DNA from: Deltaproteobacteria bacterium | GTDB taxonomy: Bacteria; Myxococcota; Kuafuiibacteriia; Kuafuiibacteriales; Kuafuiibacteriaceae | Length of the DNA stretch: 64,000 nt | Assembly (NCBI GenBank): GCA_040218735.1 | Contig: JAVJQW010000023.1 | Span: forward strand, 480,001 to 544,000 | Direction: 5' to 3' | Part shown: in pieces, positions 1 through 64,000 of the stretch | How the letters are laid out: the number at the start of each line of letters is the position of its first letter | Position numbering within the stretch: the stretch's first letter is position 1 | Notes under the pieces: model-generated | What the model saw: only the letters and a program-made list of their open reading frames with translations | Told to the model about the DNA's origin: nothing | Database searches by the model: none | Position numbers and translations under genes: made by a program

Positions 1-1
1 C

Positions 2-562
2 ACCCAAACCTGGTTCTCCGTGCCCGCGGGTCCGCTGTACATCGCCCTGGAGCGCGGCGGCTCGAGCTCCGAGCTCGAATGCAACGGCTCCAGGGAAGGC
101 TTCGAGCTCGACATCGACGTGCAGCCGTCACCGCCAGCGCCGCCCAACGACACGTGCGCCTCGCCGACGCTCATCACCTTCCCCGGCGGACACGGCTCGA
201 TCGCCGCTGCGCACGGGACGACCGTCGGCGCCGCGAACGACCTCGATCCCCTCACCTGCCCCGCGGACTCGGAGCAACCGACGGGCCTCGACGTCTTCTA
301 CGAGATCGTCGTGCCCGTCGCGTCCAAGCTCCGCGTCACACCGACCAACGTCTCAGAGGACATGAGCGTCTCGCTGCACAGCCTGAGCTGCGGCGACACC
401 GGCGCCCTCGCGTGCGGCTCGTCGTCGGGCGGCGACGGCTTCGAGACGACGTTCGGCGTCCCGGCTGGGAGCTACTTCCTCCGCGTCGAACAGTTGGGCC
501 GCTTCGGCAATACGGTCACGCCGGCCGACTTCACCTACGCGATCGAGCTACTCGCCCCCTGA
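2..562 (+). CDS. 5'-partial myxobacterial-type secreted protein, C-terminal PPC-like beta-sandwich domain
   Basis: Frame is open from the window start. Motifs PPNDTC, GTTVGAANDL, DVFY and GSYFLRV are typical of myxobacterial extracellular repeat modules. Confidence 0.6.
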   Translation, partial: TQTWFSVPAGPLYIALERGGSSSELECNGSREGFELDIDVQPSPPAPPNDTCASPTLITFPGGHGSIAAAHGTTVGAANDLDPLTCPADSEQPTGLDVFYEIVVPVASKLRVTPTNVSEDMSVSLHSLSCGDTGALACGSSSGGDGFETTFGVPAGSYFLRVEQLGRFGNTVTPADFTYAIELLAP

Positions 563-1281
563 GGAGAGTCGCGCAGCGCGGTCGCCAACGCCGCAGCGAC
601 CGCGGCGAGCCCGTCGACCAGGCGATCGAGCGGTTCGTCGAAGTACTGATCGGAGTGCTCGGGCAACACGATCACTGAGTTCCCCTGCACCTCGAAGCGC
701 GCGCCGTGCTGCGCGTCGATCGCGGAGGTGAGCTCCGGCGTCCAGAGCCCCTCGACCGCGCTCGGCGTCGAACCCGAGACGACCCACCGCTTCGCGAAGT
801 CCGCCTCGCCGACGTCCGCGGGGGTGTAGCCACGGTCGAGCTGCCCGCGCGGCAACCCGATCGCATCGACGACCGAGGCGATCCGCTGCCGCGCCTGCTC
901 CTGTTCGTGGCGCGCACGACAGATGAAGCTCGGCGCCGTCTGCGGCAAACGCGCCGCGAGCACCGTCCGAACGGAGGTCTGCGTGCTCTGCGACGAGCGC
1001 GTCGTGACGTGCGCGTCGAAGACGGTGACCTCGACGCCCCGGTGGCGAAGCTCCACCACATCCAGCGCACGCGCGCCGCGGCTCGTGAACGGCGCCGCGG
1101 GCTCGAGCCGCGCGCGCAGGGACTCCGTCGCGTCCGCCTTATACTGACCGCCGCGCCGCTCGGCCCACGCGCGCATGAACTTCTTCCGCTGCTGCCGAAG
1201 CACGACCTTCACGCCGATCACGAGCGCGAACACCACGGCGAACAGGCCGAGCACGATCCAGAACCCAACGTCCTTGGACAT
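535..1281 (-). CDS. Hypothetical membrane-anchored protein
   Basis: N-terminal TM helix (FWIVLGLFAVVFALVIGV) followed by a basic stretch. Starts 10 bp after the stop of the upstream lipoprotein gene. Confidence 0.7.
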   Translation of the reverse strand: MSKDVGFWIVLGLFAVVFALVIGVKVVLRQQRKKFMRAWAERRGGQYKADATESLRARLEPAAPFTSRGARALDVVELRHRGVEVTVFDAHVTTRSSQSTQTSVRTVLAARLPQTAPSFICRARHEQEQARQRIASVVDAIGLPRGQLDRGYTPADVGEADFAKRWVVSGSTPSAVEGLWTPELTSAIDAQHGARFEVQGNSVIVLPEHSDQYFDEPLDRLVDGLAAVAAALATALRDSPQGASSSIA

Positions 1282-1291
1282 CCTGAGTGCC

Positions 1292-3040
1292 TCAGGGTCC
1301 GCAGGTCTCGGAGGTGGTGTTCACGTAAGTCACCCGCACCAGCTCGGCGGTGGCGTTGGCGTCGTAGCTGCGCACGCCGCAACCTGCGTTGCGGATCGTC
1401 GCGTCCTCGAGACGAACGTACGCGTCGGCGTTTCCGAACCCGACGTCGACCGCGGTCCCCGCGCCGTCGATCTCGACGTGCCGCAACACGTTGAGCATGC
1501 TGCTCGACCGGACGCTGATTCCGGCCCAGGCCTCCTGGGGGCTCGGCGGCCGAAAGACGACCGGCATCGCCGCGCTTCCTTCGACGGTGAGTGAGCCCCG
1601 CCCTTGGACCCCACCGACGACGACCACGCCGGCGCCGGGGGTCATCTCGAAGACGACGCCGGGCTGGACGGTCATGTCGAGCAAGACGATCAGGTTCCGC
1701 TCCGGCGTGAAGCCTGGATAGGCGTCCTGCTCTTCGTCGGTCATGCCCACGCGGTACGGCACGCCGGGATCGCGGACGCCGTAACCCTCCGTGAAGACCT
1801 CGCCGCCGCGCAGCCACACCCGGTTGTCACCGTTGTCGGTGAACGTGTTGTCCGCCCCGAGGCCCATCGTCCCGTGCGGCCACAGCGCGAGCGGGTAGCC
1901 GCTGACCCGGCGAATGGTCGAGCGCTCCACGACGAACGCGCCGGGGTCGTACACTGCGGTATCCAGAATGACATCGATCCCGTTGCCGAGGCCGTCCTCG
2001 ATCACGGAGTCCACGACGCGCAGGTCGACGACGTCCGCGACGCCGAAGTCGTGACTGCCGAGCGCGATGCTCGCCTGGACCACCGACCTCGGGTTCTGTT
2101 CGGTCCAAGCGCGCCCGGCGTGGCGAATGACGACGTTTTCGAGGACGTTGTTCTCGTCGGAGTCGTCGCGCCGTGGGTTGAGGAAGAGGCCGCGCCAGTG
2201 CCCGGGCCCCGGAGCGCCGCGGTCGTCGGCGCCTTCGAAGACGATCGGCGCGTTCGGCGTACCCTCCGCGATGACGCGGCCGACGACGCGCATCGCGGCG
2301 TCCTCCTCGAACCAGATGCGCACGCCCGGATCGATCCGCAGATCGGTACTCACGATGAGCCCGCGGAACGCCGGGCTCGGGTGGTCGCCCACCTCCACGA
2401 TGTAGTCGGGGGCCTCGGCGTCGAGCACGATGTTCTCGAGCCGATCGCCCACCATCGAGTTGTTGTCGAGACGCACCGCTTCGCCGGCCCGCACCGTGAG
2501 CCCAATGACCGAGAAGTGTTCGACGCTCGCGGTCGCGAGCTGGTGCGCGGTGTCGAGCGTCGTCGGCAACGTCGCCGACCACTGCCCATCCTCCAGGTAC
2601 GACGCGACCACGTCCGAGGGCGTCGCACCCGCCGGGATGCGCGCGGGGTCGTACGGCATCTCGAGCTGCGCCGGGACCGCGAACTGCAACCCGTCCGGGT
2701 TGAAGTCCACGACCGGCCCGACCGCGGACGCCGGGCCGGACACAAACGTCATCGCGATCTCGACGGGCTCGCTCAACGCCCCCGCGGGGACGTCGAAGCG
2801 CACGCCGCCGCTCTCCAGCACCCCGCCCTCTGGCCCGATGGTCGCGCGTACGCTGTCGGCGACGCCGCCGTCGGGGGCCTCGCCCGCGTCGCGGACCTGC
2901 GCGTCCGTCGGTCCGGCGTCGCGGGCGGACGGGGTGCCTGCGTCGCGCGCGGCTGGGTCCGGGTCTTCGCCGCTGCAGGCCGCGGCGAGCGCGAAGGCGG
3001 CGAACACGAGACAGGAGCGGAGGAGCGTCGGTGGGGTCAT
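1292..3040 (-). CDS. Lipoprotein with ZU5-like domain and right-handed beta-helix repeats
   Basis: Start re-called at MTPPTLL (AAGGA upstream). Lipobox LAAAC. ZU5-like motifs IGPEGG..VPAGAL..F.PDGLQF..HFS. Beta-helix motifs LRIDPGVRIWF, IAEGTPNAPIVF and PGHWRGL. Confidence 0.8.
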   Translation of the reverse strand: MTPPTLLRSCLVFAAFALAAACSGEDPDPAARDAGTPSARDAGPTDAQVRDAGEAPDGGVADSVRATIGPEGGVLESGGVRFDVPAGALSEPVEIAMTFVSGPASAVGPVVDFNPDGLQFAVPAQLEMPYDPARIPAGATPSDVVASYLEDGQWSATLPTTLDTAHQLATASVEHFSVIGLTVRAGEAVRLDNNSMVGDRLENIVLDAEAPDYIVEVGDHPSPAFRGLIVSTDLRIDPGVRIWFEEDAAMRVVGRVIAEGTPNAPIVFEGADDRGAPGPGHWRGLFLNPRRDDSDENNVLENVVIRHAGRAWTEQNPRSVVQASIALGSHDFGVADVVDLRVVDSVIEDGLGNGIDVILDTAVYDPGAFVVERSTIRRVSGYPLALWPHGTMGLGADNTFTDNGDNRVWLRGGEVFTEGYGVRDPGVPYRVGMTDEEQDAYPGFTPERNLIVLLDMTVQPGVVFEMTPGAGVVVVGGVQGRGSLTVEGSAAMPVVFRPPSPQEAWAGISVRSSSMLNVLRHVEIDGAGTAVDVGFGNADAYVRLEDATIRNAGCGVRSYDANATAELVRVTYVNTTSETCGP

Positions 3041-3045
3041 CGATG

Positions 3046-3085
3046 GTCCTTTCGTGGTTCGCGGAGATCTGCGCGGAGTTTTTTC
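3046..3085 (-). promoter_or_regulatory. Putative ECF-sigma promoter, copy 1
   Basis: Minus strand reads GAAAAAACTCCGCGCAG-N14-CGAAAGGAC just upstream of the 3040 start. It matches the motif at 9985-10024 with identical spacing. Confidence 0.6.
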
Positions 3086-3090
3086 ACCGC

Positions 3091-4971
3091 TCACTCACAA
3101 GGCCCTTCCCGGCACGCATCCACCGTAACCCGAGTGACGTCCGCCTCGACCTCCAGCTCCCGCCGCGTCGCCGGGCCGAAGTCCACGACGACCCGAACGG
3201 GCCCGGCGTACGCCCCGAGCCCGAAGTGCGCGACGGGCTCGGACATGCCGAGGTGGCCATCGGGACCGAGCGTTCGAATCTGCGCGGGCTGCTCGCCGGC
3301 GAACACCCGCACCGTCGCCCCCCACGCCGGGCGCTCGCCCTCGCGCGGCCGAACGCGGAGCCACCGCCGCTCGGACAGCGCGGCGTCGACCACCTCCGAC
3401 CGCAGCGCGCGCGGCGCCGACGGAGGCTCAGCGTGCACGACGACGTCCTGATCGCCATCCTCGTCGAAGTCCGCGAGCGCGATCGCCGTGGCGCCGAGCA
3501 GGTGCCCGCTCACGTCGAGGCGCACCAACGAGAAGCCGGCTTGGCCCTGCCCGTGCCGGTTGAGCAACAGGACCGGCCCCATCCCGCAGCGGAACGAAGG
3601 CAGCGGCACGAAGACGTCGAGGTCGCCGTCGTGGTCGACGTCGGTCCACGCCATCGTGCGACCGCCGTAACGGAGGCTCGCGCCGGACCACGGTGCGTCG
3701 TCCGGCACGCGGCAGTCGGTGGCGGGAGGGTCGAGGTCGAGGGCGCTGACGGCTTCGAACGCGCCCGACCCGACGTTGCGTAGGAGGCCGATGCCGGAGG
3801 GTTCGTCGCCTTGGGTGCCGTCGCGCGTGTACGCGAGATCGAGATCGCCGTCCGCGTCGAAGTCGACCCAGCTCACCGCGGCGCACGTCGACCAGCGCTC
3901 CAGGCCCGACGCCACCGTGACGTCGAAGAGCTGTCCGCCGCGGTTCTCCCAGAGCCCGAAGAAGCTGCCGCACGCGGCGACGTCGGGATCACCGTCCGCG
4001 TCGAAGTCACCGACCGCGACCGCGTCGCACTGTGCGCCGAGCGGCGGGTCCGGCGCGGCTTCCTCGCGTTGCAACCTACCTTGCGACCCGCCGAGGACGA
4101 CGAACCGCCCCTCCCCGGGGAACTCGTCGTTGCGCATGCACCCGACGAGCTCGACGGTTCCGTCGTCGTCGAGGTCGACGGGCACCGCGAGATCAAAACC
4201 ACGCGGGCCGAGCGGATCGACGTCGACGGCGCGCCACCCGGCCCCCTCGAACGTCAACGCACCGACCGCGCTCCGCGCCGGCCCGCCCGCGAAGACGAGC
4301 TCGGGGCGAGCGTCGCCGATCACGTCGACCGCGCTCACGCCGACGTGCCCCGGGACCGCCGGGCTGTCGAGCGCGGATGCTCGCCAGCCTTCGTCTTCGA
4401 ACGTGAGGACGGTCGGGGGCACGAACGCCGCGTCGTCGTGGGCGAGCACGAGCTCGAGGCGTCCATCGAGATCCAGATCGACGAGCGCCGCACCGCGCCC
4501 CGAGGGGGCCGCGCGCAGATCGTCGGAGGTGACGTCGCGCAGCCACGGGCTCAGGTAGCGGAAGGCGCTGGGGAGGACCGCCTCGCTCTGTCCGGTCCGA
4601 ACGCGAACGTCGACCGCTCCCCCCTCCGCGGGCCCGGCGGGCACCGTACAGCGGACCTCTGCGGAGCTGTCGCGGACGACGTCGCGACACACCGCACCGC
4701 CGAGCGCGACTTCGACGTCGGCGTCGAAGCCCGTGCCGAGGATTCGCAGCTCGGTGCCGCCTTCACTCGGACCGGAGCTCGGATCGACCCGGGTGATCGA
4801 AAGCGGCTCGGCGCAACCTTGGCTCGCGGCCGCGCAGGTCTGGGTCGCTGCGCAGCAGACGTAACCGTCGATGCAGGGGCACGGCGCGCCGAGGAGCAAC
4901 GCGTCGGCGGAGCACGCGACGAGCGCGAGGGCGACCAGCGCCGCGAGCTTGTGAAGACGTCGCACGCGCAT
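3091..4971 (-). CDS. Lipoprotein with IPT/TIG domain, FG-GAP repeats and ASPIC/UnbV C-terminus (CRTAC1-like)
   Basis: Start MRVRRL overlaps the upstream stop (TGATG). Lipobox LVAC. TIG motif VDPSSGPSEGGTELRILGTGF. Repeated D[FL]DxDGDxD motifs. C-terminal AHFGLG. Confidence 0.8.
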   Translation of the reverse strand: MRVRRLHKLAALVALALVACSADALLLGAPCPCIDGYVCCAATQTCAAASQGCAEPLSITRVDPSSGPSEGGTELRILGTGFDADVEVALGGAVCRDVVRDSSAEVRCTVPAGPAEGGAVDVRVRTGQSEAVLPSAFRYLSPWLRDVTSDDLRAAPSGRGAALVDLDLDGRLELVLAHDDAAFVPPTVLTFEDEGWRASALDSPAVPGHVGVSAVDVIGDARPELVFAGGPARSAVGALTFEGAGWRAVDVDPLGPRGFDLAVPVDLDDDGTVELVGCMRNDEFPGEGRFVVLGGSQGRLQREEAAPDPPLGAQCDAVAVGDFDADGDPDVAACGSFFGLWENRGGQLFDVTVASGLERWSTCAAVSWVDFDADGDLDLAYTRDGTQGDEPSGIGLLRNVGSGAFEAVSALDLDPPATDCRVPDDAPWSGASLRYGGRTMAWTDVDHDGDLDVFVPLPSFRCGMGPVLLLNRHGQGQAGFSLVRLDVSGHLLGATAIALADFDEDGDQDVVVHAEPPSAPRALRSEVVDAALSERRWLRVRPREGERPAWGATVRVFAGEQPAQIRTLGPDGHLGMSEPVAHFGLGAYAGPVRVVVDFGPATRRELEVEADVTRVTVDACREGPCE

Positions 4972-6410
4972 CACTCCGTCAGCAACAACACCGCGCCCGT
5001 GACGGCGGCCGCGAGTCCGAGGCCCGCGGCGGAACCGGCGCCCACGGTCCACGCGTCCGCTTCGTCGAGGCGTTGTCGTCGCTGCACCTGATCGAGCTGA
5101 GCGTCTCCTGCGGATGCGCGACGATCCGCGGCCACGGCCATCAACACCGCACCGATCGCGAGCCCGGCGCCGCCTCCGATCGCGAGCCCCGCACCCCACC
5201 GCCGACGCGCGGGATCCTCCGGTGGTGAGGAGAGCGCGGTGAGGGTCTCGACTTCGCGCCCGAGTCGAAAGCCGCGCACGACGTCGGGGCTGAACGGCGT
5301 GGTGAAGAGCTGTTCGAACGCCTCGTGCGCGAGGCCGCGGGTGCCTTCGCGCTTCGGCTGGGCCTGGAGCGCCGACAGCTCGACCTCCCCCGTCGCGGCG
5401 GGGACCTCGAAGCGCACATCGTCGAGCTCGACCTCGTACGTGCCTGGCTCCAGCAGGCCGATGCGGAGCACGCGACCGCGCGCCTTGTGCAGGTCGACGT
5501 GGCGGAGCCCACGCGGATCCGTGATGCGCACGCGCCCCGCGACCGGTGCGTCGAGCGCGAGGCGGGGGGTGTCGGGGACCTTCAGCAGCGGCGCGTCCTG
5601 CAGGCCCTCGGGCGGGCGGATGAACACGTTGGGGCGGTAGCGCGCGATCGCAACGCCCTCGTTCGCGGCGGAGACGAACGCCCCGAGCTCGAAGTAGTCG
5701 ACGGCGCGATCCCCGTCGATGTCCGCCGCACCGAGTAACGCCGAGCGGACCTCATGCGAGAAGATGCCCGCGCTGAGCGCCGCGAATTCGTGGGACTCTG
5801 CGTCGTTGCTGGTCGACAGGACGAGCCCGACTCCGGGGCGAGGTTTCGGGCCGGCGTAGGCGCTCGGGGTCGTGGTCCGTTCGCCGCCGGGTCCTCGGCC
5901 CGAGACCATGAAGTACGATTTACACGCGTCGATGACGACGTGTTTGAGGTCGGCTTCGATCTGGGTGAGCAGCTCGCGTTCGAGGTCGTCGCGTGTCCAC
6001 CGCCCGTCGACGAGGTTGACGTAGCCGACGCCGTCGTCGACGTCGCCGTGACCCGCGTAGAAGAAGTGCACCTCGCTCCTGCGTCCGGCTTCGCGCGCGG
6101 CGGCGACCTGCTCCGCGACGCTGCGCAGCGTGCGCGACAGCTCCGCGCGGGTGGGTGCGCGCGCGATCGAAACGAGCCGCGGGTAGAGCGCCTGGGAGGG
6201 TGGATCGAAGACCGTGAGCAGGTGCGCGTGCACCGCGCCGAGCGAGACGAGCTCGAAGAATCGTGCGGCGTCGTCGTCGGCGAAGCGGAGGTCGTCCAGC
6301 TCGGCGCGATCGGCTTGGTTGTAGCCGACCACGATCGCAAAACGGTCCGGCGCGGCGGTGGTCGTCGTGGACGTTGCGCCCGCGAGCACGAGGAGTGCGA
6401 CGACGCTCAT
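4971..6410 (-). CDS. Caspase-family (peptidase C14, orthocaspase-like) protein, exported with C-terminal membrane anchor
   Basis: Motifs RFAIVVGYN, LRFADDDA, FFYAGHG (catalytic His), VIDACKS (catalytic Cys) and GAADIDGD. N-terminal signal-like sequence and two C-terminal hydrophobic segments. Confidence 0.88.
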   Translation of the reverse strand: MSVVALLVLAGATSTTTTAAPDRFAIVVGYNQADRAELDDLRFADDDAARFFELVSLGAVHAHLLTVFDPPSQALYPRLVSIARAPTRAELSRTLRSVAEQVAAAREAGRRSEVHFFYAGHGDVDDGVGYVNLVDGRWTRDDLERELLTQIEADLKHVVIDACKSYFMVSGRGPGGERTTTPSAYAGPKPRPGVGLVLSTSNDAESHEFAALSAGIFSHEVRSALLGAADIDGDRAVDYFELGAFVSAANEGVAIARYRPNVFIRPPEGLQDAPLLKVPDTPRLALDAPVAGRVRITDPRGLRHVDLHKARGRVLRIGLLEPGTYEVELDDVRFEVPAATGEVELSALQAQPKREGTRGLAHEAFEQLFTTPFSPDVVRGFRLGREVETLTALSSPPEDPARRRWGAGLAIGGGAGLAIGAVLMAVAADRRASAGDAQLDQVQRRQRLDEADAWTVGAGSAAGLGLAAAVTGAVLLLTE

Positions 6411-7201
6411 GGCGCGGCCGGGCCTCGCGGTTCGACGTCGCTAGGTTGGACCTCATACGTATGGCAGTCGGTCTTCGCGTCACTCGGCCAGCGCCCGGAC
6501 CGTTCGAGCTCACGATCGACCGCGGCGACGTCGAGCGCCACCACCGTGAACAACCCACACACGCGCATCGGGCCGGGCGCGGGTTGGATGCGTACGACCT
6601 CCCCGAGCTCGCGGTCAGCAGCGCCCGCCTCGATGCGGACGCTCCGCGGGGACTGCGACGCGTCGGTGTACGCGGGGTGGAACCAGTGCGCGTGGCCCGC
6701 GGCGTCGAGCCCGACGACGGCGAGGTGGCGCGACTTGCTCTCGCGGAGGTTCGTATAGGCAAACGCCCAGCCCGCGTCCGCGGGGACGGAGGGGGTTGCG
6801 GGCTCCAGCCCTTCGCCCGACTCGAGGAAGACCGAGAGCCACGCCGTGCGACCGGTCGCCTCGCCGCCGCGCACCCCCACGCCGCCTTCGGGCCAGGCCA
6901 GGACCGCGATCAGGACACACGCGGCGGCGAGCCCGCCCGCCACCGCGAAGGTGGGGAGGCGACGAACGGGAGGGGCCTCTGCAACCTGTCTTGCGGGAGG
7001 GGCCCCGCGGGCGAGGAGACGTTCGAGCTGTGCGTTGGGGATGTCGGCGCCTTCGAGCCCGCGCTCCATCTCGACGAGCTTGCGGTACTCCGCGCGGAGC
7101 TCCTCCGACTCGCGCAAGAGAGCTTGCAGCTCGCGATCTTCCTCGGGCGACAGCGGGCCGTCGTGGAACTGCCGCTCGAGCAGCTCGCGCCCCCGGCTCA
7201 T
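6407..7201 (-). CDS. Putative single-pass anti-sigma factor with C-terminal periplasmic domain (DUF4384-like)
   Basis: Overlaps the ECF gene stop (ATGA). N-terminal LSPEEDRELQALLRESEELR..Y resembles a Zn-less anti-sigma domain. TM helix followed by an RGG motif and a FAYTN..HWFHP domain. Confidence 0.7.
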   Translation of the reverse strand: MSRGRELLERQFHDGPLSPEEDRELQALLRESEELRAEYRKLVEMERGLEGADIPNAQLERLLARGAPPARQVAEAPPVRRLPTFAVAGGLAAACVLIAVLAWPEGGVGVRGGEATGRTAWLSVFLESGEGLEPATPSVPADAGWAFAYTNLRESKSRHLAVVGLDAAGHAHWFHPAYTDASQSPRSVRIEAGAADRELGEVVRIQPAPGPMRVCGLFTVVALDVAAVDRELERSGRWPSDAKTDCHTYEVQPSDVEPRGPAAP

Positions 7202-7761
7202 GGCCACCACCCCTTGGCGCTGAAGTACTTCGACGCGCGGCGACGTATCTGCACCAGCGTGCGGTACACCTGGTCCCGCGACATGCCGAGCTCGGCCCCC
7301 ACCTCGGCCTGCGACGCGACGTCGTGTTTGGCGTACTGCTCGAGCACAGCGCGCTCGCGATCGTCGAGCGCCTCCTTGAACTCACTCATGAGCGCCTGGA
7401 GCTCCTTGTGCTCGAGGTCGCGCGACTCGGCTTCGACGGGTTCGGAGGCTTCGGTGAGCGCGACCTCGCGGCCCTGGATTCGGGCGCGTCCCAGCGCGAG
7501 GTTGACGGCGATACGTCGGAGGTACGGCAGCGCGGGTCGGCTGGGATCGTAGTTGCCCTTCTCCACCTGCCCGAAGAACGCGGCAAAGGTCTCCTGCGTG
7601 AGGTCCTCGGCTTCGAATGGGTCCTCGACCCGATGGAAGCCGAGGCCTCCGCTCGCGCGCTGAAACCTGAAGCCTCGAGTCAGGACCGTCATGACGTACC
7701 CCACGTGCGATCTGTAGAACGCCTCGCGATCGGCCGGGGCTTCGCCGTGCGCGTCCGTCAA
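7198..7761 (-). CDS. ECF RNA polymerase sigma-70 factor
   Basis: Region 2 AEDLTQETF..YLRRIAVN and region 4 LDDRERAVL..SQAEVGAELGMS. TTG start. Confidence 0.9.
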   Translation of the reverse strand: MTDAHGEAPADREAFYRSHVGYVMTVLTRGFRFQRASGGLGFHRVEDPFEAEDLTQETFAAFFGQVEKGNYDPSRPALPYLRRIAVNLALGRARIQGREVALTEASEPVEAESRDLEHKELQALMSEFKEALDDRERAVLEQYAKHDVASQAEVGAELGMSRDQVYRTLVQIRRRASKYFSAKGWWP

Positions 7762-7814
7762 CGACGGGCAGCGTAGGAACCAATCGAGGCCAGATCAAGC
7801 CGCGTACCGCGCGC

Positions 7815-9980
7815 CTAGTTGTTACACAGCGTCCCGCTGCTCACGCCGCTCGCGATCACTTCGGGCACGACGCCGAGGAACTGCACACGGGCGCAGGACG
7901 GCATCACGAGGTTGGGCTCGATCGCCACGCCCGCGTTCGAACCCGACTCCAGGAGCAGGTCGGCGATCCATAGGCGCACGGGGTCCGGGCGCCCGCGAAT
8001 GACGAGGTTGGCCTGCAACCCACGGTACGCGGCGCGACCGCCGTGCGCGATGACGACGTGTTCGAGGCGATTGGCGACGTGGTCGCTCGACTCGAACCGA
8101 ATACCGTCCCAGTAACCCGGCGTCGCGACCTCACCGGCGAAGATGATCGGTTCGGTCATGGTGCCGGGCGCGGCCAGGCTCCCGCTCTGCAAGATGAACA
8201 GCTCGGCGCCCTCGCGGAACCGCAGCTCGGTACCGGCGGCGATCGCGAGCGGCGCGACCACCCACAGATCGCCGAGCTGATACGGGACGTTGATCGCCGC
8301 CAGCTCGCCGCCGACCCGAAGTGGGTTCGTCCCGGGGCGATCGACGACGACGACGCGGTCGACGTCGTTGGCCGAGTAGCTGGACTGGTTGTCGAGTTGG
8401 AGCGCGACCTCCGGCGAGACGTGCGCCGCGCCGAGTGTGTTCTCGGTGAGCGTGACCTGCGAGAAGTCGAGGGTCACCTGCGTCGCCGCGGCGAGCCCGT
8501 AGCCGGCGCTGCGTCGGGAGATGGTCTCGACAACGGCCAACCGCGCGGGACCGCTCCAGTCCGAGATCGCGATGTTGCCGCGCTGACCGCGATACTCGAT
8601 GCCGCCGCCGTGCACGACCTCGACGCGCTGGAGCGCGTTCTCGATGCGATCACTCCCGTCGAAGACGAGCCCCGACCAATGGCCGCGGCGATCCATGTCG
8701 CCTTCGATGACCGTCTCCTGCGGCGCGATGGCTCGCAAGGTACCTTGCGGGCGCACGAACCACTCGACGTTCTGGGCGACCCGGATGTGGAGGTCCGGTC
8801 CGAGCTCGAGGCGAGCCTCGACGTCGAGGTTGCCCGTCAGGTGGTAGGGCACGTCGAGCTTCGGCCACGTCGCGTCGCGGAGGAGGCGCCCGCCCTCGGA
8901 CGCGCCACCGCGGATCTCCACTTCATCGCGACCGTTGCCGGTGAGGGTGGCGGCCGACGTGAGTTGTCCGATCGCGTCCGCCGGCATGCGGATCGGCGCG
9001 AGCTCACTGCCGGTGATCGTGATCGTGTCGAAGGCCTCGAGTGTGATCACGTCCGTGTCGAGGCCGTACGCGGCGTTGTCACGCAACGTGAGGTTGGAGA
9101 GCGAGACCCGCGTCGCGTTGCCCTGCAGGACCAGCCCGCCCTGTCGCCCGCGGTAGACGTCGCGGCCGGCGTCGGTGATCTCGACGTAGCGAAGCGCGTT
9201 CTCGAGCTGGTCGGATTCGCTGAACATCACGCCGTCCCAAGAGCCCGGCGCCGAGGTCTCGCCGCGGAGGAGGATCGGCGACATCGCGGTACCGACCGCC
9301 GAGAGGACGCCGGTGACGAAGAGTCGCGCGTCGTCGTGGAAGACCACCGTCACACCCGGCTCGATGCGGAGCGTCCCTTGGACGGTCAGCTCGGTCGGCA
9401 CTTCGAAACAACCACCGGCGGCCAGGACCACCTCGCCATCGATGCGAGGTCCGTCGATGACCATCGGGGTGGCGCAGTCGCCGACGTAGGCTTCGCCGCG
9501 CACGCACCGGGCGAGCTCGGGCGCGAAGACCGTGCCCGGACCGCACACGTCCATCGTCGGGAGGCACTGTCCGTTCAGCTCGGCGGTGCCGGGTCCGCAG
9601 CTGACGTTGCCGGCCACGCAGGTGCGCGTCGCGGTGTCGAACTGCGTGCCCGCGCCGCAGGCGGCGGGGGCGACGACGCAGCTGTCGCCGCCCATCGAGA
9701 CCACCGTGCCGGCCGCGCAGGTCACGCCGCCGGCGGTCGGTACACAGGCCATCGATTCGAGGCGTGTCCCGGGACCGCACTGGATCGCGGCGGCGTCGCC
9801 GATGCACTGGCCCGCGGCGGCATCGAATTGGCTGCCGGCGCCGCAGACGGTCGCGGCCGGGACGCAGCGACCGTCGATGTTCATGGTGGCGTCCCCGCAG
9901 ACGACGGGTTCACAGCCGGTCGCCGCGAGGCCGGCGAAGAGGAAGAGGAGGGAGCGAGCGTGGAGTGTTCGGGGTTCCAT
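7815..9980 (-). CDS. Lipoprotein with N-terminal Cys-rich repeats and right-handed beta-helix repeats
   Basis: Start MEPRTL. Lipobox AATGC. Repeated CGxGTx..C units. Repeated LRIEPGV..F / L.A.GT...PI.. / PG.WDG..F..SD...N.L modules. Confidence 0.8.
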   Translation of the reverse strand: MEPRTLHARSLLFLFAGLAATGCEPVVCGDATMNIDGRCVPAATVCGAGSQFDAAAGQCIGDAAAIQCGPGTRLESMACVPTAGGVTCAAGTVVSMGGDSCVVAPAACGAGTQFDTATRTCVAGNVSCGPGTAELNGQCLPTMDVCGPGTVFAPELARCVRGEAYVGDCATPMVIDGPRIDGEVVLAAGGCFEVPTELTVQGTLRIEPGVTVVFHDDARLFVTGVLSAVGTAMSPILLRGETSAPGSWDGVMFSESDQLENALRYVEITDAGRDVYRGRQGGLVLQGNATRVSLSNLTLRDNAAYGLDTDVITLEAFDTITITGSELAPIRMPADAIGQLTSAATLTGNGRDEVEIRGGASEGGRLLRDATWPKLDVPYHLTGNLDVEARLELGPDLHIRVAQNVEWFVRPQGTLRAIAPQETVIEGDMDRRGHWSGLVFDGSDRIENALQRVEVVHGGGIEYRGQRGNIAISDWSGPARLAVVETISRRSAGYGLAAATQVTLDFSQVTLTENTLGAAHVSPEVALQLDNQSSYSANDVDRVVVVDRPGTNPLRVGGELAAINVPYQLGDLWVVAPLAIAAGTELRFREGAELFILQSGSLAAPGTMTEPIIFAGEVATPGYWDGIRFESSDHVANRLEHVVIAHGGRAAYRGLQANLVIRGRPDPVRLWIADLLLESGSNAGVAIEPNLVMPSCARVQFLGVVPEVIASGVSSGTLCNN

Positions 9981-9984
9981 GACC

Positions 9985-10024
9985 GTCCCTTCGAGGCCGC
10001 GAGGATCCTGCGCGGACTTTTTTC
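9985..10024 (-). promoter_or_regulatory. Putative ECF-sigma promoter, copy 2
   Basis: Minus strand reads GAAAAAAGTCCGCGCAG-N14-CGAAGGGAC just upstream of the 9980 start. It matches the motif at 3046-3085. Confidence 0.6.
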
Positions 10025-10724
10025 CCAGGGCCGCGCCGGGTGGGCGCCGCAAAGTGGGCGAATGTGCGAGGGAACACCGACGAACCGGTCCGCGGATCGG
10101 GCTATCATCGGGGCGATGCGGGCGCGTCTGGATGGGCCCGAGTCACGGCGGATCGCGGACGCCACGCCGGTCGAGTCAAGAGGGCGTAGCTGGATCCGAC
10201 GCTCGAGCAACGTGCCCGATGTCGGAGCGGAGCGGGCGCCTGGGCAGCGCGTCGCATCTGGCGGGGCGTTGGGTCGAAGCTCCCCGGGTCAGACCACTCA
10301 TCAGATCGCTGGCGAGCGGCAACTCGAGAAGCGGAGCGATGGCGGCGGGCGGGGACCTCTTCGTAGGGAATCAGTTCGGCTCGCCCACCGCGGCAAACAG
10401 CGAAGCCGAGTGGCCACACCCGGCGAGACGAACGGCTTCTGACCGGAGGGGAGGTCCCCGGCCGTCGCCGAAAGCGAAGCCGAGCCTGGGCACTCCCACC
10501 CCGGCTATCTGATACGGCCTCTTAGGCCATAACGCCGCTCCGCGTCGCGGACCGCCTTGGCACAGTCCTCAGTCCCGCCGCATTCGCGGCGGGCTTCGAC
10601 CTAGTCGGCGGGACGCAAGGACCTGCGCATTCCGGCGGGCGCTTGCTCGCGGCCCCGCGCGGTCGGCGGGGCCGCTCTCCTACAACCCGCCGATAGCCCC
10701 TGGCTTTCGGCGGCCGCTGCCCGC

Positions 10725-10739
10725 TGGCACGTGCGCTGC
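10725..10739 (+). promoter_or_regulatory. Putative sigma54 (-24/-12) promoter
   Basis: TGGCACGTGCGCTGC has GG-N10-GC spacing and one mismatch to TGGCAC-N5-TTGC. It lies 14 bp upstream of the ECF ATG at 10754. Confidence 0.55.
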
Positions 10740-10753
10740 GAATGCGGCGGCGC

Positions 10754-11302
10754 ATGACCCAGCGTACCCCCGCGATTTCGACGCTCGATGAACATCTCCC
10801 GACGGTCGTCGCCTGGGCGACACGTCTGTGCGGCCCTAGCTTGGACCCGGAAGACATCGCGCACGACGCGTTGATCACCGCGATGCGTCGACTGCCGACG
10901 CTCCGCGATCCGGAGCGCCTCGAAGCGTGGCTGTTCGGCATCACGCGCCGCACGGTTGCCGGCCACCGACGGAACGCCTGGATGCGACGTTGGGTCGGCG
11001 CACCGGACATGCCGCCCGCCGACACCACTGCGCTCCCCTTCGAGATGCTCAGCACCAAACGCCGCGCGGAACACGTCCAGCGGCTCCTCGAGAAGGTCCC
11101 GGCCAAGCAGCGCGAAGTGCTCGTCCTGATCTGCGTCGAAGACCGCACGTCGGTCGAGGCCGCCGAGATCCTCGGCGTCCCCGAGGGCACCGTTCGCAGC
11201 CGGCTCCGCATCGGTAAGGCGCGGCTGAGGAAGCTCGTCTCCGCGTCGCGGTCGCTCGAACACGAGGGTGATCGAATCTTCCTCGCCACCGCACTGCGCT
11301 GA
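10754..11302 (+). CDS. ECF RNA polymerase sigma-70 factor
   Basis: Region 2 PEDIAHDAL..LEAWLFGI and region 4 QREVLVL..EAAEILGVPEGTVRSRL. Confidence 0.92.
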   Translation: MTQRTPAISTLDEHLPTVVAWATRLCGPSLDPEDIAHDALITAMRRLPTLRDPERLEAWLFGITRRTVAGHRRNAWMRRWVGAPDMPPADTTALPFEMLSTKRRAEHVQRLLEKVPAKQREVLVLICVEDRTSVEAAEILGVPEGTVRSRLRIGKARLRKLVSASRSLEHEGDRIFLATALR

Positions 11303-11314
11303 GGAGTGACGGAA

Positions 11315-13546
11315 ATGAAGCGCCCAAACGTTGTCTGCTCCCTACTGATCCTCCTCGCCGCCTGCGCGTCCGAACCGGAGGTCCTCGTCTGTACCGACGG
11401 CGCCCGCGAATGCGGCGGCGCCTGTATCGACACCTCGTCGGACCCGCGACACTGCGGCGGATGCGGCGTCAGCTGCCAGGCCGGGGACGCCTGCGAGAAC
11501 GGCCTCTGCATCCTCGACTGCGGTTCGCTCGACCGCTGCGACAGCGGCTGCGCCGACCTCTCGCTCGATCCTGCGAACTGTGGCGCGTGCGGCACGGCGT
11601 GTTCGGCGGGCGAAGTGTGCGGCGACGGTCAATGCGGGCTGTCCTGCCCCGAGGGGCTGACCGAGTGCGGCGCATCGTGTCGCGCGCTCTCGGAAGACCG
11701 CCTGAACTGCGGCGCGTGCGGAAACGCCTGCGCCGAGGGTGAGATCTGCTCCGACGGCGGGTGCGCGCTCTCCTGTCAGCCGGGCCTGACGATCTGCGAC
11801 GACGTCTGCCGGGACATCCTCACCGACACCCGCCACTGCGGAGCGTGCGGCGAGTCTTGTGGCACGGGCGAAGCGTGCATCGACGGCTCGTGCACCCTCA
11901 CCTGCCCCGAAGAACAGACGGCCTGCAACGGAGCTTGCGTCGACGTGCTCACCGACGCCGCGCACTGCGGCGCCTGCGGTGAAGCCTGCGGTGTCGACGG
12001 GCGATGCCGCGATGGCGTGTGTGAGCTGTTCTGCTCGTCCGGTCTCGAGGCCTGTGGCGGCGCCTGCCGCGACATCTCGGCCGACCCGAACAACTGCGGC
12101 GCGTGTGGTGTGGTCTGCGCGGCCGGTGAGGTGTGTTCGTTCGGCGCGTGCAACCTGGCTTGCGAAACTCAGCTCACGCCTTGCGGCGGTTCCTGTCGCG
12201 ACCTTTCGACGGACCGATCGAACTGCGGAGCGTGCGGCTTCGCGTGCGCCGCCGGCGAAGTCTGCACCGCGGGCGCGTGCCTCCTCTCCTGCCAAGCCGG
12301 CCTCACCGAGTGTGGCGGTACGTGCCGGGACCTCGCGAGCGACGCCTCACACTGCGGCGCGTGCGGTAGCGCCTGCGCCGCCGGCGAGGTCTGCGCCGCG
12401 GGGGTGTGCGCGGTCGAGTGCCCCACCGCCCTCGCGGAGTGCGGCGGGACGTGCCGGGACCTCGACAGCGACGCCTCGCACTGCGGCGCGTGTGGCAACG
12501 CGTGCGCCGCGGGCGAGCGATGCGCGGGAGGCCAGTGCGAAGTCTCGTGCCAGGCGGGCCTGAACGAATGCGGTGGGCAGTGTCGAGACCTCGCGACCGA
12601 TCGCAGCCACTGCGGCGCGTGCGGGGTGGCGTGCGCCGCGGGAGAGATCTGCACCGCCGGCGTCTGCGCCCTGTCGTGCCAAGTGGGCCTCACCGACTGC
12701 GGCGGCATCTGCCGTGACCTCGCAACCGACGTGCTGGCGTGCGGCGCGTGCGGAACGACCTGCGCGTTGACCGAAACCTGCGCCTCGGGACTCTGCTGCG
12801 CGAGCGGATTCGACAACTGCGGCGGCGCCTGCACGGACGTCACGAGCGACGCCGCGAACTGCGGCGGGTGCGGCATCGCGTGCGGTGCAGCGCAGGTCTG
12901 CAACGCGGGGACGTGCTCGAACCCCGTCGGTGCGGTGGTCATCATCGGCCACGACTACTTCGCGTCGCCGCCGGCTCAGGACCTCGTGCTGGCCAACGCG
13001 ATCCTCGACGTGACGCAGCTGTCGGGCACGGTCGACGTCGTCGCCTATATCGAACACGCGGATCTCGCGGGGGAGTGGGCGCGGTCGCGCTCGATCATCG
13101 AGACACGCGCCGGCATCGTCGGGCGTTCGATCACGGTCACGGAGGCCTCCTCCGCCGCAGCCGTCGCGACGCAGCTGCCCAGCGCGGAGGTGCTCTACAT
13201 CCCGGAGCAGGAGCTCGCGTTCATCGGCGACCTGACGCCGGTCGGCCTGGCGCTCGAGCCCGACATCGCAGCGTTCCTCGCCCGCGGTGGTGTCGTCGTG
13301 ATGAGCGACTACAGCACGCTTCGGATGCACGAGCTCTTGCGGTCGGCGGTCGGAACCGTGCCTCAGGAGGCCTTCGCCCTGAACCCGATCACCACCGTCC
13401 CGGCGAGCACCGACCCGATCACCGTCGGCGTCACGACATACGTCGGCGCGAGCGCAACCCTCAGCTTCGGCGGCGTCCCGGCCGGCGGGACCGCTCTACT
13501 CGTCGACGCGTCGGGACGCCCGGTCGTGTTCCGCATCGACTTCTAG
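11315..13546 (+). CDS. Cys-rich repeat lipoprotein (MXAN_6577/Stig1-like repeats) with C-terminal alpha/beta domain
   Basis: GAGGAG RBS region, lipobox LAAC, and 12 tandem CxxxCxxxxxDxxxCGxCG repeats. Confidence 0.85.
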   Translation: MKRPNVVCSLLILLAACASEPEVLVCTDGARECGGACIDTSSDPRHCGGCGVSCQAGDACENGLCILDCGSLDRCDSGCADLSLDPANCGACGTACSAGEVCGDGQCGLSCPEGLTECGASCRALSEDRLNCGACGNACAEGEICSDGGCALSCQPGLTICDDVCRDILTDTRHCGACGESCGTGEACIDGSCTLTCPEEQTACNGACVDVLTDAAHCGACGEACGVDGRCRDGVCELFCSSGLEACGGACRDISADPNNCGACGVVCAAGEVCSFGACNLACETQLTPCGGSCRDLSTDRSNCGACGFACAAGEVCTAGACLLSCQAGLTECGGTCRDLASDASHCGACGSACAAGEVCAAGVCAVECPTALAECGGTCRDLDSDASHCGACGNACAAGERCAGGQCEVSCQAGLNECGGQCRDLATDRSHCGACGVACAAGEICTAGVCALSCQVGLTDCGGICRDLATDVLACGACGTTCALTETCASGLCCASGFDNCGGACTDVTSDAANCGGCGIACGAAQVCNAGTCSNPVGAVVIIGHDYFASPPAQDLVLANAILDVTQLSGTVDVVAYIEHADLAGEWARSRSIIETRAGIVGRSITVTEASSAAAVATQLPSAEVLYIPEQELAFIGDLTPVGLALEPDIAAFLARGGVVVMSDYSTLRMHELLRSAVGTVPQEAFALNPITTVPASTDPITVGVTTYVGASATLSFGGVPAGGTALLVDASGRPVVFRIDF
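11390..12918 (+). repeat. Intragenic tandem repeat, 12 units of about 43 aa (about 129 bp), Cys-rich
   Basis: Twelve DxxxCG[AG]CG cores counted in the translation. Confidence 0.85.
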
Positions 13547-13569
13547 AACCCACAGGAAAGGAGACCCTC

Positions 13570-14631
13570 GTGAACTACCCCCGCATCACGATCCTGTCCC
13601 TCGTCCTCGTCTCGTTGGCGGCTACGGCACACGCGCAGGACGCGCGTGACCGCGCCATCGAGCTGGTCCGAGAGGGCTTCGCCGAAACCCAAGACGGCAA
13701 CTTCGATGAAGCCGAGCGACTCATGGAACGCGCCTACGAGCTGTATCCGCGGCCCGCGATCCTCTTCAACCTCGCGGACCTCCAGGCGCGCCGACCGAAC
13801 AACTGTCGGCGAACGCGAGCGGCGTTCCTCCGGTTCCTCGACGCGTGCGACGGCTGTGAAAACGAAGCCTCGGGGCGCGCGCGCCTCGCGCGCCTCGAGC
13901 GACGGTGCCGCGTCGAAGTCACCGTCACCAGCACCCCTCGCGGCGCCGCCGTCCGCGTCGGCGCGGACTACCGAGGCACGACACCGCTGACCTTCGAGAG
14001 CCTCCCCGGGCTCGTCCCGGTGAAACTCGAGCTCGACGGCTACGAGGAGCTCGAGGAGACGTTGACCGTCGTGGAAGCGTCGCCGCTGCGCGTCGACTTG
14101 TCGCTTCGCGCGCTCGAAAAGGTCGGGACGCTCCGGCTGACCAACGTGCGCGACGGCGTCGAGGTCTCGGTCGACGCCCAACCCGTCGGCACCGCCGCGC
14201 TCTCGGGCGTGACCCTCCCGGTCGGGCTCCACCGAGTCGAGCTCACGACACGAACCGGCCGCGGCTACGCCAAGCTCGTCGAGGTCCGTCATGCGTCGCT
14301 GACCGATGTGAACGTCGGCGCCGAGCTCGAGCGCTTCCTCGCCAACGAAGAGACGACCGTCGCTCCCCACGTCGTCTTCTGGACATCCGGCGGCGTCGGC
14401 GTCGCCGCGCTGGGTACCGCGATCGGGTTCGCCGTCGCCCGCAACTCGACGCTGACGAAGCGCGACGCGACGCAGGTCCCGAGTGAGCGCTCGGCGCTCG
14501 CACGAACCGCCGACCGCCAAGGCCTCGTCACGACCGTCGGCTTCGCCACGGCCGGTACCGCCCTCGCCATCGCCACCACCGCCTGGCTCTGGCCGGCGCT
14601 CACCGACGACGGCGCACCCCTCTACTGGTGA
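13570..14631 (+). CDS. TPR + PEGA domain secreted/membrane protein
   Basis: GTG start after GGAAAGGAG. Signal peptide ending AHA|QD. TPR motif AYELYPRPAILFNLA. PEGA motif STPRGAAVRV..GTTPL..LDGYE. C-terminal hydrophobic helices. Confidence 0.85.
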   Translation: MNYPRITILSLVLVSLAATAHAQDARDRAIELVREGFAETQDGNFDEAERLMERAYELYPRPAILFNLADLQARRPNNCRRTRAAFLRFLDACDGCENEASGRARLARLERRCRVEVTVTSTPRGAAVRVGADYRGTTPLTFESLPGLVPVKLELDGYEELEETLTVVEASPLRVDLSLRALEKVGTLRLTNVRDGVEVSVDAQPVGTAALSGVTLPVGLHRVELTTRTGRGYAKLVEVRHASLTDVNVGAELERFLANEETTVAPHVVFWTSGGVGVAALGTAIGFAVARNSTLTKRDATQVPSERSALARTADRQGLVTTVGFATAGTALAIATTAWLWPALTDDGAPLYW

Positions 14632-14642
14632 AGGAGACCATC

Positions 14643-17600
14643 ATGTCGATCCCGAACAACATCTACCGTATCGCGCTCTGCCTCGCGGCCCTCTCGGCGT
14701 GCAGCTCTCCCACGGAGACCATCGAGGGCTTCAGCGCCCCTTCGCTCGGCGGAGGGTTCGGCGCGTGTGTCGAGGACATCCTCGCCCTGCCCGACCGCGC
14801 GCCGACCGTCTGCTTCTACGCGCAAGGTGCCAACTTCCCCGTCGAGTCCTCGGCCGTCGAGGCGTGCAACGACAACGGCTGCGACTTGAAGACCTGGAAC
14901 CTGCGAGAGTCGGCGGACACGCTGCGTCCGCTCGAGGGACCTGCGCACCTCATCCCATTCGCCGACGCCGCGAACGCCCAGGAGCGCTTCCCCGGGCGCG
15001 TCGTCATGTTCTCGGACGGTCCGTGCCCCGCGAGCCCACCGTACGACCCATACGCGCAGACCGAGTGTACCGGGAGCTCCAGCGCCTCCGGACGTGCGTG
15101 CTTCGCGATGATCGCGGTCGAGCTCCAGCTCGGCGCAGAGGGCATCGTCGTCCCGCCGAGCGCGGCCTCCACGTTGATCTACTCACGCCGCTTCCGCGCG
15201 GAGGTCGAGCAGGAGGGCCTCGAGTTCGACGGGATGTGCGACGCGTTCAACGGACGGATCGGCACCGGCGACGCTCCCTCGCGCCGAACGGTACGCTTGG
15301 AGATCACCGGGAGTGGCGCCGGCGCGGTCGCCGCGGAGAACCTCGCGGGGTTCGGCGACTGCATCAAGACCGAAGGCGCCGCGATCACCTGCGAAGCCGA
15401 AGCGGTCTTGGTCGGTTCGTCGATTCGATTCGCGGCGCAACCCGAGTTGCAGTCGACCGTCGCGTGGGGCGGTCCGTGCGCAGACGCGGAAGACGTTTGC
15501 TCGGTCGAGGTCGATTCCGGCCCCGACGCGATCGTCGTCCCCGTTCGGTTCGACCTGAAGCGCTACACACTCACGATCGACATCGCGAGCCAGGACGGCG
15601 ACGGCGCACCGCACCACGTCCCCGGCGCAATCCGCGGCGACATCGCCGACGCGGACGGCGCAGAGATCCTCTGTGAGCTCCCCGTGGGTGACTCTTTGGC
15701 GTCGTGTGCGTTCGAGCTGGAGTTCGGGACGGTCGTACAACTCTCCGCGAACAGCGGGAGCAACTTCGCGCTCGCCAAGACCGTCGAAGCCTGGGGCGGC
15801 GACTGCCCGGACGCCTTCGCCCCGACCTGCGCCCTGCAGGTCGAAGCATCGCGCGTCGCATCCGCGACCTTCGAGTTCGGCGTCTACCCGCTCACCCTCC
15901 TCCCCAGCCACGGCGTCCGCGTGGGGGGAGGTCGAGTGTTCGACGACGACGGACTGATCGACTGCGGCTCCGAGTCGATTGCGAACCCAGAGCGCTGCAC
16001 GCGCGTCGTTCAGGCGGAGGAGCGCGTGCGGCTCCACGCCGACGGTGTCGACGACGACAAGAAGCTCCTCAGCTGGAACGTCAGCGGCGCCCAGATCGTC
16101 GACGGGTGCCTGAACCGCGTCAGCATCGACGGTGAGACGAGCGCGAGCTGTGAGCTCGAGGTGGGAGCCGAGCCCGTCGAGGTCAAACCGATCTACGGCT
16201 ACCGGACGAGTGTATCGGTCCGCGGCGACGGCACGGTGGCGAGCACCCCGGGCTTCGTCGACTGCGCTGCCGGCGAAACGTGCACCGACTTCTTCGAGCA
16301 CGGCGGCGCGCTCACCCTCGCCGCCAACCCCGTCGCGCAGACCGGCGCGCGGTTTCTCCGGTGGACCCACGACACGAACGCGATGGGCACCGAGCGCAGC
16401 CTCGCCCGCACCGCGACCGACGCGCTCGATGTCACCGCCGTGTTCGGTCATCAGCTCGACGTGACGATCGAAGGCGCCCCCGTCTGCGGGAGCGTGACGG
16501 CCACCAGCGACGAGCTCCTCGATGGCACGTTCTCCTGCCCCAGCGGTTGCTCCGGCGCGTTCGCGCATGGCGCACAGATCACGCTCGTCCCGCAGGGCAA
16601 CGCGGACGGTTCATCGTTCACCGGGTGGTCGGGCGACTGCGCCGGGGGCGGTGACTGCGTCGCGACGATGGACGGCTCGCGGTCGATCGGCGCGAGCTTC
16701 TCTTACCCCCTGTCGGTCGAGGTCGCGGCGCCGGCCGGCGAACCGAGCGCGGCGCCAGGGACCGGCGGACGTGTCACGGGCACGAACATCGACTGCCCGT
16801 CGTCGAGCTGCGAAACGTCCTTCCTGTGTGAGCAACCCTCGACGCGCGTACGGCTGACGGCGCTCCCCGCGGTCGACTACGGCGTGGGCACGTGGACGGG
16901 GTGTACGTTGGTCAACCCGGCCAACACCTGCTTCGTCGACATGAACGAGGCGCGCACCTTCAACCAGCGTGTCACGCACACGTTCGAGTGCCAGCGCACG
17001 CTCACCATCGGCGTGAACGGAGGCGGCTCGGTGACACAATGCCCGGGCGGCGGCGGATGTGTGATCACCGACCTCTGCAACGCAACCGTCCTCGTCTCGG
17101 CGACGCCCTCCAACGCGACGACGCCGCAGATCCCGCATTGGTCGCCGGGGTGTCCGCTCGGCGCGCCGAGCTGCAGCGTCGCGCTCGCCGGTCAACACCG
17201 GACGCTGGACGTCACGTTCACCTATCCCCTCTCGGTGACACCTCCCGCGAACGGAACGATCCGAGCCACGACGGCCGGGGTCGACGGCACGATCGACTGC
17301 GGCGCGAGCTGCTCGGCCCACTACCAAGACGGTCTGCCGGTCACGCTCGATGCGATCGCGGACCCGGGGTACCGATTCACCGGGTGGTCCGGCTGCACCG
17401 AGGCCGGCGGGACGGCGACCGCCACGCGCTGTGTGCTCCCGATGAACGCGCCCGTCCAGGGCCTCACCGCGAGCTTCGAGCGCGTTCACACGCTCGCGCT
17501 GACGATGGCCGGCGCGCCGGCGTCGATCGCGCTGTCGGGTGGTCTGGCCTCGTGCACGACGACGACGAACGAGACGACGGTCTGCACGTACATCGTCGCG

Positions 17601-18713
17601 GAGGGGACGTCCGTTACGCTCACGCCGACGCCGTCGCTTCGTTCGGTGATGAACCCGTGGGCCGGGAACTCGGGGTGCACGGGATCGTCGGCGTGCACGG
17701 TGACGATGAACCGCGACGTCACGATCACGGCCAGCTTCCTCTGGGAGCTGTCGGTGCGCTTCGATCTCACCGCGGTGTCGAACGCCTCGCTCCTGAACGG
17801 CGCGTGCGTTCGTAGCCTCACGCCGACCTGCGCCATTCACAGCTGCTTCGGAGGGACCGGTCCCACCGCGCAGCGGACGTGTCATGTGCTCCCGGGGACG
17901 GAGGTCACGTTGGAGGGCACGCCGCCGCCCGGAAGTCCGACCGTCTCCTTCGATCACTATCGGGTCATCGAAACCGGGCAGCGAATCACGGATGCGTCGA
18001 ACCCGTTCGAAATCGATCGGGCGACGATCGTGGAAGCCACCTTCTCCGAAGCGTGGTCGCTCGACCTCGACCTCACCGGCCGCGGAGAGATCACGGGCAA
18101 CGGCGTGACCTGCTCCGACCTGGATCCCACCTGCGTCATCCGCGTGGCGCGGACGCCGGGCACCGTCGATCTCGTGGCGACGCCGAACCCGAGCGGGCTC
18201 GGGTGGACCACCGCGTGGCCGCCGGGGCTGTGCGTCGCGGGGACTGGTATCGGCAACACGTGTCGCGTGCAGCTCACGGCGAACCGCAGCGCGACCGTGC
18301 CGTTCGAGTACCCCGTGTCCTTCGGGCAGGACGTGGTGGCCGGGATCATCCAGACGGCGGGCTGCACGAACTGCCACGCGGGCGGGTCCAGCGCGGCGTC
18401 GGAAAGTGACCTCGTGTTCGCCGGTCGCACGCCGCGACAGATCTACGATCAGGTCGTCGGTGAGAACTGCAACACCGCCAGCGCCTGCGCGACGCTGACG
18501 TCCTGGGTGCGGGGGTGCAGCGGGCACTTCGTCGGCCCCTCGCGCATCAACCCCGCGAGCCCGGTGAACAGCTTGTTCCTGCAGATGCCCGCGAGTCACC
18601 CGACGCCGGCGACCGACCTATGCCCCAACCACGGGAGCACCGTCTTCGCGAGCGGCTCGGCGCACTACAACACGATCCTCGACTGGATCTCCGGCGGCGC
18701 GCCGTTCAACTGA
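14643..18713 (+). CDS. Large lipoprotein with divergent InlB B-type repeats and a C-terminal c-type heme domain
   Basis: AAGGAG RBS and lipobox LSAC. Repeated V.LTA.P..GY.F.GWSGC...C...M......A.F units. C-terminal CTNCH with RINPASPVNSL..WISGGA resembles planctomycete-type cytochrome c domains. Confidence 0.75.
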   Translation: MSIPNNIYRIALCLAALSACSSPTETIEGFSAPSLGGGFGACVEDILALPDRAPTVCFYAQGANFPVESSAVEACNDNGCDLKTWNLRESADTLRPLEGPAHLIPFADAANAQERFPGRVVMFSDGPCPASPPYDPYAQTECTGSSSASGRACFAMIAVELQLGAEGIVVPPSAASTLIYSRRFRAEVEQEGLEFDGMCDAFNGRIGTGDAPSRRTVRLEITGSGAGAVAAENLAGFGDCIKTEGAAITCEAEAVLVGSSIRFAAQPELQSTVAWGGPCADAEDVCSVEVDSGPDAIVVPVRFDLKRYTLTIDIASQDGDGAPHHVPGAIRGDIADADGAEILCELPVGDSLASCAFELEFGTVVQLSANSGSNFALAKTVEAWGGDCPDAFAPTCALQVEASRVASATFEFGVYPLTLLPSHGVRVGGGRVFDDDGLIDCGSESIANPERCTRVVQAEERVRLHADGVDDDKKLLSWNVSGAQIVDGCLNRVSIDGETSASCELEVGAEPVEVKPIYGYRTSVSVRGDGTVASTPGFVDCAAGETCTDFFEHGGALTLAANPVAQTGARFLRWTHDTNAMGTERSLARTATDALDVTAVFGHQLDVTIEGAPVCGSVTATSDELLDGTFSCPSGCSGAFAHGAQITLVPQGNADGSSFTGWSGDCAGGGDCVATMDGSRSIGASFSYPLSVEVAAPAGEPSAAPGTGGRVTGTNIDCPSSSCETSFLCEQPSTRVRLTALPAVDYGVGTWTGCTLVNPANTCFVDMNEARTFNQRVTHTFECQRTLTIGVNGGGSVTQCPGGGGCVITDLCNATVLVSATPSNATTPQIPHWSPGCPLGAPSCSVALAGQHRTLDVTFTYPLSVTPPANGTIRATTAGVDGTIDCGASCSAHYQDGLPVTLDAIADPGYRFTGWSGCTEAGGTATATRCVLPMNAPVQGLTASFERVHTLALTMAGAPASIALSGGLASCTTTTNETTVCTYIVAEGTSVTLTPTPSLRSVMNPWAGNSGCTGSSACTVTMNRDVTITASFLWELSVRFDLTAVSNASLLNGACVRSLTPTCAIHSCFGGTGPTAQRTCHVLPGTEVTLEGTPPPGSPTVSFDHYRVIETGQRITDASNPFEIDRATIVEATFSEAWSLDLDLTGRGEITGNGVTCSDLDPTCVIRVARTPGTVDLVATPNPSGLGWTTAWPPGLCVAGTGIGNTCRVQLTANRSATVPFEYPVSFGQDVVAGIIQTAGCTNCHAGGSSAASESDLVFAGRTPRQIYDQVVGENCNTASACATLTSWVRGCSGHFVGPSRINPASPVNSLFLQMPASHPTPATDLCPNHGSTVFASGSAHYNTILDWISGGAPFN

Positions 18714-18725
18714 GGAGCGAAAAAG

Positions 18726-21191
18726 ATGCGACGGCTAAGTTGGGTCGTGCTCGTGTGTGTCGGCTGCGGCACGGGTACCGGCGCGGCGCCCGATGCGACG
18801 GCGCCGCGCGATGCGGGCAGCGTTCGACGAGACGGAGGGGCGCGGGACGGTGGGTCCTCGCGCGACAGCGGCGAACGACACGATGCCGGTACGCGCGACG
18901 CTCACGTCCGCGACGCCGGTGAGCGCGACGGCGGAGTCTTCGTCGACGTGACTCCGCCTCGACTCGTGTCGGAGCCCGACGCGACGTTCGACGTTCGGCG
19001 CGCGCTCGTCTTCGAGTTCGACGAGCCCTTGGATGGCACCACGGTCGGCGCGTCGTCGTTCGTGGTCGCAGGATCCGATGGCACGCTCGACCGCACCGTG
19101 ACGCTGGAGGACGAGGTCCGCGTTCGAATCACGCTCGCCGAGACACCCGTGCTCCCCGCCGATCTCACGGTGACGATCGAACCGCAGGTACGCGACCTCG
19201 CCGGGAACACGTTCGCCGGGAACACACTTCGGATCCACGCGCCGGCGTGGTTGGCGCACGACATCGACGGCCCCGGACCCGGCGACGACGCGCGGGCGTT
19301 CTTCGCAGGGGGCGCCCCTCGCCTCTCGATACGATCGGGCGGCGCCATCCACGTCTACACCCACGACGAAGCTTGGGGCCCACCTCTGCTCCTCACCCAG
19401 AGCGCGACCGGCGGTCCCTGGGTGGCGGTCGAGGGTGACGTCGCGCTGGTGGCGTGGCGCGAAGGCTCCGGCGGTTCCACGACGATCGCGCTACGTCGTT
19501 TCGAGAGCGACGGTTCGGTGAACGCGACGCCGGACCTCGTCGTCGGGACCGCGCTCGTCGTACGCGTCGCGATGGTCGGTGGGGTTCCGATCGTCGCCAC
19601 GTTCGCGGCCGGGGCCGCGCGCATCTGGCGCTTCGACACGACGTGGACGGAGGGCGCTGCACCCGCGACCTTCGACGGGTCCCACCGGCGGTTCGCGCTC
19701 ACGGCGTCCGACGGTCGGCTGTGGTGGGCGGAGCCCGAAGGCGAGACGCTGCGAGCCTGGCAGAGCGACGGAGCGGGGGGTTGGGTTCCGCGCGCCGCGA
19801 TCACCTCGGACGCCGAAGACGTCGCCCTCGCGCCGGGGCCTCACCCTGCGCTCACGTGGACCGTGACGCGCGGCGCGCAAGTCAGCTTGCACACCGCCGT
19901 CCTCGACTCATCATCGCCCGCGATCTCGACGGCCGCGAACCTCGACTTGGGGCGTGCGGCCTCGCGGCTCGCATTCGTCGTCGACGAGCTGGGCCGACCG
20001 CTGCTCGCCTGGTCGGAGGCTTCCGCATCCGGCGTCGACGCGTACCTCGCCGCGTGGGACCAAGGTACGTGGCGGCACCGCCGCGGCGTGATCGAAGGCG
20101 CGGCACGTCACACGGACCGCGTCGTGCTCGCGACGGATCGGTACGGGCGAGTCTTCGTCGGCGCATGGGCGGGAGCCTTCGCGGGGCGCCTCGCCAACAC
20201 CTTCACGTTGGGCGACGGCGGTCGCGTCTCGTCCGCGGGTGCACCGGGCTGTGCCCCGCTGCCGGCCGACGGTCCGGCGTTCCCGACTTCACTCGCAGCC
20301 ACCGGCTGTTTCACCGACCACGGGCTGTCTCCTATAGCGGGGGTTATCGGGTACAGCACGGCGTCGCGACTGTGGTCCGACGCGGCGGTGAAACGCCGGT
20401 GGCTCGCGGTGCCTGCGGGCGCTTCGATCACCTACAACGCGACGCTGGACGCGGCCTGGTCGTTCCCGGTCGGGACCGTGCTGATCAAGGAGTTCGCGTT
20501 CGAGCGCGGCGGAGATCGGAAGGTCGTCGAGACGCGGTTGCTCGCCAAACGCTGCGACAGCGGATGCGCCGAACCGTGGGAAGGCTACAGCTACGTCTGG
20601 GCGGAGGATGGCTCGGGCGCGATGCTCCGTCCCGCCGTCGCGACGACCACCGTGGCGTCGTGGACCGTCGGCGGCGAGACGCTCGAGCACATCTACCCGT
20701 CGCGAGCGGCGTGCCCCACGTGCCACACGCCGCAAGCCGCGCACGTCCTGGGCCTCTCTTCGCTCCAGCTCGACGGGCGGCGGGACTTCGACGGCGTCGT
20801 GGATCAGCAGCTCGACGTGCTGCTCGCGTCGGGGCTCGTGACGGGCGGACCGACGCAGCGCCCCGTCGGCGCCCCACGTCCCGAAGATCCCCATGACGGC
20901 AGCGTCGCCGCACGCGCGCGCGCCTACCTGCACGCGAACTGCGCACACTGCCATCGCCCCGGCGGTCAGAGCACGAACCTCGCGTGGTCGGCGCCGCAGG
21001 TGGCGGGCGGGAACATCTGCAGTCGCGTCGTCCCCGGGGAGCCTGGTGCCTCCCTGATCTGGCGTCGAATGGAGGTGCGCGGGTTCTCGGGCGGTGTCTC
21101 CCAGATGCCACCGCTCGCGACGAACGTCGTGGACCCCGTCGGCGTACAGCTCGTCGGCGCGTGGATCGAACGAATGACGTCTTGCCCGTGA
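18726..21191 (+). CDS. Lipoprotein with Ig-like (Big_5-like) domain, beta-propeller-like region and SO2930-like diheme cytochrome c domain
   Basis: Lipobox CVGC. Motifs DVTPPRLV..FDEPLD..VRDLAGN, LWSDAAVKRRW, FPVGTVLIKEF, VETRLL, CPTCH, CAHCH and QMPP. Confidence 0.8.
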   Translation: MRRLSWVVLVCVGCGTGTGAAPDATAPRDAGSVRRDGGARDGGSSRDSGERHDAGTRDAHVRDAGERDGGVFVDVTPPRLVSEPDATFDVRRALVFEFDEPLDGTTVGASSFVVAGSDGTLDRTVTLEDEVRVRITLAETPVLPADLTVTIEPQVRDLAGNTFAGNTLRIHAPAWLAHDIDGPGPGDDARAFFAGGAPRLSIRSGGAIHVYTHDEAWGPPLLLTQSATGGPWVAVEGDVALVAWREGSGGSTTIALRRFESDGSVNATPDLVVGTALVVRVAMVGGVPIVATFAAGAARIWRFDTTWTEGAAPATFDGSHRRFALTASDGRLWWAEPEGETLRAWQSDGAGGWVPRAAITSDAEDVALAPGPHPALTWTVTRGAQVSLHTAVLDSSSPAISTAANLDLGRAASRLAFVVDELGRPLLAWSEASASGVDAYLAAWDQGTWRHRRGVIEGAARHTDRVVLATDRYGRVFVGAWAGAFAGRLANTFTLGDGGRVSSAGAPGCAPLPADGPAFPTSLAATGCFTDHGLSPIAGVIGYSTASRLWSDAAVKRRWLAVPAGASITYNATLDAAWSFPVGTVLIKEFAFERGGDRKVVETRLLAKRCDSGCAEPWEGYSYVWAEDGSGAMLRPAVATTTVASWTVGGETLEHIYPSRAACPTCHTPQAAHVLGLSSLQLDGRRDFDGVVDQQLDVLLASGLVTGGPTQRPVGAPRPEDPHDGSVAARARAYLHANCAHCHRPGGQSTNLAWSAPQVAGGNICSRVVPGEPGASLIWRRMEVRGFSGGVSQMPPLATNVVDPVGVQLVGAWIERMTSCP

Positions 21192-21218
21192 TCGTTTCGG
21201 TCGGGTCGACGCACTGAA

Positions 21219-22910
21219 ATGAGCAGGATGGGGATGGCCACCCAAGACGCAGGGACGATCGTCGATCCTTCGCCCTTCGAAGCGACGGATCCACGCGTCG
21301 GAATGACGCTCCTCGACGGTCGATTCGAGATCACCGCCTTCATCGCACGGGGCGGGATGGGCGCCGTGTACCGAGCGACCAACCGCGAGGTGGGCAACGA
21401 GGTCGCGGTGAAGGTGCTCGACACCTCGCAGGTCTACGCCGACCCGCAGGAGCTCGAGCGACGCTTCGAGTCCGAGCTCGACACCCTCGCCGAGCTCCGC
21501 GACGTACGCATCCCGAAGGTGATCGCGCGCGGCGCGATGGAGACCGGCGAGCTGTTCATGGTGACGGAGCTCCTCATCGGGCAGACGCTCGAGGACGAGA
21601 TCGCGGAGCGCGGAGCGCTCGGGTCGGAGCGCACGATCCGCATCATGCAGGAGGTCTGCCTCGCGCTCATCGAAGCGCACGCCAGAGCGATCATTCACCG
21701 CGACATCAAACCTGCGAACCTCTTCGTCCAGCGGATCGAAGGAGGCCTCGAGCAGCTCCGGGTGCTCGACTTCGGAATCGCGAAGGTTACACGCGAGGGG
21801 CGCAACATGACGTCCACGGCCGAGGACGGCCGCACGGCGACCATCGGTACGTATCAGTACATGTCGCCGGAGCAGGCGAGCGGGATCGCCGCCGTGCCGC
21901 AGAGTGACCTCTACAGTCTGGGCGTCGTCGCGTATCACTGCCTGGCGGGGCACCCGCTGTTCGTCGGCGATCCCATGCTGCTGATGGAAGCGCACCGGAG
22001 CACGGTCCCGCCTCCCTTCTCGGCGGTGGCGCCGGACGCGGAGATCGATCCGCGCCTCGCGGCGCTCGTCTTCGAGCTACTCGCGAAGTCCCCGGAGGAC
22101 CGGCCCGAATCGGCGCAGAGGGTCTACGAGATCCTCCGGGCGATCGAACGGAGCGAACGCGACACGGTCGAGCGGCGCCCGCGCCGCGCCGCCTGGACAC
22201 TCGCCGCCGCAGCGATGGCGGCGATCGCCGTGGGGGTATTCGTTCAGAAAGGAGCCGAGGTCTCGGAGGGCGAGGTTCGGTGTACGCCCGCCGAACCCGG
22301 CTGTCTCGCGGACGTCGCGATTGCGGCAGCCAAGGCAGGACGCTGTGACGAAGCGACGTCGGGGATCGCGGCGTTCGACTCCGCGTGCGCGGGGACGTGC
22401 GCGCAGGCTCGTGCTTTCGACGCCGGACGCATCGCGATCGCGATCGCGTGCCCGGCTGCAACCCAGGTTGCAGCAACGGGACGCCTCGAGCTGAGCACCC
22501 GACCGGACGACGCGCAGGTCCTGGTCGCGGGTGAGCCCATCGACGGAGCGGTGGAGCTCGCGCCGGGTTCTTACGTCGCCGTCGTGCGACGCCCGGGCTT
22601 CGCGGAGCGCGAGGTTCGTTTCGACGTGCGACCGTGGTCGATCACGCAACTCCAAGTGACGCTGCTGCCGGACTCGGCGGACGATCGATGGGTTCGATAC
22701 GACGACGCGTCGCGGGATGCCGCCGACTTCGAGTCTCTGCGGGCGGCCCTCGAACGCTGCGTCGACGCGCCGCGCTCGGTGTACATCGCGCTGGCGCCCG
22801 GCGAGCCGCCGCGCTACGAACCTCACGATCCGTGTCTCGAGCGTGCGATGCGAAGCAGGGCCTACGCGGGCCCGACGGAGCTCGTACGTGCGGTGGTGGA
22901 GGTTCGATGA
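21219..22910 (+). CDS. Hanks-type Ser/Thr protein kinase, transmembrane, with PEGA domain
   Basis: Motifs ARGGMGAVY, VAVKVL, HRDIKPANL, DFGIAK, GTYQYMSPEQ and SDLYSLG. TM helix and PEGA domain. Confidence 0.93.
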   Translation: MSRMGMATQDAGTIVDPSPFEATDPRVGMTLLDGRFEITAFIARGGMGAVYRATNREVGNEVAVKVLDTSQVYADPQELERRFESELDTLAELRDVRIPKVIARGAMETGELFMVTELLIGQTLEDEIAERGALGSERTIRIMQEVCLALIEAHARAIIHRDIKPANLFVQRIEGGLEQLRVLDFGIAKVTREGRNMTSTAEDGRTATIGTYQYMSPEQASGIAAVPQSDLYSLGVVAYHCLAGHPLFVGDPMLLMEAHRSTVPPPFSAVAPDAEIDPRLAALVFELLAKSPEDRPESAQRVYEILRAIERSERDTVERRPRRAAWTLAAAAMAAIAVGVFVQKGAEVSEGEVRCTPAEPGCLADVAIAAAKAGRCDEATSGIAAFDSACAGTCAQARAFDAGRIAIAIACPAATQVAATGRLELSTRPDDAQVLVAGEPIDGAVELAPGSYVAVVRRPGFAEREVRFDVRPWSITQLQVTLLPDSADDRWVRYDDASRDAADFESLRAALERCVDAPRSVYIALAPGEPPRYEPHDPCLERAMRSRAYAGPTELVRAVVEVR

Positions 22911-23599
22911 TGGGCGGCTGGGTTCGAGCGACGTTCCTGTTGGCCTGCGTGGCGTGCGCGCCGGACGCGATCCCCACCGCGCCGCCTCGCCCTCCTCCGG
23001 AGGGTTTCGTTCGGCTCCCGGATCGATCGCATCAGGCGGCCTTCGAGCTCGTCGATAAAAAAGAGCACCTCGCCTTCGCGCGTCTGATGCATCGGCTGGA
23101 TCCCGAGCACCCCGCGTACGGGTACAACGCCGCCGCGGCTGCGCTCGCCGGTGGCCACTGCGAAGAGACCGCGTGGTTGCTCCGGGCCGCAGAGCGAAAG
23201 TGCGCGTCCGGGTGCCGCCTCCGCGAGCACATTCGGAAGCTGACCGACCGCTACGACACCCGCTGCCGGGGTCGACTCCGCGTCCGCGTCGAACCCAGCG
23301 ACGCCGAAGTGTGGGTCGAAGGTGCACGAGGCGCCCGCCGAACCTCCGGCCGCGACACGCTCGTCCTGGCCCCGGGCTCGTACCGCGTCGTCGCTGCGGC
23401 ACCGGGTCACACGATCGGGGCGACCCAGGTCGAAGTCACGCGGGGCGCCGAGCGAACCGCGACGGTAAGGCTCGCCGCGCTCCGGACGGAGGCCCCTCGC
23501 GTCTCGGTCGCCGCCGCGCGGTCGGAGCCGGCGATCGAAACACCGAAGTCAGAGCCCGAGCGGACCACCGCGCCCGCGGGGATGGTGGAGATCCGGTGA
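22907..23599 (+). CDS. PEGA-domain lipoprotein
   Basis: ATGA overlap with the kinase gene. Lipobox CVAC. PEGA motif VEPSDAEVWVEG..LAPGSYRV..APGH. Confidence 0.7.
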   Translation: MMGGWVRATFLLACVACAPDAIPTAPPRPPPEGFVRLPDRSHQAAFELVDKKEHLAFARLMHRLDPEHPAYGYNAAAAALAGGHCEETAWLLRAAERKCASGCRLREHIRKLTDRYDTRCRGRLRVRVEPSDAEVWVEGARGARRTSGRDTLVLAPGSYRVVAAAPGHTIGATQVEVTRGAERTATVRLAALRTEAPRVSVAAARSEPAIETPKSEPERTTAPAGMVEIR

Positions 23600-23680
23600 T
23601 GAGCCCGGCGCGCTCACGACGGAAGATCCGCTCCAGGCTTGACTGATGAGCGAGAGCTCCATCGCGGGTCTGAGCGCCGT

Positions 23681-25003
23681 TCAGCGGACGCCCCACTTCG
23701 CCGCGAGGTACAGCAACACGCGCTCCGCCTCCGGCTCCTCCAAGGCACGCTCGTAGACGATGATCTCCGCGATGTCGCCGTCGAGCGTCTCGTCGGTGAG
23801 CCCCGTGCCGAGCGTCAGCCGGAGCGACCCGAGGTTGCCGGCCTCGACGAGGGTGTCGTCGACCTGCAGCCCCATGACGTCGCCGCCGTCCTCGCCCCAC
23901 ATGCGGTAGTGATCCAGCAGGCCGGAGGTCCAACGGCGGACACCGATCAGCGTGGGCTGCGTCGGCGCAAAGCCTTGGGCCTGGACGCTGTCCTGCACCG
24001 ACGGCGTGAGCGGGACCCGGTGGATGAAGCGCCCGCCCTGACCGGGGTGGACGAGGTCGAGCGCCGCCGCGACGCCGAACTCGGAGTGCGAAGCCTCGAA
24101 GATGCCGGCGCTCCCGATCGAACGCGGGTAGACCAGCGCAAAGACCGTGTAGTCGTCACCCGCGAAGCCGGCGAAGCTCTGCACGTTGAGGCGATCGTCG
24201 ACGCCGTCGAAGCGAACCACGGAGCGACCGTTCATCGCCGCGTCGACGAGCTCGGGGCGCAGCGTCGAGAGCGCGACCGACGCCTCGGGTGCTTCGGCCC
24301 CGCCACGTCGATCCGTCCAGCGCACGACGCGATCGTTGCGAACGGTGAGGGTCCCGCTGGCGTCGGCGTCGAGCCACAGCGCCATGCCGTCGACGTCCGG
24401 TGTGTCGAGGATGCAGTGGCCGCGGTACGCGACGTAGCCCGGCACGCACATCTCACACGCCGCGCCCTCGTAACCTTCGTCGCAGACGCAGAGCTCGGAG
24501 TCGTCGGCTTCGATCTGACACGAGCCGTAGTCACCACACTCGAGCTGGCACTCGCGGATACAGACGCCGTCCCCGTCGAGGTCGGCGTAGCCGACGTCGC
24601 ACGTGTCGCACGATGCACCGACGTGTCCGACGTCGCAGCGACAGGCGCGCCCGTCGATCTCGGTGTCGATGAAACACGTCCCCTGACCGCAGCTCGGCGC
24701 GTCCTCTCCGGTGGCGTCGCAGGCCAGCGAGCAGATCCCGTCCGCGTTGCCGTCCTGCCAACCCGGGGCGCACTGGTCGCACCGCGGCCCCGCGTAGCCG
24801 CGCGCGCACTCCTCCGTCATGGGCTGCATCCCCGCGTCCGGTGTCGTGCCGGCGTCGGTCGGCGCGACGCCGCCGTCGCGCATCATCGCGGGGGAGGTCG
24901 GGTCATCGAGCCCCAACATCGGGTCGGGGAGGTCGGCACCGCCCCCGCACGCGACGAGGAACAGCGAAGTGAGGGTGAATCGAAGGGCGATGGAGTCGTT
25001 CAT
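23681..25003 (-). CDS. Lipoprotein with EGF-like repeats and LamG/ConA-like C-terminal domain
   Basis: Start MNDSIA. Lipobox LVAC. EGF-like motifs CxxG[YH]xGxxCxxC. Motifs LWLDAD..VVRWTDR, FDGVDDRL and LDGDIAEIIVYERAL..YLAAKWG. Confidence 0.82.
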   Translation of the reverse strand: MNDSIALRFTLTSLFLVACGGGADLPDPMLGLDDPTSPAMMRDGGVAPTDAGTTPDAGMQPMTEECARGYAGPRCDQCAPGWQDGNADGICSLACDATGEDAPSCGQGTCFIDTEIDGRACRCDVGHVGASCDTCDVGYADLDGDGVCIRECQLECGDYGSCQIEADDSELCVCDEGYEGAACEMCVPGYVAYRGHCILDTPDVDGMALWLDADASGTLTVRNDRVVRWTDRRGGAEAPEASVALSTLRPELVDAAMNGRSVVRFDGVDDRLNVQSFAGFAGDDYTVFALVYPRSIGSAGIFEASHSEFGVAAALDLVHPGQGGRFIHRVPLTPSVQDSVQAQGFAPTQPTLIGVRRWTSGLLDHYRMWGEDGGDVMGLQVDDTLVEAGNLGSLRLTLGTGLTDETLDGDIAEIIVYERALEEPEAERVLLYLAAKWGVR

Positions 25004-25056
25004 GCCCACGCATTGGTGGCGTGGGCGCGGGATCCAACATGCGGTCGAAAAAAAGC

Positions 25057-25614
25057 TCAGATCTCGATCGGAACGACGTAGACCGGGCCGAGCCCCAACT
25101 TCGCCACGGCCCAAGCGGCGAACGGGAGCATCGCGTCGAGGACCCGCAGCTCGGCGACGTGCTCGAACAGGATCGGGGCCTCGGGCGACTTGACGAGCAT
25201 CTGCACACCTTCGAGTCCGCCGACCGGAACCGCTTCGTGGCCCGCGAAGCCGCGCGCGCGCGCCGCGCCGGTGGGATCCGCGCCATGGATCGGCACGATC
25301 ACTTCGAGCGGATCGAAGGGGGCGCGCGGATCGCTCGACCCGAGGAGCGCGCCGCAGGCTTCGCGCGCGCCGTTCTGCAACGCCTCGGGCCACGCCGCCG
25401 GCGCCACCCAGCGCGCGTACAGATGGAGGTCCTCGACGCGGTCGACGAACAGCCCGCGAAGCGCGTCGTAGTCCGCGTCCGACGGCGCGTGCTCGCCGTG
25501 TTTCGGATCGGGCGCCGGGGGGCCCTCGACGATCCCCGCCCCCTCCAGCGTGCGGAGCACGTCCAGGATCTCGACGGCCGGCCGCGGCAGCAACAACGCG
25601 TACAGCTCGATCAC
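25057..25614 (-). CDS. Hypothetical protein
   Basis: GTG start overlaps the stop of the upstream gene (GTGA). Globular-looking composition from VIELYALLL onward. Confidence 0.6.
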   Translation of the reverse strand: MIELYALLLPRPAVEILDVLRTLEGAGIVEGPPAPDPKHGEHAPSDADYDALRGLFVDRVEDLHLYARWVAPAAWPEALQNGAREACGALLGSSDPRAPFDPLEVIVPIHGADPTGAARARGFAGHEAVPVGGLEGVQMLVKSPEAPILFEHVAELRVLDAMLPFAAWAVAKLGLGPVYVVPIEI

Positions 25615-27239
25615 GACGCCGCCCGCACCGGAGCTTCGTGCTCCTCGATGAACTTGCGGCGCTGCTCGGGATCGAGCGGCCGCCGGAAGAGAACGCGGCC
25701 CCGAAGGCCGCTGTCGAACGCACGTTCCATCGTGCCGGTGAAGGACGTGTAGCCGCCGACGTCGAGGTTCGCGAGATCGAAGCCGTGTTTGTCGGCCGCG
25801 GCTTCGACGGCGTCGCGGATCCCGATCATCGCGAGGTCGACCTCGTGGCGCGTGAGGTACCCCGCCTCCTCCAACGCGACCAACGACTGGTACTGGAAGA
25901 TCGAGAAGTAGATGTCGAAGTTGCGCCCGAAGATCCCGGGCGCCTTGTAGCGATCCCGGAGCTTGGGCACCCCCGTCTGCGGATCCGGACGCATGAACCA
26001 CCCGTCGAGATCCGCCTGCGTGATCCCGGGGAACTCCGCCTGGAGCGCCTCGACGCTCGCGATGTCCTCGAGCCCGTGCTCGGTGCGCCACGCGGCGCTG
26101 TAGTTCGTCCCGTGCACGTCGCGGACGTAGACCTTCTCCACCTCGCGCGTGCGCGGGTCGAAACACATCAGGAAGTTCTGCGGGTGCAGCTCGAGCGTCA
26201 CGCCCTGCGCGTAGAAGTGGAACGCGATGTCGAGGAGCGGCTCGGAGAAGAGCTTGAGGAACCCGTCGACCTTGCTGAGCCCGGGGTTCTTCTTCCGCAG
26301 GCGCTCGATAGCGTCGGCCGCGAGGACGCGCGTCTCTTCCTTGGCGCGCACGTCAACCTGACTTGCAGCGGCGCGATCCGCGGGGAGGCGCTCCTTGGTC
26401 GGCGAGAACAACGCGAAGCCCGGGACCGCGAGGGTGTCCGGGAGCCGGCGGAAGATCGCGCCGAGCTCGACGGCCTTCTTGCCGTCGCCGAGACGCGCCG
26501 CGACCGTCGCGCCCTCCGAGAGCACCTCGAAGCGCGGCAGGCCCTCCCCGAGGGTCTCGAGCAGGTGCGTGAAGACGGGCGCGATCAAACAGTCGTTGAG
26601 GTTGAGCTGTCGGCTCCCGTCGAGGCCCCCCATGCGCGCGTACGTCGCGTCCGAGAGGTGCAGCTTCACGGAAAGATCCTGGAGCCCGTCGACGAGCCGC
26701 GGGACCCCCTCGGCGCCGAAGAGCACGCTGCGCGGCGACGCGGTCTGGAACATCTCGCCGTCGTCGATCACGGCGACCGCGCCGAAGGTCTTCTGCAGCG
26801 TCGCGACCTCCTCTTCGTGCACCGGCAGCAGCAGGACGCGGCCCGTCCCCGGGAGGTCGCGCACGAGCTGGTCGAGGAAGGTCGACGCCTCCGCGTCCGA
26901 GGCGCGCGCCGTGAGCCGCATTCGATCGTCGGACGCGACGGGGACCACCAGCCACTTGAACGCGCGCGGCTCGGCCCGGTAGAGGGCGTCCATCGCCTTG
27001 ACGCGCGTGCGCGACTGGAAGCGGCCGCTGTTCGCGAACAGCTCGTAGCGGATCAGCTGCGCGCGACGCTCACTCGCCGCGCGCACGCCCTCGGGGAGCA
27101 GCACCCCGCCCGCCGTGCGACCCGCGACCTCGGGCGGCGGAACGACCGCACCGAGCTCGGCCTGCAGACGCTCGACGTTCTCGATCGGCCCGTAGATCGG
27201 GCTCGACTTGGGGCGTAACCCCAACCACGTGAGCACCAT
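25611..27239 (-). CDS. IucA/IucC-like (NRPS-independent synthetase fold) protein
   Basis: Motifs SPRSV, SVKLHLS, LGAIFR, GVTLELHPQNFL and YVRDVHG occur in NIS-synthetase order. Confidence 0.65.
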   Translation of the reverse strand: MVLTWLGLRPKSSPIYGPIENVERLQAELGAVVPPPEVAGRTAGGVLLPEGVRAASERRAQLIRYELFANSGRFQSRTRVKAMDALYRAEPRAFKWLVVPVASDDRMRLTARASDAEASTFLDQLVRDLPGTGRVLLLPVHEEEVATLQKTFGAVAVIDDGEMFQTASPRSVLFGAEGVPRLVDGLQDLSVKLHLSDATYARMGGLDGSRQLNLNDCLIAPVFTHLLETLGEGLPRFEVLSEGATVAARLGDGKKAVELGAIFRRLPDTLAVPGFALFSPTKERLPADRAAASQVDVRAKEETRVLAADAIERLRKKNPGLSKVDGFLKLFSEPLLDIAFHFYAQGVTLELHPQNFLMCFDPRTREVEKVYVRDVHGTNYSAAWRTEHGLEDIASVEALQAEFPGITQADLDGWFMRPDPQTGVPKLRDRYKAPGIFGRNFDIYFSIFQYQSLVALEEAGYLTRHEVDLAMIGIRDAVEAAADKHGFDLANLDVGGYTSFTGTMERAFDSGLRGRVLFRRPLDPEQRRKFIEEHEAPVRAAS

Positions 27240-27265
27240 CCGACCGACTGTAGCAGAGCCGGATG

Positions 27266-28624
27266 CTAGCGAAAGCCCGCCACTCGACTCTTGCGGATCC
27301 GCAAGACGCGCTCATTGTCGCGCGTCGTCGCGTCGCCGATGACCACGCCGCGTCGGCTGCGTGTGTCGGAAGAGAAGTACGGAATGCGCCGCTCGGTCGC
27401 GGGCCCGACGCCCATGACCGTGTAGAAGCCGTCGCTCGACGGCCCGAAGACCGAGCCGAAGAGAGAGTCGCGGCGCCGGAAGCCGTGCCCGAACGCAAAC
27501 GGCGTGTTGGTCGTGTCGCTGTCGTGCCGCGCTCCGAGGAGGTGCCCGATCTCGTGCGCGAAGGTGTGGTCGGTTGCGTCCGCGCGAATCGCGAAGAAGG
27601 CCTGAGCGGGCCCCGCGTCGATCCTATGCACCTGACCGTTGGGGCGAACGACCGCGCCCGGTGACCACGGTGACGGGATGGTGAGGTCATCGACCACGAT
27701 GCCGACGATGTCGGCCGCGGTCGCGTTACGACCGCGGCCGTCCGTCGGCCCCGCGGCGAGGTCGTCGTAGACGAGGCCATCGCTCGGTCGGGAGAGGCGC
27801 CGCAAGAGGACGGTCGAGTCGCTCGTCCCCGGGTTCTGCGACGGCAGTCGGAGCCCCGCGTTGACGAGCTCGATCCCCACGCCGCTGTTCGTGAACGCCT
27901 GGTTCGCCTGGGCGAGGAAGAAACGCATGCGATCCTTGGTCACGGCGCGTCCGCCGAGGACGTTGCGTGCGTTCGGCGCGGCGATCTGGAGCACGCGGAT
28001 CTTCGTGGAGGCGGTGAGCGCGGACGTGCTGCGCCCGAACGGCGCGTCGTCCATCGCGAGTTCGGGCGTCGACTCGATCACCTCCGCTTCGGGCGGCGTG
28101 TCGTCGGCGTTCGGCAGGTGCGCGAAGTCTCGTGTGTAGAGGATCTGATGCCCGCCCTCCTCGACCGTGACGACCTCGAGCGTCCTCGCGCCGAATGCGA
28201 GCTGCCCCATCACCCGATCGCCGGTGACGACGAACAGCGCCGCTGCGCCGTGGGGCGGAGGTGTTCCGTCGACCGCCTCGATCGTGCCCTCCCACACCGA
28301 CGACGGCGGTCCATCGGGGTCGTCCATTCGGTACGTGGACGTCGCGCTCAGCCGCAGCACCGCGTCGTCCGGGAGCCGCAGGGTCAGATCCGGATCACCC
28401 CTTCGAAGCGGGTCGAGCGCGACGGTGACGACCCGCGGTGACGAGACGGACGGATCCGCGGCGAGCGCGGCGAGTGTGCTTCGGCCCGTCGCCGGGTCGG
28501 CGGGCGCGGCGGGCGCGAGCAGCTCCGGCGCTGCCGCGGGCGCTCCACACGCAGCCGGCAGAACGAGGGCGAGCGCAGCCCACCCTGAAGAAGCGTACCT
28601 CCTGGCGATCGCTTGGTTCGACAT
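27266..28624 (-). CDS. Reprolysin-like (M12) zinc metalloprotease lipoprotein with propeptide
   Basis: Metzincin motif TFAHEIGHLLGARHD and Met-turn FYTVMG. Lipobox PAAC. Confidence 0.88.
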   Translation of the reverse strand: MSNQAIARRYASSGWAALALVLPAACGAPAAAPELLAPAAPADPATGRSTLAALAADPSVSSPRVVTVALDPLRRGDPDLTLRLPDDAVLRLSATSTYRMDDPDGPPSSVWEGTIEAVDGTPPPHGAAALFVVTGDRVMGQLAFGARTLEVVTVEEGGHQILYTRDFAHLPNADDTPPEAEVIESTPELAMDDAPFGRSTSALTASTKIRVLQIAAPNARNVLGGRAVTKDRMRFFLAQANQAFTNSGVGIELVNAGLRLPSQNPGTSDSTVLLRRLSRPSDGLVYDDLAAGPTDGRGRNATAADIVGIVVDDLTIPSPWSPGAVVRPNGQVHRIDAGPAQAFFAIRADATDHTFAHEIGHLLGARHDSDTTNTPFAFGHGFRRRDSLFGSVFGPSSDGFYTVMGVGPATERRIPYFSSDTRSRRGVVIGDATTRDNERVLRIRKSRVAGFR

Positions 28625-28798
28625 CGCAGGGTGAGTGCGCAGGCCGCACGCGCTTGTGACGACGACGCGGTGCCGCGTGCGCCCCAAATGACCTCGTCAA
28701 CCACACGAACGGGTTATGCGCTCCACTCACGCATCCGTCGGAACACCGGTGGTTCCCGACCTTGCCGTCGCGCTCACCGCGCCCCTACGCTGATTTGT

Positions 28799-29620
28799 GT
28801 GCGTGTCGCCGCGGTCATCGCTCTCGGCCTGACCGCCTGGGCCCTCCCCGCCGAAGCCCAAAACATGGCGCTCACGTACGGGGTGGTCGGGAGCTCCTCG
28901 ATCGATGGCGGGGGCACCGACGCCCAGGGCGCGCTCGACACGTTGTCACTTCAGGGCGGCTTCCCGATCGTGTTGGACGGAGGCGACTGGGTGCTCCTCC
29001 CCGGGCTGCTCTTCGAGCGCTTCGGGTTCTACGGACGAGACGACGTCGCGGCGTACGGCTTCGGCGCGAGCTTCGTCGTGTTCCACCGGCTCTCCGACGT
29101 CTGGGGCCTCGCGCTGCAGACGAGCCTGACTCACCACTCGGACCTCGGCGGTAGCGACGCAAACGCCTGGGGCGGCACGTTCTCGGCGATCGCTCGACGC
29201 CGGCTGAGCGAGGACCACACCCTCGGCTTCGGCGGGGCCCTCACCTACCGACAGGGCCGCTGGCTCCCGGTACCGGTCGTACGTTGGTTGCTACGAACGA
29301 AGCGATGGACGGTGGACGTCCTCGCCCCGGCGCGCGCGTTGGTCGCGCTCCGACTCACCGAAGACGTCGAGCTCGGCCCCCAGGTTCACGTCGGCGGCGG
29401 CGGTGCGTCCCTGACCGGCCTCGGTTTGTCGACGCGCATGGTGAACGTCGCGGTCGGCCTCACCGCGCGCTACCGAATCGCGGGGCCGATCTACGCGTTC
29501 GCGTTCGGCGGCGCGACGGTGTTCCATCGGTTCCAGGTCGACCGCGACGCGGGTGCGTCCGCGACGGTGTTCAAGACCCCGGCCCCGACGTTCTCCGTGG
29601 GCGTGCGCTTGGTCCGCTAG
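28799..29620 (+). CDS. Outer-membrane beta-barrel protein (DUF6268-like)
   Basis: Signal peptide ending AEA|QN, amphipathic beta strands, and LGFGGAL..WLPVP..DVLAP pattern. Confidence 0.65.
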   Translation: MRVAAVIALGLTAWALPAEAQNMALTYGVVGSSSIDGGGTDAQGALDTLSLQGGFPIVLDGGDWVLLPGLLFERFGFYGRDDVAAYGFGASFVVFHRLSDVWGLALQTSLTHHSDLGGSDANAWGGTFSAIARRRLSEDHTLGFGGALTYRQGRWLPVPVVRWLLRTKRWTVDVLAPARALVALRLTEDVELGPQVHVGGGGASLTGLGLSTRMVNVAVGLTARYRIAGPIYAFAFGGATVFHRFQVDRDAGASATVFKTPAPTFSVGVRLVR

Positions 29621-29636
29621 GCGCGGTTGGACTCGA

Positions 29637-31361
29637 TCAAAGATCTGAAATACGCACGATTCGCCCGGACCAGGCGAGGACGACATAAAACGCGCCGTCG
29701 ACCTGCACGCCGGTCGTCGGGAGGCCAGCGCCGAGGTCGACGGAGCCCGGGAGGAAGGCCTCGCGGACGGGATCGTAGGCGAAGAGCTCCGCGCGCCCGA
29801 CGGGCGCCGGCTCGCCCTGCGCGTGCGCCGCGACCCACAATCGGCCGCCCGCGAACCCCAGCGGCAAGCGTGTGTTCGCCTCGTTCACGAAGTACCGCGC
29901 CAGGATGCACGGCGACGAGGTCGTGGCGAGATCGATGACGGACAGGACGGAGTCCACGCCCACGCCGAGGGCGTAGGCGACGCGCCCGTCGACGAAGAGC
30001 GACTCGGCGTTCTTCGCGCCCGCGCACAGCGAATATTGGTCACCGTAGGACTGCGCCACGACGTCATATTCGACGACGCGGTTGAAGCCGACGTCAGCGA
30101 CGAGGACACGACCGGGCGACAACGGGTAGACATCCATGGGTCGAGCCATGGGTTCCTGAGGGAGCGTGGTCTCGGAGAGTGTGAACGTCGCCAGGTCTAC
30201 GGCTACGACGTTCTCGGTCGACACCAACGTTTCTTGAATGAAGTGCTCGAGGAAGACGGCGTAACCGCCGGTGAGTACGATGCGCCCGTACTCCGTGGGC
30301 CCGGCCCATCCCGGATCGCGCGCGACCTCGCGTATCAAGTTACCGTCGGCGTCGAGCTCGACGAAGCGGACGCCGGGGTTGCTGCCCACGAGACCGAAGA
30401 TGGTGGTGCGATCTTCGGAGGCGACGATCTCACGAACGCAGCGCCCGATCGGTGCGTCACCGATCCGTGAGAGGTCATCGCGGTCGAAGAACACCAGCTC
30501 ACTCTCGAGATCGGGACACGGCAAGGTGAGCGGAGCGCCGCGGTACCCGGCGGCGACGACGCGGTCCTGGAGCACGGCGAGGCCCCCCACGAACCCGGCG
30601 TCCTCCCAGGGCGCGTCGTCGATCGGCGTCGCCTCGACGTCGTAAACCGTCGCGGTCTCGACGCGGGCCGCGATCGATTCGAGCCCGTCGTACAGATGAA
30701 TCGGGCAGTCCGCGGCGGGCGGATCCTCGCAGAGGATCTCGGCCCGGGGGGCGTCGCCCTCCTCGGTCGTCTCACAGCGCGTCGCGAACGTCGGACGACC
30801 GCGGCCATCGAGCGTCCCCTCGACGCCCAACTCACACGCGAACTCATCGATCGAGATGCGACACCCATCCTGCGCGATCGGCGCGACGCAGGGACGAGGC
30901 CGACAACGAAAGTCGGCGAAGCTGTCCGGACCGTAGACCTGCGGACACGGCGGGAGCCCCGCGACGGTGAGCGACGGCGGCGCGACGCCGTCCGCGGCCA
31001 GGGTCACGCTGCCGTCCGCGACGATCCCGTGCACCTGCCACCCGGGCGGCGCGAGCAGAGGTTCGGATCCGCCCGCGGCGCGCGCGGGCTCCGCGCTGGG
31101 CACCAGGCCGATCCGATCGAGCTCGTCGTCGGTGAAGCCGAGGATCCAGGCTTCCTCGGCGCGGTCCCAGGCTTCGGGGAGCTCTGCGCCCACTTCCGCC
31201 ACGTCGTCGCGGCGCACGATGGCGGACGCGAAGACGTCATCACCGCGCGCGACGGCGAGGACGTGTGTGACGGCCTCCGGTGGCGCCGGCGCCGTCGCGC
31301 TCCGCGAAGGCGAGGCGGTGCACGCGCTGACGAGGAGCATCGCCAAGATCACCGACCGCAC
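29637..31361 (-). CDS. Hypothetical lipoprotein, Cys-rich linker plus beta-propeller-like C-terminus
   Basis: Lipobox VSAC near the re-called start. Repeated beta-strand blades. Exact start uncertain. Confidence 0.6.
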   Translation of the reverse strand: MRSVILAMLLVSACTASPSRSATAPAPPEAVTHVLAVARGDDVFASAIVRRDDVAEVGAELPEAWDRAEEAWILGFTDDELDRIGLVPSAEPARAAGGSEPLLAPPGWQVHGIVADGSVTLAADGVAPPSLTVAGLPPCPQVYGPDSFADFRCRPRPCVAPIAQDGCRISIDEFACELGVEGTLDGRGRPTFATRCETTEEGDAPRAEILCEDPPAADCPIHLYDGLESIAARVETATVYDVEATPIDDAPWEDAGFVGGLAVLQDRVVAAGYRGAPLTLPCPDLESELVFFDRDDLSRIGDAPIGRCVREIVASEDRTTIFGLVGSNPGVRFVELDADGNLIREVARDPGWAGPTEYGRIVLTGGYAVFLEHFIQETLVSTENVVAVDLATFTLSETTLPQEPMARPMDVYPLSPGRVLVADVGFNRVVEYDVVAQSYGDQYSLCAGAKNAESLFVDGRVAYALGVGVDSVLSVIDLATTSSPCILARYFVNEANTRLPLGFAGGRLWVAAHAQGEPAPVGRAELFAYDPVREAFLPGSVDLGAGLPTTGVQVDGAFYVVLAWSGRIVRISDL

Positions 31362-31433
31362 CTTCGGAGCATCGCACGCGCGCGCCTTCACGACCTGCCC
31401 GGTGCGCGATTTTCGGTTAACGTCTCGACGAAC

Positions 31434-32051
31434 ATGGCCACGACACAGAACGGCATCCACCTCGTTGGACCCGGACTCCTCCTGACCGCGCTGCTCTGTG
31501 GCTGTCCCCAGACGAAGGCGGCCCCCGAGCCGGAACCGCCGAAGCCCGTCGCGCAGGCGACGCCGACGAGCGCGATGGAGACGCCGTTCTCCGACGCGTT
31601 CCCCGAAGTGAAGGTGTACACGTCCCAGAGCTTCGCGCACGACCGGGGGAACATCACGCGGATCGAGTCGTTCTGGGTCGACGGTAAGCCGGCGCAGGGG
31701 CACTACCTCGCAGCGGTGGTCGAACACCGCGGCGGGTGGTCGCAGAAGGGGGAGCGCACAGAAGCGGCCGCCCTCGCGACGGTGAAGGCGTTCGTGGAGG
31801 CGAGCAACAAGGTGTTCGGCGTGAACGTCGTGGACGGCGCGGACGAGAACGCCAGGCCAACCACGGGCGGACCCTCGGGGTACTGGATCACCGAGCACGA
31901 GGGCGTCCGTCTCGTCGTCGCCGCGCAATACTACGCGTACGACGGCGGCAACCACGGACGGCAGATCGCCCGAAGCGTCGCCGGCTTCCGCCTCGACGAC
32001 GGACGCCAGGTCGCGCTCCCGTCGGACTGGGTGCCGCCCGCCGTGAAGTAA
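31434..32051 (+). CDS. Hypothetical lipoprotein
   Basis: Start MATTQNG, hydrophobic signal and lipobox LCGC, Pro-rich linker. Confidence 0.7.
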   Translation: MATTQNGIHLVGPGLLLTALLCGCPQTKAAPEPEPPKPVAQATPTSAMETPFSDAFPEVKVYTSQSFAHDRGNITRIESFWVDGKPAQGHYLAAVVEHRGGWSQKGERTEAAALATVKAFVEASNKVFGVNVVDGADENARPTTGGPSGYWITEHEGVRLVVAAQYYAYDGGNHGRQIARSVAGFRLDDGRQVALPSDWVPPAVK

Positions 32052-32165
32052 CGCGGAGCGCGGCGAGCGACCTGATCTGCATAGCGCGGCGCTCCTCAGC
32101 TATGGTCGTGACGACCATGCCCACGTCGCAGAACAACGCCAATTGAGCGCGCGGTCGACGAGTTC

Positions 32166-32195
32166 AAAAAACTCTGCCCTACGTGTCGGCAGAAG
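32166..32195 (-). terminator. Intrinsic terminator downstream of the amidase gene
   Basis: Minus strand reads TCTGCC-GACACGTAG-GGCAGA-G-TTTTTT, about 100 bp after the 32291 stop. Confidence 0.55.
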
Positions 32196-32290
32196 TGCCG
32201 AGCCGGCAGGACGGTGGCCGAGTGCGGAGACGGTCATTGCACATGGAGGTATGTGCCGCGCTAACCGCACACGGCCTTTGCGCGATCCGA

Positions 32291-33682
32291 TCAGCCGTTC
32301 ACCTGGACGAAGTGGATCGTGCGGTCTTCGTTGTCGCCGTTCGCACGCTGCGTAATCGTGTTGTCGTACGGCTGCGGAACCTGCGACGGGTTCGGGCCGC
32401 CGTGGTCCACCGCGTAGGGGGTGAGGAGCGACGGGTCGTAATCGACACCGTACGTGGTCGAGAACGCGTCCGCGTTCGCGGCCCAGTACGCGTTGGCATC
32501 CTCGACACTCGCGAAGAGCGGCGGCGGCGGCGCGTCCGCGATCACCGGCGGGAGGTTCGGGCCGAAGCCCACGATCATCGACACGTGATCCCAGTCCGGG
32601 TGTTCCTCGGTGTGAGGATCCGAGAAACTCGTGAACACCAAGTCGCCCGGTCCGAGCTGGTCGACCGAATCGACCTCGACCCCGACCCCGTTGTCGATCA
32701 TCGAGTCGTAGAGCGAGGTCGCGACGCGGAACGGCTCCGAGCCGGCGTAGACGCGGTAACCTTCGCCCCAGTTGCGCTCGGTGGGCCCCTCGTTCCATTC
32801 GCCGAAGGGCGGCAGCGAGCTGTGGTACCAGGCGGACGACACGAAGGTCGCGCAGTTGCCGCCGTACACCTGGTTATCGTTGAAGGCGGTCTCGAACGAG
32901 AAGTCCTCGCCGCGGAGCCCCGCCAACGACATCCCGTAGAGCGCGGCGGCCGCGCCGGGGTCACCAGCGGCCGCGGACGTGAGGAGGTTCTCCACGGTCT
33001 CGGGGGCGATGAGACCCGACGTCACCATCTGGGCGAGTCGCTCGGCCACGAACCCTCCGACGTCGGTGGTCGCGTCGGTCTCTTCGCCGTCGACCCAGAT
33101 CTGGTAGGTCAGGTCGTCGCCGTACAGGTTCTCGGTGGTCTGTGCGTAGGTCTGCGTGAGGTAGATCGGCAGAAGCTCGTCGGCGGTCATCGAGAACCAA
33201 TCCGGGTCGACGGCCGAGCAGTCGATCGCGGCGAGCTCCGCGATCATCTCGTCGCGGGTGAGGCCCACGGTGGCGTTGCTGTTGCCAGCATCGACCGCGA
33301 TGTTCGCATCACCGAGATCGCTCTCCGGTACCGCGGGCGGGCATTCACACGTGGCGGTGGGATCGACGGCGTCGGCGCCGACCAGCTGCATCGTCACGGT
33401 GGCCGCGACGACGCCGAGGTCGACGAGCGCGAGGGCTTCGGCCAACGCGCCCTCCTCCCCCGCTTCGACACGGGCCGCGAGGCCCTCGTTGTCCGGATCG
33501 GCGAGGACCTTGTTGAGCTCGTCCTGGAGCGTCTGGCTAACGACGCTCTCGAGGTTCGGATCCGGGATCCACTCGAGGATTTGGACGAGCTGTTGGACGG
33601 CCTGCTGGAAGACTTCTCCGTCGTCGCCCGTGAGTTGCTGATAGACGATCTGAGTTTGGAAAGTGACGCGTGGGATGCACAT
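32291..33682 (-). CDS. Acidic protein with C-terminal putative amidase domain (Amidase_6, NlpC/P60-CHAP-like)
   Basis: Motifs GGNCATFVSSAW, QLGPGDLVF, WDHVSMIVG and AVDH. AGGAG RBS. No signal peptide. Confidence 0.7.
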   Translation of the reverse strand: MCIPRVTFQTQIVYQQLTGDDGEVFQQAVQQLVQILEWIPDPNLESVVSQTLQDELNKVLADPDNEGLAARVEAGEEGALAEALALVDLGVVAATVTMQLVGADAVDPTATCECPPAVPESDLGDANIAVDAGNSNATVGLTRDEMIAELAAIDCSAVDPDWFSMTADELLPIYLTQTYAQTTENLYGDDLTYQIWVDGEETDATTDVGGFVAERLAQMVTSGLIAPETVENLLTSAAAGDPGAAAALYGMSLAGLRGEDFSFETAFNDNQVYGGNCATFVSSAWYHSSLPPFGEWNEGPTERNWGEGYRVYAGSEPFRVATSLYDSMIDNGVGVEVDSVDQLGPGDLVFTSFSDPHTEEHPDWDHVSMIVGFGPNLPPVIADAPPPPLFASVEDANAYWAANADAFSTTYGVDYDPSLLTPYAVDHGGPNPSQVPQPYDNTITQRANGDNEDRTIHFVQVNG

Positions 33683-33714
33683 GGCGATTCTCCTGGTGTC
33701 CTCGAGACAGGGGG

Positions 33715-34818
33715 TCAGCGACCGGCGGTTCCGGTCAGGTCGTTACCGGCGCTGTCGACGATCGAGCCGACGCCATCGCCATCGTCCGAGAACGACATCA
33801 CGACGAACTGGTTGTAGCCGGTGATGCCGGCGGTATCCTGGACGACCGATTCGAAGTCCGCGACGGCTTCCTCGAGCGCGGCGCGCGGGACCTCGAAGGT
33901 CCGGCCCGACCACGGGTCGTTGATGATGAAGTTCCCGTCCTCGTAACCGGTGATCACGATGTAGTGCGTGGTCGCGTTGGCGCGCTCGGCGTCGCTGAGC
34001 TCGACGCCCATCGCGTCCATCACCGAGAGGAAGCTGACGGACATCATCACGGGGTCACCCGCGGCGAGTGCGTTCATCGTGACGGTGATGATCTCGTTCA
34101 CGGAGCTCGCCGGATTTGCGTTGAAGGTGCGCGGCCCGAGGAGCTCGACCACGTCGAGCCCGTACGCCGCAGCGACGCGTTCGATGTGGTTGTACTGAGA
34201 GCCGTCGGCGGAGGTTCCGATCTCCCCGGCGAGGGTGTCGATCCGGGCGGCGTTGTCGTCACCGTCGACGTCGATGCCGAAGCCCTGCAGCACCATCAAG
34301 AGCGCGGTCGGTCCGCAGTTGCTCGCGCGGTTCTCGCTGTCGCTGGCGAGCTGACTGATCGCGGGGAACGAGCCGGCGTCGTACGGGCCGATGACCTCGC
34401 CCCACTGCTCCTCCTCGACGTCATTGACGGCGTCGGCGACCGCGTTGACGAAGCTCGCCGGAATCGCGATCGACTCGGGCTCCACCTCTTCGTCGTCCTC
34501 CGCGTCCGCCTCGACCTCGGCTTCGGTCGGCAGGAGGATCGAGGCCGGAGGCGCCTGGCCGACGATCGCTCCGGTCGCGCCGCCGATGAGCGTGAAGTCG
34601 AACGAGACGTCGCTGCCCGACAGCTGGACGTTGACGTTGCGCGTGAACCCGTCCTCGAGCCCGATGCGAAGCTCGACCTCGGAGATCTCCCCGTTCCCGT
34701 CGAGATCCAGGTCTCGGGGATCGTCGGTGATGATCGTGATGATCTCGGGCTGGTCGTCCCCGTCGAGGTCGACGTCCAGGTTGACGGTGTAGCTGTTGTT
34801 GTCGATCGGCGAGGTCAT
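33715..34818 (-). CDS. C39-like cysteine peptidase with N-terminal EF-hand-like Asp-rich motifs
   Basis: Motifs NCGPTALLMVL and THYIVITGYEDGNFIINDPW. DLDGDD and DLDGNGEISEVE loops. No signal peptide. Confidence 0.8.
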   Translation of the reverse strand: MTSPIDNNSYTVNLDVDLDGDDQPEIITIITDDPRDLDLDGNGEISEVELRIGLEDGFTRNVNVQLSGSDVSFDFTLIGGATGAIVGQAPPASILLPTEAEVEADAEDDEEVEPESIAIPASFVNAVADAVNDVEEEQWGEVIGPYDAGSFPAISQLASDSENRASNCGPTALLMVLQGFGIDVDGDDNAARIDTLAGEIGTSADGSQYNHIERVAAAYGLDVVELLGPRTFNANPASSVNEIITVTMNALAAGDPVMMSVSFLSVMDAMGVELSDAERANATTHYIVITGYEDGNFIINDPWSGRTFEVPRAALEEAVADFESVVQDTAGITGYNQFVVMSFSDDGDGVGSIVDSAGNDLTGTAGR

Positions 34819-34832
34819 GACCCCCGACCTTC

Positions 34833-34847
34833 TCAAGAACCTTGCCA
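34833..34847 (-). promoter_or_regulatory. Possible sigma54 promoter of the peptidase/amidase pair
   Basis: Minus strand reads TGGCAAGGTTCTTGA. The -24/-12 spacing is correct but the -12 box is TTGA rather than TTGC. It lies 14 bp upstream of the ATG at 34818. Confidence 0.4.
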
Positions 34848-35047
34848 ACGCCCGGGGGGCGTTCAGCGGGGAGCTGCCGTGGGCAGGTCCGGCGGACGTG
34901 CAGCCCAATCGGGGCAGGGCCTCCGTAGCTGCACACTGGGGCGGCAACGCCCGAAGCCGCGATCCCACGCGGGCGCGGCCGAAACGGCGTCGCGCAGAGA
35001 CACCTCAGCCGCGGGCGCTCTGGGAGGGGCCTCTTGGCGGAAGAAGG

Positions 35048-35242
35048 CTATCCGATGCGTTCGCCGCTGACGGTGGTCTCGGCGTTGTCCTTGATGTGCT
35101 GGAGCGCGGCGACCACGGCGGCTGCCACGGCCTCGGCGAACGGCTCCATCGCTGCGACATTGCCATCCGGATAGGACTCCGACAACTGCTGCAATACGGC
35201 TTCACGTGCCCGTTGCCGAGCCACATCTAGATTCATCGACAT
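35048..35242 (-). CDS. Small helical hypothetical protein (64 aa)
   Basis: Normal amphipathic composition (FAEAVAAAVVAALQHIKDNAET) in an otherwise empty intergenic gap. Confidence 0.6.
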   Translation of the reverse strand: MSMNLDVARQRAREAVLQQLSESYPDGNVAAMEPFAEAVAAAVVAALQHIKDNAETTVSGERIG

Positions 35243-35323
35243 CGTCGACGATGCGTCTTACTCGCTCCCCGAGCGTTTGTCTGTACACGTATTCCGATCA
35301 AGACTCCCGCGCCGGGGTGTTGG

Positions 35324-36337
35324 ATGACGGAGGCGGGGGCGGGGTCGTCGTATCGACGCATCGAATCGGAAGAAGAGGTCGACTTCGCGGAGCTCGGACT
35401 GATCGGCGGCGACCCGAGCTTTCTGCATTGTCTGTCGCTCGCACGTAGGTTCTCGCGAGGCGTCGCTCCGATCCTCGTCTACGGCGAAACCGGTACCGGA
35501 AAAGAACTCATCGCACGTGCGATCCACTACGCCGGACCGCGCAGCGGCGGGCCGTTCGTCCCCGTCAACTGCGGCGGGATTCCGGAGTCACTCGTCGAGA
35601 GCGAGCTCTTCGGCCACGTACGCGGCGCCTTCACGGATGCCTACGCCGAGCAACGCGGGCTGGTTGCACTCGCCGACTGCGGAACGCTGTTCCTCGACGA
35701 AGTCGACAGCCTTTCACCCCGAGCGCAGACGGCGCTTCTGCGGTTCGTCCAGGACCGACGGTTCCGCCCGGTGGGTTCCGAACGCGATGCATCCGCCGAT
35801 GTCGCGCTCGTAACGGCATCGAACCGAAGCCTCGGCAAACTCGTCGAAGCCGGTCAGTTCCGACGTGACCTGTTCTTTCGCCTCGACGTCGCGACGCTCC
35901 GTGTCCCGCCGCTCCGTGAACGCTCGGGGGACATTCCCGATCTCTGCCGACACATCCTCGCGAAGCTAGGCGCAACGTATCGGTGTCCCGCGAAGATCAT
36001 CCACCCGCCCGACGCCCAACGTCTGCAGGAGCAACCTTGGGTTGGCAACATCCGCGAGCTCGAGAACCGACTGCACCGCGCCTGGCTCGTGAGCGACGGA
36101 CCGTACCTCGAGTTCGAGTGGGAGACGGCGCCGGACGAGCCTCACGCCGAGCTCGATCTCAAGAAGGTCAAGCGCGAGGCCGTCGCCGCGGCGGAGCGTC
36201 GTGTCCTGTTGGCGCTGATGAAGCGTACGCAGGGCAACGTATCGCGCGCTGCCGCGCTCGCCCAACACGAACGGCGAGCGTTCGGTCGCCTCCTCAAGAA
36301 ACACGGAATCGATCGAAACGAGTTCATCAAGCGATGA
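35324..36337 (+). CDS. Sigma54-dependent transcriptional activator (bEBP) lacking an N-terminal sensory domain
   Basis: Motifs GETGTGKE, FVPVNCG, ESELFGHVRGAFTDA, GTLFLDEV, FRRDLFFRL, WVGNIRELEN and C-terminal HTH (GNVSRAA). Confidence 0.92.
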   Translation: MTEAGAGSSYRRIESEEEVDFAELGLIGGDPSFLHCLSLARRFSRGVAPILVYGETGTGKELIARAIHYAGPRSGGPFVPVNCGGIPESLVESELFGHVRGAFTDAYAEQRGLVALADCGTLFLDEVDSLSPRAQTALLRFVQDRRFRPVGSERDASADVALVTASNRSLGKLVEAGQFRRDLFFRLDVATLRVPPLRERSGDIPDLCRHILAKLGATYRCPAKIIHPPDAQRLQEQPWVGNIRELENRLHRAWLVSDGPYLEFEWETAPDEPHAELDLKKVKREAVAAAERRVLLALMKRTQGNVSRAAALAQHERRAFGRLLKKHGIDRNEFIKR

Positions 36338-38289
36338 CGGCCGCGACCGACCGCGGAATGGCGCTCGAGTGGGATCGTCTGCACCAGATCCTCGTCGATG
36401 CAGCGAGCGGCTCATCGAGCTCGGAGGAGGTCGCCCGAATCGAGGATGCGCTTCGACCGCTGGGGAGCCCGCTACGTTCGCTCGGCGCACGCTTCGAGCT
36501 GACCGGGTTCGAACGCGACACACTCCTGCTCGCCTTGTCCGTCGAAGCATCACTCGACTCGGCACGAAACGTCGCGTCCCTCAATGCGCCACGGGACTCC
36601 GCGCTGGTCACCGTTGACCTCGCGCTCCGGTTGTTCGCCCCCGGCGGCGATCACCGAAGACGTGGCCGAACCGCGCTCGGCCCTGACGGGAAGCTCTTCG
36701 CCGAGGGGTTGCTCGAGTGGGCGGGGCCTGCGTTTGGTTCTCACCTCGCCCGACCCTTCCGAGTCACGCGCGTAGTGTTGGAGCACTTCCTCGCGGACGT
36801 GACGTCGATACCGTCGGGATGTCGAATGCTCACGGACGGAGAAACGGCGCCCGAAGCTCAGGGACTGGCCGCAGCGCTGTCGGCCGACGCCAACCCACCG
36901 ATCACGATGGTCGTCGGTACGATCGCCGCCGAACCGGAGGTCACGGCCCTCGCTGTCTCGAGCGCGCTATCGCGGCCGATGCTCGTCGTGGATCTCGACG
37001 AGGCGGAGGAAGCCGAGGTCGACCCAGTCGCAGTGAGGGCTCGGGCGCGCCTCGAGCGCGCGACCGTCTACCTACGTCACGTCTGGAGATCGCCGGCCCG
37101 CCTTCGGTGGGTTCGCCGTGTGAGCTACGGGGCGCCGATCTTCGTCGAGACACGCCCGGATGACGATTGGTCCTGGAGCACGACGCGGCTCGCGGTGACC
37201 GCGATCCACTGCTCGGAACCGGACACTCGCGCGCGCGTCGAACGATGGCGTGCCGTCCTTCGTGAGAGTGAAGTCACCATCGACGACGCCCTCATCGACG
37301 AGGTTGCGACCAGCTTCGTCCTCTCGCGCGAGCAAGTGAGACTCGCGGTTGGGCACGCGCGCGTCGCGACCGCCGCGGAACGGGGGCTCACGGACACACT
37401 CGACGCCGAGGAGCTCCGCGCAGCGTGCCGAGCCCGACTCGATCATGACCTCGCCGCCGTGGCGACGAAATGCGAGCGACGCCAAACGTGGGACGATCTC
37501 GTCCTCCCCGACGTCACAAAGCGACGACTTCACGACTTCGTCCATGCACTGAAGCACCGATCGCTCGTCTTCGAGACGTGGGCGCTGGCGGACCGTATCG
37601 GAGGCACGACGGGGATCTCGGCGCTTTTCACCGGCGCGTCCGGTACGGGAAAGACGATGGCCGCCAGCGTCGTCGCGCGCTCGGTGGGATTGGACATCTA
37701 CCGAATCGATCTCGCGAGTGTCGTCAGTAAGTACATTGGCGAGACCGAGAAGAACTTGGACCGAGCATTCGGAGCGGCGCGCCGCGCCAGCGCCATCCTC
37801 TTCTTCGATGAAGCCGAGGCGCTGCTCGGAAAACGCTCGGAGGTGAAGGACGCACACGACCGGTACAGCAACATCGAAGTCGCGTATCTCCTTCAGCGAC
37901 TCGAAGCGCACCCAGGCGCGGTGATCTTCGCGACGAACCTCGCCAAGAACCTGGACGCCGCATTTGCGCGTCGGATGCACTTCGTCGTCGAGTTCCCTCG
38001 TCCGGATCCAAAGCTCCGTCTGGCGATTTGGCGTTCTCTGCTCTCGGACCGCGTCCCTGTCGCCGCCGACGTCGACCTCTCGGTTCTCGCGGAGCGATTC
38101 GAGACCACCGGGGGCGAGATTCGCAACGTCCTGCTGGACGCCGCCTTCCTGGCGGCGCGCGGCGGGCGCCCCATCTCGATGTCGAACCTGATGGTCAGCA
38201 TGGCACGCCATCTCCGGCAGGAGGGCCGCCTCCCGACCGCCTCGAGCTTCGGAGCGTTCCACGACGCCGTTGCGGAGGCGCTACTCTGA
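36334..38289 (+). CDS. eCIS-associated AAA+ ATPase (Afp15/Pvc15-like), copy A
   Basis: ATGA overlap with the bEBP gene. N-terminal FELTGFERDTLLLAL domain. Motifs WDDLVLP, ALFTGASGTGKT, VVSKYIGETEKNL, LFFDEAEALLGKRSEVKDAHDRYSNIEV and ATN. Confidence 0.9.
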   Translation: MTAATDRGMALEWDRLHQILVDAASGSSSSEEVARIEDALRPLGSPLRSLGARFELTGFERDTLLLALSVEASLDSARNVASLNAPRDSALVTVDLALRLFAPGGDHRRRGRTALGPDGKLFAEGLLEWAGPAFGSHLARPFRVTRVVLEHFLADVTSIPSGCRMLTDGETAPEAQGLAAALSADANPPITMVVGTIAAEPEVTALAVSSALSRPMLVVDLDEAEEAEVDPVAVRARARLERATVYLRHVWRSPARLRWVRRVSYGAPIFVETRPDDDWSWSTTRLAVTAIHCSEPDTRARVERWRAVLRESEVTIDDALIDEVATSFVLSREQVRLAVGHARVATAAERGLTDTLDAEELRAACRARLDHDLAAVATKCERRQTWDDLVLPDVTKRRLHDFVHALKHRSLVFETWALADRIGGTTGISALFTGASGTGKTMAASVVARSVGLDIYRIDLASVVSKYIGETEKNLDRAFGAARRASAILFFDEAEALLGKRSEVKDAHDRYSNIEVAYLLQRLEAHPGAVIFATNLAKNLDAAFARRMHFVVEFPRPDPKLRLAIWRSLLSDRVPVAADVDLSVLAERFETTGGEIRNVLLDAAFLAARGGRPISMSNLMVSMARHLRQEGRLPTASSFGAFHDAVAEALL

Positions 38290-38290
38290 G

Positions 38291-41200
38291 ATGGGCCCAC
38301 CGTCCAAACGAAAGGCCAAGGCGCTCGTCCCAAGCGGCGGTACACCACTCCCCGCGAAGACGCGTCGCCGCTTCGAGTCGGCGATGAACGTCGACCTCCG
38401 CGACGTCCGGACCCACGCTTCGCGCGACGTTGGTGAACATGGAGCGCGGGCCGTGACGATCGGGCGACACGTGTTCGGGCCTCCGAGCCTGTTCGCGCCC
38501 GATGCCAAAGACGACGTTCGAACCCTCGCCCACGAGCTGACCCATACGGTCCAGCAGCAGGAGCGCTCGCCCCACGGGGCGCTCGAGCGCACCGCGCCTC
38601 GCTCGCTCGAAGAGCGCTACGCCCGCCGCGTCGCCGACGTCGTCTCGACGGGCCGCCCCGTCGATCCAGCGTGGCTTCGGTATCGATCACCTCGCGCGTT
38701 CGTCGCCTACGACGACGAACCCACCGATGCGGATCGCGCCGCGGCCGCGGACCTTCGCCTCGCGGTTCAGGCCCGAGACCAGGCGGCGGGACTTCGTGTC
38801 CTGCGAGCCAACACGGGCCCGGCGATGCACCGCGTTCGGGCGGCGTACGGCGAGGACTTCGTTCCGGACCTGCGCCAGCTCTTTCGCTACCGGGCCCGCC
38901 ACCCGAATGGGCTGAGCGACCTGATCCTCCGAACGGTGCTGCCGGCCGGAACCGAACCCTGGGGCGAGGCCCGCGCGCTCCTCGGTGACGCGCTCACCCT
39001 CGAAGAGGAGCTCCGGACGCTCGAGGGCATCATGAGCTGGAACGTCGCGGCGTTCTGGCGCGTCCTCGAAGAAGCCGACGACGAGCACGTGCTTCGGATG
39101 TTCGAGGCGCAGGGTGTCGAGCCCGAAGAAGGTGATCGACCTACGAGCAACCTGGCCGGTGTTCGGGCGCTGATCGAGAGCGCGCTCGGAGACTCGGAGC
39201 GCTGGCTCGCGAACAACGTCAACGTGCAGCGCGCCATGCGCATCCTGCTCGCGAAGGCAAACCGCGCCCGCGCGGCGCGACGGGCGCGCGGGGTCGAAGC
39301 GCCCCGGACCGATGGCGACGATGCCGACGACGGCCACTTCGACGACCCGCTCCTCGAGGCACACGTCGACCTCGTGTGGAGCCGAATCGTCGAGGCCGAC
39401 CGACGTTGGGGCCCAGCCTTCGAAGCCGAGCCGATGGCGTCCCGCGCGTACCTCGCGTTGGCCGACCTCGAGGCGATAGAACGTCGGGCGATCGGCGTCC
39501 GGATTCGTGCGCGGACGTGGTCCGGATTCGACAGCGATATCGTTGCGCGCCTCGAGGAGATCGCGGACGAGCGGGACGACGCGCAGGCGCTCTCGCTCGC
39601 GATGCGGCAAGCGCTCACTGAGCGCCACCACGACGCCTACGGAATGCAGCTCGCCACCGAGCGCGCCGGCACCCTCGTCCACCGTGCCCGTACTCGGGAC
39701 CTCGAGCGACCACCGACGCCCCCGGGCGTGGAGGTCCCGTCGTTCCTGGAGTTCGGCGCACCGCCGTCCGAAGGCTCGACGCGCGACATCCTCCACGACC
39801 CTGTGCTCCTCGAGCTCCTCCTCGATCACTCGGGGGAGCCGATGAACGTCGGAGGGCAATACATCGAGTGGATGCGCTCGATGGGAATGACGACGGGGGA
39901 GGTCGCCGAGTACCAGATGCGCGGTGTCGGAGACTTCGACGAGCTGTACACGGTCGTCGAGGGCGTTGCACCCGCCGAGCGCTTCAGTCTCGTTCACTTC
40001 AACGCCAACGGCCGGGCGGCGATGCAACGCGCCAACCTCACCGCCGAGCAGGACCGCATGATCTGGGCGCTCGTCAGTCAAGGCGGCCCTTCGCTGCTAC
40101 CGGGGCTCGACGCGGAGAACGACGGTCTCATCGCGGCTCGGCATCTTCTCGCGGCGGCACGCGAGGAACGACCTGACCGCGTCTTCGCCGTTCTGCGAAG
40201 CCTCGACGAACCCACCCGGACCGCGATGAGCCAAACCGAGGCCTACGCCGAGGCGCTCCGCCACCTGGAACGGAGCGACATCGAGGGACGCGTGCTCGCC
40301 GGGAACATCCGACGTGTCGTCCTGCGAGGCGAGCTGCAAGAAGCCCTCGAAGCGTACGCGATCCGACCGGGTACGACGCCGCGGATTCGCGACCGAAGCG
40401 CGTTCGCGGAGCTGATCTCCCACGAGCTCGACCAGGGCGGCGGACGAAGCCGGCAGGTCGAGATCCGTCGCGGTTTTGTCCTCCACCAGCGGAGCCTGCG
40501 CCACCCGGACCTCGAGCTCTCCACGGGGGATCAAGCGCTCGTCGACGCGTACCGTGACTACGCGAACTTCATCGAAGGCGAGGACAACGAGGACCAACAA
40601 CCCCTGTGGAACGTATTGCTCGGCGCGCCCCGCGTCGTCGGTGGCCAGCAGGACCTCGATCCCAACATGGAGGCGGACTTCATGTTCTACCGCCTCCAGC
40701 AATTCGCCGGTCTCCGCGGAGCCGCCGTCGCGCCCTGGGGTTGGGCCCTGCACGATCTCGACGAAGCCACGGTCGGGTTCACGGCGCTCTACGAACGTGT
40801 CCGGCCCGGCGGCGTCAGCCCCTCCGACCTCGCCGAGCTCGTGCTCCGCTACCACGCGGCGATCCGCGCGACCGAAGCCTACCGTGATGCGAACGAATCG
40901 CTGGCTTCGGACGTCGCGTCGATCGTGGCGTGCGTCGTCGGCGTCGCTGTCGTCACCGTGCTCAGCGGCGGCACGCTCGGACCGGTCGCGATCGCGGCCG
41001 TCGCCGGTCTCGCCGGCGGCTCTGCCGCGGCCATCACGGGAGCGGCGCTCCGGCACGAATCCAGCGGCGAAGACGTCGCCACCGACTTCGCGCTCGGCGC
41101 GGTGGAGGGAGCGTTGGCGATCACCGGCGAGGCCCTCGCGGCCCGAGCCGTTCGAGGTCTGGGCCTCGCCGCCGAGGGCGCGGCGGAGGTCGCGACGATG

Positions 41201-43195
41201 TCGGCCGGCGCGACAGCGCGTGCGGCGGGAACTCGCGCGATTCGAAGCACGGCTGCGCGCGGCGCCGAGGTCGCCGTGCGCGGCGCGATCGACGGGGCCG
41301 TCGGCGGCGCAGGGGGCGAGCTGTTTCGGTCGGCGCTCGACGAGGCCACGTGGGATCGGGGCGTCAGCGAAGCCATCGCCCGAATCTTCCAGGCGACGCT
41401 CCGCGGCGCCGCCATGGGCGCAACATTCGGTGGCGCGACCGGGGGGGTGATCTTCGGCGCTGGCGAGGCCTTCAATCGCGTCGCGTCACGTCACGGTACA
41501 CGCGCCGCCCTCGACATCCTCGGCGCCTTCGACGGTACGGAGCTCGGCGTCGGCTACGTCCGCGGATTGGACGAAGCGACGCAGGACGCCCTCTTCCGCG
41601 CGCGCGCAGCGCATAGCATCGGACGCGACGACATCGCCCGGGACCTGCTGACCCGCGAAGCGCGCCTCACTCCGACCGACGCGGACGAGATCCTCGATGC
41701 GCTGCGGGCGCGCGCCGATCTCGCCCGACGGGTCACCTCCGATATCGACCGCACGATCGACGACGATGTCGCCGCGGCGCTCGGTGACGAGCTCGGCGTA
41801 CCGATCCGGGTCGATTCGGATCTGGCCGGCCATCGGCACCGCATCGAGGTCGACTATCGCCTCGGCGTGTGGGGCTCGCCGGATGCGCTCACGATTCGCG
41901 TCGCGCCCGGCACTCCGGTGGGCGACGTCATCGCGCACCAGGCGGTCGTGCGTCGGATCCGCGATTTCGGCCGCGCCTCGCGCAGCTTCCGCGGCTTCTT
42001 CGAGCGCGCGCACGCGTTCTTGCGCGGCGCGAGCGACACGATGCCGCTCCGGGCGGAGCGCCTCGCCGAGCTCGACAAATACGGGCTGATGATCGAGGCC
42101 CGCCAGCGTGCGCTGACTGGAGAGGCGCTCTCGGACGAGCTCGCCGAGCGCCTCGAACGAGAGATCGCCGAGCTTCGTCGTTGGCGGGCCCACTTCGCCG
42201 AACAGCTCGACGAAGTCGGCGCAGGACAGGGGGTCATCCGCTCGGAGGGTGAGATGGACTTCTCCGAGGAAGCGATGCGCGCGCGATGGGAGCGCGACCT
42301 CGCCGAGCCGGATCTGATGGACGACGCGCTCCCGACCGTGACGGAGGCTCAGGACGCGGCTGCGACGTCGCGCTACCGCTATTCGTCATCGACGCAGCTC
42401 CCCGTCGGGACGACGGCGGACGAGGTCCGCGACGCGTTTCGCACGGTTCACTTCGACGGCCGCGGCGCAGAGAGCTTCGGTCAGTTCGAACACGAGTTGA
42501 GGTCGTACGTCGCCTTGGGCGTGATCAGCGAAGCCGACATCATGGAAGTCATCACTCGGCGCCTCAACGGAACGCAGGTCTCGGGCAGGGCCCGCGTGCT
42601 GGGCCCGATCGTTCGCGATGTCCGCCGCATGGCGCGTGCCTCTGCGCTCCGGGAGATCGAGGAGGGTTCACTCGATCTCCTCGAGGTGCTCGACGTTCTA
42701 CCGCCGTTCGGCAAGGGGGACGTGTTCGAGTCCTGGTTCTCACGTCACGGCGGACCCGGTATCGAACAGATCTCGGTCGACGCGCGGCGACTCCGAGAGC
42801 AAGGCCCCACCCTCGCGGGCGACCGTCGGATCGATCGCATCGAAGCCATCAACGGGGACGAGCTCGACGCCGCGACCGAGGACCGGATCCGTCGAATGCT
42901 CGCCGGCGACACGACGGCCGCTCAGGAAGGTCCGATCCCCAGCCTGCGCGTGCGCGAGCTCAAGGCCGGACGTTTCACCGGCGATCATCGCGCGCAGCTT
43001 CGCGACAACCTGCGTCTCCTTCGGCTCGGCGCCGTGAACGAAGTGAGCCTGACGATCACTCGGCTGGACGCGATCGACCCGTCGCAGCTCGCCTGGCTGC
43101 AGCGGCAACTCCGGAGGTACCGCGGTCAGTTCGTGATCGAGGTCGTCAACGGCCCACGAATCACCTCTTCCGCACAGCTCGGCAGGATGCGATGA
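38291..43195 (+). CDS. DUF4157 (eCIS core domain) polymorphic effector with hydrophobic translocation-like region and C-terminal PD-(D/E)xK nuclease-like domain
   Basis: N-terminal GTPLP..RRFE..DLRDVRTH..ARAVT.G..LAHELTHTVQQ. Central Gly/Ala hydrophobic helices. C-terminal GDVFE..RRID..RELK..AQL. Confidence 0.8.
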   Translation: MGPPSKRKAKALVPSGGTPLPAKTRRRFESAMNVDLRDVRTHASRDVGEHGARAVTIGRHVFGPPSLFAPDAKDDVRTLAHELTHTVQQQERSPHGALERTAPRSLEERYARRVADVVSTGRPVDPAWLRYRSPRAFVAYDDEPTDADRAAAADLRLAVQARDQAAGLRVLRANTGPAMHRVRAAYGEDFVPDLRQLFRYRARHPNGLSDLILRTVLPAGTEPWGEARALLGDALTLEEELRTLEGIMSWNVAAFWRVLEEADDEHVLRMFEAQGVEPEEGDRPTSNLAGVRALIESALGDSERWLANNVNVQRAMRILLAKANRARAARRARGVEAPRTDGDDADDGHFDDPLLEAHVDLVWSRIVEADRRWGPAFEAEPMASRAYLALADLEAIERRAIGVRIRARTWSGFDSDIVARLEEIADERDDAQALSLAMRQALTERHHDAYGMQLATERAGTLVHRARTRDLERPPTPPGVEVPSFLEFGAPPSEGSTRDILHDPVLLELLLDHSGEPMNVGGQYIEWMRSMGMTTGEVAEYQMRGVGDFDELYTVVEGVAPAERFSLVHFNANGRAAMQRANLTAEQDRMIWALVSQGGPSLLPGLDAENDGLIAARHLLAAAREERPDRVFAVLRSLDEPTRTAMSQTEAYAEALRHLERSDIEGRVLAGNIRRVVLRGELQEALEAYAIRPGTTPRIRDRSAFAELISHELDQGGGRSRQVEIRRGFVLHQRSLRHPDLELSTGDQALVDAYRDYANFIEGEDNEDQQPLWNVLLGAPRVVGGQQDLDPNMEADFMFYRLQQFAGLRGAAVAPWGWALHDLDEATVGFTALYERVRPGGVSPSDLAELVLRYHAAIRATEAYRDANESLASDVASIVACVVGVAVVTVLSGGTLGPVAIAAVAGLAGGSAAAITGAALRHESSGEDVATDFALGAVEGALAITGEALAARAVRGLGLAAEGAAEVATMSAGATARAAGTRAIRSTAARGAEVAVRGAIDGAVGGAGGELFRSALDEATWDRGVSEAIARIFQATLRGAAMGATFGGATGGVIFGAGEAFNRVASRHGTRAALDILGAFDGTELGVGYVRGLDEATQDALFRARAAHSIGRDDIARDLLTREARLTPTDADEILDALRARADLARRVTSDIDRTIDDDVAAALGDELGVPIRVDSDLAGHRHRIEVDYRLGVWGSPDALTIRVAPGTPVGDVIAHQAVVRRIRDFGRASRSFRGFFERAHAFLRGASDTMPLRAERLAELDKYGLMIEARQRALTGEALSDELAERLEREIAELRRWRAHFAEQLDEVGAGQGVIRSEGEMDFSEEAMRARWERDLAEPDLMDDALPTVTEAQDAAATSRYRYSSSTQLPVGTTADEVRDAFRTVHFDGRGAESFGQFEHELRSYVALGVISEADIMEVITRRLNGTQVSGRARVLGPIVRDVRRMARASALREIEEGSLDLLEVLDVLPPFGKGDVFESWFSRHGGPGIEQISVDARRLREQGPTLAGDRRIDRIEAINGDELDAATEDRIRRMLAGDTTAAQEGPIPSLRVRELKAGRFTGDHRAQLRDNLRLLRLGAVNEVSLTITRLDAIDPSQLAWLQRQLRRYRGQFVIEVVNGPRITSSAQLGRMR

Positions 43196-44160
43196 CGGTG
43201 CCCGTGCTGCCGATCTCGTTCGAGGCTCGAGATCTCCCCCGCCTCCTAACAGACGTGGTCACGACTTTCTGTTCGGGGCGAGCGCCCGACGCCATCGTGC
43301 AGATCGACTCCGATCTCGATCTCGCGCTCGTCGACGATTGGCCGGATCGGTACGCCCACCAAGAGATCGAGGTGACGTTCGGTTCGTCGGTACTCCAAAC
43401 CGACCCGGAGGACCGCGCCGTCATCGCCGAGCTGAATCTCCCCCTCGACCTCGAAGCGCTGCTCACGAGCCTCGAACGGATCGACTTCGAGACCGCCGTG
43501 GTCGGCGCGCTTCACGAGGAGTGGCTCGGGCGGGCCGGCGATCCGAGCTGGGGGATGTCGGGCGCGGGGCTTGGCTTCGGGCACCACCCGCACGGCTTCC
43601 TGACGGCATTCAAAGGCGACGGACACCGCCGACTGATGTCGAAACGCGCCGTCGACTACGGGCCTTGGCGTGTGATCCGCCGCGGAGACCTCACCGCGCT
43701 ACAGTTCCACGCGATCGATGCCGACCCCGCAACGGCCCGCGCGCAGGCGCTTCCGGCGCACCGGTGGCTCGGCTACAAGGTGCAGGATCCGGGCGTCGTC
43801 CTGTTCGGGGAACACCACGTCTACCACCACGACCTTCGCGGCTTCTACGACGTGGAGACCCGCACGTATCGCATCCTCGTCGCGGGTCGGCCGGTCCCGC
43901 TCCAGGAGATGAACGACGCGCGTGAGCTCATGGAGAAACGTCGGCGCGACGGCGACGATGTCATCGACCGCCTCGCGTTTGTCTTTGCGTACGAGGCCGA
44001 GGCGAGAGCTCACCTCCATGAACTTTGGCTTCGAGGGCTCGAGTGCCGCGTCACGACACCGTCGGCCGACGAGGTGCAGCTCGACGCGAGCTACACGCCG
44101 CCGCCCCCGAACCCACCGGAGTGGGTCGCGAGGTTGGAGTCCAACGAAGGTGCCGGCTGA
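43192..44160 (+). CDS. Putative cognate immunity protein
   Basis: ATGA coupling to the effector stop, cytoplasmic 322-aa protein. Assignment is by position only. Confidence 0.55.
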   Translation: MTVPVLPISFEARDLPRLLTDVVTTFCSGRAPDAIVQIDSDLDLALVDDWPDRYAHQEIEVTFGSSVLQTDPEDRAVIAELNLPLDLEALLTSLERIDFETAVVGALHEEWLGRAGDPSWGMSGAGLGFGHHPHGFLTAFKGDGHRRLMSKRAVDYGPWRVIRRGDLTALQFHAIDADPATARAQALPAHRWLGYKVQDPGVVLFGEHHVYHHDLRGFYDVETRTYRILVAGRPVPLQEMNDARELMEKRRRDGDDVIDRLAFVFAYEAEARAHLHELWLRGLECRVTTPSADEVQLDASYTPPPPNPPEWVARLESNEGAG

Positions 44161-46142
44161 AACCGCTGCAGGGTGATGCGATCCAGCATTCGGCCGTCGC
44201 GACGGAGATGACGGGTCGCTGCATCCAGGAGGTCGCGCATTCGGAGCGAGCGCTGCTCGCGCGCTGCGGCGAACGCCGCGTCCACCGCGATGTTCCTGAT
44301 CTGCCCACCGGACGCCTCGAAGCCATCCGCGAGCAAGTCGATCAGGACGTCGTCGTCGAGCGGAATTCCGCGCCCCAACGTGCGCTGCCAGATGCGGCGT
44401 CGTAGCTCGGCGTCCGGCATCGGGAACTCCAAAGCAAACTGGATGCGGCGCGTGAACGCCGCGTCCATGTTCTTCGCGAGATTCGTCGCGAACACGACCG
44501 GGCCCGCGTGTCGCTCGATACGCTGCAGGAGGTATGCGACCTCGATGTTGCTGTAGCGGTCGCGCGCATCCTTGACCTCCGACCTCTTCCCCAGGATCGC
44601 CTCGGCCTCGTCGAAGAACAGCAGCGCATTCGACCGGCGCGCGGCCTCGAAGACACGGTCGAGGTTCTTCTCGGTCTCTCCGATGTACTTGCTGACGACG
44701 CCGGCGAGATCGACACGATACAGATCGAGGCCGACCTCGCTTGCAGCAACACCCGCGGCCATCGTCTTGCCCGTCCCCGACGGACCGGCGAACAGGGCGC
44801 ACACCCCCGCGTTGCGCCCGGCGGCACCACCGACGCCCCACTCGACGAAGACCCGGGCCCGGTGGCGAATCGCACTCACGAACGCCTCGAGCCGTTCGCG
44901 CGTCGCGTCGGGGAGCACGAGGTCGTCCCACGGATCGGTGTCCGTGCCGCGCACGGCGAGACGCCCCAACTCGTGCTCGAGGCGAGAACGGCAGGCGGCG
45001 GTCAGCGCCGACTTCGACGTACCGCGATCGACACGGAGGGACACCGCGGCCTCGCGAACGGCATCAACGACCTGGGCGTCCGAGAGCTCGTACGTTCGCG
45101 CGATATCCTGAAGGTCCGACTCGTCGAGGTCACACGGCGTCGCGTGGATCGCCCGGCGCCATTGCTCGACGCGCCCCTCGAAGCTGGGCGGTGAGAGTTT
45201 CAAGACGTGGGCGGGCGCCCCGAGGGACGAGAGCCGCCACGCGTCGTCCGGGTCCGTGTCGACGAAGACCGGGCCCCCCCACGCGAGGGCGTCGATGTCA
45301 GCGGCGATCGAAGCGGACGACCACAACCCGCGCACGTAGAGCGCGGCATCGTCGAGCCGCGCACGTAGACGAATGCTCCTCAGAGCCGTCACCCGGTCCG
45401 CTCCGGTCGGCAGACGCCCGAGGTCGACGCTCAGCAGCGGTTGGGTCCGATGCGCCGCGATGTGCGCGGCAGCGCCGAAGGTATCGGCCACAGCGCCGCC
45501 GATCAGAACCACGATGGCCGGCGCCGTGCCGTCGGCGAGTGCGCCCGCGAACGCTTCGAGCCGCGAGGCATCTTGATGCCCCGTGAGCTCCAATGCGGGC
45601 GGGCGAATGCAGCCCTCGGGAGCGCGGTACGGAGCACCCTCGAGCGCCTCGACGACCAGCGGCGCCGCGGTGAACGCGTCCAGCAACGTCGAAGCGTGAT
45701 CCTCGGTCCGTCGAACCAATAACCCCTCGGTGAACAAGCGGCGCTCCGGACGAAGCATCGCGCGGGCCGCCGCGCGGTCGTCGGGCTCGAACACCGCGAG
45801 GGCCAGGTCGACCGTCGCGTGCCCCCGGTAGGGATCGCCGGCCAAGTGGGCGTAAGCCGCCACGAAATCGACATCGAGCTCGGGGGCGAGCGCGAGCAAC
45901 AACACGTCCCGCTCGAAAGGGACGAGCCCCATCGCCGCGCCCAGCCTTCGCACGGGACTCGACGATGCGGCGAGCGTCGCCTCGACATCCGAGATCGCGT
46001 GGACGAGCTCCGTCGGGACCGCGTCCGGCACGACGCCGCCGAACACACGTTCGAGCGGCCCGGCGCGGCGCGTCCAGGCCGTTCGCCTCAGTAGAAGGAG
46101 GAGTCGCTCGAGCTCGAGCGCAGTATCCGGCGCGTAGTTCAT
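44091..46142 (-). CDS. eCIS-associated AAA+ ATPase (Afp15/Pvc15-like), copy B
   Basis: Start MNYAPD. Motifs GLVPFERDVLLLALAPELD, WDDLVLP, ALFAGPSGTGKT, VVSKYIGETEKNL and LFFDEAEAILGKRSEVKDARDRYSNIEV. Last gene of the structural operon. Confidence 0.9.
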   Translation of the reverse strand: MNYAPDTALELERLLLLLRRTAWTRRAGPLERVFGGVVPDAVPTELVHAISDVEATLAASSSPVRRLGAAMGLVPFERDVLLLALAPELDVDFVAAYAHLAGDPYRGHATVDLALAVFEPDDRAAARAMLRPERRLFTEGLLVRRTEDHASTLLDAFTAAPLVVEALEGAPYRAPEGCIRPPALELTGHQDASRLEAFAGALADGTAPAIVVLIGGAVADTFGAAAHIAAHRTQPLLSVDLGRLPTGADRVTALRSIRLRARLDDAALYVRGLWSSASIAADIDALAWGGPVFVDTDPDDAWRLSSLGAPAHVLKLSPPSFEGRVEQWRRAIHATPCDLDESDLQDIARTYELSDAQVVDAVREAAVSLRVDRGTSKSALTAACRSRLEHELGRLAVRGTDTDPWDDLVLPDATRERLEAFVSAIRHRARVFVEWGVGGAAGRNAGVCALFAGPSGTGKTMAAGVAASEVGLDLYRVDLAGVVSKYIGETEKNLDRVFEAARRSNALLFFDEAEAILGKRSEVKDARDRYSNIEVAYLLQRIERHAGPVVFATNLAKNMDAAFTRRIQFALEFPMPDAELRRRIWQRTLGRGIPLDDDVLIDLLADGFEASGGQIRNIAVDAAFAAAREQRSLRMRDLLDAATRHLRRDGRMLDRITLQRFQPAPSLDSNLATHSGGFGGGGV

Positions 46143-47638
46143 GACTTCATGGCCTCCAGTCTCACGACGACGTCGGGTCGCCACGACAGCCTGAGCTCGA
46201 TGTCACAGAGCCGAGTCATCCGCACCACCACGTGCAGTGGCGGCCGTGCGACCTCGACGAGGATCTCACCGGGCGCGTAGGAGACGCGCCCGGGGACATC
46301 GAGGACGTTCTGCCACACAAAGGCCGGCGACGAGGCACCGAAGCCGATCAGCCGGGCGGCGACCCTCTCCACGCACCAGCGACTCGCGGCGCGCACGGCC
46401 TCGACCGGTGCCTTGGGCGTCGCGTCGTCCACGATGCGCATCGGGCACTGCACGGCGAGCCACTGCATCGCTTCCGTCGGTCCGACGCCGCCCCCTACGC
46501 CCATCATGTTGCGAAGCGGCGGATCCTCGAAGAGCGTCGGCCACGCCTCTCCGGCGGCAAACGCGACGACGAACAATCGACAAAGGGCGTCGGCAGCGAC
46601 GTCGCCACACGACGCCCAATCCTCGGCGACACCGTCGAGGTCGAGCGCGTCCACGAACGGGAGCAACATCATCGCGCCCCCAGCGCGCGTGAGCTCTCGC
46701 GTCGGCGACGTGCGCTTGGGGCCGTCGCCCGCGCCCGGTCGGTGCGGTTCGAGACCGGCCGCAGTGCGGAGCACGCGAAGCAGCGAAGGCGGCACGTCGG
46801 CTGCGTTCACGTCGTCGGCGAGAGCAGGAGACGGCGGGTCCTCCATCGCTCCGGACGGGGTCCGCTCGGTGCTCGTCGCCTGCTGAGCGATCAAGCGCTG
46901 GGCCTCGCGTACCCATCGCACCACGGCCGCACTGACCGAACCGCCGGACGCGGCGTACGCGACCACGATCGATGCCGTCGCTCGCCACGAAGTCAGGCGT
47001 GTGCGCGGCAGCGACAACGATTCGGAGGCCAGCACCTCTGCGACCGTGTCTGGCGCGGGCGAAGACGTCGTTGGATCGATCCATCCCTCGACCCAAAGGC
47101 GAGCGTCACGCTCCGTGACGACATCCACCACCTTCGAACGCACCGTGCGATCGAGCGTTTGCCACGCCGCCATCCCCAGCTCCCGATCGGCGGTGAGGGC
47201 CGTCCGTATCGCCGGTGAGGTCGGGACGACGCGGAGCCCGTCGAAACGCCGGAGGAACCAGGCCCCCTCATCGCCGAAGGCGCGACGCTGCACGTACGCC
47301 GCAAGCTCGTGCGCCGGACTCTCGAAGCGCACCACGTCCTCTCCTCCCCCGGCGAGCATGGCCAGCAAACGCTTCGCGATCGCGACGGCCCAAACCTCCG
47401 CCTGCTCGCGCGGCGGGAGGCTCGCGTCGAGATCGAAGTCGAGCTCCAGCCGCCGAATCGCGATCACCTCGCCCCGGTCGGGGAGCGCGAGCGCATCGAG
47501 CACCCGCGCGAGCGCATCACACAACCGTGTCTCGACGACGTCGTCGAGGCGACGACGGAGCCCTTCGCGATCCGGATGATCACGAGCGACGAGATACTCC
47601 GCCGAGAGCCGGCGCACTGCGACTTCGTAGCCTGACAT
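46139..47638 (-). CDS. Putative CIS tape-measure protein (Afp14-like)
   Basis: Lies between the fibre gene and the ATPase. N-terminal IAIRRLELDF, internal GGAMMLLPFV and C-terminal PPLHVVV..LSW resemble CIS tape-measure motifs. Confidence 0.6.
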   Translation of the reverse strand: MSGYEVAVRRLSAEYLVARDHPDREGLRRRLDDVVETRLCDALARVLDALALPDRGEVIAIRRLELDFDLDASLPPREQAEVWAVAIAKRLLAMLAGGGEDVVRFESPAHELAAYVQRRAFGDEGAWFLRRFDGLRVVPTSPAIRTALTADRELGMAAWQTLDRTVRSKVVDVVTERDARLWVEGWIDPTTSSPAPDTVAEVLASESLSLPRTRLTSWRATASIVVAYAASGGSVSAAVVRWVREAQRLIAQQATSTERTPSGAMEDPPSPALADDVNAADVPPSLLRVLRTAAGLEPHRPGAGDGPKRTSPTRELTRAGGAMMLLPFVDALDLDGVAEDWASCGDVAADALCRLFVVAFAAGEAWPTLFEDPPLRNMMGVGGGVGPTEAMQWLAVQCPMRIVDDATPKAPVEAVRAASRWCVERVAARLIGFGASSPAFVWQNVLDVPGRVSYAPGEILVEVARPPLHVVVRMTRLCDIELRLSWRPDVVVRLEAMKS

Positions 47639-50598
47639 CAGCCGTCGAGGCGCTTCTCGAGCGCCGCCAGGCGGGCCTCCATCGCGTCGAGACGCTCCGC
47701 CATCTTGGCCGCGACGGCGCGCGTTCCACCGGGGTCGACCGCGACGAGGCAACGCACCCTTCGCACCTCTTCACTCGCGTCACCGTCGATCGCTCGGCCG
47801 ACGACTCGCGAGAGGTCGCGAGGTCGCAGATCTTCCTCCTCGATCGCGGTCGCACATCCGTCGTGGTCGCCGGACGCGACCAAGAGCATCCCGGCGCGAA
47901 CCGGGCCCCGGGTTCGAACGTCGACCTGCCCTAGGAACGCCACCAGCGCGTGTCGCTGACGATCGTCACCAGGGTCGTTGCCCGCGACCAAGGCCTGGTC
48001 CGTGACGACCGCGACCGCGGACGACGCGCCGATCCGGCGCGACGCCCCTCGCGCCCCGAAGCACACGACATCCCCCGGCTCGAGCGCCTCCGACGGGTCG
48101 GCCCGCGGAACCCACTCGGCATAGTCGGCGCCGGGCCCCGTGACTCGCACGCTCCCGCCGAACCCTTCGATGCGGCCGACGGGCCCCCCCGTACCGAAGA
48201 ACGTGACGAAGTTGTTGTTCCCGTTTGGAGCCGCGCGGTTCACACGTAGCGCGAGGACACTCGACGTCCCCGTGTTGCGGTTTTCGATGAACGCCACGTG
48301 GTCGTTGGTGCTCGAGCCGTCTCCAGGCCGGTCGTCGCGAACGTGAAGACGGTTGGCCGGCGCCACCGTACCGACCCCGACGTCGGCGCCCGCACACGCC
48401 ACGGCGGCGAGTCCGCGACTCACGAGTCGCATCGTATCCGTCGCACGATCCAGCTCGAGCCGTCCCCGTTCGACGCCGGCGATCGACATGCGAAGATCCG
48501 GGTCGCCCCCGCCCGAAGAGTCCAGCACCAGCTCCGGGTTGGGGTTGCGGACGTGAATCGACACGTTCGGCGCGCTCGTACCCACCCCCAACCGACCCTG
48601 ATCAGTGATCACGACGCGCTCTTCCTCCGGCCGCGTCTCATGGATCGTGACGTCACCGCCACGCGGCCGGAGATGAAGCCGATCGCGCTCGCAGGACAAG
48701 GCGGTGACACCGTCGTGCTCCAGCTCCGTCTGTTGAGAAGCGCGACTCCACGTGAGCTTGCTCTTCTGCGTTCGGTCGTCCTGGAACCGAACGGCGGGTG
48801 AGTAGATCGACCCCGGCAGACAGTCGAGGATGACGTCGGGATCGTCCGCGTGCACCTCGATCGCTACGAGCGGGTTCTCGGTGCCGATGCCGAAGTACCC
48901 GCTGGGGAGGATGACGACGTGTGACGACATCGCGGCCAACGCCTCGTGGAAGAGAATCGTTCCGTCGCCATCGACCGTGACGTGATTCCTCGAACCGGCT
49001 CCGAAGCGAAGTTTGTCCTCGTCGTGGAAGTAGTCGACGTAGCCCCGATGGCGTTGGTCGCCCGCGGTACCGTCCGCGAAGTGGATGTGTCCGGCCGCGT
49101 TCGATCCGCTCTTGATCGTGAGCCCCGAGTTCTCGTCGTCGCGCGCGATGACGAGGTCGGACGCGGTCGGATCGAACGCTCCCGGATCGTCCGTGCCGAC
49201 GCCGACGCGCTGCCGATCCGGGTTCGTCACGAAATGGACGAACTCTCGAGAGTCGGTCGCAAAGCTCATCCCATTGTCCGCGTGGTCGTAGACGATGCGG
49301 CCACGCTTCGCGTTCGGATCTCCGGGCCCGTCGCCGAAGAAGAGGTTGCTCGTCTTGGCCGCACCCGCGGAGATCGTGACGCCAGTGTCCCCGGCGCCGT
49401 TCACGACGAGATCGTCGGCGGCCCCGTCGAACGCCGTGGGATCGGGCGCACCGATTCCAACCTTGCCTCCCCCGGTGACCACCACCTTCGGGGCGAGTGG
49501 ATCTTCGGGCGGGTCGGCCTGGTTGCCGATGACGAGGCGGTTGTCGTCGGGGTTGGCGTCGTCGGCACGACCAATCGCGAGCTCGAGATCCTCACCGCCC
49601 AGTCCGCCGGCCGCGGCGCGCCGGAGGAAGAGCGGTACGTCGCGCGTACGTCCGCCGTCGGCGCGGAACTCGACGCTCGTACCCCACATGCGCACGTGGC
49701 CGAGGCCCCGGAGGTTGCCTTCGACCCAGACGAGGTCCTCCACGCCTACGGGCTCGTCGGCGCTGGCCGGGTCCGCAGGATCCGGACCGGTGAGGTCCTG
49801 CTGCTGCACCCGATGCCCCGCGCAGAGCTGTTCGGTCGTGAGGAGAGGATCGGTCGGCGCCGTGCGGGAGCGCAGACGGATCAAACCGTCTGCGGCCTGC
49901 ACACCTTCGACGACGACGCCGGCGTAGACACGAATTCGTCGAGCGTCGAGTTTGTCGACGGGGAGCGGTTTGACGAACTGCCCAGTCCCGCCGGGCGGCC
50001 CGGCCTGCCAGCGCACGATCCCGATGGGCACCAACCACTCGGGCGGCTTGTCGTCCGGCGGGAAGTCCTGGTGGGGGACCGACGCGTCGCAGAGGACCAG
50101 GTCCCGATCTTCCAAGAGGTCGCGCGGATCGCTCTCGAGCACCCCCGCGACCTCGACGCCTCCCTGCTGTTGGATGAACGGCCGCGACCCCACGACGATC
50201 TGGGTCGCCTCGTGGATGCGGATGAACTCGTCCGCCGCTCGGCAGACTTCGAAGCCCGGTCGCACCGTTCGCCCCGGCGTCTCGACGAGGCGAAGCCATA
50301 CGGGATAGGCACCGTCGCCCTGCCCATCCAGCGCCGAAATGGGAATGGGTTTCGGCGCCATCACCATCAACGTGCGACCGTACCCATCCCACGCCAGGCC
50401 CGGGCTGACGACGATCTCGATCGTCGACTCACGTTCGATCAATTCGATGTCCAGGCCCATCGCGATGCCCCAGGTGTGGCCGGCGAGTGCGTGGCGGCGC
50501 AGGGCGCTGCGGGTGTAGTCGAGTAGCGCTTCGAGATCCTGGGCGCTCAGGTACTGCCCCTCGAAGAAGCTCGGTCGTTCCTCGAAGACCGCCGACAT
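47638..50598 (-). CDS. eCIS tail fibre protein (Afp13-like) with C-terminal intramolecular chaperone-like domain
   Basis: Repeated G.[VL]G[IV]GT..P....[HD] fibre repeats, GADYAEW..LEPGDVV..GQV.V chaperone-like domain, and terminal coiled coil. Confidence 0.75.
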   Translation of the reverse strand: MSAVFEERPSFFEGQYLSAQDLEALLDYTRSALRRHALAGHTWGIAMGLDIELIERESTIEIVVSPGLAWDGYGRTLMVMAPKPIPISALDGQGDGAYPVWLRLVETPGRTVRPGFEVCRAADEFIRIHEATQIVVGSRPFIQQQGGVEVAGVLESDPRDLLEDRDLVLCDASVPHQDFPPDDKPPEWLVPIGIVRWQAGPPGGTGQFVKPLPVDKLDARRIRVYAGVVVEGVQAADGLIRLRSRTAPTDPLLTTEQLCAGHRVQQQDLTGPDPADPASADEPVGVEDLVWVEGNLRGLGHVRMWGTSVEFRADGGRTRDVPLFLRRAAAGGLGGEDLELAIGRADDANPDDNRLVIGNQADPPEDPLAPKVVVTGGGKVGIGAPDPTAFDGAADDLVVNGAGDTGVTISAGAAKTSNLFFGDGPGDPNAKRGRIVYDHADNGMSFATDSREFVHFVTNPDRQRVGVGTDDPGAFDPTASDLVIARDDENSGLTIKSGSNAAGHIHFADGTAGDQRHRGYVDYFHDEDKLRFGAGSRNHVTVDGDGTILFHEALAAMSSHVVILPSGYFGIGTENPLVAIEVHADDPDVILDCLPGSIYSPAVRFQDDRTQKSKLTWSRASQQTELEHDGVTALSCERDRLHLRPRGGDVTIHETRPEEERVVITDQGRLGVGTSAPNVSIHVRNPNPELVLDSSGGGDPDLRMSIAGVERGRLELDRATDTMRLVSRGLAAVACAGADVGVGTVAPANRLHVRDDRPGDGSSTNDHVAFIENRNTGTSSVLALRVNRAAPNGNNNFVTFFGTGGPVGRIEGFGGSVRVTGPGADYAEWVPRADPSEALEPGDVVCFGARGASRRIGASSAVAVVTDQALVAGNDPGDDRQRHALVAFLGQVDVRTRGPVRAGMLLVASGDHDGCATAIEEEDLRPRDLSRVVGRAIDGDASEEVRRVRCLVAVDPGGTRAVAAKMAERLDAMEARLAALEKRLDG

Positions 50599-50600
50599 GA

Positions 50601-52340
50601 CTAGCGACTCCCTTCGAGCTTCTTCTCGAGCTCTTCGATCTTGCGCCCTTGGGACTCGACGAGACGAGTGAGGCGCTCCAGGAGAACGCGTTCATCGACG
50701 CGTGACTTCAGCTTCGACATCTCCTCATCCTGCGTCGACGCCTCCTTGCGGAGCTTCTCCACGTCATCCCGGATCTGGTCTGTCGAGAGCACGGCACCAA
50801 GTCCTTGCGCCAGCCCGTCCTCGGCGTCCTTACCGACGTGCTTCATCACCTTCGCCGCGACGCGCAGAACGCCGTCGATCCCGGCGCCGGCGAAGGCGGG
50901 ACGCGCGATGCGTTCGAACAACATCAGCTGCGGGAGCAGGGCTCGGTCGTTGGCGTCCAGGTAGAGCGCTTCGCCGTTGACGCTCTGCCCCATGAGCCCC
51001 GCCGAGAAGGCTCGACCGTTGAACTCCGCCGGATCACGTTGGAGAGAGTTCGAGATCACGATCCGTTGCTTCCCGAGCTTCTCTTCGCCGTCGTAGCCCG
51101 CGGGCGGATCCTCCATCCGGAACTTTTCGGGCTCCCCGGGACAACACAGCTGGTGAAAGAGTGTTCGCACGAGCCGAGCGATGCCGAACGGCGCCAGCCA
51201 GTACCTCAGGTTCGGCATCGTCATCGCGACCTTCCGCAACGGCGTCCAGTTGCAAACGCTCAACACCGAGCACGCGGCGCCACGCCGCACTCGCACCGAC
51301 GCCAGCGGGACGCGACGATCGTGCGTCGGAGCCGGGCACGCCGGGAGCAAGGCGCCGCACAGGCAGTCGAGCGCGATCCGTTCGACGACCCGGAGCAACG
51401 CTTCGGCGGTTGCTTCGAAGAGCGCCCCGAAGTTCACCGCATCTTCGCGCGGACACTCGATCGCCTTCAGCTCCGCGAGGAGGCCGCAATCGTAGCCGGG
51501 GCTGTTCATCAAGTGCGATGCGAGCATCTGCTTCGTCGCACGCGCCCACGAGTTCCACGCAGCCGGCTGCGCGTCGTAGTTGCCGAGCGCGAAGGACCCC
51601 GGCGCATCCGGGAAGCCGTCGATGAGCGGTTGGAGACAACACGCGAACCGCTTCGCCATCGCGGCGTCCCCGAAGTCGAGCTCGAACAACGAGCCGCCCG
51701 GCTTCTTGCGTCGCTCCACCTTCGGCGCCCGGAACACCGTGTAGCGGTACGATTCGCACTGCACGGTCGGCTCGCACTCGGCAGGGGCTCGACGCGGCAT
51801 GGTCGCCGGCGGAGCAGCGGAGCTCGTCTCGCAGCTGCACGCACCGGAGCCACATCCGCCGCAGCCGCAGCTCGCCTTGCGTCGATCGGGCCCACGGAGC
51901 GGCGAGATGCCGCGCTGCGGAACCTCCGCGTACTCCAACGCGAGGATCCAATCTTCGTAGGCATCCGGACAGCTCAGGTCTGCGCCGTACGGCCGGCAGT
52001 CGACTTCGCGACGCTCACGCCCGACGCAATCGTCGATCAGACCGCAGACGTCCACCGCGTCGGGAGCGCAGACGACGATGTCGTTTCCACAGGGGTCGAT
52101 CGCGTACCCGGTGCTTACTCGCACCGAGCCGCCACACGGGTCGCAGCTCACCTCGAGACCACAGACCGTGCCCCAGTCGTGCAGCATTCGATTCCTGAGT
52201 TTGTTCTTCTCGACGATGTAGCGGTCGAGCCGCCGAAGGTCGGCCTCCGTGAGAAGTTGCCCGGCGAAGAACCGAGGGCGGCACAGACACTCCAGTGTTC
52301 CGCACTCCGCACACGCGGGTTCCTCGACGGGACACTCCAT
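50601..52340 (-). CDS. eCIS fibre/baseplate-associated Cys-rich protein with C-terminal coiled coil
   Basis: N-terminal RPRFFAGQLL..DL..HDWGTVCGLEV..GYAIDPCGNDI module shared with both neighbours. Start is uncertain (52340 or 52436). Confidence 0.65.
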   Translation of the reverse strand: MECPVEEPACAECGTLECLCRPRFFAGQLLTEADLRRLDRYIVEKNKLRNRMLHDWGTVCGLEVSCDPCGGSVRVSTGYAIDPCGNDIVVCAPDAVDVCGLIDDCVGRERREVDCRPYGADLSCPDAYEDWILALEYAEVPQRGISPLRGPDRRKASCGCGGCGSGACSCETSSAAPPATMPRRAPAECEPTVQCESYRYTVFRAPKVERRKKPGGSLFELDFGDAAMAKRFACCLQPLIDGFPDAPGSFALGNYDAQPAAWNSWARATKQMLASHLMNSPGYDCGLLAELKAIECPREDAVNFGALFEATAEALLRVVERIALDCLCGALLPACPAPTHDRRVPLASVRVRRGAACSVLSVCNWTPLRKVAMTMPNLRYWLAPFGIARLVRTLFHQLCCPGEPEKFRMEDPPAGYDGEEKLGKQRIVISNSLQRDPAEFNGRAFSAGLMGQSVNGEALYLDANDRALLPQLMLFERIARPAFAGAGIDGVLRVAAKVMKHVGKDAEDGLAQGLGAVLSTDQIRDDVEKLRKEASTQDEEMSKLKSRVDERVLLERLTRLVESQGRKIEELEKKLEGSR

Positions 52341-52448
52341 GTTCGTGCCCCAGTTGCGTCCATCATCGGCAGTACGCCATCGCGCACTCTCGACGGTTCC
52401 GCAGGCGTTGGATCGGCTCGTTCGTCGACTCGTCATCTCGTGGTCCCC

Positions 52449-54833
52449 TTACTGAAGCAACTCGAACCAGCTCTCGAAGATCCCGCCTTCGATGCCATCT
52501 CCGGTTCGATATCCCGGCGCTCCGAACCACGGCGGCAGGTGGTCCGCGTCCAACGCGGGGCCCGGTGCACGGCCCGATCTGAACTCTCGAATGAAGTTCC
52601 CGCGCACGGTGATGCGAGCCGCACGGTAGATATCCTTCGACGAGAGGTTCGCGAGTATCCAAACACCGTCGACGGCGTTTCCTGGAGGGACGCGCGGCAG
52701 ATCCTCCCCGTTCACGTTGGCGACGTCACACCGATTCGGCAGGCGCACCGGTCGAATGACCTCGAGGTCACAGTCACACCAACAGAGGTCGGCACGGTCC
52801 CCCGTGTCTCGGGGCGTCCGTATCGCGACCGAAATGGAGAAACCGTGCAGGTCGTCGGAGTACACGGGGCGGTCGAAGGCGATCAGGAATCCCGACCGCA
52901 TCACCTTGGGCAGCGAGACGGTCCCCGCGTGATCCCAGCTGATCGCGCAGATGTGCGCCAAGTCCTGCGACAGCCCGGTGCCGTCGTCGCCCTTGGGCCC
53001 TCTCAGCCCCTGAGGCCCGCGTGGTCCGGCGGGGCCCGCGAGCCCCTGCGGTCCCTGTGGACCCGCTCCCCCCGGCACACCGGGCGGACCCGGTGGGCCC
53101 TGGAGTCCAGTGCCTCCGCCCCCACCCCCGCGACAGAGGCAGCGCACCGCCTCTGCGATCGCCTGCGTGCTGGGCAGGTATCGGCGCTCCTCGGTCACGA
53201 TTCGCGCGTGGGGATCGGGGACGGGCCGAGCCCCCGGTGCCGGCATGTCGAGCACGCGGCGCCCTGGCCGGTACCCGACAATGCGGGCGAGGAGCACGCA
53301 GTCGTCGTCGCACGCCGGACACGCGGCGCCGTCCAAGATCGCGCAGCAGTCGCCGATACGAATGTCGAACACGGCGACCCCACTCGGGGCGCCGTCGACG
53401 TTGTTGGGGATCAGCACACGGGCGCCGTCGTCCATGAACGTCATCGGGCCGGCGCGGGGCCCGATCGTCACGGGTGGGATCGAAGATGGCGTCGTCCCGC
53501 GGCGCAGCGCTTGAAGGTCTACGACTTCGAACACGTGACCCGCACCGTCGTCCTCGACGACGAGCGCCGCGTGACCGCCATGGACGGCACGAGCTCGAAG
53601 GGGCTCGTGTTCCAGCGCAAACGACGCCAAGCGCGGCTCGACGGCGGTCGGATCGAGGATGTAGAGGAGCTGCGCCGCTGCGTCGACCCCCACCAGAACG
53701 TCCGGCGCCGTGCTGCGGACAACGGTGACGTCGCGGAGTGTCACTCCGGCGATCGCAGCCGTCGTGTGGCTGAGATCGACGGTCGCGAGGGTCACGAGAT
53801 CGCTGCCGTTCGCGACCGCGTACGCGCGCGTCCCGTCGCTGCTGAACTCGGCGACCGTCAACGGGTCGCCGACGTCGACCTCGTGCTGCGGCGTCGCGGG
53901 GTCCGCGACACCGACGTCCCAGCGCTTCACGATCCCGGTACCCATGACCTGAGCCATGAGACGACCGTCAGGCGCGGGGTAGAGCACGACATAGCCGGCA
54001 TCCGAGTCCGGAATCTCGCCGTCGCGGACGACGCCACCTGCAAACGCCGCGGTGTCGATCGCGGCGAGACGCCTCGGTCCCGGGTCTGCAGGATGCAGCG
54101 CCACGTAGAGCTCCGAGCCATCGGCGGCGAGCGCAATCGTGTCCGCCGGAACACCGAGGTCGAGCGTCGACTCCACCCCCATCGTGTCGAGGCGAACCCG
54201 GACGATCGTCGACGGCGCCGGGAGGTCGCGCGTCAGGACGTAGGCCAGACCGGCGTCCTCGTCGAGGACGACCTGTGTTGCGCGTTCGACGTTGAGGTCC
54301 GCGATCCGAGCGAGCTCGAGCGAAGCGCCGTGCAGGTGCCGAAGCGGCTGGTCGACCTTCGCCGTGACTTGGAACGACTCCAGGACTCGGTTCGGCGCGC
54401 AGGCCGTGTCATCACAGCCGCACTCGTCGTAGAGCACCGGGACGTCCTCCGCGTAGCACTCCCGATACTCGAGGCAGAGGTCGATCGTGTGGTCGCGATC
54501 GTCGGCGATGGCACGCACCTCGGCGAAGTCCTCGAGCACGATCGAGTCGGCGTCGACGACCATGATGTCGTGACCGCAGCAGTCGATGGCGCTCCCGGGT
54601 AACAGCTCCAGCATTCGATCCGGGCACTTGGCATGCTCGCGAACCTCGAGGCCGCACACGATCCCCGTGCCGTGCAGGCGCTGATGATGCAGCCGAATCT
54701 TCTCCACGAAGTAGCGCTGCTCATCGGTGAAGTCGCGCTCCATCATGAGCTTGCCGGTGAAGTAGTTGTTCCTCGACGGACGACTCGGCTCGCAGGTTGG
54801 ACACGTACTCTTGAACTTGGTGGTAGGCGACAT
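52449..54833 (-). CDS. eCIS fibre-like protein with beta-propeller-like region and collagen repeat
   Basis: N-terminal RNNYFTGKLM..DF..HGTGIVCGLEV..PGSAIDCCGHDI module and about 15 Gly-X-Y triplets. Confidence 0.7.
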   Translation of the reverse strand: MSPTTKFKSTCPTCEPSRPSRNNYFTGKLMMERDFTDEQRYFVEKIRLHHQRLHGTGIVCGLEVREHAKCPDRMLELLPGSAIDCCGHDIMVVDADSIVLEDFAEVRAIADDRDHTIDLCLEYRECYAEDVPVLYDECGCDDTACAPNRVLESFQVTAKVDQPLRHLHGASLELARIADLNVERATQVVLDEDAGLAYVLTRDLPAPSTIVRVRLDTMGVESTLDLGVPADTIALAADGSELYVALHPADPGPRRLAAIDTAAFAGGVVRDGEIPDSDAGYVVLYPAPDGRLMAQVMGTGIVKRWDVGVADPATPQHEVDVGDPLTVAEFSSDGTRAYAVANGSDLVTLATVDLSHTTAAIAGVTLRDVTVVRSTAPDVLVGVDAAAQLLYILDPTAVEPRLASFALEHEPLRARAVHGGHAALVVEDDGAGHVFEVVDLQALRRGTTPSSIPPVTIGPRAGPMTFMDDGARVLIPNNVDGAPSGVAVFDIRIGDCCAILDGAACPACDDDCVLLARIVGYRPGRRVLDMPAPGARPVPDPHARIVTEERRYLPSTQAIAEAVRCLCRGGGGGGTGLQGPPGPPGVPGGAGPQGPQGLAGPAGPRGPQGLRGPKGDDGTGLSQDLAHICAISWDHAGTVSLPKVMRSGFLIAFDRPVYSDDLHGFSISVAIRTPRDTGDRADLCWCDCDLEVIRPVRLPNRCDVANVNGEDLPRVPPGNAVDGVWILANLSSKDIYRAARITVRGNFIREFRSGRAPGPALDADHLPPWFGAPGYRTGDGIEGGIFESWFELLQ
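52975..53114 (-). repeat. Collagen-like Gly-X-Y repeat
   Basis: Translation reads GLQGPPGPPGVPGGAGPQGPQGLAGPAGPRGPQGLRGPKGDDGTG. Confidence 0.85.
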
Positions 54834-54846
54834 GGTCGGGGCTCCG

Positions 54847-56925
54847 CTACTCGATGATCGAAGTGAGTCCGACGCGCGCACGGCCTGCGGCGGCGCGGTC
54901 GGTGTCTTGGGGTCGGTTCGAACCGACGATGTTGGTTCCGCCCGTGTTGAACGAGGCGATGGCCGTGGGTGCGGGCGCGGCGGCGATCGCACCGTCGTAG
55001 CCGATCATCGACTGCACGCCGATGCGGTACCGAGGCTCGACCCAGCGCACGTCGACCTTCACGTGCCCCGGCGACTCGAGGTCGACGAGGCGTCGTACGG
55101 CGCGCCGATCGGCATCGGTGCGCGCCATCGCCGCAGGGAGGAAGACCGTCGCGCGGTGCGCGAAGTGGTGAAAGGGATCTCGCTTCGGGTCGCGCTCGGT
55201 AGCGAGCTTCGTCCGGCCCAAGCTCGCCGTCTCACCGAGCTGACTTCGGCCCACGATCTTCTCGCCCCAAAGGCGAGACTGATCTCCGAGCCGTCCGCCG
55301 TCGACGAACAGCCAGCGCCGGAGTTGGAAGTGTTCGAGCACCAGCGGAGGTGGACACCACCGGTCGACCGCGGGCGCGTCGCAGCGCCCGCAGGGCGGGC
55401 ACCGAGGGCAGTCGTGGTCTTGGATTCCGAGGTAGACGAGCACGGCGCGTCGGAGGCCGTCGCGCGTTCCACGTTGGGCGAACAACCGACCGGCTTCGCG
55501 TAGGTACCGACGACGACGCTCCACGGACCATGTCCGATCGAACGTGATGCCCACCCAGCTCCCGAGCCAGCTCAGAAAGTCGGGCGCACCTGCCGGCGCG
55601 CTCCGCGCGTCGAAGTAACTCGACTGGTCGTCGAGCACCTCTTCGATCTCCCGAAATCCTCGATCGAAGATCCCGAGGAATCGGTCCAGGAAGTCCGCCG
55701 AGCTCTCCTCGCCCCGATAGGCCGCGGGGAGGAAACGGCTGAGGCTGATCCTCGGCATCTCGACCCGCACCGCCTCGATCGTCGGCGTCTCGGCGCCCCC
55801 GCCCTCCAACTGGAGGGCGAGCGAGAGGTAACGTGCGCGCGACGATCGAATCGCAAAGTCGACGCGCGCCGTGTCGTCTTCGAGCGGCCCCTCGAAGACG
55901 GGTCCGGACACCCACGGAGGCGCGCCGACGGGCGGGAGCGCGTCGACGCGCGCGTGGCTCTCGGTGAGGGTCCACGCTCGAATCCGAGTCCGCTCCGGGA
56001 GCCGGAGGCGCAGCTCTACACGATCCCAGACGCAGCGCTCGATTCGGCTGTCGAGCGGCTCCGTCACCCACGAACCGAGTGACTCATAGCGAGCGCCCGT
56101 GCCCTGCGGAACTTCGGGGAGACGAACACCTTGGTCGTCGAACGCCACTTCCCCGTCGTCACAAGGGATGACGATGGACGCCCCTCGCACCTCGAACGGG
56201 AGCGCGCGGAACCGATGCGCGATCCGGTCGCGGCGCGTGACACGCTCCAAGCGCTGACCAGAGAACGACAGAACCTCGACCGCGCCGGCCCCGGGCGCCA
56301 CCACATAGATCCGACAGACTTCGTCGAGCGCGACTCCGGTGACCCCACCGAGCCCAGTGATGCTGCGAAGCAGCCGACCGCGACGGTCGAACACATGGAC
56401 CGCACCGCCCAGGGGGTCGGCCACGTAAAGCCCCTCCGGCCCCACCGCGAGTTGGCGCGGGCTCCATGCGCGACCGGAAGGCAGGGCGAAGGCGGTGCTC
56501 CGAACGAGATCAGGCAGCCGCCGAACGACGATACGATCGTCCTCGATCGCGTAGAGCGCGTCGCAGCTCACGACGATCGACCGCGTACGTTCGGAGGCCG
56601 TCGCGCACGGCACCACCTCGAACGCGCAAGTGCAGGGATCGAAGCGCAGGAATCGACGGCCCCGCGCGTCCCAGAGGTATAGCCCCCAACGTTCGTCGAA
56701 CGCGAGTCGGTCCGGAGGAACGAGCCCGGCCAGACCCGTCGCTGCGTCGTCGAGCGGCGGAACCGACGCGGCGCTCCGAGGGAGCACCAGGGCGCCCGAG
56801 ACTGGATGTGTCTCCACGGGGTTCGCGATCGACGGACGCGTCCGCCAACCCGTGCGCCCGTCCATGACGATCGCCAGCGGGTCGTGCGGCGGTCGTCGTA
56901 CGACTGGATATCGAAGCCCCGTCAT
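54847..56925 (-). CDS. Phage tail protein I-like baseplate wedge subunit with N-terminal beta-propeller
   Basis: Motif FLPAAY..FLDRFLGIFD..YFD..AP..FLSWLGSWVG..RGTRDGL (P2 gpI-like). NHL-like blades (LYVADP..VHVFDRRG). Confidence 0.82.
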   Translation of the reverse strand: MTGLRYPVVRRPPHDPLAIVMDGRTGWRTRPSIANPVETHPVSGALVLPRSAASVPPLDDAATGLAGLVPPDRLAFDERWGLYLWDARGRRFLRFDPCTCAFEVVPCATASERTRSIVVSCDALYAIEDDRIVVRRLPDLVRSTAFALPSGRAWSPRQLAVGPEGLYVADPLGGAVHVFDRRGRLLRSITGLGGVTGVALDEVCRIYVVAPGAGAVEVLSFSGQRLERVTRRDRIAHRFRALPFEVRGASIVIPCDDGEVAFDDQGVRLPEVPQGTGARYESLGSWVTEPLDSRIERCVWDRVELRLRLPERTRIRAWTLTESHARVDALPPVGAPPWVSGPVFEGPLEDDTARVDFAIRSSRARYLSLALQLEGGGAETPTIEAVRVEMPRISLSRFLPAAYRGEESSADFLDRFLGIFDRGFREIEEVLDDQSSYFDARSAPAGAPDFLSWLGSWVGITFDRTWSVERRRRYLREAGRLFAQRGTRDGLRRAVLVYLGIQDHDCPRCPPCGRCDAPAVDRWCPPPLVLEHFQLRRWLFVDGGRLGDQSRLWGEKIVGRSQLGETASLGRTKLATERDPKRDPFHHFAHRATVFLPAAMARTDADRRAVRRLVDLESPGHVKVDVRWVEPRYRIGVQSMIGYDGAIAAAPAPTAIASFNTGGTNIVGSNRPQDTDRAAAGRARVGLTSIIE

Positions 56926-58895
56926 CGGCCGGCCTCACCGTCCGCCTCGTAGCGAATGTCGAACGTGTGATCGCCGCTCTCCGTAAGCGCCCCGGGTGCC
57001 AACAGGAGGTCGGCGCACGTGACGGGATCCTCGCCGTCGAATCGTAGCTCGACCTCACCGACGCGACGTACACCGCTCTGGCGCATGAGGCGGTGGAGCA
57101 CCAGCCCGTAGCGGATCGCTCCGCCGAACGGCCATCCGTCTCCTTCGCCGCCGGTGAGGGGATGGAAGTAGGTGTCGAGCGCTCGAGTCGCCTCGCTCCG
57201 AATCTGCGCGAAGTCCTCACCCTCTTCCGCGATGATCTCCGCGTGGACATGGACCTTCCGATAACAAGGCGGCACCACGAACAGCTCGGTCGTCGCCAAG
57301 CGTCGTTTGTCGAGATGCGCACAAATTCGCGCCAGACGATCGCGGCCGGGCAACGGAGCCGGCCCCTCGACGTCCGGAACGACGATCACGCTGATCACGC
57401 CCGGAACCTCGATGCCCGGGAACTTCGGATGCGCGAACGGCAACGCCTTGGCTCGGCGCGCACCCGCAGCGCGGGCGAGTAGCTCGAAGTCCTCGGCCGT
57501 CACCGCGCGCTCGCGGCTCTTCAGAAACTGCGGTGCCCGGTCGACGGCGTCGTCGATCGACTCCTCGTCCTGTCCTCCGTGGGCGGCAAAGAGGTTCGTC
57601 ACGCGCCCCGGGTCGACACCCGGCACGCTGGCGAGCACCGCATTGAGGCGCCCCGCGCCCACGTTCCCGCGAGCTCCACCACCGAAGCGGTAGGAACGAG
57701 CCACGATGCTCGACGTCGGGCGGCGGGGATTCGCGGAGGGGATGCGACCGCGCCGACCATCACCCGCGCGGATTCGGCCGGTCGCGGCGTCGACCGCGAC
57801 GTGTTCGTCGAGGGGCCCCGAACCCAGGAGGTCTTCTCGCACCGACCATCGAACGGCGGTCTCGTCTTCATAGACGTCGAGCTCCAGAGAGCCGGGGACG
57901 ATCGGAACGTTCCGAAGGTGCCACTCCTGATCCGGTCGCCCATCGCTCCCGGCGACGATCTCGTCACGGATCGTCTGCTCCTGAACGACGCGCACGGTGT
58001 TCGTGCGGACCGCGACGATCCGCGGAGACGCATCCAGCCCACTACGTTCGAGTCGCGCCCGAATCCAATGACGCTCTCGGTCGGTCGCCGAGCCCATTCG
58101 CGCCAACGCGATCTCCCCGGGCGCCGGTGCCCCGAGCCGCACGTGTCCAGACCGCGTGAGGCCCAGAGTCTCGTCCGCGCGCACCGCGAGCGGCTTCCAG
58201 AGCCGACCGTTCCAGTACTCCCAGGCCAGCGCCGTCGTGGCCGTCGGGCCCCGCCGGGATCCACAAGGCTCCGCCTCCACTGCGAGCTCCTCACCGGCGA
58301 GGAAGAAGGCCAGGTCGAGCTCGACCTGCGGGAAGGGGGCCGGTGTAGAGCTCGGGTCGCGGAAACCCAGGTACAGGGCGTTGCCTTCGACGGGCCTGCG
58401 CCCAAAAGCGTCGAAACCCACCGTCGCCTCGGCGTTCACCAGGCTCTCGTCGAGATCGCCTGTTTCGATACGCACCAGCACGGATTCGAGCGTCATTCGG
58501 AGCGCGGTCAGGGACCGTTGCGTCTCGAAGATGATGGGCCCCTCGTCATCGGCATCCTGCGCCGCGACCTGCGTGGCGATGGGAATGTCGACGATGGGTT
58601 CAGCGTAGGCCGGGAGCACGCCGAAGGTGACCTCCGAGGTCGCGGGACGCGCTGGCTCGAGCTCGATTCCGACCATCTCCAGAAATGCGAGATAATTGCG
58701 CTCCGGGATTCGGTTCATCCGGAACACCATCATCTCGGTCATCCAGGAGAACAGTTGGATGAGCGTGATGCCGGGATCACTCTCGTTGCGGTCTGTCCAC
58801 TCGGGCGCGTACCGCTGAATTCGACGCAGCGCTTCTTCGACGATGTCGTCGTAAGTACGGTCGTCGAGACGCGGGATGTGATCGGAGAGTGGCAC
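56922..58895 (-). CDS. Baseplate assembly protein J-like (Afp11/gp6-like)
   Basis: Motifs PRLDDRTYDDIV..APEWTD.N.SDPGITL, GGGARGNV, GGQDEES and RAVTAEDFE. Confidence 0.92.
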   Translation of the reverse strand: MPLSDHIPRLDDRTYDDIVEEALRRIQRYAPEWTDRNESDPGITLIQLFSWMTEMMVFRMNRIPERNYLAFLEMVGIELEPARPATSEVTFGVLPAYAEPIVDIPIATQVAAQDADDEGPIIFETQRSLTALRMTLESVLVRIETGDLDESLVNAEATVGFDAFGRRPVEGNALYLGFRDPSSTPAPFPQVELDLAFFLAGEELAVEAEPCGSRRGPTATTALAWEYWNGRLWKPLAVRADETLGLTRSGHVRLGAPAPGEIALARMGSATDRERHWIRARLERSGLDASPRIVAVRTNTVRVVQEQTIRDEIVAGSDGRPDQEWHLRNVPIVPGSLELDVYEDETAVRWSVREDLLGSGPLDEHVAVDAATGRIRAGDGRRGRIPSANPRRPTSSIVARSYRFGGGARGNVGAGRLNAVLASVPGVDPGRVTNLFAAHGGQDEESIDDAVDRAPQFLKSRERAVTAEDFELLARAAGARRAKALPFAHPKFPGIEVPGVISVIVVPDVEGPAPLPGRDRLARICAHLDKRRLATTELFVVPPCYRKVHVHAEIIAEEGEDFAQIRSEATRALDTYFHPLTGGEGDGWPFGGAIRYGLVLHRLMRQSGVRRVGEVELRFDGEDPVTCADLLLAPGALTESGDHTFDIRYEADGEAGR

Positions 58896-58899
58896 GACG

Positions 58900-59298
58900 T
58901 CAGGTCCCTTCCGTGAGGTAGAAGGGGTGGACGAGGTTCTTGACCGTGTTCGTCGAACGAACGCGGTAGTCCACGCGGATCAACAGGACGTTTGATTCCT
59001 CCGGCACACTCTCCACACGAACGCTCAAGATGTCGGCGCGAGGTTCGAACGACACGAGGGCCCTCCGGACTTCGTCGGTGACGATGCTGCGCGTCTGCGC
59101 ATTGTTGGGCGCAAAGAGCAGGTCATGGATCCCACAACCGAACTCGGGATTCATCATGCGCTCCCCTTTCGCCGTGGAGAGAATGATGAAGATCGACTCC
59201 TCGACCTTCGCCTCCTGACGTTCGGTGGCGATCCCACCGCGACGGTCGACCTGCAGAGGGAACTTCCAGCCGCTCCCGAGATGTTCACGCGAACCCAC
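58900..59298 (-). CDS. GPW/gp25 family baseplate protein (Afp9-like)
   Basis: Motif LGSGWKFP..ILSTAKGERMMNPEFGC..FEPR..NLVHPFYL. Confidence 0.95.
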   Translation of the reverse strand: MGSREHLGSGWKFPLQVDRRGGIATERQEAKVEESIFIILSTAKGERMMNPEFGCGIHDLLFAPNNAQTRSIVTDEVRRALVSFEPRADILSVRVESVPEESNVLLIRVDYRVRSTNTVKNLVHPFYLTEGT

Positions 59299-59299
59299 G

Positions 59300-60043
59300 T
59301 CAACCTCCCAGCGCCGCGGCTGCGGCGCTCATCCCTTCCGAAGCGGTGCGCAACGCGTCCACGAGCTCCTCGAGGGCTTCGACCGAATCCGTATCGCCAA
59401 CCTCCGGCAAACCAGGAGCCTCGGCGCCGATCAAGGCGATCATGGGTTGCAGCAAACCCATGATTCCCTCGAGCGGAGCCAATAGACCGACCGAATAACT
59501 CATCGACGTCTGCATGTTCTGACGCGCATCATCGAGGATCTTCTGAAGCGCCGGATTCCCCTCTGCCGCCTCCATCGACGCCTGGATGTGCTTCATGGAC
59601 GCCACCACGTTCTCGAGTTGCTCGACGACGGCCCCGAGGAGCTTCGCCACCAACGCGAGGCAGTCGCGCACCATGGGGAGAATCGAGGCCTGGGGAATCG
59701 CGAGAGGAACGAGCTTCGTGACGTTCTTGATGAAACGCTCGATCGCCTCCGGTGGAGGGAACGGAAGCCCTGAGACGATCTCCTGTAGGGCCTTGAACGT
59801 GTCGATGATCGTGATGATCGGATCCAGCGCCGCCAGCAGTGGCCCCATCTGCCCGAGGAGGTTCATCAGCGTGGCGGTGTCGTCCGCCGCACCCCCAGAG
59901 AAGTCTGGGATGCCCTTGAGCACGGCTCCGCCCGGCAGCGTCACCTGAACGGAGCCCACGGGGGGTAGCGCGAGCTGCGCCAGGTCGGGCGCCTCGAGAG
60001 CACTCGCGAGCGAGGCAGGAAGATCGATGTCGATATTCGCCAC
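59300..60043 (-). CDS. Hypothetical alpha-helical protein at the position usually taken by PAAR
   Basis: GGAG RBS, tightly packed in the operon, amphipathic and hydrophobic helices, no PAAR motif. Confidence 0.7.
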   Translation of the reverse strand: MANIDIDLPASLASALEAPDLAQLALPPVGSVQVTLPGGAVLKGIPDFSGGAADDTATLMNLLGQMGPLLAALDPIITIIDTFKALQEIVSGLPFPPPEAIERFIKNVTKLVPLAIPQASILPMVRDCLALVAKLLGAVVEQLENVVASMKHIQASMEAAEGNPALQKILDDARQNMQTSMSYSVGLLAPLEGIMGLLQPMIALIGAEAPGLPEVGDTDSVEALEELVDALRTASEGMSAAAAALGG

Positions 60044-60052
60044 GGTGCTCCC

Positions 60053-60571
60053 TCAGATCGGCCTTCCGTTGGGTAGAACCGTCCGCGTCGTACCCATCGC
60101 CTTGATCACCACCTGTGAGCCCGAGAGCTCGAGCACGCCCGGGGTCTGGATCGAAATCTTGCCGTTCGACATCGCGATGACGTTGTGATGAGCGTCCTCG
60201 ATGATGAGGGCGCCCGAGTCCCCGTCGACCTCGGTGGAATCGACGAAGCGAATCGTGTGTCCGTTCCGCGACCTGATCATGCGCTGGCGGACGTCACGAC
60301 TCGGCGTGTCGTGCTGCCCGTTCCACATGAAGCCCACGACGTAGGGGTGTGCGAAGTCTCCGTGCTCGAAGGCGAGCAGTACCTCGTCGTCACGCTCCGG
60401 CATGAAGAACAAGCCGCTGTCGCCGCCGGCCATCGGCGCCGCAACCGATGCCCAGTGGCTCTCGGCAGTGGAATCCATCCAAGGATAGCGAACCTGAATC
60501 CGACCTCGGCTCTCCGGGTCCTCGACGTTGGTCACCGTGCCGATGACGACTCCGCTGAATCGTGTGCTCAT
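60053..60571 (-). CDS. Baseplate assembly protein V / gp5 OB-fold spike (C-terminal half of a split VgrG)
   Basis: Motif GVVIGTVTNVEDPESRGRIQVRYPW..WA..AGG..G.FFMPE.DDEVL.AFEHGD..PYVVG..WN. Confidence 0.92.
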   Translation of the reverse strand: MSTRFSGVVIGTVTNVEDPESRGRIQVRYPWMDSTAESHWASVAAPMAGGDSGLFFMPERDDEVLLAFEHGDFAHPYVVGFMWNGQHDTPSRDVRQRMIRSRNGHTIRFVDSTEVDGDSGALIIEDAHHNVIAMSNGKISIQTPGVLELSGSQVVIKAMGTTRTVLPNGRPI

Positions 60572-61776
60572 CCGGCGCGCCCCTCCTCCTGGTCCTCTCG
60601 GCGAGCCTCGAAGCGCGTCGTATAACCTCCGCTCGGATCGAATCGGTGCTCGCTACTCTTGATGAAATACGTCCCCGAGAAGCGACCACCCACGCCGACG
60701 ATCTGCACACGCCGACCCGCGCGCAGGCGCGGCAATCCGACGGTCGACGCCGAAGCGGTCACCATCTCCCGGTTTCGATCGAGGAGGAGGTTGGTTGCGC
60801 GACGCCGGGCCTCGGCTCGACTGAACACCGGTTCGTGAACCACCTGCTCCTCGCGGGGGTCGCAGTCCATCAGCACCTCATGAAGGTCGCGGTTGATTCG
60901 GATCCGTCGGTCGTCGAGTGAGACCGTCTCCGAGATCTCCCGCTGCCGTCGTCGGTCCCACCCGCGTACCGTGACGGAGCGAACCTGGTTGGCGGTGGTC
61001 AGACTCGGCTTGAAGTCGACGAGTGACTCGCCCCAGGCCAATTCGTAGGTGATGGGTTCCTCGCGGTTCTCGGACGGGCCGAAGTAGAGACGCTGCGGCG
61101 TACCGCGCTCCGCATCCGCTTCCTCGAGGTAGACGACGTAGCCGCGACGACGCGCCCGCGTGAGCAGGAAGTCGATGTCGTACTGATTGTCCTGAACGAC
61201 GTACTCGAGCTCCTCTTCGTCGCGCATCGCGGACTCGTCGATGCGGATCGGAATGGGAAAGCGTCGCTCACGTCGGTCGCGCAGCGTCGCGATGTTTCGT
61301 GCAATCCAGCTATCCTTCTTCGCGGTCCAAGCGGTGGTGTACTGACGCCGTCGAAGTCGATGCAGGGCGTTGAGCCCTCGCACCGTGAGGGTCGGCGCCC
61401 CAGACGAGGGGAACGACGGTTCGAGCGTCGTGAACGTCCCCGAGAGCATCCGAACGAGTTGCCCGGCGTAACCCAGCCAAAGGTCGACCGTCTTGTTGCA
61501 GGGATCGAACAGCTCGAAGCGTGCACGTTCGGCGGCCCCGAGAGACGAACGATCGCGCGGCTCGCTACCGATGTACTTGAACTGATTGAGTCGGTCGTCC
61601 CAGTTGTTCACCGTGAGGTCGAAGCTGTCGATCTCCTCGATGCTGTCGCGATACGTGACGCTGATGACGTCCCGGAGCACATCACTGGGGAGCCCGGCGC
61701 CTTCGATTCGAACCTCGAAGGCAGGAACGTAGAACCCACCCAGTTCGGGTGAGCGTTCGGCGAGTGTCACACTCAT
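60568..61776 (-). CDS. Phage late control D / gp27-like hub protein (N-terminal half of a split VgrG)
   Basis: Motifs VQDNQYDIDFL..RARRRGY, L.WGESL.DF.P, V.VRGWD and G.P.LRAG..G.G.RFSG.Y. Confidence 0.9.
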   Translation of the reverse strand: MSVTLAERSPELGGFYVPAFEVRIEGAGLPSDVLRDVISVTYRDSIEEIDSFDLTVNNWDDRLNQFKYIGSEPRDRSSLGAAERARFELFDPCNKTVDLWLGYAGQLVRMLSGTFTTLEPSFPSSGAPTLTVRGLNALHRLRRRQYTTAWTAKKDSWIARNIATLRDRRERRFPIPIRIDESAMRDEEELEYVVQDNQYDIDFLLTRARRRGYVVYLEEADAERGTPQRLYFGPSENREEPITYELAWGESLVDFKPSLTTANQVRSVTVRGWDRRRQREISETVSLDDRRIRINRDLHEVLMDCDPREEQVVHEPVFSRAEARRRATNLLLDRNREMVTASASTVGLPRLRAGRRVQIVGVGGRFSGTYFIKSSEHRFDPSGGYTTRFEARREDQEEGRAG

Positions 61777-62498
61777 CGGCGCCCTCCTCCCCGTCGACCG
61801 CTCGGATCCAGCCGCGGAACGCGAAGCACCGCGCCAACTTCGAGGCGGCGTGGATCGTCGATCCCGTTCTCGATGGCGACCTCGCGCCACTTCGAAGTCC
61901 GACCGTAGTAGCGGTGCGAGATACTCGACAGCCGTTCCCCCGCGCCAACGACGTGAGCGTGGGTCTTGTCCGGTGAGCTCAAACGAAGCTCCGCGAGCTG
62001 CTGTTCGAGCGGACGGTACTCACGCAAGGTGAGGTTGATGCGCGCCCGCAGTGGGACGCCCTCGGGGCTGAACAACGTGAAGCGCTGCGAGAGGCTCTCG
62101 ACGACGCCCGTGAAGTTGTGGCGCGCCTGGTTACCCGATCGCTCGGAGAGGTGGTCACCGGCGAAGTGTGCGTTCCAGATGAACGTGACGATGGGCGGCG
62201 CGTGACGCTCCGGATCGATCTTCGCCAACTCGTAGATTCGGTCCGTCTCCTCGGTCACGGAGCGCGCTCCCCGGCCCGTGCCCTCCTCCGTGGTGTCGAA
62301 GAACAGCTCGACGGTCAGCTTCTCCGCTTGTCCCCGGACGAACTGCTGAAGCGGCGCGTCGATCCCGGGGATCGTGATCTCCGCGAGTTGGACGCTCTTC
62401 TCGAGCGACAGCTCCGTGGGGTTGTACTGCACGGGATAGTTGGTCGTCGCTCCCGACGCCCAACTGGCCCGCAGAACCGCCTTCATCGGCTGCGTCAC
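61773..62498 (-). CDS. CIS tube initiator/LysM protein (Afp7-like)
   Basis: Motifs VQYNPTELS, LFFDT, HAPP.V.F.W and LFSPEGVPLRA. C-terminal LysM (GERLSSIS..YG..WR.VA..NGIDDP). Confidence 0.9.
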   Translation of the reverse strand: MTQPMKAVLRASWASGATTNYPVQYNPTELSLEKSVQLAEITIPGIDAPLQQFVRGQAEKLTVELFFDTTEEGTGRGARSVTEETDRIYELAKIDPERHAPPIVTFIWNAHFAGDHLSERSGNQARHNFTGVVESLSQRFTLFSPEGVPLRARINLTLREYRPLEQQLAELRLSSPDKTHAHVVGAGERLSSISHRYYGRTSKWREVAIENGIDDPRRLEVGAVLRVPRLDPSGRRGGGRR

Positions 62499-62698
62499 GA
62501 GCGACCCCCCCGGTTTCCGCCACCGTGTCCACGGGTGTCGAGGTCTCGTGCGAGACGTCGTTCCTGGAGGTCGCGATCTTCGATCGTCTGCAGCACCGCC
62601 TCGACGAGGTGACGAATGGTCTCCTCGGAGAGGCCGCGACGGCCGTCGAGCGCGCGCACCCGACTGACGATCTCATGGACGTCGACACGGGTCCTCAC
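62495..62698 (-). CDS. Small eCIS-associated hypothetical protein (67 aa)
   Basis: GTGA overlaps with both neighbours. Occupies the small-gene slot between the tube and LysM genes. Confidence 0.6.
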   Translation of the reverse strand: MRTRVDVHEIVSRVRALDGRRGLSEETIRHLVEAVLQTIEDRDLQERRLARDLDTRGHGGGNRGGRS

Positions 62699-63201
62699 GA
62701 CGTGACCCCCGGGAGCGTGTAGAGCCCTTCGTGAGTGATCTCGATACTCTCGATGGCGACCTGAGATTGCGCAGCGTTGAGCGATGGTCCCGACCATCGA
62801 CGCGGCAACCCACGACGAAACGTCCAGGCGGTGTGAGCTCGGCCGTCCGCGTCCCGCAGCGTGATGACACCGTTCTTTCGACGGCCTCTCCCCTCGACGA
62901 ATCCCTGAAACCAGTCGACGAGGTCACGGTTGGTCGCAATGCCCCGCTTCAGCGTGATCGGGTTCCATTGCACGCGCGTCGGGAACTGCAAAACCGTCCC
63001 GTTCCGCCCCCCCTCTTGGTACTCCTCGAGGTCGAGCGTCATCTCCAGGCCGGTGCACTCCGAGAACCCCGCGCTTGCGCCACCGAGCAGCGCCCCCACC
63101 GAGATCGTCGCGATGCCGCTCCCCGCTGCTGCGGGTGAATCGAGCAGTGTCACCGCGAAGTTGAATCCGGCCACCGGATCGTTGCGCCTTCCGACGGTCA
63201 T
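62695..63201 (-). CDS. Tail tube protein (T4 gp19-like, Afp1/5-like)
   Basis: Motif DPVAGFNF..AGFSECTGL..Y.EGG.N..ITLKRG..WSGPSLNA..VAIESIEITHEGL. Confidence 0.95.
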   Translation of the reverse strand: MTVGRRNDPVAGFNFAVTLLDSPAAAGSGIATISVGALLGGASAGFSECTGLEMTLDLEEYQEGGRNGTVLQFPTRVQWNPITLKRGIATNRDLVDWFQGFVEGRGRRKNGVITLRDADGRAHTAWTFRRGLPRRWSGPSLNAAQSQVAIESIEITHEGLYTLPGVTS

Positions 63202-64000
63202 GCGAAACCTCCGTTTGATTCGCGCTGCTCGGTGATTTCCAGGAGATCGAACGCTCGACCCACGCGAACGACGACCAACTCAGCGGTCATCGTGGGACGA
63301 AACTGCACGCGACAGATGAGCTCACCACGGTCACGTGCCGCGGCGGGCATCGTCTCTTCGTCGCACTTCACGTCGAACGCGGTGTCTGACGTCTCACCGT
63401 CGAACGCACCGCGCTCCCACAACGAGGTCAGGTACGCGCTGACGACGTGGCGTACCTGGCGCCAGGTGTCCGAATGACTCGGCTCGAACGTCGCCCACCG
63501 GGTCAGCGGGTCGAGCGCCCGACGCAGAAGAACGATCAGACGCCGAACGGGCAGCGACCGGTGACGCGGGTCGCTGCTCAGGGTGCGCGCACCCAACACG
63601 CGAACCCCACGGCCCGGCTGAACCCGAATGACGTTGATGCCCTCCGAGTTCAGGAGGCCGTGCTCGGTATCCGCGACTTCGACCGAGGCCCCGATCGTCC
63701 CTTCGAGCCTCAGGTTCGCGGGGGCGCGGTGAGGCCCGGTCTCGAGATCCACCGACGCGATCTGACCAGCGACATGACCGCACGGAGGAATCGGGCGCGA
63801 CGGACGTGTGCCGCTGCGGTCGACGACGTCGAGCCACGGGAAATAGAGCGCCGCCAGGTCCGAGTCGAAGGACCGGCGCCACGCCCGCGCCCCGTCGATG
63901 GCACCCGCGGGCGCCAGCGCGACGCTGATCGGCACGTCGAGAATCGCGATGCGATCCCGACGGCGCTCACAGGACGCGACGAGTACCGTTTGTGCGGTTC
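63198..64000 (-). CDS. Tail sheath protein, C-terminal part (5'-partial)
   Basis: Motifs AALYFPWL, PPCGHVAG, HRAPAN, LNSEGINVIR..GARTLS, VRRL, FEP, W.RGAF.G..AF.VKCD and P...AE. Frame continues past the window end. Confidence 0.93.
   Translation of the reverse strand, partial: TAQTVLVASCERRRDRIAILDVPISVALAPAGAIDGARAWRRSFDSDLAALYFPWLDVVDRSGTRPSRPIPPCGHVAGQIASVDLETGPHRAPANLRLEGTIGASVEVADTEHGLLNSEGINVIRVQPGRGVRVLGARTLSSDPRHRSLPVRRLIVLLRRALDPLTRWATFEPSHSDTWRQVRHVVSAYLTSLWERGAFDGETSDTAFDVKCDEETMPAAARDRGELICRVQFRPTMTAELVVVRVGRAFDLLEITEQRESNGGFA

Follow-up and report, generated by a model that had tools for sequence, protein, structure and literature searches.

Introduction

To our knowledge, the Photorhabdus PVC, Serratia Afp and AlgoCIS loci each encode a single ATPase of the Pvc15/Afp15/Alg15 type. 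In the accessible parts of the source on AlgoCIS, cargo loading depends on Alg15, which particles themselves lack, DUF4157 is dispensable for loading, and a disordered N-terminal domain is the signal (10.64898/2026.05.27.728243); the accessible parts of a second source give Pvc15 the same loading role and the same absence from particles (PMC11495950). DUF4157 itself is highly eCIS-specific, with an odds ratio of 2614 in the accessible text of Geller et al. 2021 (PMC8213781), and split eCIS, with parts encoded apart from the core operon, are described in that of Chen et al. 2019 (PMC6899500).

Here we describe an eCIS locus with two such ATPases, which lies in a 64,000-nucleotide stretch of DNA (the window) from a soil-type myxobacterium with a phage-tail-like injection system. 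An earlier note on this DNA had put the region forward as an undescribed system, which is overstated: eCIS loci commonly have these parts, next to one another in the same pairs, and what is unusual is only that the ATPase is duplicated and that a separate operon converges on the structural one.

Results

Layout of the locus

The plus-strand unit consists of four overlapping or abutting genes, coding for an activator, ATPase A, a DUF4157 effector (T) and a 322-aa protein (Table 1). The activator stop and the ATPase A start share an ATGA overlap, T starts 1 nt past the ATPase A stop, and the start of the 322-aa gene overlaps the T stop, again by ATGA, bearing out the tight coupling of the bEBP, ATPase A, DUF4157 and putative immunity genes reported in the earlier note. 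On the minus strand, ATPase B and the tape-measure-like gene are joined by a further ATGA overlap, and the 3′ ends of ATPase B and the 322-aa gene overlap by 70 nt. The plus-strand unit and the eCIS operon thus converge, and the convergence on ATPase B at the end of the structural operon, also proposed previously, holds at the positions in Table 1. ATPase A thus sits outside the structural operon, coupled to the activator gene, in a convergent operon that adjoins the structural one and at a distance of 5.8 kb from ATPase B.

Table 1. Features of the locus, with positions counted from the first nucleotide of the window.
Feature	Position	Strand	Basis
Sensor-less sigma-54 activator (bEBP), 337 aa	35324..36337	+	Pfam and motifs
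ATPase A, 651 aa, Afp15/Pvc15-family	36334..38289	+	Pfam WHD and AAA
Effector T, 1,634 aa, DUF4157/eCIS_core	38291..43195	+	Pfam, hydropathy, hhalign
Hydrophobic Gly/Ala-rich region of T, residues ~869-1075	40895..41515	+	Kyte-Doolittle, composition, T2 alignment, hhalign
Predicted PD-(D/E)xK-type nuclease core of T, residues ~1470-1610	42698..43120	+	Alignment, AF2, VIA
322-aa protein, probably the immunity protein cognate to T	43192..44160	+	Fold, neighbourhood
ATPase B, 683 aa, Afp15/Pvc15-family, last gene of eCIS operon	44091..46142	-	Pfam WHD and AAA
Tape-measure-like protein (537 aa), next gene upstream of ATPase B	46139..47752	-	jackhmmer, CIS_TMP below cut-off
Remaining eCIS structural operon	47638..64000, runs past window	-	Pfam

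The minus-strand operon has Pfam matches to Tail_P2_I, Baseplate_J, gp25, gpV spike, gpD hub, LysM-tube, tube and sheath, also holds large unassigned, fibre-like proteins, and extends outside the window up to Pvc16 (contig position 550048-550662). The tape-measure-like protein matches CIS_TMP at 20.6 bits, under the Pfam cut-off of 27.8, and related loci, searched with jackhmmer from this protein, have a homolog as the gene immediately upstream of their ATPase.

The activator has Pfam matches to Sigma54_activat (193.7 bits, cut-off 20.2, 2.4e-57) and AAA_lid_14 (7e-15), and a weak C-terminal HTH_8 match (19.5 bits, under the cut-off of 22). Its AAA+ domain begins at residue 27, with Walker A GETGTGK at 54; the GAFTGA loop, which contacts sigma-54, reads GAFTDA at residue 101, a variant also present in the activators of two surveyed loci (L049 and L022). 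The target promoter of a sigma-54 activator is of the -24/-12 type. Matches to the consensus for this pattern are at chance level both in the window (14, with 11.8 expected) and in locus L009 (4, with 3.5 expected), and a scan of positions 34800-46400 for sigma-70 promoters returned 0 sites.

ATPases A and B are sister paralogs

Both ATPases match the winged-helix domain PF22977 (WHD) and the AAA domain PF00004 above the Pfam cut-offs, at 55.3 bits (9.1e-15) and 81.8 bits (7.6e-23) in A, and at 61.9 bits (9.1e-17) and 80.4 bits (2e-22) in B. In ATPase A the winged-helix domain is N-terminal and carries FERD at residue 59, the middle domain is degenerate, and the AAA domain at the C terminus has its Walker A at 436 and its Walker B at 490; the corresponding positions in B are 76, 455 and 509. 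The N-terminal FERD domain ascribed to both proteins in the earlier note is therefore present in each, and Walker A (SGTGKT) and Walker B (FFDEAE) are intact in both. With PF22977 followed by PF00004, intact Walker motifs and a location in an eCIS cluster, A and B are eCIS ATPases of the Afp15/Pvc15 type, sharing with Pvc15, Afp15 and Alg15 the winged-helix domain and the C-terminal AAA domain with its Walker motifs. ATPase B also resembles Afp15 in its placement after the tape-measure gene at the 3′ terminus of the operon. Unlike the Pvc15, Afp15 and Alg15 loci, which are not known to have a second copy, this one has two sister copies, with A in an effector operon that has its own activator.

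Overall, A and B are 44% identical (280/641, E 1e-149), and the similarity is unevenly spread: in 50-residue windows, identity is 80-82% over residues 451-550 of A, in the AAA core, and only 23-44% over residues 1-350. The AAA cores had been called near-identical; they are highly similar, although not to that degree. The AAA core of both proteins agrees with the family consensus at 77-86%, and both have lost, from the middle domain, a GxxGxGR-type motif still present in their eight nearest relatives.

Among 5.8 billion proteins, A and B are reciprocal best matches, with B at 484 bits (next best, 424) when A is the query, and A at 481 bits (next best, 445) when B is. They are sisters in a 153-row tree (SH-like support 100), in further trees (SH-aLRT 100), and in a 40-row tree under LG+C20 PMSF (UFBoot 100, SH-aLRT 100). 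A phylogeny of the two ATPases had been suggested as a check on the earlier note, and its outcome, sister paralogs with a bootstrap of 100, shows that A and B arose through duplication within this lineage. Their branches are long (0.96 and 1.07) and the amino-acid composition of A deviates from that of the alignment, so that selection on one copy may have been relaxed. A search for A orthologs in 30 relatives gave AAA-domain matches only.

The same contig carries a second eCIS locus with an ATPase of its own, ATPase C, and A is therefore surplus to both loci; this rules out A as the ATPase of a second complete eCIS. The 1,336-aa protein that follows ATPase C was considered as a relative of T and rejected, BLASTP finding no similarity between them.

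Effector T

T begins with an 18-aa basic leader and a DUF4157/eCIS_core domain at residues 19-91, with HELTH at 81; the Pfam match to eCIS_core (PF13699) scores 65.5 bits against a cut-off of 22 (4.8e-18). Next come a long linker, a region that is hydrophobic and rich in Gly and Ala, and, at the C terminus, a nuclease-like domain. On the strength of the PF13699 match, the HExxH motif and the head-linker-toxin order beside an eCIS, T can be classed as a DUF4157/eCIS_core effector. The hydrophobic stretch spans residues 869-920 (Kyte-Doolittle >1.5 at 869-902), and Gly and Ala together make up 39-49% of the segment after it.

A second DUF4157 giant, T2, is encoded on the other flank; one match to the sigma-54 pattern, whose matches overall are at chance level, lies ~100 nt upstream of its likely start. 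T and T2 are 34% identical over T residues 795-1034 (E 4e-12), and the hydrophobic Gly/Ala region is common to T, T2 and annexin-repeat toxins. The C-terminal 750 aa of T, comprising a membrane-type region and the nuclease-like domain, are homologous to giant toxins of other myxobacteria: hhalign pairs T 873-1620 with annexin-repeat toxins that have the same partner family at 98.2% probability, and 10 other genomes encode homologous toxin bodies, which lack DUF4157 and lie far from eCIS ATPase matches.

Two motifs near the C terminus, D1515 (RRID) and E1556-x-K1558 (RELK), are invariant in 11/11 aligned homologs. The AF2 model of this region (mean pLDDT 63.8, 75-86 in the core) has the order alpha-beta-beta-beta-alpha-beta, interrupted by an insert of ~30 residues; restriction-type nucleases fill the top VIA rows for the core, but the best of them, BamHI, reaches only Z 6.4, short of the ~8 from which the tool is trusted, and the best Foldseek E value is 0.15. 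Pfam searches with pieces of T at E up to 1 gave noise only and no nuclease match, a sequence search of the C terminus found no PDB chain at an E value under 0.1, and a word-index search of 898-2,860-aa proteins with residues 1100-1634 (535 aa) recovered only the query itself. We predict, from the model and the invariant residues, a PD-(D/E)xK-type nuclease core in the C-terminal domain. The claim that the DUF4157 protein is a toxin is upheld by the hhalign match and the invariant D...ExK residues, and from these comparisons T is well supported as a toxin-type effector.

T resembles the EATs in the accessible text of PMC8213781, and Cgo1 and Cgo2 of AlgoCIS, in having DUF4157 with HExxH, a linker of >1,000 residues, a C-terminal toxin and an eCIS-adjacent gene. 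It differs from them in that only ~18 residues precede DUF4157, the only relatives of its C terminus are the annexin-repeat giants among myxobacterial toxins, and its translation is coupled to that of an ATPase of its own.

A probable immunity protein

The 322-aa protein, which has an alternative GTG start at residue 22, belongs to a family with 306 representative relatives and no match in Pfam at E up to 1 or NCBIfam at E up to 0.01 (59/59 members). Its AF2 model (pLDDT 93.3) matches Imm52-type structures: VIA gives Z scores of 8.9, 8.7, 8.6 and 8.4 (in no set order) for 7dym_B, 7drg_A, 4rho_A and 9owg, the next row falling to 4.8, with 174-196 aligned residues at rmsd 4.7-5.2 covering residues 1-204, and Foldseek gives the Imm52-type fold a probability of 0.99. 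A sequence search against PDB chains returned nothing below E 0.1, and the ESM Atlas gave no usable match, the single-sequence model reaching a pLDDT of 0.40. In 10/10 other genomes, family members are encoded directly after the homologous toxin C terminus on the same strand. The modelled fold and this gene order agree with the immunity function that the earlier note had assigned, and the protein, Imm52/TsiT-like in fold, is very likely the immunity protein of T; the same two features suggest that it would bind the C terminus of T.

In fold and in the position of its gene after the toxin gene, the 322-aa protein is like TsiT of the TseT-TsiT pair (Pseudomonas aeruginosa T6SS) and the Imm52 types (7dym, 9owg, 7drg, 4rho). 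Unlike these, it has an extra C-terminal domain of ~100 residues and no detectable sequence similarity to them, and, unlike TsiT, it partners an eCIS effector rather than a T6SS effector.

Related loci

For comparison, we surveyed the best 80 matches per collection, out of >580 candidates, with flanks no longer than 10 kb, and scanned the phylum with two candidates scored per genome; with these bounds, loci with two ATPases may be undercounted. In 49/130 of the loci (best 80 per collection, out of >580), the gene directly after the ATPase, read in the same direction, encodes a DUF4157 protein; among the matches listed, this holds for 11/19 tail-type loci with a tape-measure gene just upstream. 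Among the matches listed, an ATPase with DUF4157 has no structural gene detected within 6.5-10 kb in three of 72 loci (L034, L079 and L106), and an activator precedes the ATPase in 7/110. The earlier note had asked how often ATPase-DUF4157-immunity cassettes occur with or apart from eCIS loci; these counts, which cover ATPase-DUF4157 pairs, support the view that the ATPase and DUF4157 genes behave as a separable module. The three loci without nearby structural genes resemble the split eCIS in the accessible text of PMC6899500; here, in contrast to split eCIS, the structural operon keeps its own ATPase and the accessory unit adds a second.

Second ATPases are rare. Of the broadly sampled loci flanked by 8 kb or more on each side, and among the matches listed, 65/66 have one ATPase and 1/66 has a second; the phylum scan found a second in 2/82 matching myxobacterial genomes, at two candidates scored per genome. 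The extra ATPase lies beside a second DUF4157 gene in G354 and beside a 584-aa unknown protein and a YbjN-like protein in L081, so that a candidate-cargo gene adjoins it in each of these other double-ATPase loci. The G354 copy carries a frameshift and has a very long branch (2.05), and duplicates of this sort can thus decay. A full-text literature search for eCIS with two AAA ATPases found nothing, and the accessible parts of PMC8213781, PMC6899500, PMC11495950, PMC11297309 and 10.64898/2026.05.27.728243, whose supplementary tables may list such loci, make no mention of two eCIS ATPases.

In related loci a single ATPase gene is flanked by the tape-measure gene on one side and the gene of a DUF4157 effector on the other. 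Here the tape-measure link is kept by B, inside the structural operon, and the effector link by A.

Discussion

We favour, at slightly less than even confidence, a reading of the region as an accessory payload operon of an Afp/PVC-like eCIS, made up of an activator, the duplicated ATPase A, a DUF4157 effector and an Imm52-like immunity gene, in which A loads T and B serves the structural operon. ATPase A would be produced together with T and may act as its unfoldase or loader, recognising the short basic leader and DUF4157 head and threading T into the tube, the role reported for Pvc15 and Alg15. ATPase B would serve the structural operon, in assembly or tape-measure handling or in the loading of T2, and the 322-aa protein would shield the producer from the nuclease domain of T. 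The brevity of the segment ahead of DUF4157 in T counts against the loader model when set against the N-terminal signal described in the accessible AlgoCIS text. The long branches of A and B, the decay of the G354 duplicate, the GAFTDA loop and the chance-level sigma-54 matches also speak against the favoured reading. The modular payload unit of the earlier note stands as to the coupled four genes, the toxin, the immunity protein and the separable ATPase-DUF4157 pair (49/130 and 3/72 loci, among the matches listed); a division of labour between A and B is plausible. It is doubtful that the pattern extends further, with Afp15-family ATPases as cargo-matched loaders that travel with their cargo and activator-loader-effector-immunity sets as portable cassettes for a resident particle, B attending to the particle or tape measure and A to the effector.

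The two copies could instead be equivalent, A being a spare that only raises the amount of loader while the effector operon is active, with no division of labour. The AAA cores and intact catalytic motifs are compatible with this, as is the sufficiency of one ATPase in nearly all of the well-flanked loci listed, but the low identity over the first 350 residues lies outside the motor, and approximately one substitution per site in each copy since the split is unexpected of interchangeable proteins; we think redundancy unlikely. If the order tape-measure gene, ATPase, DUF4157 gene of the tail-type loci is taken as ancestral, the convergent layout would also fit an inverted 3′ block of ATPase, DUF4157 and immunity genes, and A could be the decaying or idle relic of an inversion or partial duplication of the operon end, leaving B to serve T, much as the second copy in G354 is frameshifted. 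However, an unselected copy at such divergence should have acquired stops or frameshifts, whereas in A the 651-codon frame and the Walker motifs are intact and the coupling is tight on both sides, and this origin seems to us quite unlikely.

A role for A away from the particle is very unlikely: here A would act in the producer as a chaperone, keeping T unfolded or inactive or pulling it from the membrane, and T may exit by another route. The hydrophobic stretch of T would suit such a role, as would the homologous toxin bodies of the 10 other genomes, which do without DUF4157 or a nearby eCIS ATPase; yet T has the eCIS-specific head (the odds ratio being that in the accessible text of PMC8213781) and its gene lies beside the eCIS operon. 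Least probable of all is that A and B form hetero-hexamers, one machine with two types of subunit, as might be imagined for sister paralogs with highly similar AAA cores that have both lost the middle-domain motif kept by their nearest relatives; the two genes lie in different, convergent transcription units, apparently under different control.

The role of the eCIS ATPase—in particle assembly, cargo recognition or unfolding—is still being worked out, and it matters for re-programming eCIS particles as protein-delivery tools. This locus is a natural separation-of-function experiment, in which one copy goes with the tape-measure gene and one with the DUF4157 effector, and its divergent N-terminal domains, together with the candidate cargoes T and T2 on opposite flanks, are reagents for mapping cargo specificity. 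A family of ~300 clusters without a Pfam or NCBIfam model now also has an assigned fold and likely role, as the Imm52-like partner of giant myxobacterial toxins.

An effector cassette with its own ATPase converges on the eCIS operon

The genome (11.6 Mb) has myxobacteria as its phylum-level relatives, and because the G+C content of the window (480001-544000 of contig JAVJQW010000023.1, here C9) is high, at ~70%, we chose genes by third-position G+C together with domain matches. Gene calling reproduced exactly the coordinates that the earlier note had assigned to the cassette, and the locus is real and well formed. On the plus strand, a sigma-54-type activator with no sensor domain ahead of Sigma54_activat (Pfam) is followed by ATPase A, of the Afp15/Pvc15 type, the 1,634-aa DUF4157 effector T, and a gene for a 322-aa protein. 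These converge on a second such ATPase, B, which ends the minus-strand eCIS operon; B and the 322-aa gene, on opposite strands, share 70 nt at their 3' ends. The structural operon carries a full set of contractile-tail genes (Pfam) and extends past the window, taking in a second sheath-like gene (1,100 aa) and then Pvc16; the ~1.2 kb between these two (4855-6047 of L009, the sequence right of the window) contains no ORF with high third-position G+C.

Coordinates of the cassette and of other eCIS genes on contig C9
Feature	Position	Strand	Remarks
Activator gene	window 35324-36337	+	Sigma54_activat, 193.7 bits (Pfam); ATGA overlap with ATPase A
ATPase A	window 36334-38289	+	WHD and AAA (Pfam)
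T	window 38291-43195	+	eCIS_core/DUF4157 at residues 19-91 (Pfam); starts 1 base past the stop codon of A
322-aa gene	window 43192-44160	+	ATGA overlap with the stop codon of T
ATPase B	window 44091-46142	-	WHD and AAA (Pfam); ATGA overlap with tape-measure-like gene
Tape-measure-like gene	window 46139-47752	-	ATGA overlap with ATPase B
T2 (second DUF4157 giant)	C9 551199-555647 (L009 7199-11647)		~7 kb past the right end of the window; divergent from Pvc16
ATPase C	C9 583570-585576		second eCIS locus; a more distant ATPase
Second-locus tube genes	C9 602202 and 599636
Second-locus Pvc16	C9 605428-605937

Several other features of the window were recorded. A terminator-like hairpin of 11 pairs (44440-44467, plus strand) lies 280 nt beyond the stop codon of the 322-aa gene, within the ATPase B coding region on the other strand, and could be the end of the effector operon transcript. 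Two opposite-strand genes adjoining the cassette (32291-34968, minus) code for a 417-aa Peptidase_C39_2 protein and for one of 463 aa that matches Amidase_6 weakly, and may be part of the cassette's lower-G+C island (~66% G+C, versus 70% in the flanks). Divergent from the activator gene, and separating it from the C39-like peptidase gene, is a short ORF whose third-position G+C is high (35048-35257, minus; ~64 aa from the first Met). Adjoining an ECF sigma factor gene, the gene at 11306-13546 (plus) codes for a 746-aa protein with 12 matches to Pfam Stig1 (stigma-specific STIG1-like, Cys-rich; E 7e-64).

ATPases A and B are sisters

Full-length identity between A and B is 44%, with 80-82% in the AAA core (A residues 451-550) and 23-44% in the first 350 residues (50-residue windows in both cases). 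Both retain the Walker A and Walker B motifs, and both have lost the GxxGxGR-type motif that their eight nearest relatives (alignment A1) keep in the middle nucleotide-binding domain, which is the first and degenerate one. Among 5.8 billion proteins they are reciprocal best matches, A finding B at 484 bits (next best 424) and B finding A at 481 bits (next best 445), with the next-best matches at 41-45% identity. The earlier note had called the two paralogous and proposed a phylogeny, and they are indeed sisters in every tree that we built: the pair has support of 100 with FastTree (153 rows), SH-aLRT of 100 in IQ-TREE mixture-model quick trees (40 and 31 rows), and UFBoot and SH-aLRT of 100 in a careful tree search. 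It nests among the metagenome proteins P0121, P0122, P0005, and P0045. The end branches of A and B are long (0.96 and 1.07) and the amino acid composition of A deviates from that of the alignment, so the split is a deep one. Thirty relatives, including an incomplete (75% complete) genome of the same genus, yielded AAA-domain matches only.

T and its putative immunity protein

The 322-aa protein matches no Pfam or NCBIfam family. Its representative relatives number 306 in an exhaustive HMMER search, and 253 of these fall below 1e-10. For its AlphaFold2 model (pLDDT 93.3, pTM 0.90; 59 relatives as the alignment), the top Foldseek ranks are PA0821, BPSL2088, chain B of the TseT-TsiT complex, and an Imm52-domain immunity protein; VIA-align scores these four structures at Z 8.4-8.9, with the next row at 4.8. 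TseT is a nuclease. The family is present in 11 of the 401 genomes scanned across the phylum, this one included, and in all ten others a homologous toxin C-terminus is encoded directly upstream on the same strand (L184-L187 and L173-L182). At four enlarged loci this C-terminus sits in a ~1,350-aa protein, and the three of these run through Pfam all have annexin repeats, apart from which the toxin-immunity family has no Pfam or NCBIfam match. A word-index search found no relative of the last 535 residues of T; a profile of the four giants aligns to T residues 873-1620 (98.2% probability, E 3e-14), covering its membrane-type region, which is hydrophobic at residues 869-920 with 39-49% Gly+Ala in the next segment, and its D...ExK C-terminal domain. 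The reading of the pair as toxin and immunity, with the 322-aa protein as the immunity protein of T, is well supported.

In eleven aligned C-termini, an H, the D of an RRID motif, and a RELK motif are invariant; the corresponding residues of T are H1401, D1515, E1556, and K1558. The predicted model of this part of T has a moderate mean pLDDT of 63.8, with a core at 75-86 whose strand-helix order is typical of PD-(D/E)xK nucleases. Foldseek returned nothing below E 0.15 with this model; the top VIA-align rows are nearly all restriction-type nucleases, the best being BamHI (130 residues, rmsd 4.0) at a Z of 6.4, which is under the tool's advised trust level. Nuclease activity of T is probable. 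DUF4157 is described as an eCIS core domain heading long toxins (PMC8213781). Our conclusion is that T belongs to the polymorphic toxins, with a body common to non-eCIS toxins and a head that addresses it to the eCIS.

Other eCIS genes of the genome

T2 has in common with T the DUF4157 head and a hydrophobic, Gly/Ala-rich region, with 34% identity over T residues 795-1034 (E 4e-12), but differs at the C-terminus; the T2 leader, read from the ATG at L009 7199, is basic, has ~30 residues, and is similar in size and charge to that of T. A 120-aa ORF after T2 overlaps the T2 stop. Sigma-54 promoter patterns occur at chance level (4 in L009 versus 3.5 expected), and they provide no promoter link from the activator to a target. 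One -24/-12-like element, TGGCAT-N5-ATGCA (L009 7084-7099, plus), lies ~100 nt upstream of the likely T2 ATG, and a weaker one (L009 6935-6950, minus) is upstream of Pvc16.

A second eCIS locus lies ~30 kb further on the same contig (C9 ~579500-606000; L010 and beyond). It has its own ATPase, C, which leaves A surplus to both loci. The gene for C is followed by that for a 1,336-aa protein without a family, which we considered as a relative of T and found to be unrelated. A further tube match is on contig C20.

The adjacencies are ordinary and the second ATPase is rare

Our survey loci are a non-random sample, the best 80 of 584 confirmed candidates on genome contigs and the best 80 of 586 on metagenome contigs, scanned as six-frame ORFs with purpose-built profiles; 159 of the 160 match the N-domain. 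In these best-match loci, a same-strand DUF4157 gene directly follows the ATPase in 49 of 130 with at least 1.5 kb downstream, in 11 of 19 with a tape-measure homolog directly upstream (as for B), and in 18 of 69 with Pvc16 or sheath genes downstream. Of the 110 with enough upstream sequence, 7 have a sigma-54 activator directly ahead of the ATPase, which in all seven heads the operon. Ten activators were checked: the GAFTDA variant found here recurs in L049 and L022, and the activators of L049 and L157 are similarly short. Given these counts, both the activator-ATPase and the ATPase-DUF4157 adjacencies are ordinary eCIS features. The earlier note had suggested asking how often ATPase-DUF4157-immunity cassettes occur with or apart from eCIS loci; for the ATPase-DUF4157 part, the adjacency is common and in a few loci occurs with no structural marker nearby. 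Of the 72 best-match loci that extend 6.5 kb or more to each side, five showed no structural marker, and in the three of these run through Pfam (L034, L079, and L106) an ATPase and a DUF4157 effector stand amid unrelated genes.

A second ATPase, by comparison, is a rare element of the locus. Among the 159 best-match survey loci, 66 of which extend 8 kb or more to each side, it is found only in L081 (Clostridia MAG; 8861-17697). There the extra Afp15-like ATPase is divided between a WHD ORF and an AAA ORF; it sits 4.5 kb downstream of the first copy, after genes for a 584-aa unknown protein and a YbjN-like protein. The phylum scan found a match in 82 of 401 genomes and same-locus pairs only here and in G354, another myxobacterium; scoring two candidates per genome, it may undercount such pairs. 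In G354 (L172 6873-16251) two convergent Afp15-like ATPases each stand beside a DUF4157 gene, with a DUF4157 gene and ATPase converging on opposite-strand Pvc16, ATPase, and DUF4157 genes. The first of these ATPases is frameshifted between WHD and AAA, and is not sister to its neighbor (branch length 2.05). The two-ATPase layout is rare but not unique, and the published passages covered do not mention any eCIS locus with two ATPases. Split eCIS loci are already published (PMC6899500).

A possible dedicated loader

Alg15 and its ATPase activity are reported to be needed to load Cgo1 and Cgo2, with Alg15 absent from the particle (10.64898/2026.05.27.728243), and Pvc15 is described likewise (PMC11495950); these reports make a loader role for the family credible. 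In the former the loading signal is reported to be a disordered N-terminal domain, not DUF4157, which calls for caution on A reading DUF4157. As alternatives, A could be plainly redundant with B, join it in a mixed A/B ring, be a relic of rearrangement, or serve as a producer-side chaperone.

In the lineage nearest A and B, the gene order is tape measure, ATPase, DUF4157 effector. Here the duplication has parted these two links, B remaining with the tape measure and A with the effector, and A, T, and the immunity gene now form a convergent block under its own activator. On the reading that we favor, held tentatively and at a little under even probability, A would load and unfold T as its matched cargo and be expressed together with it.
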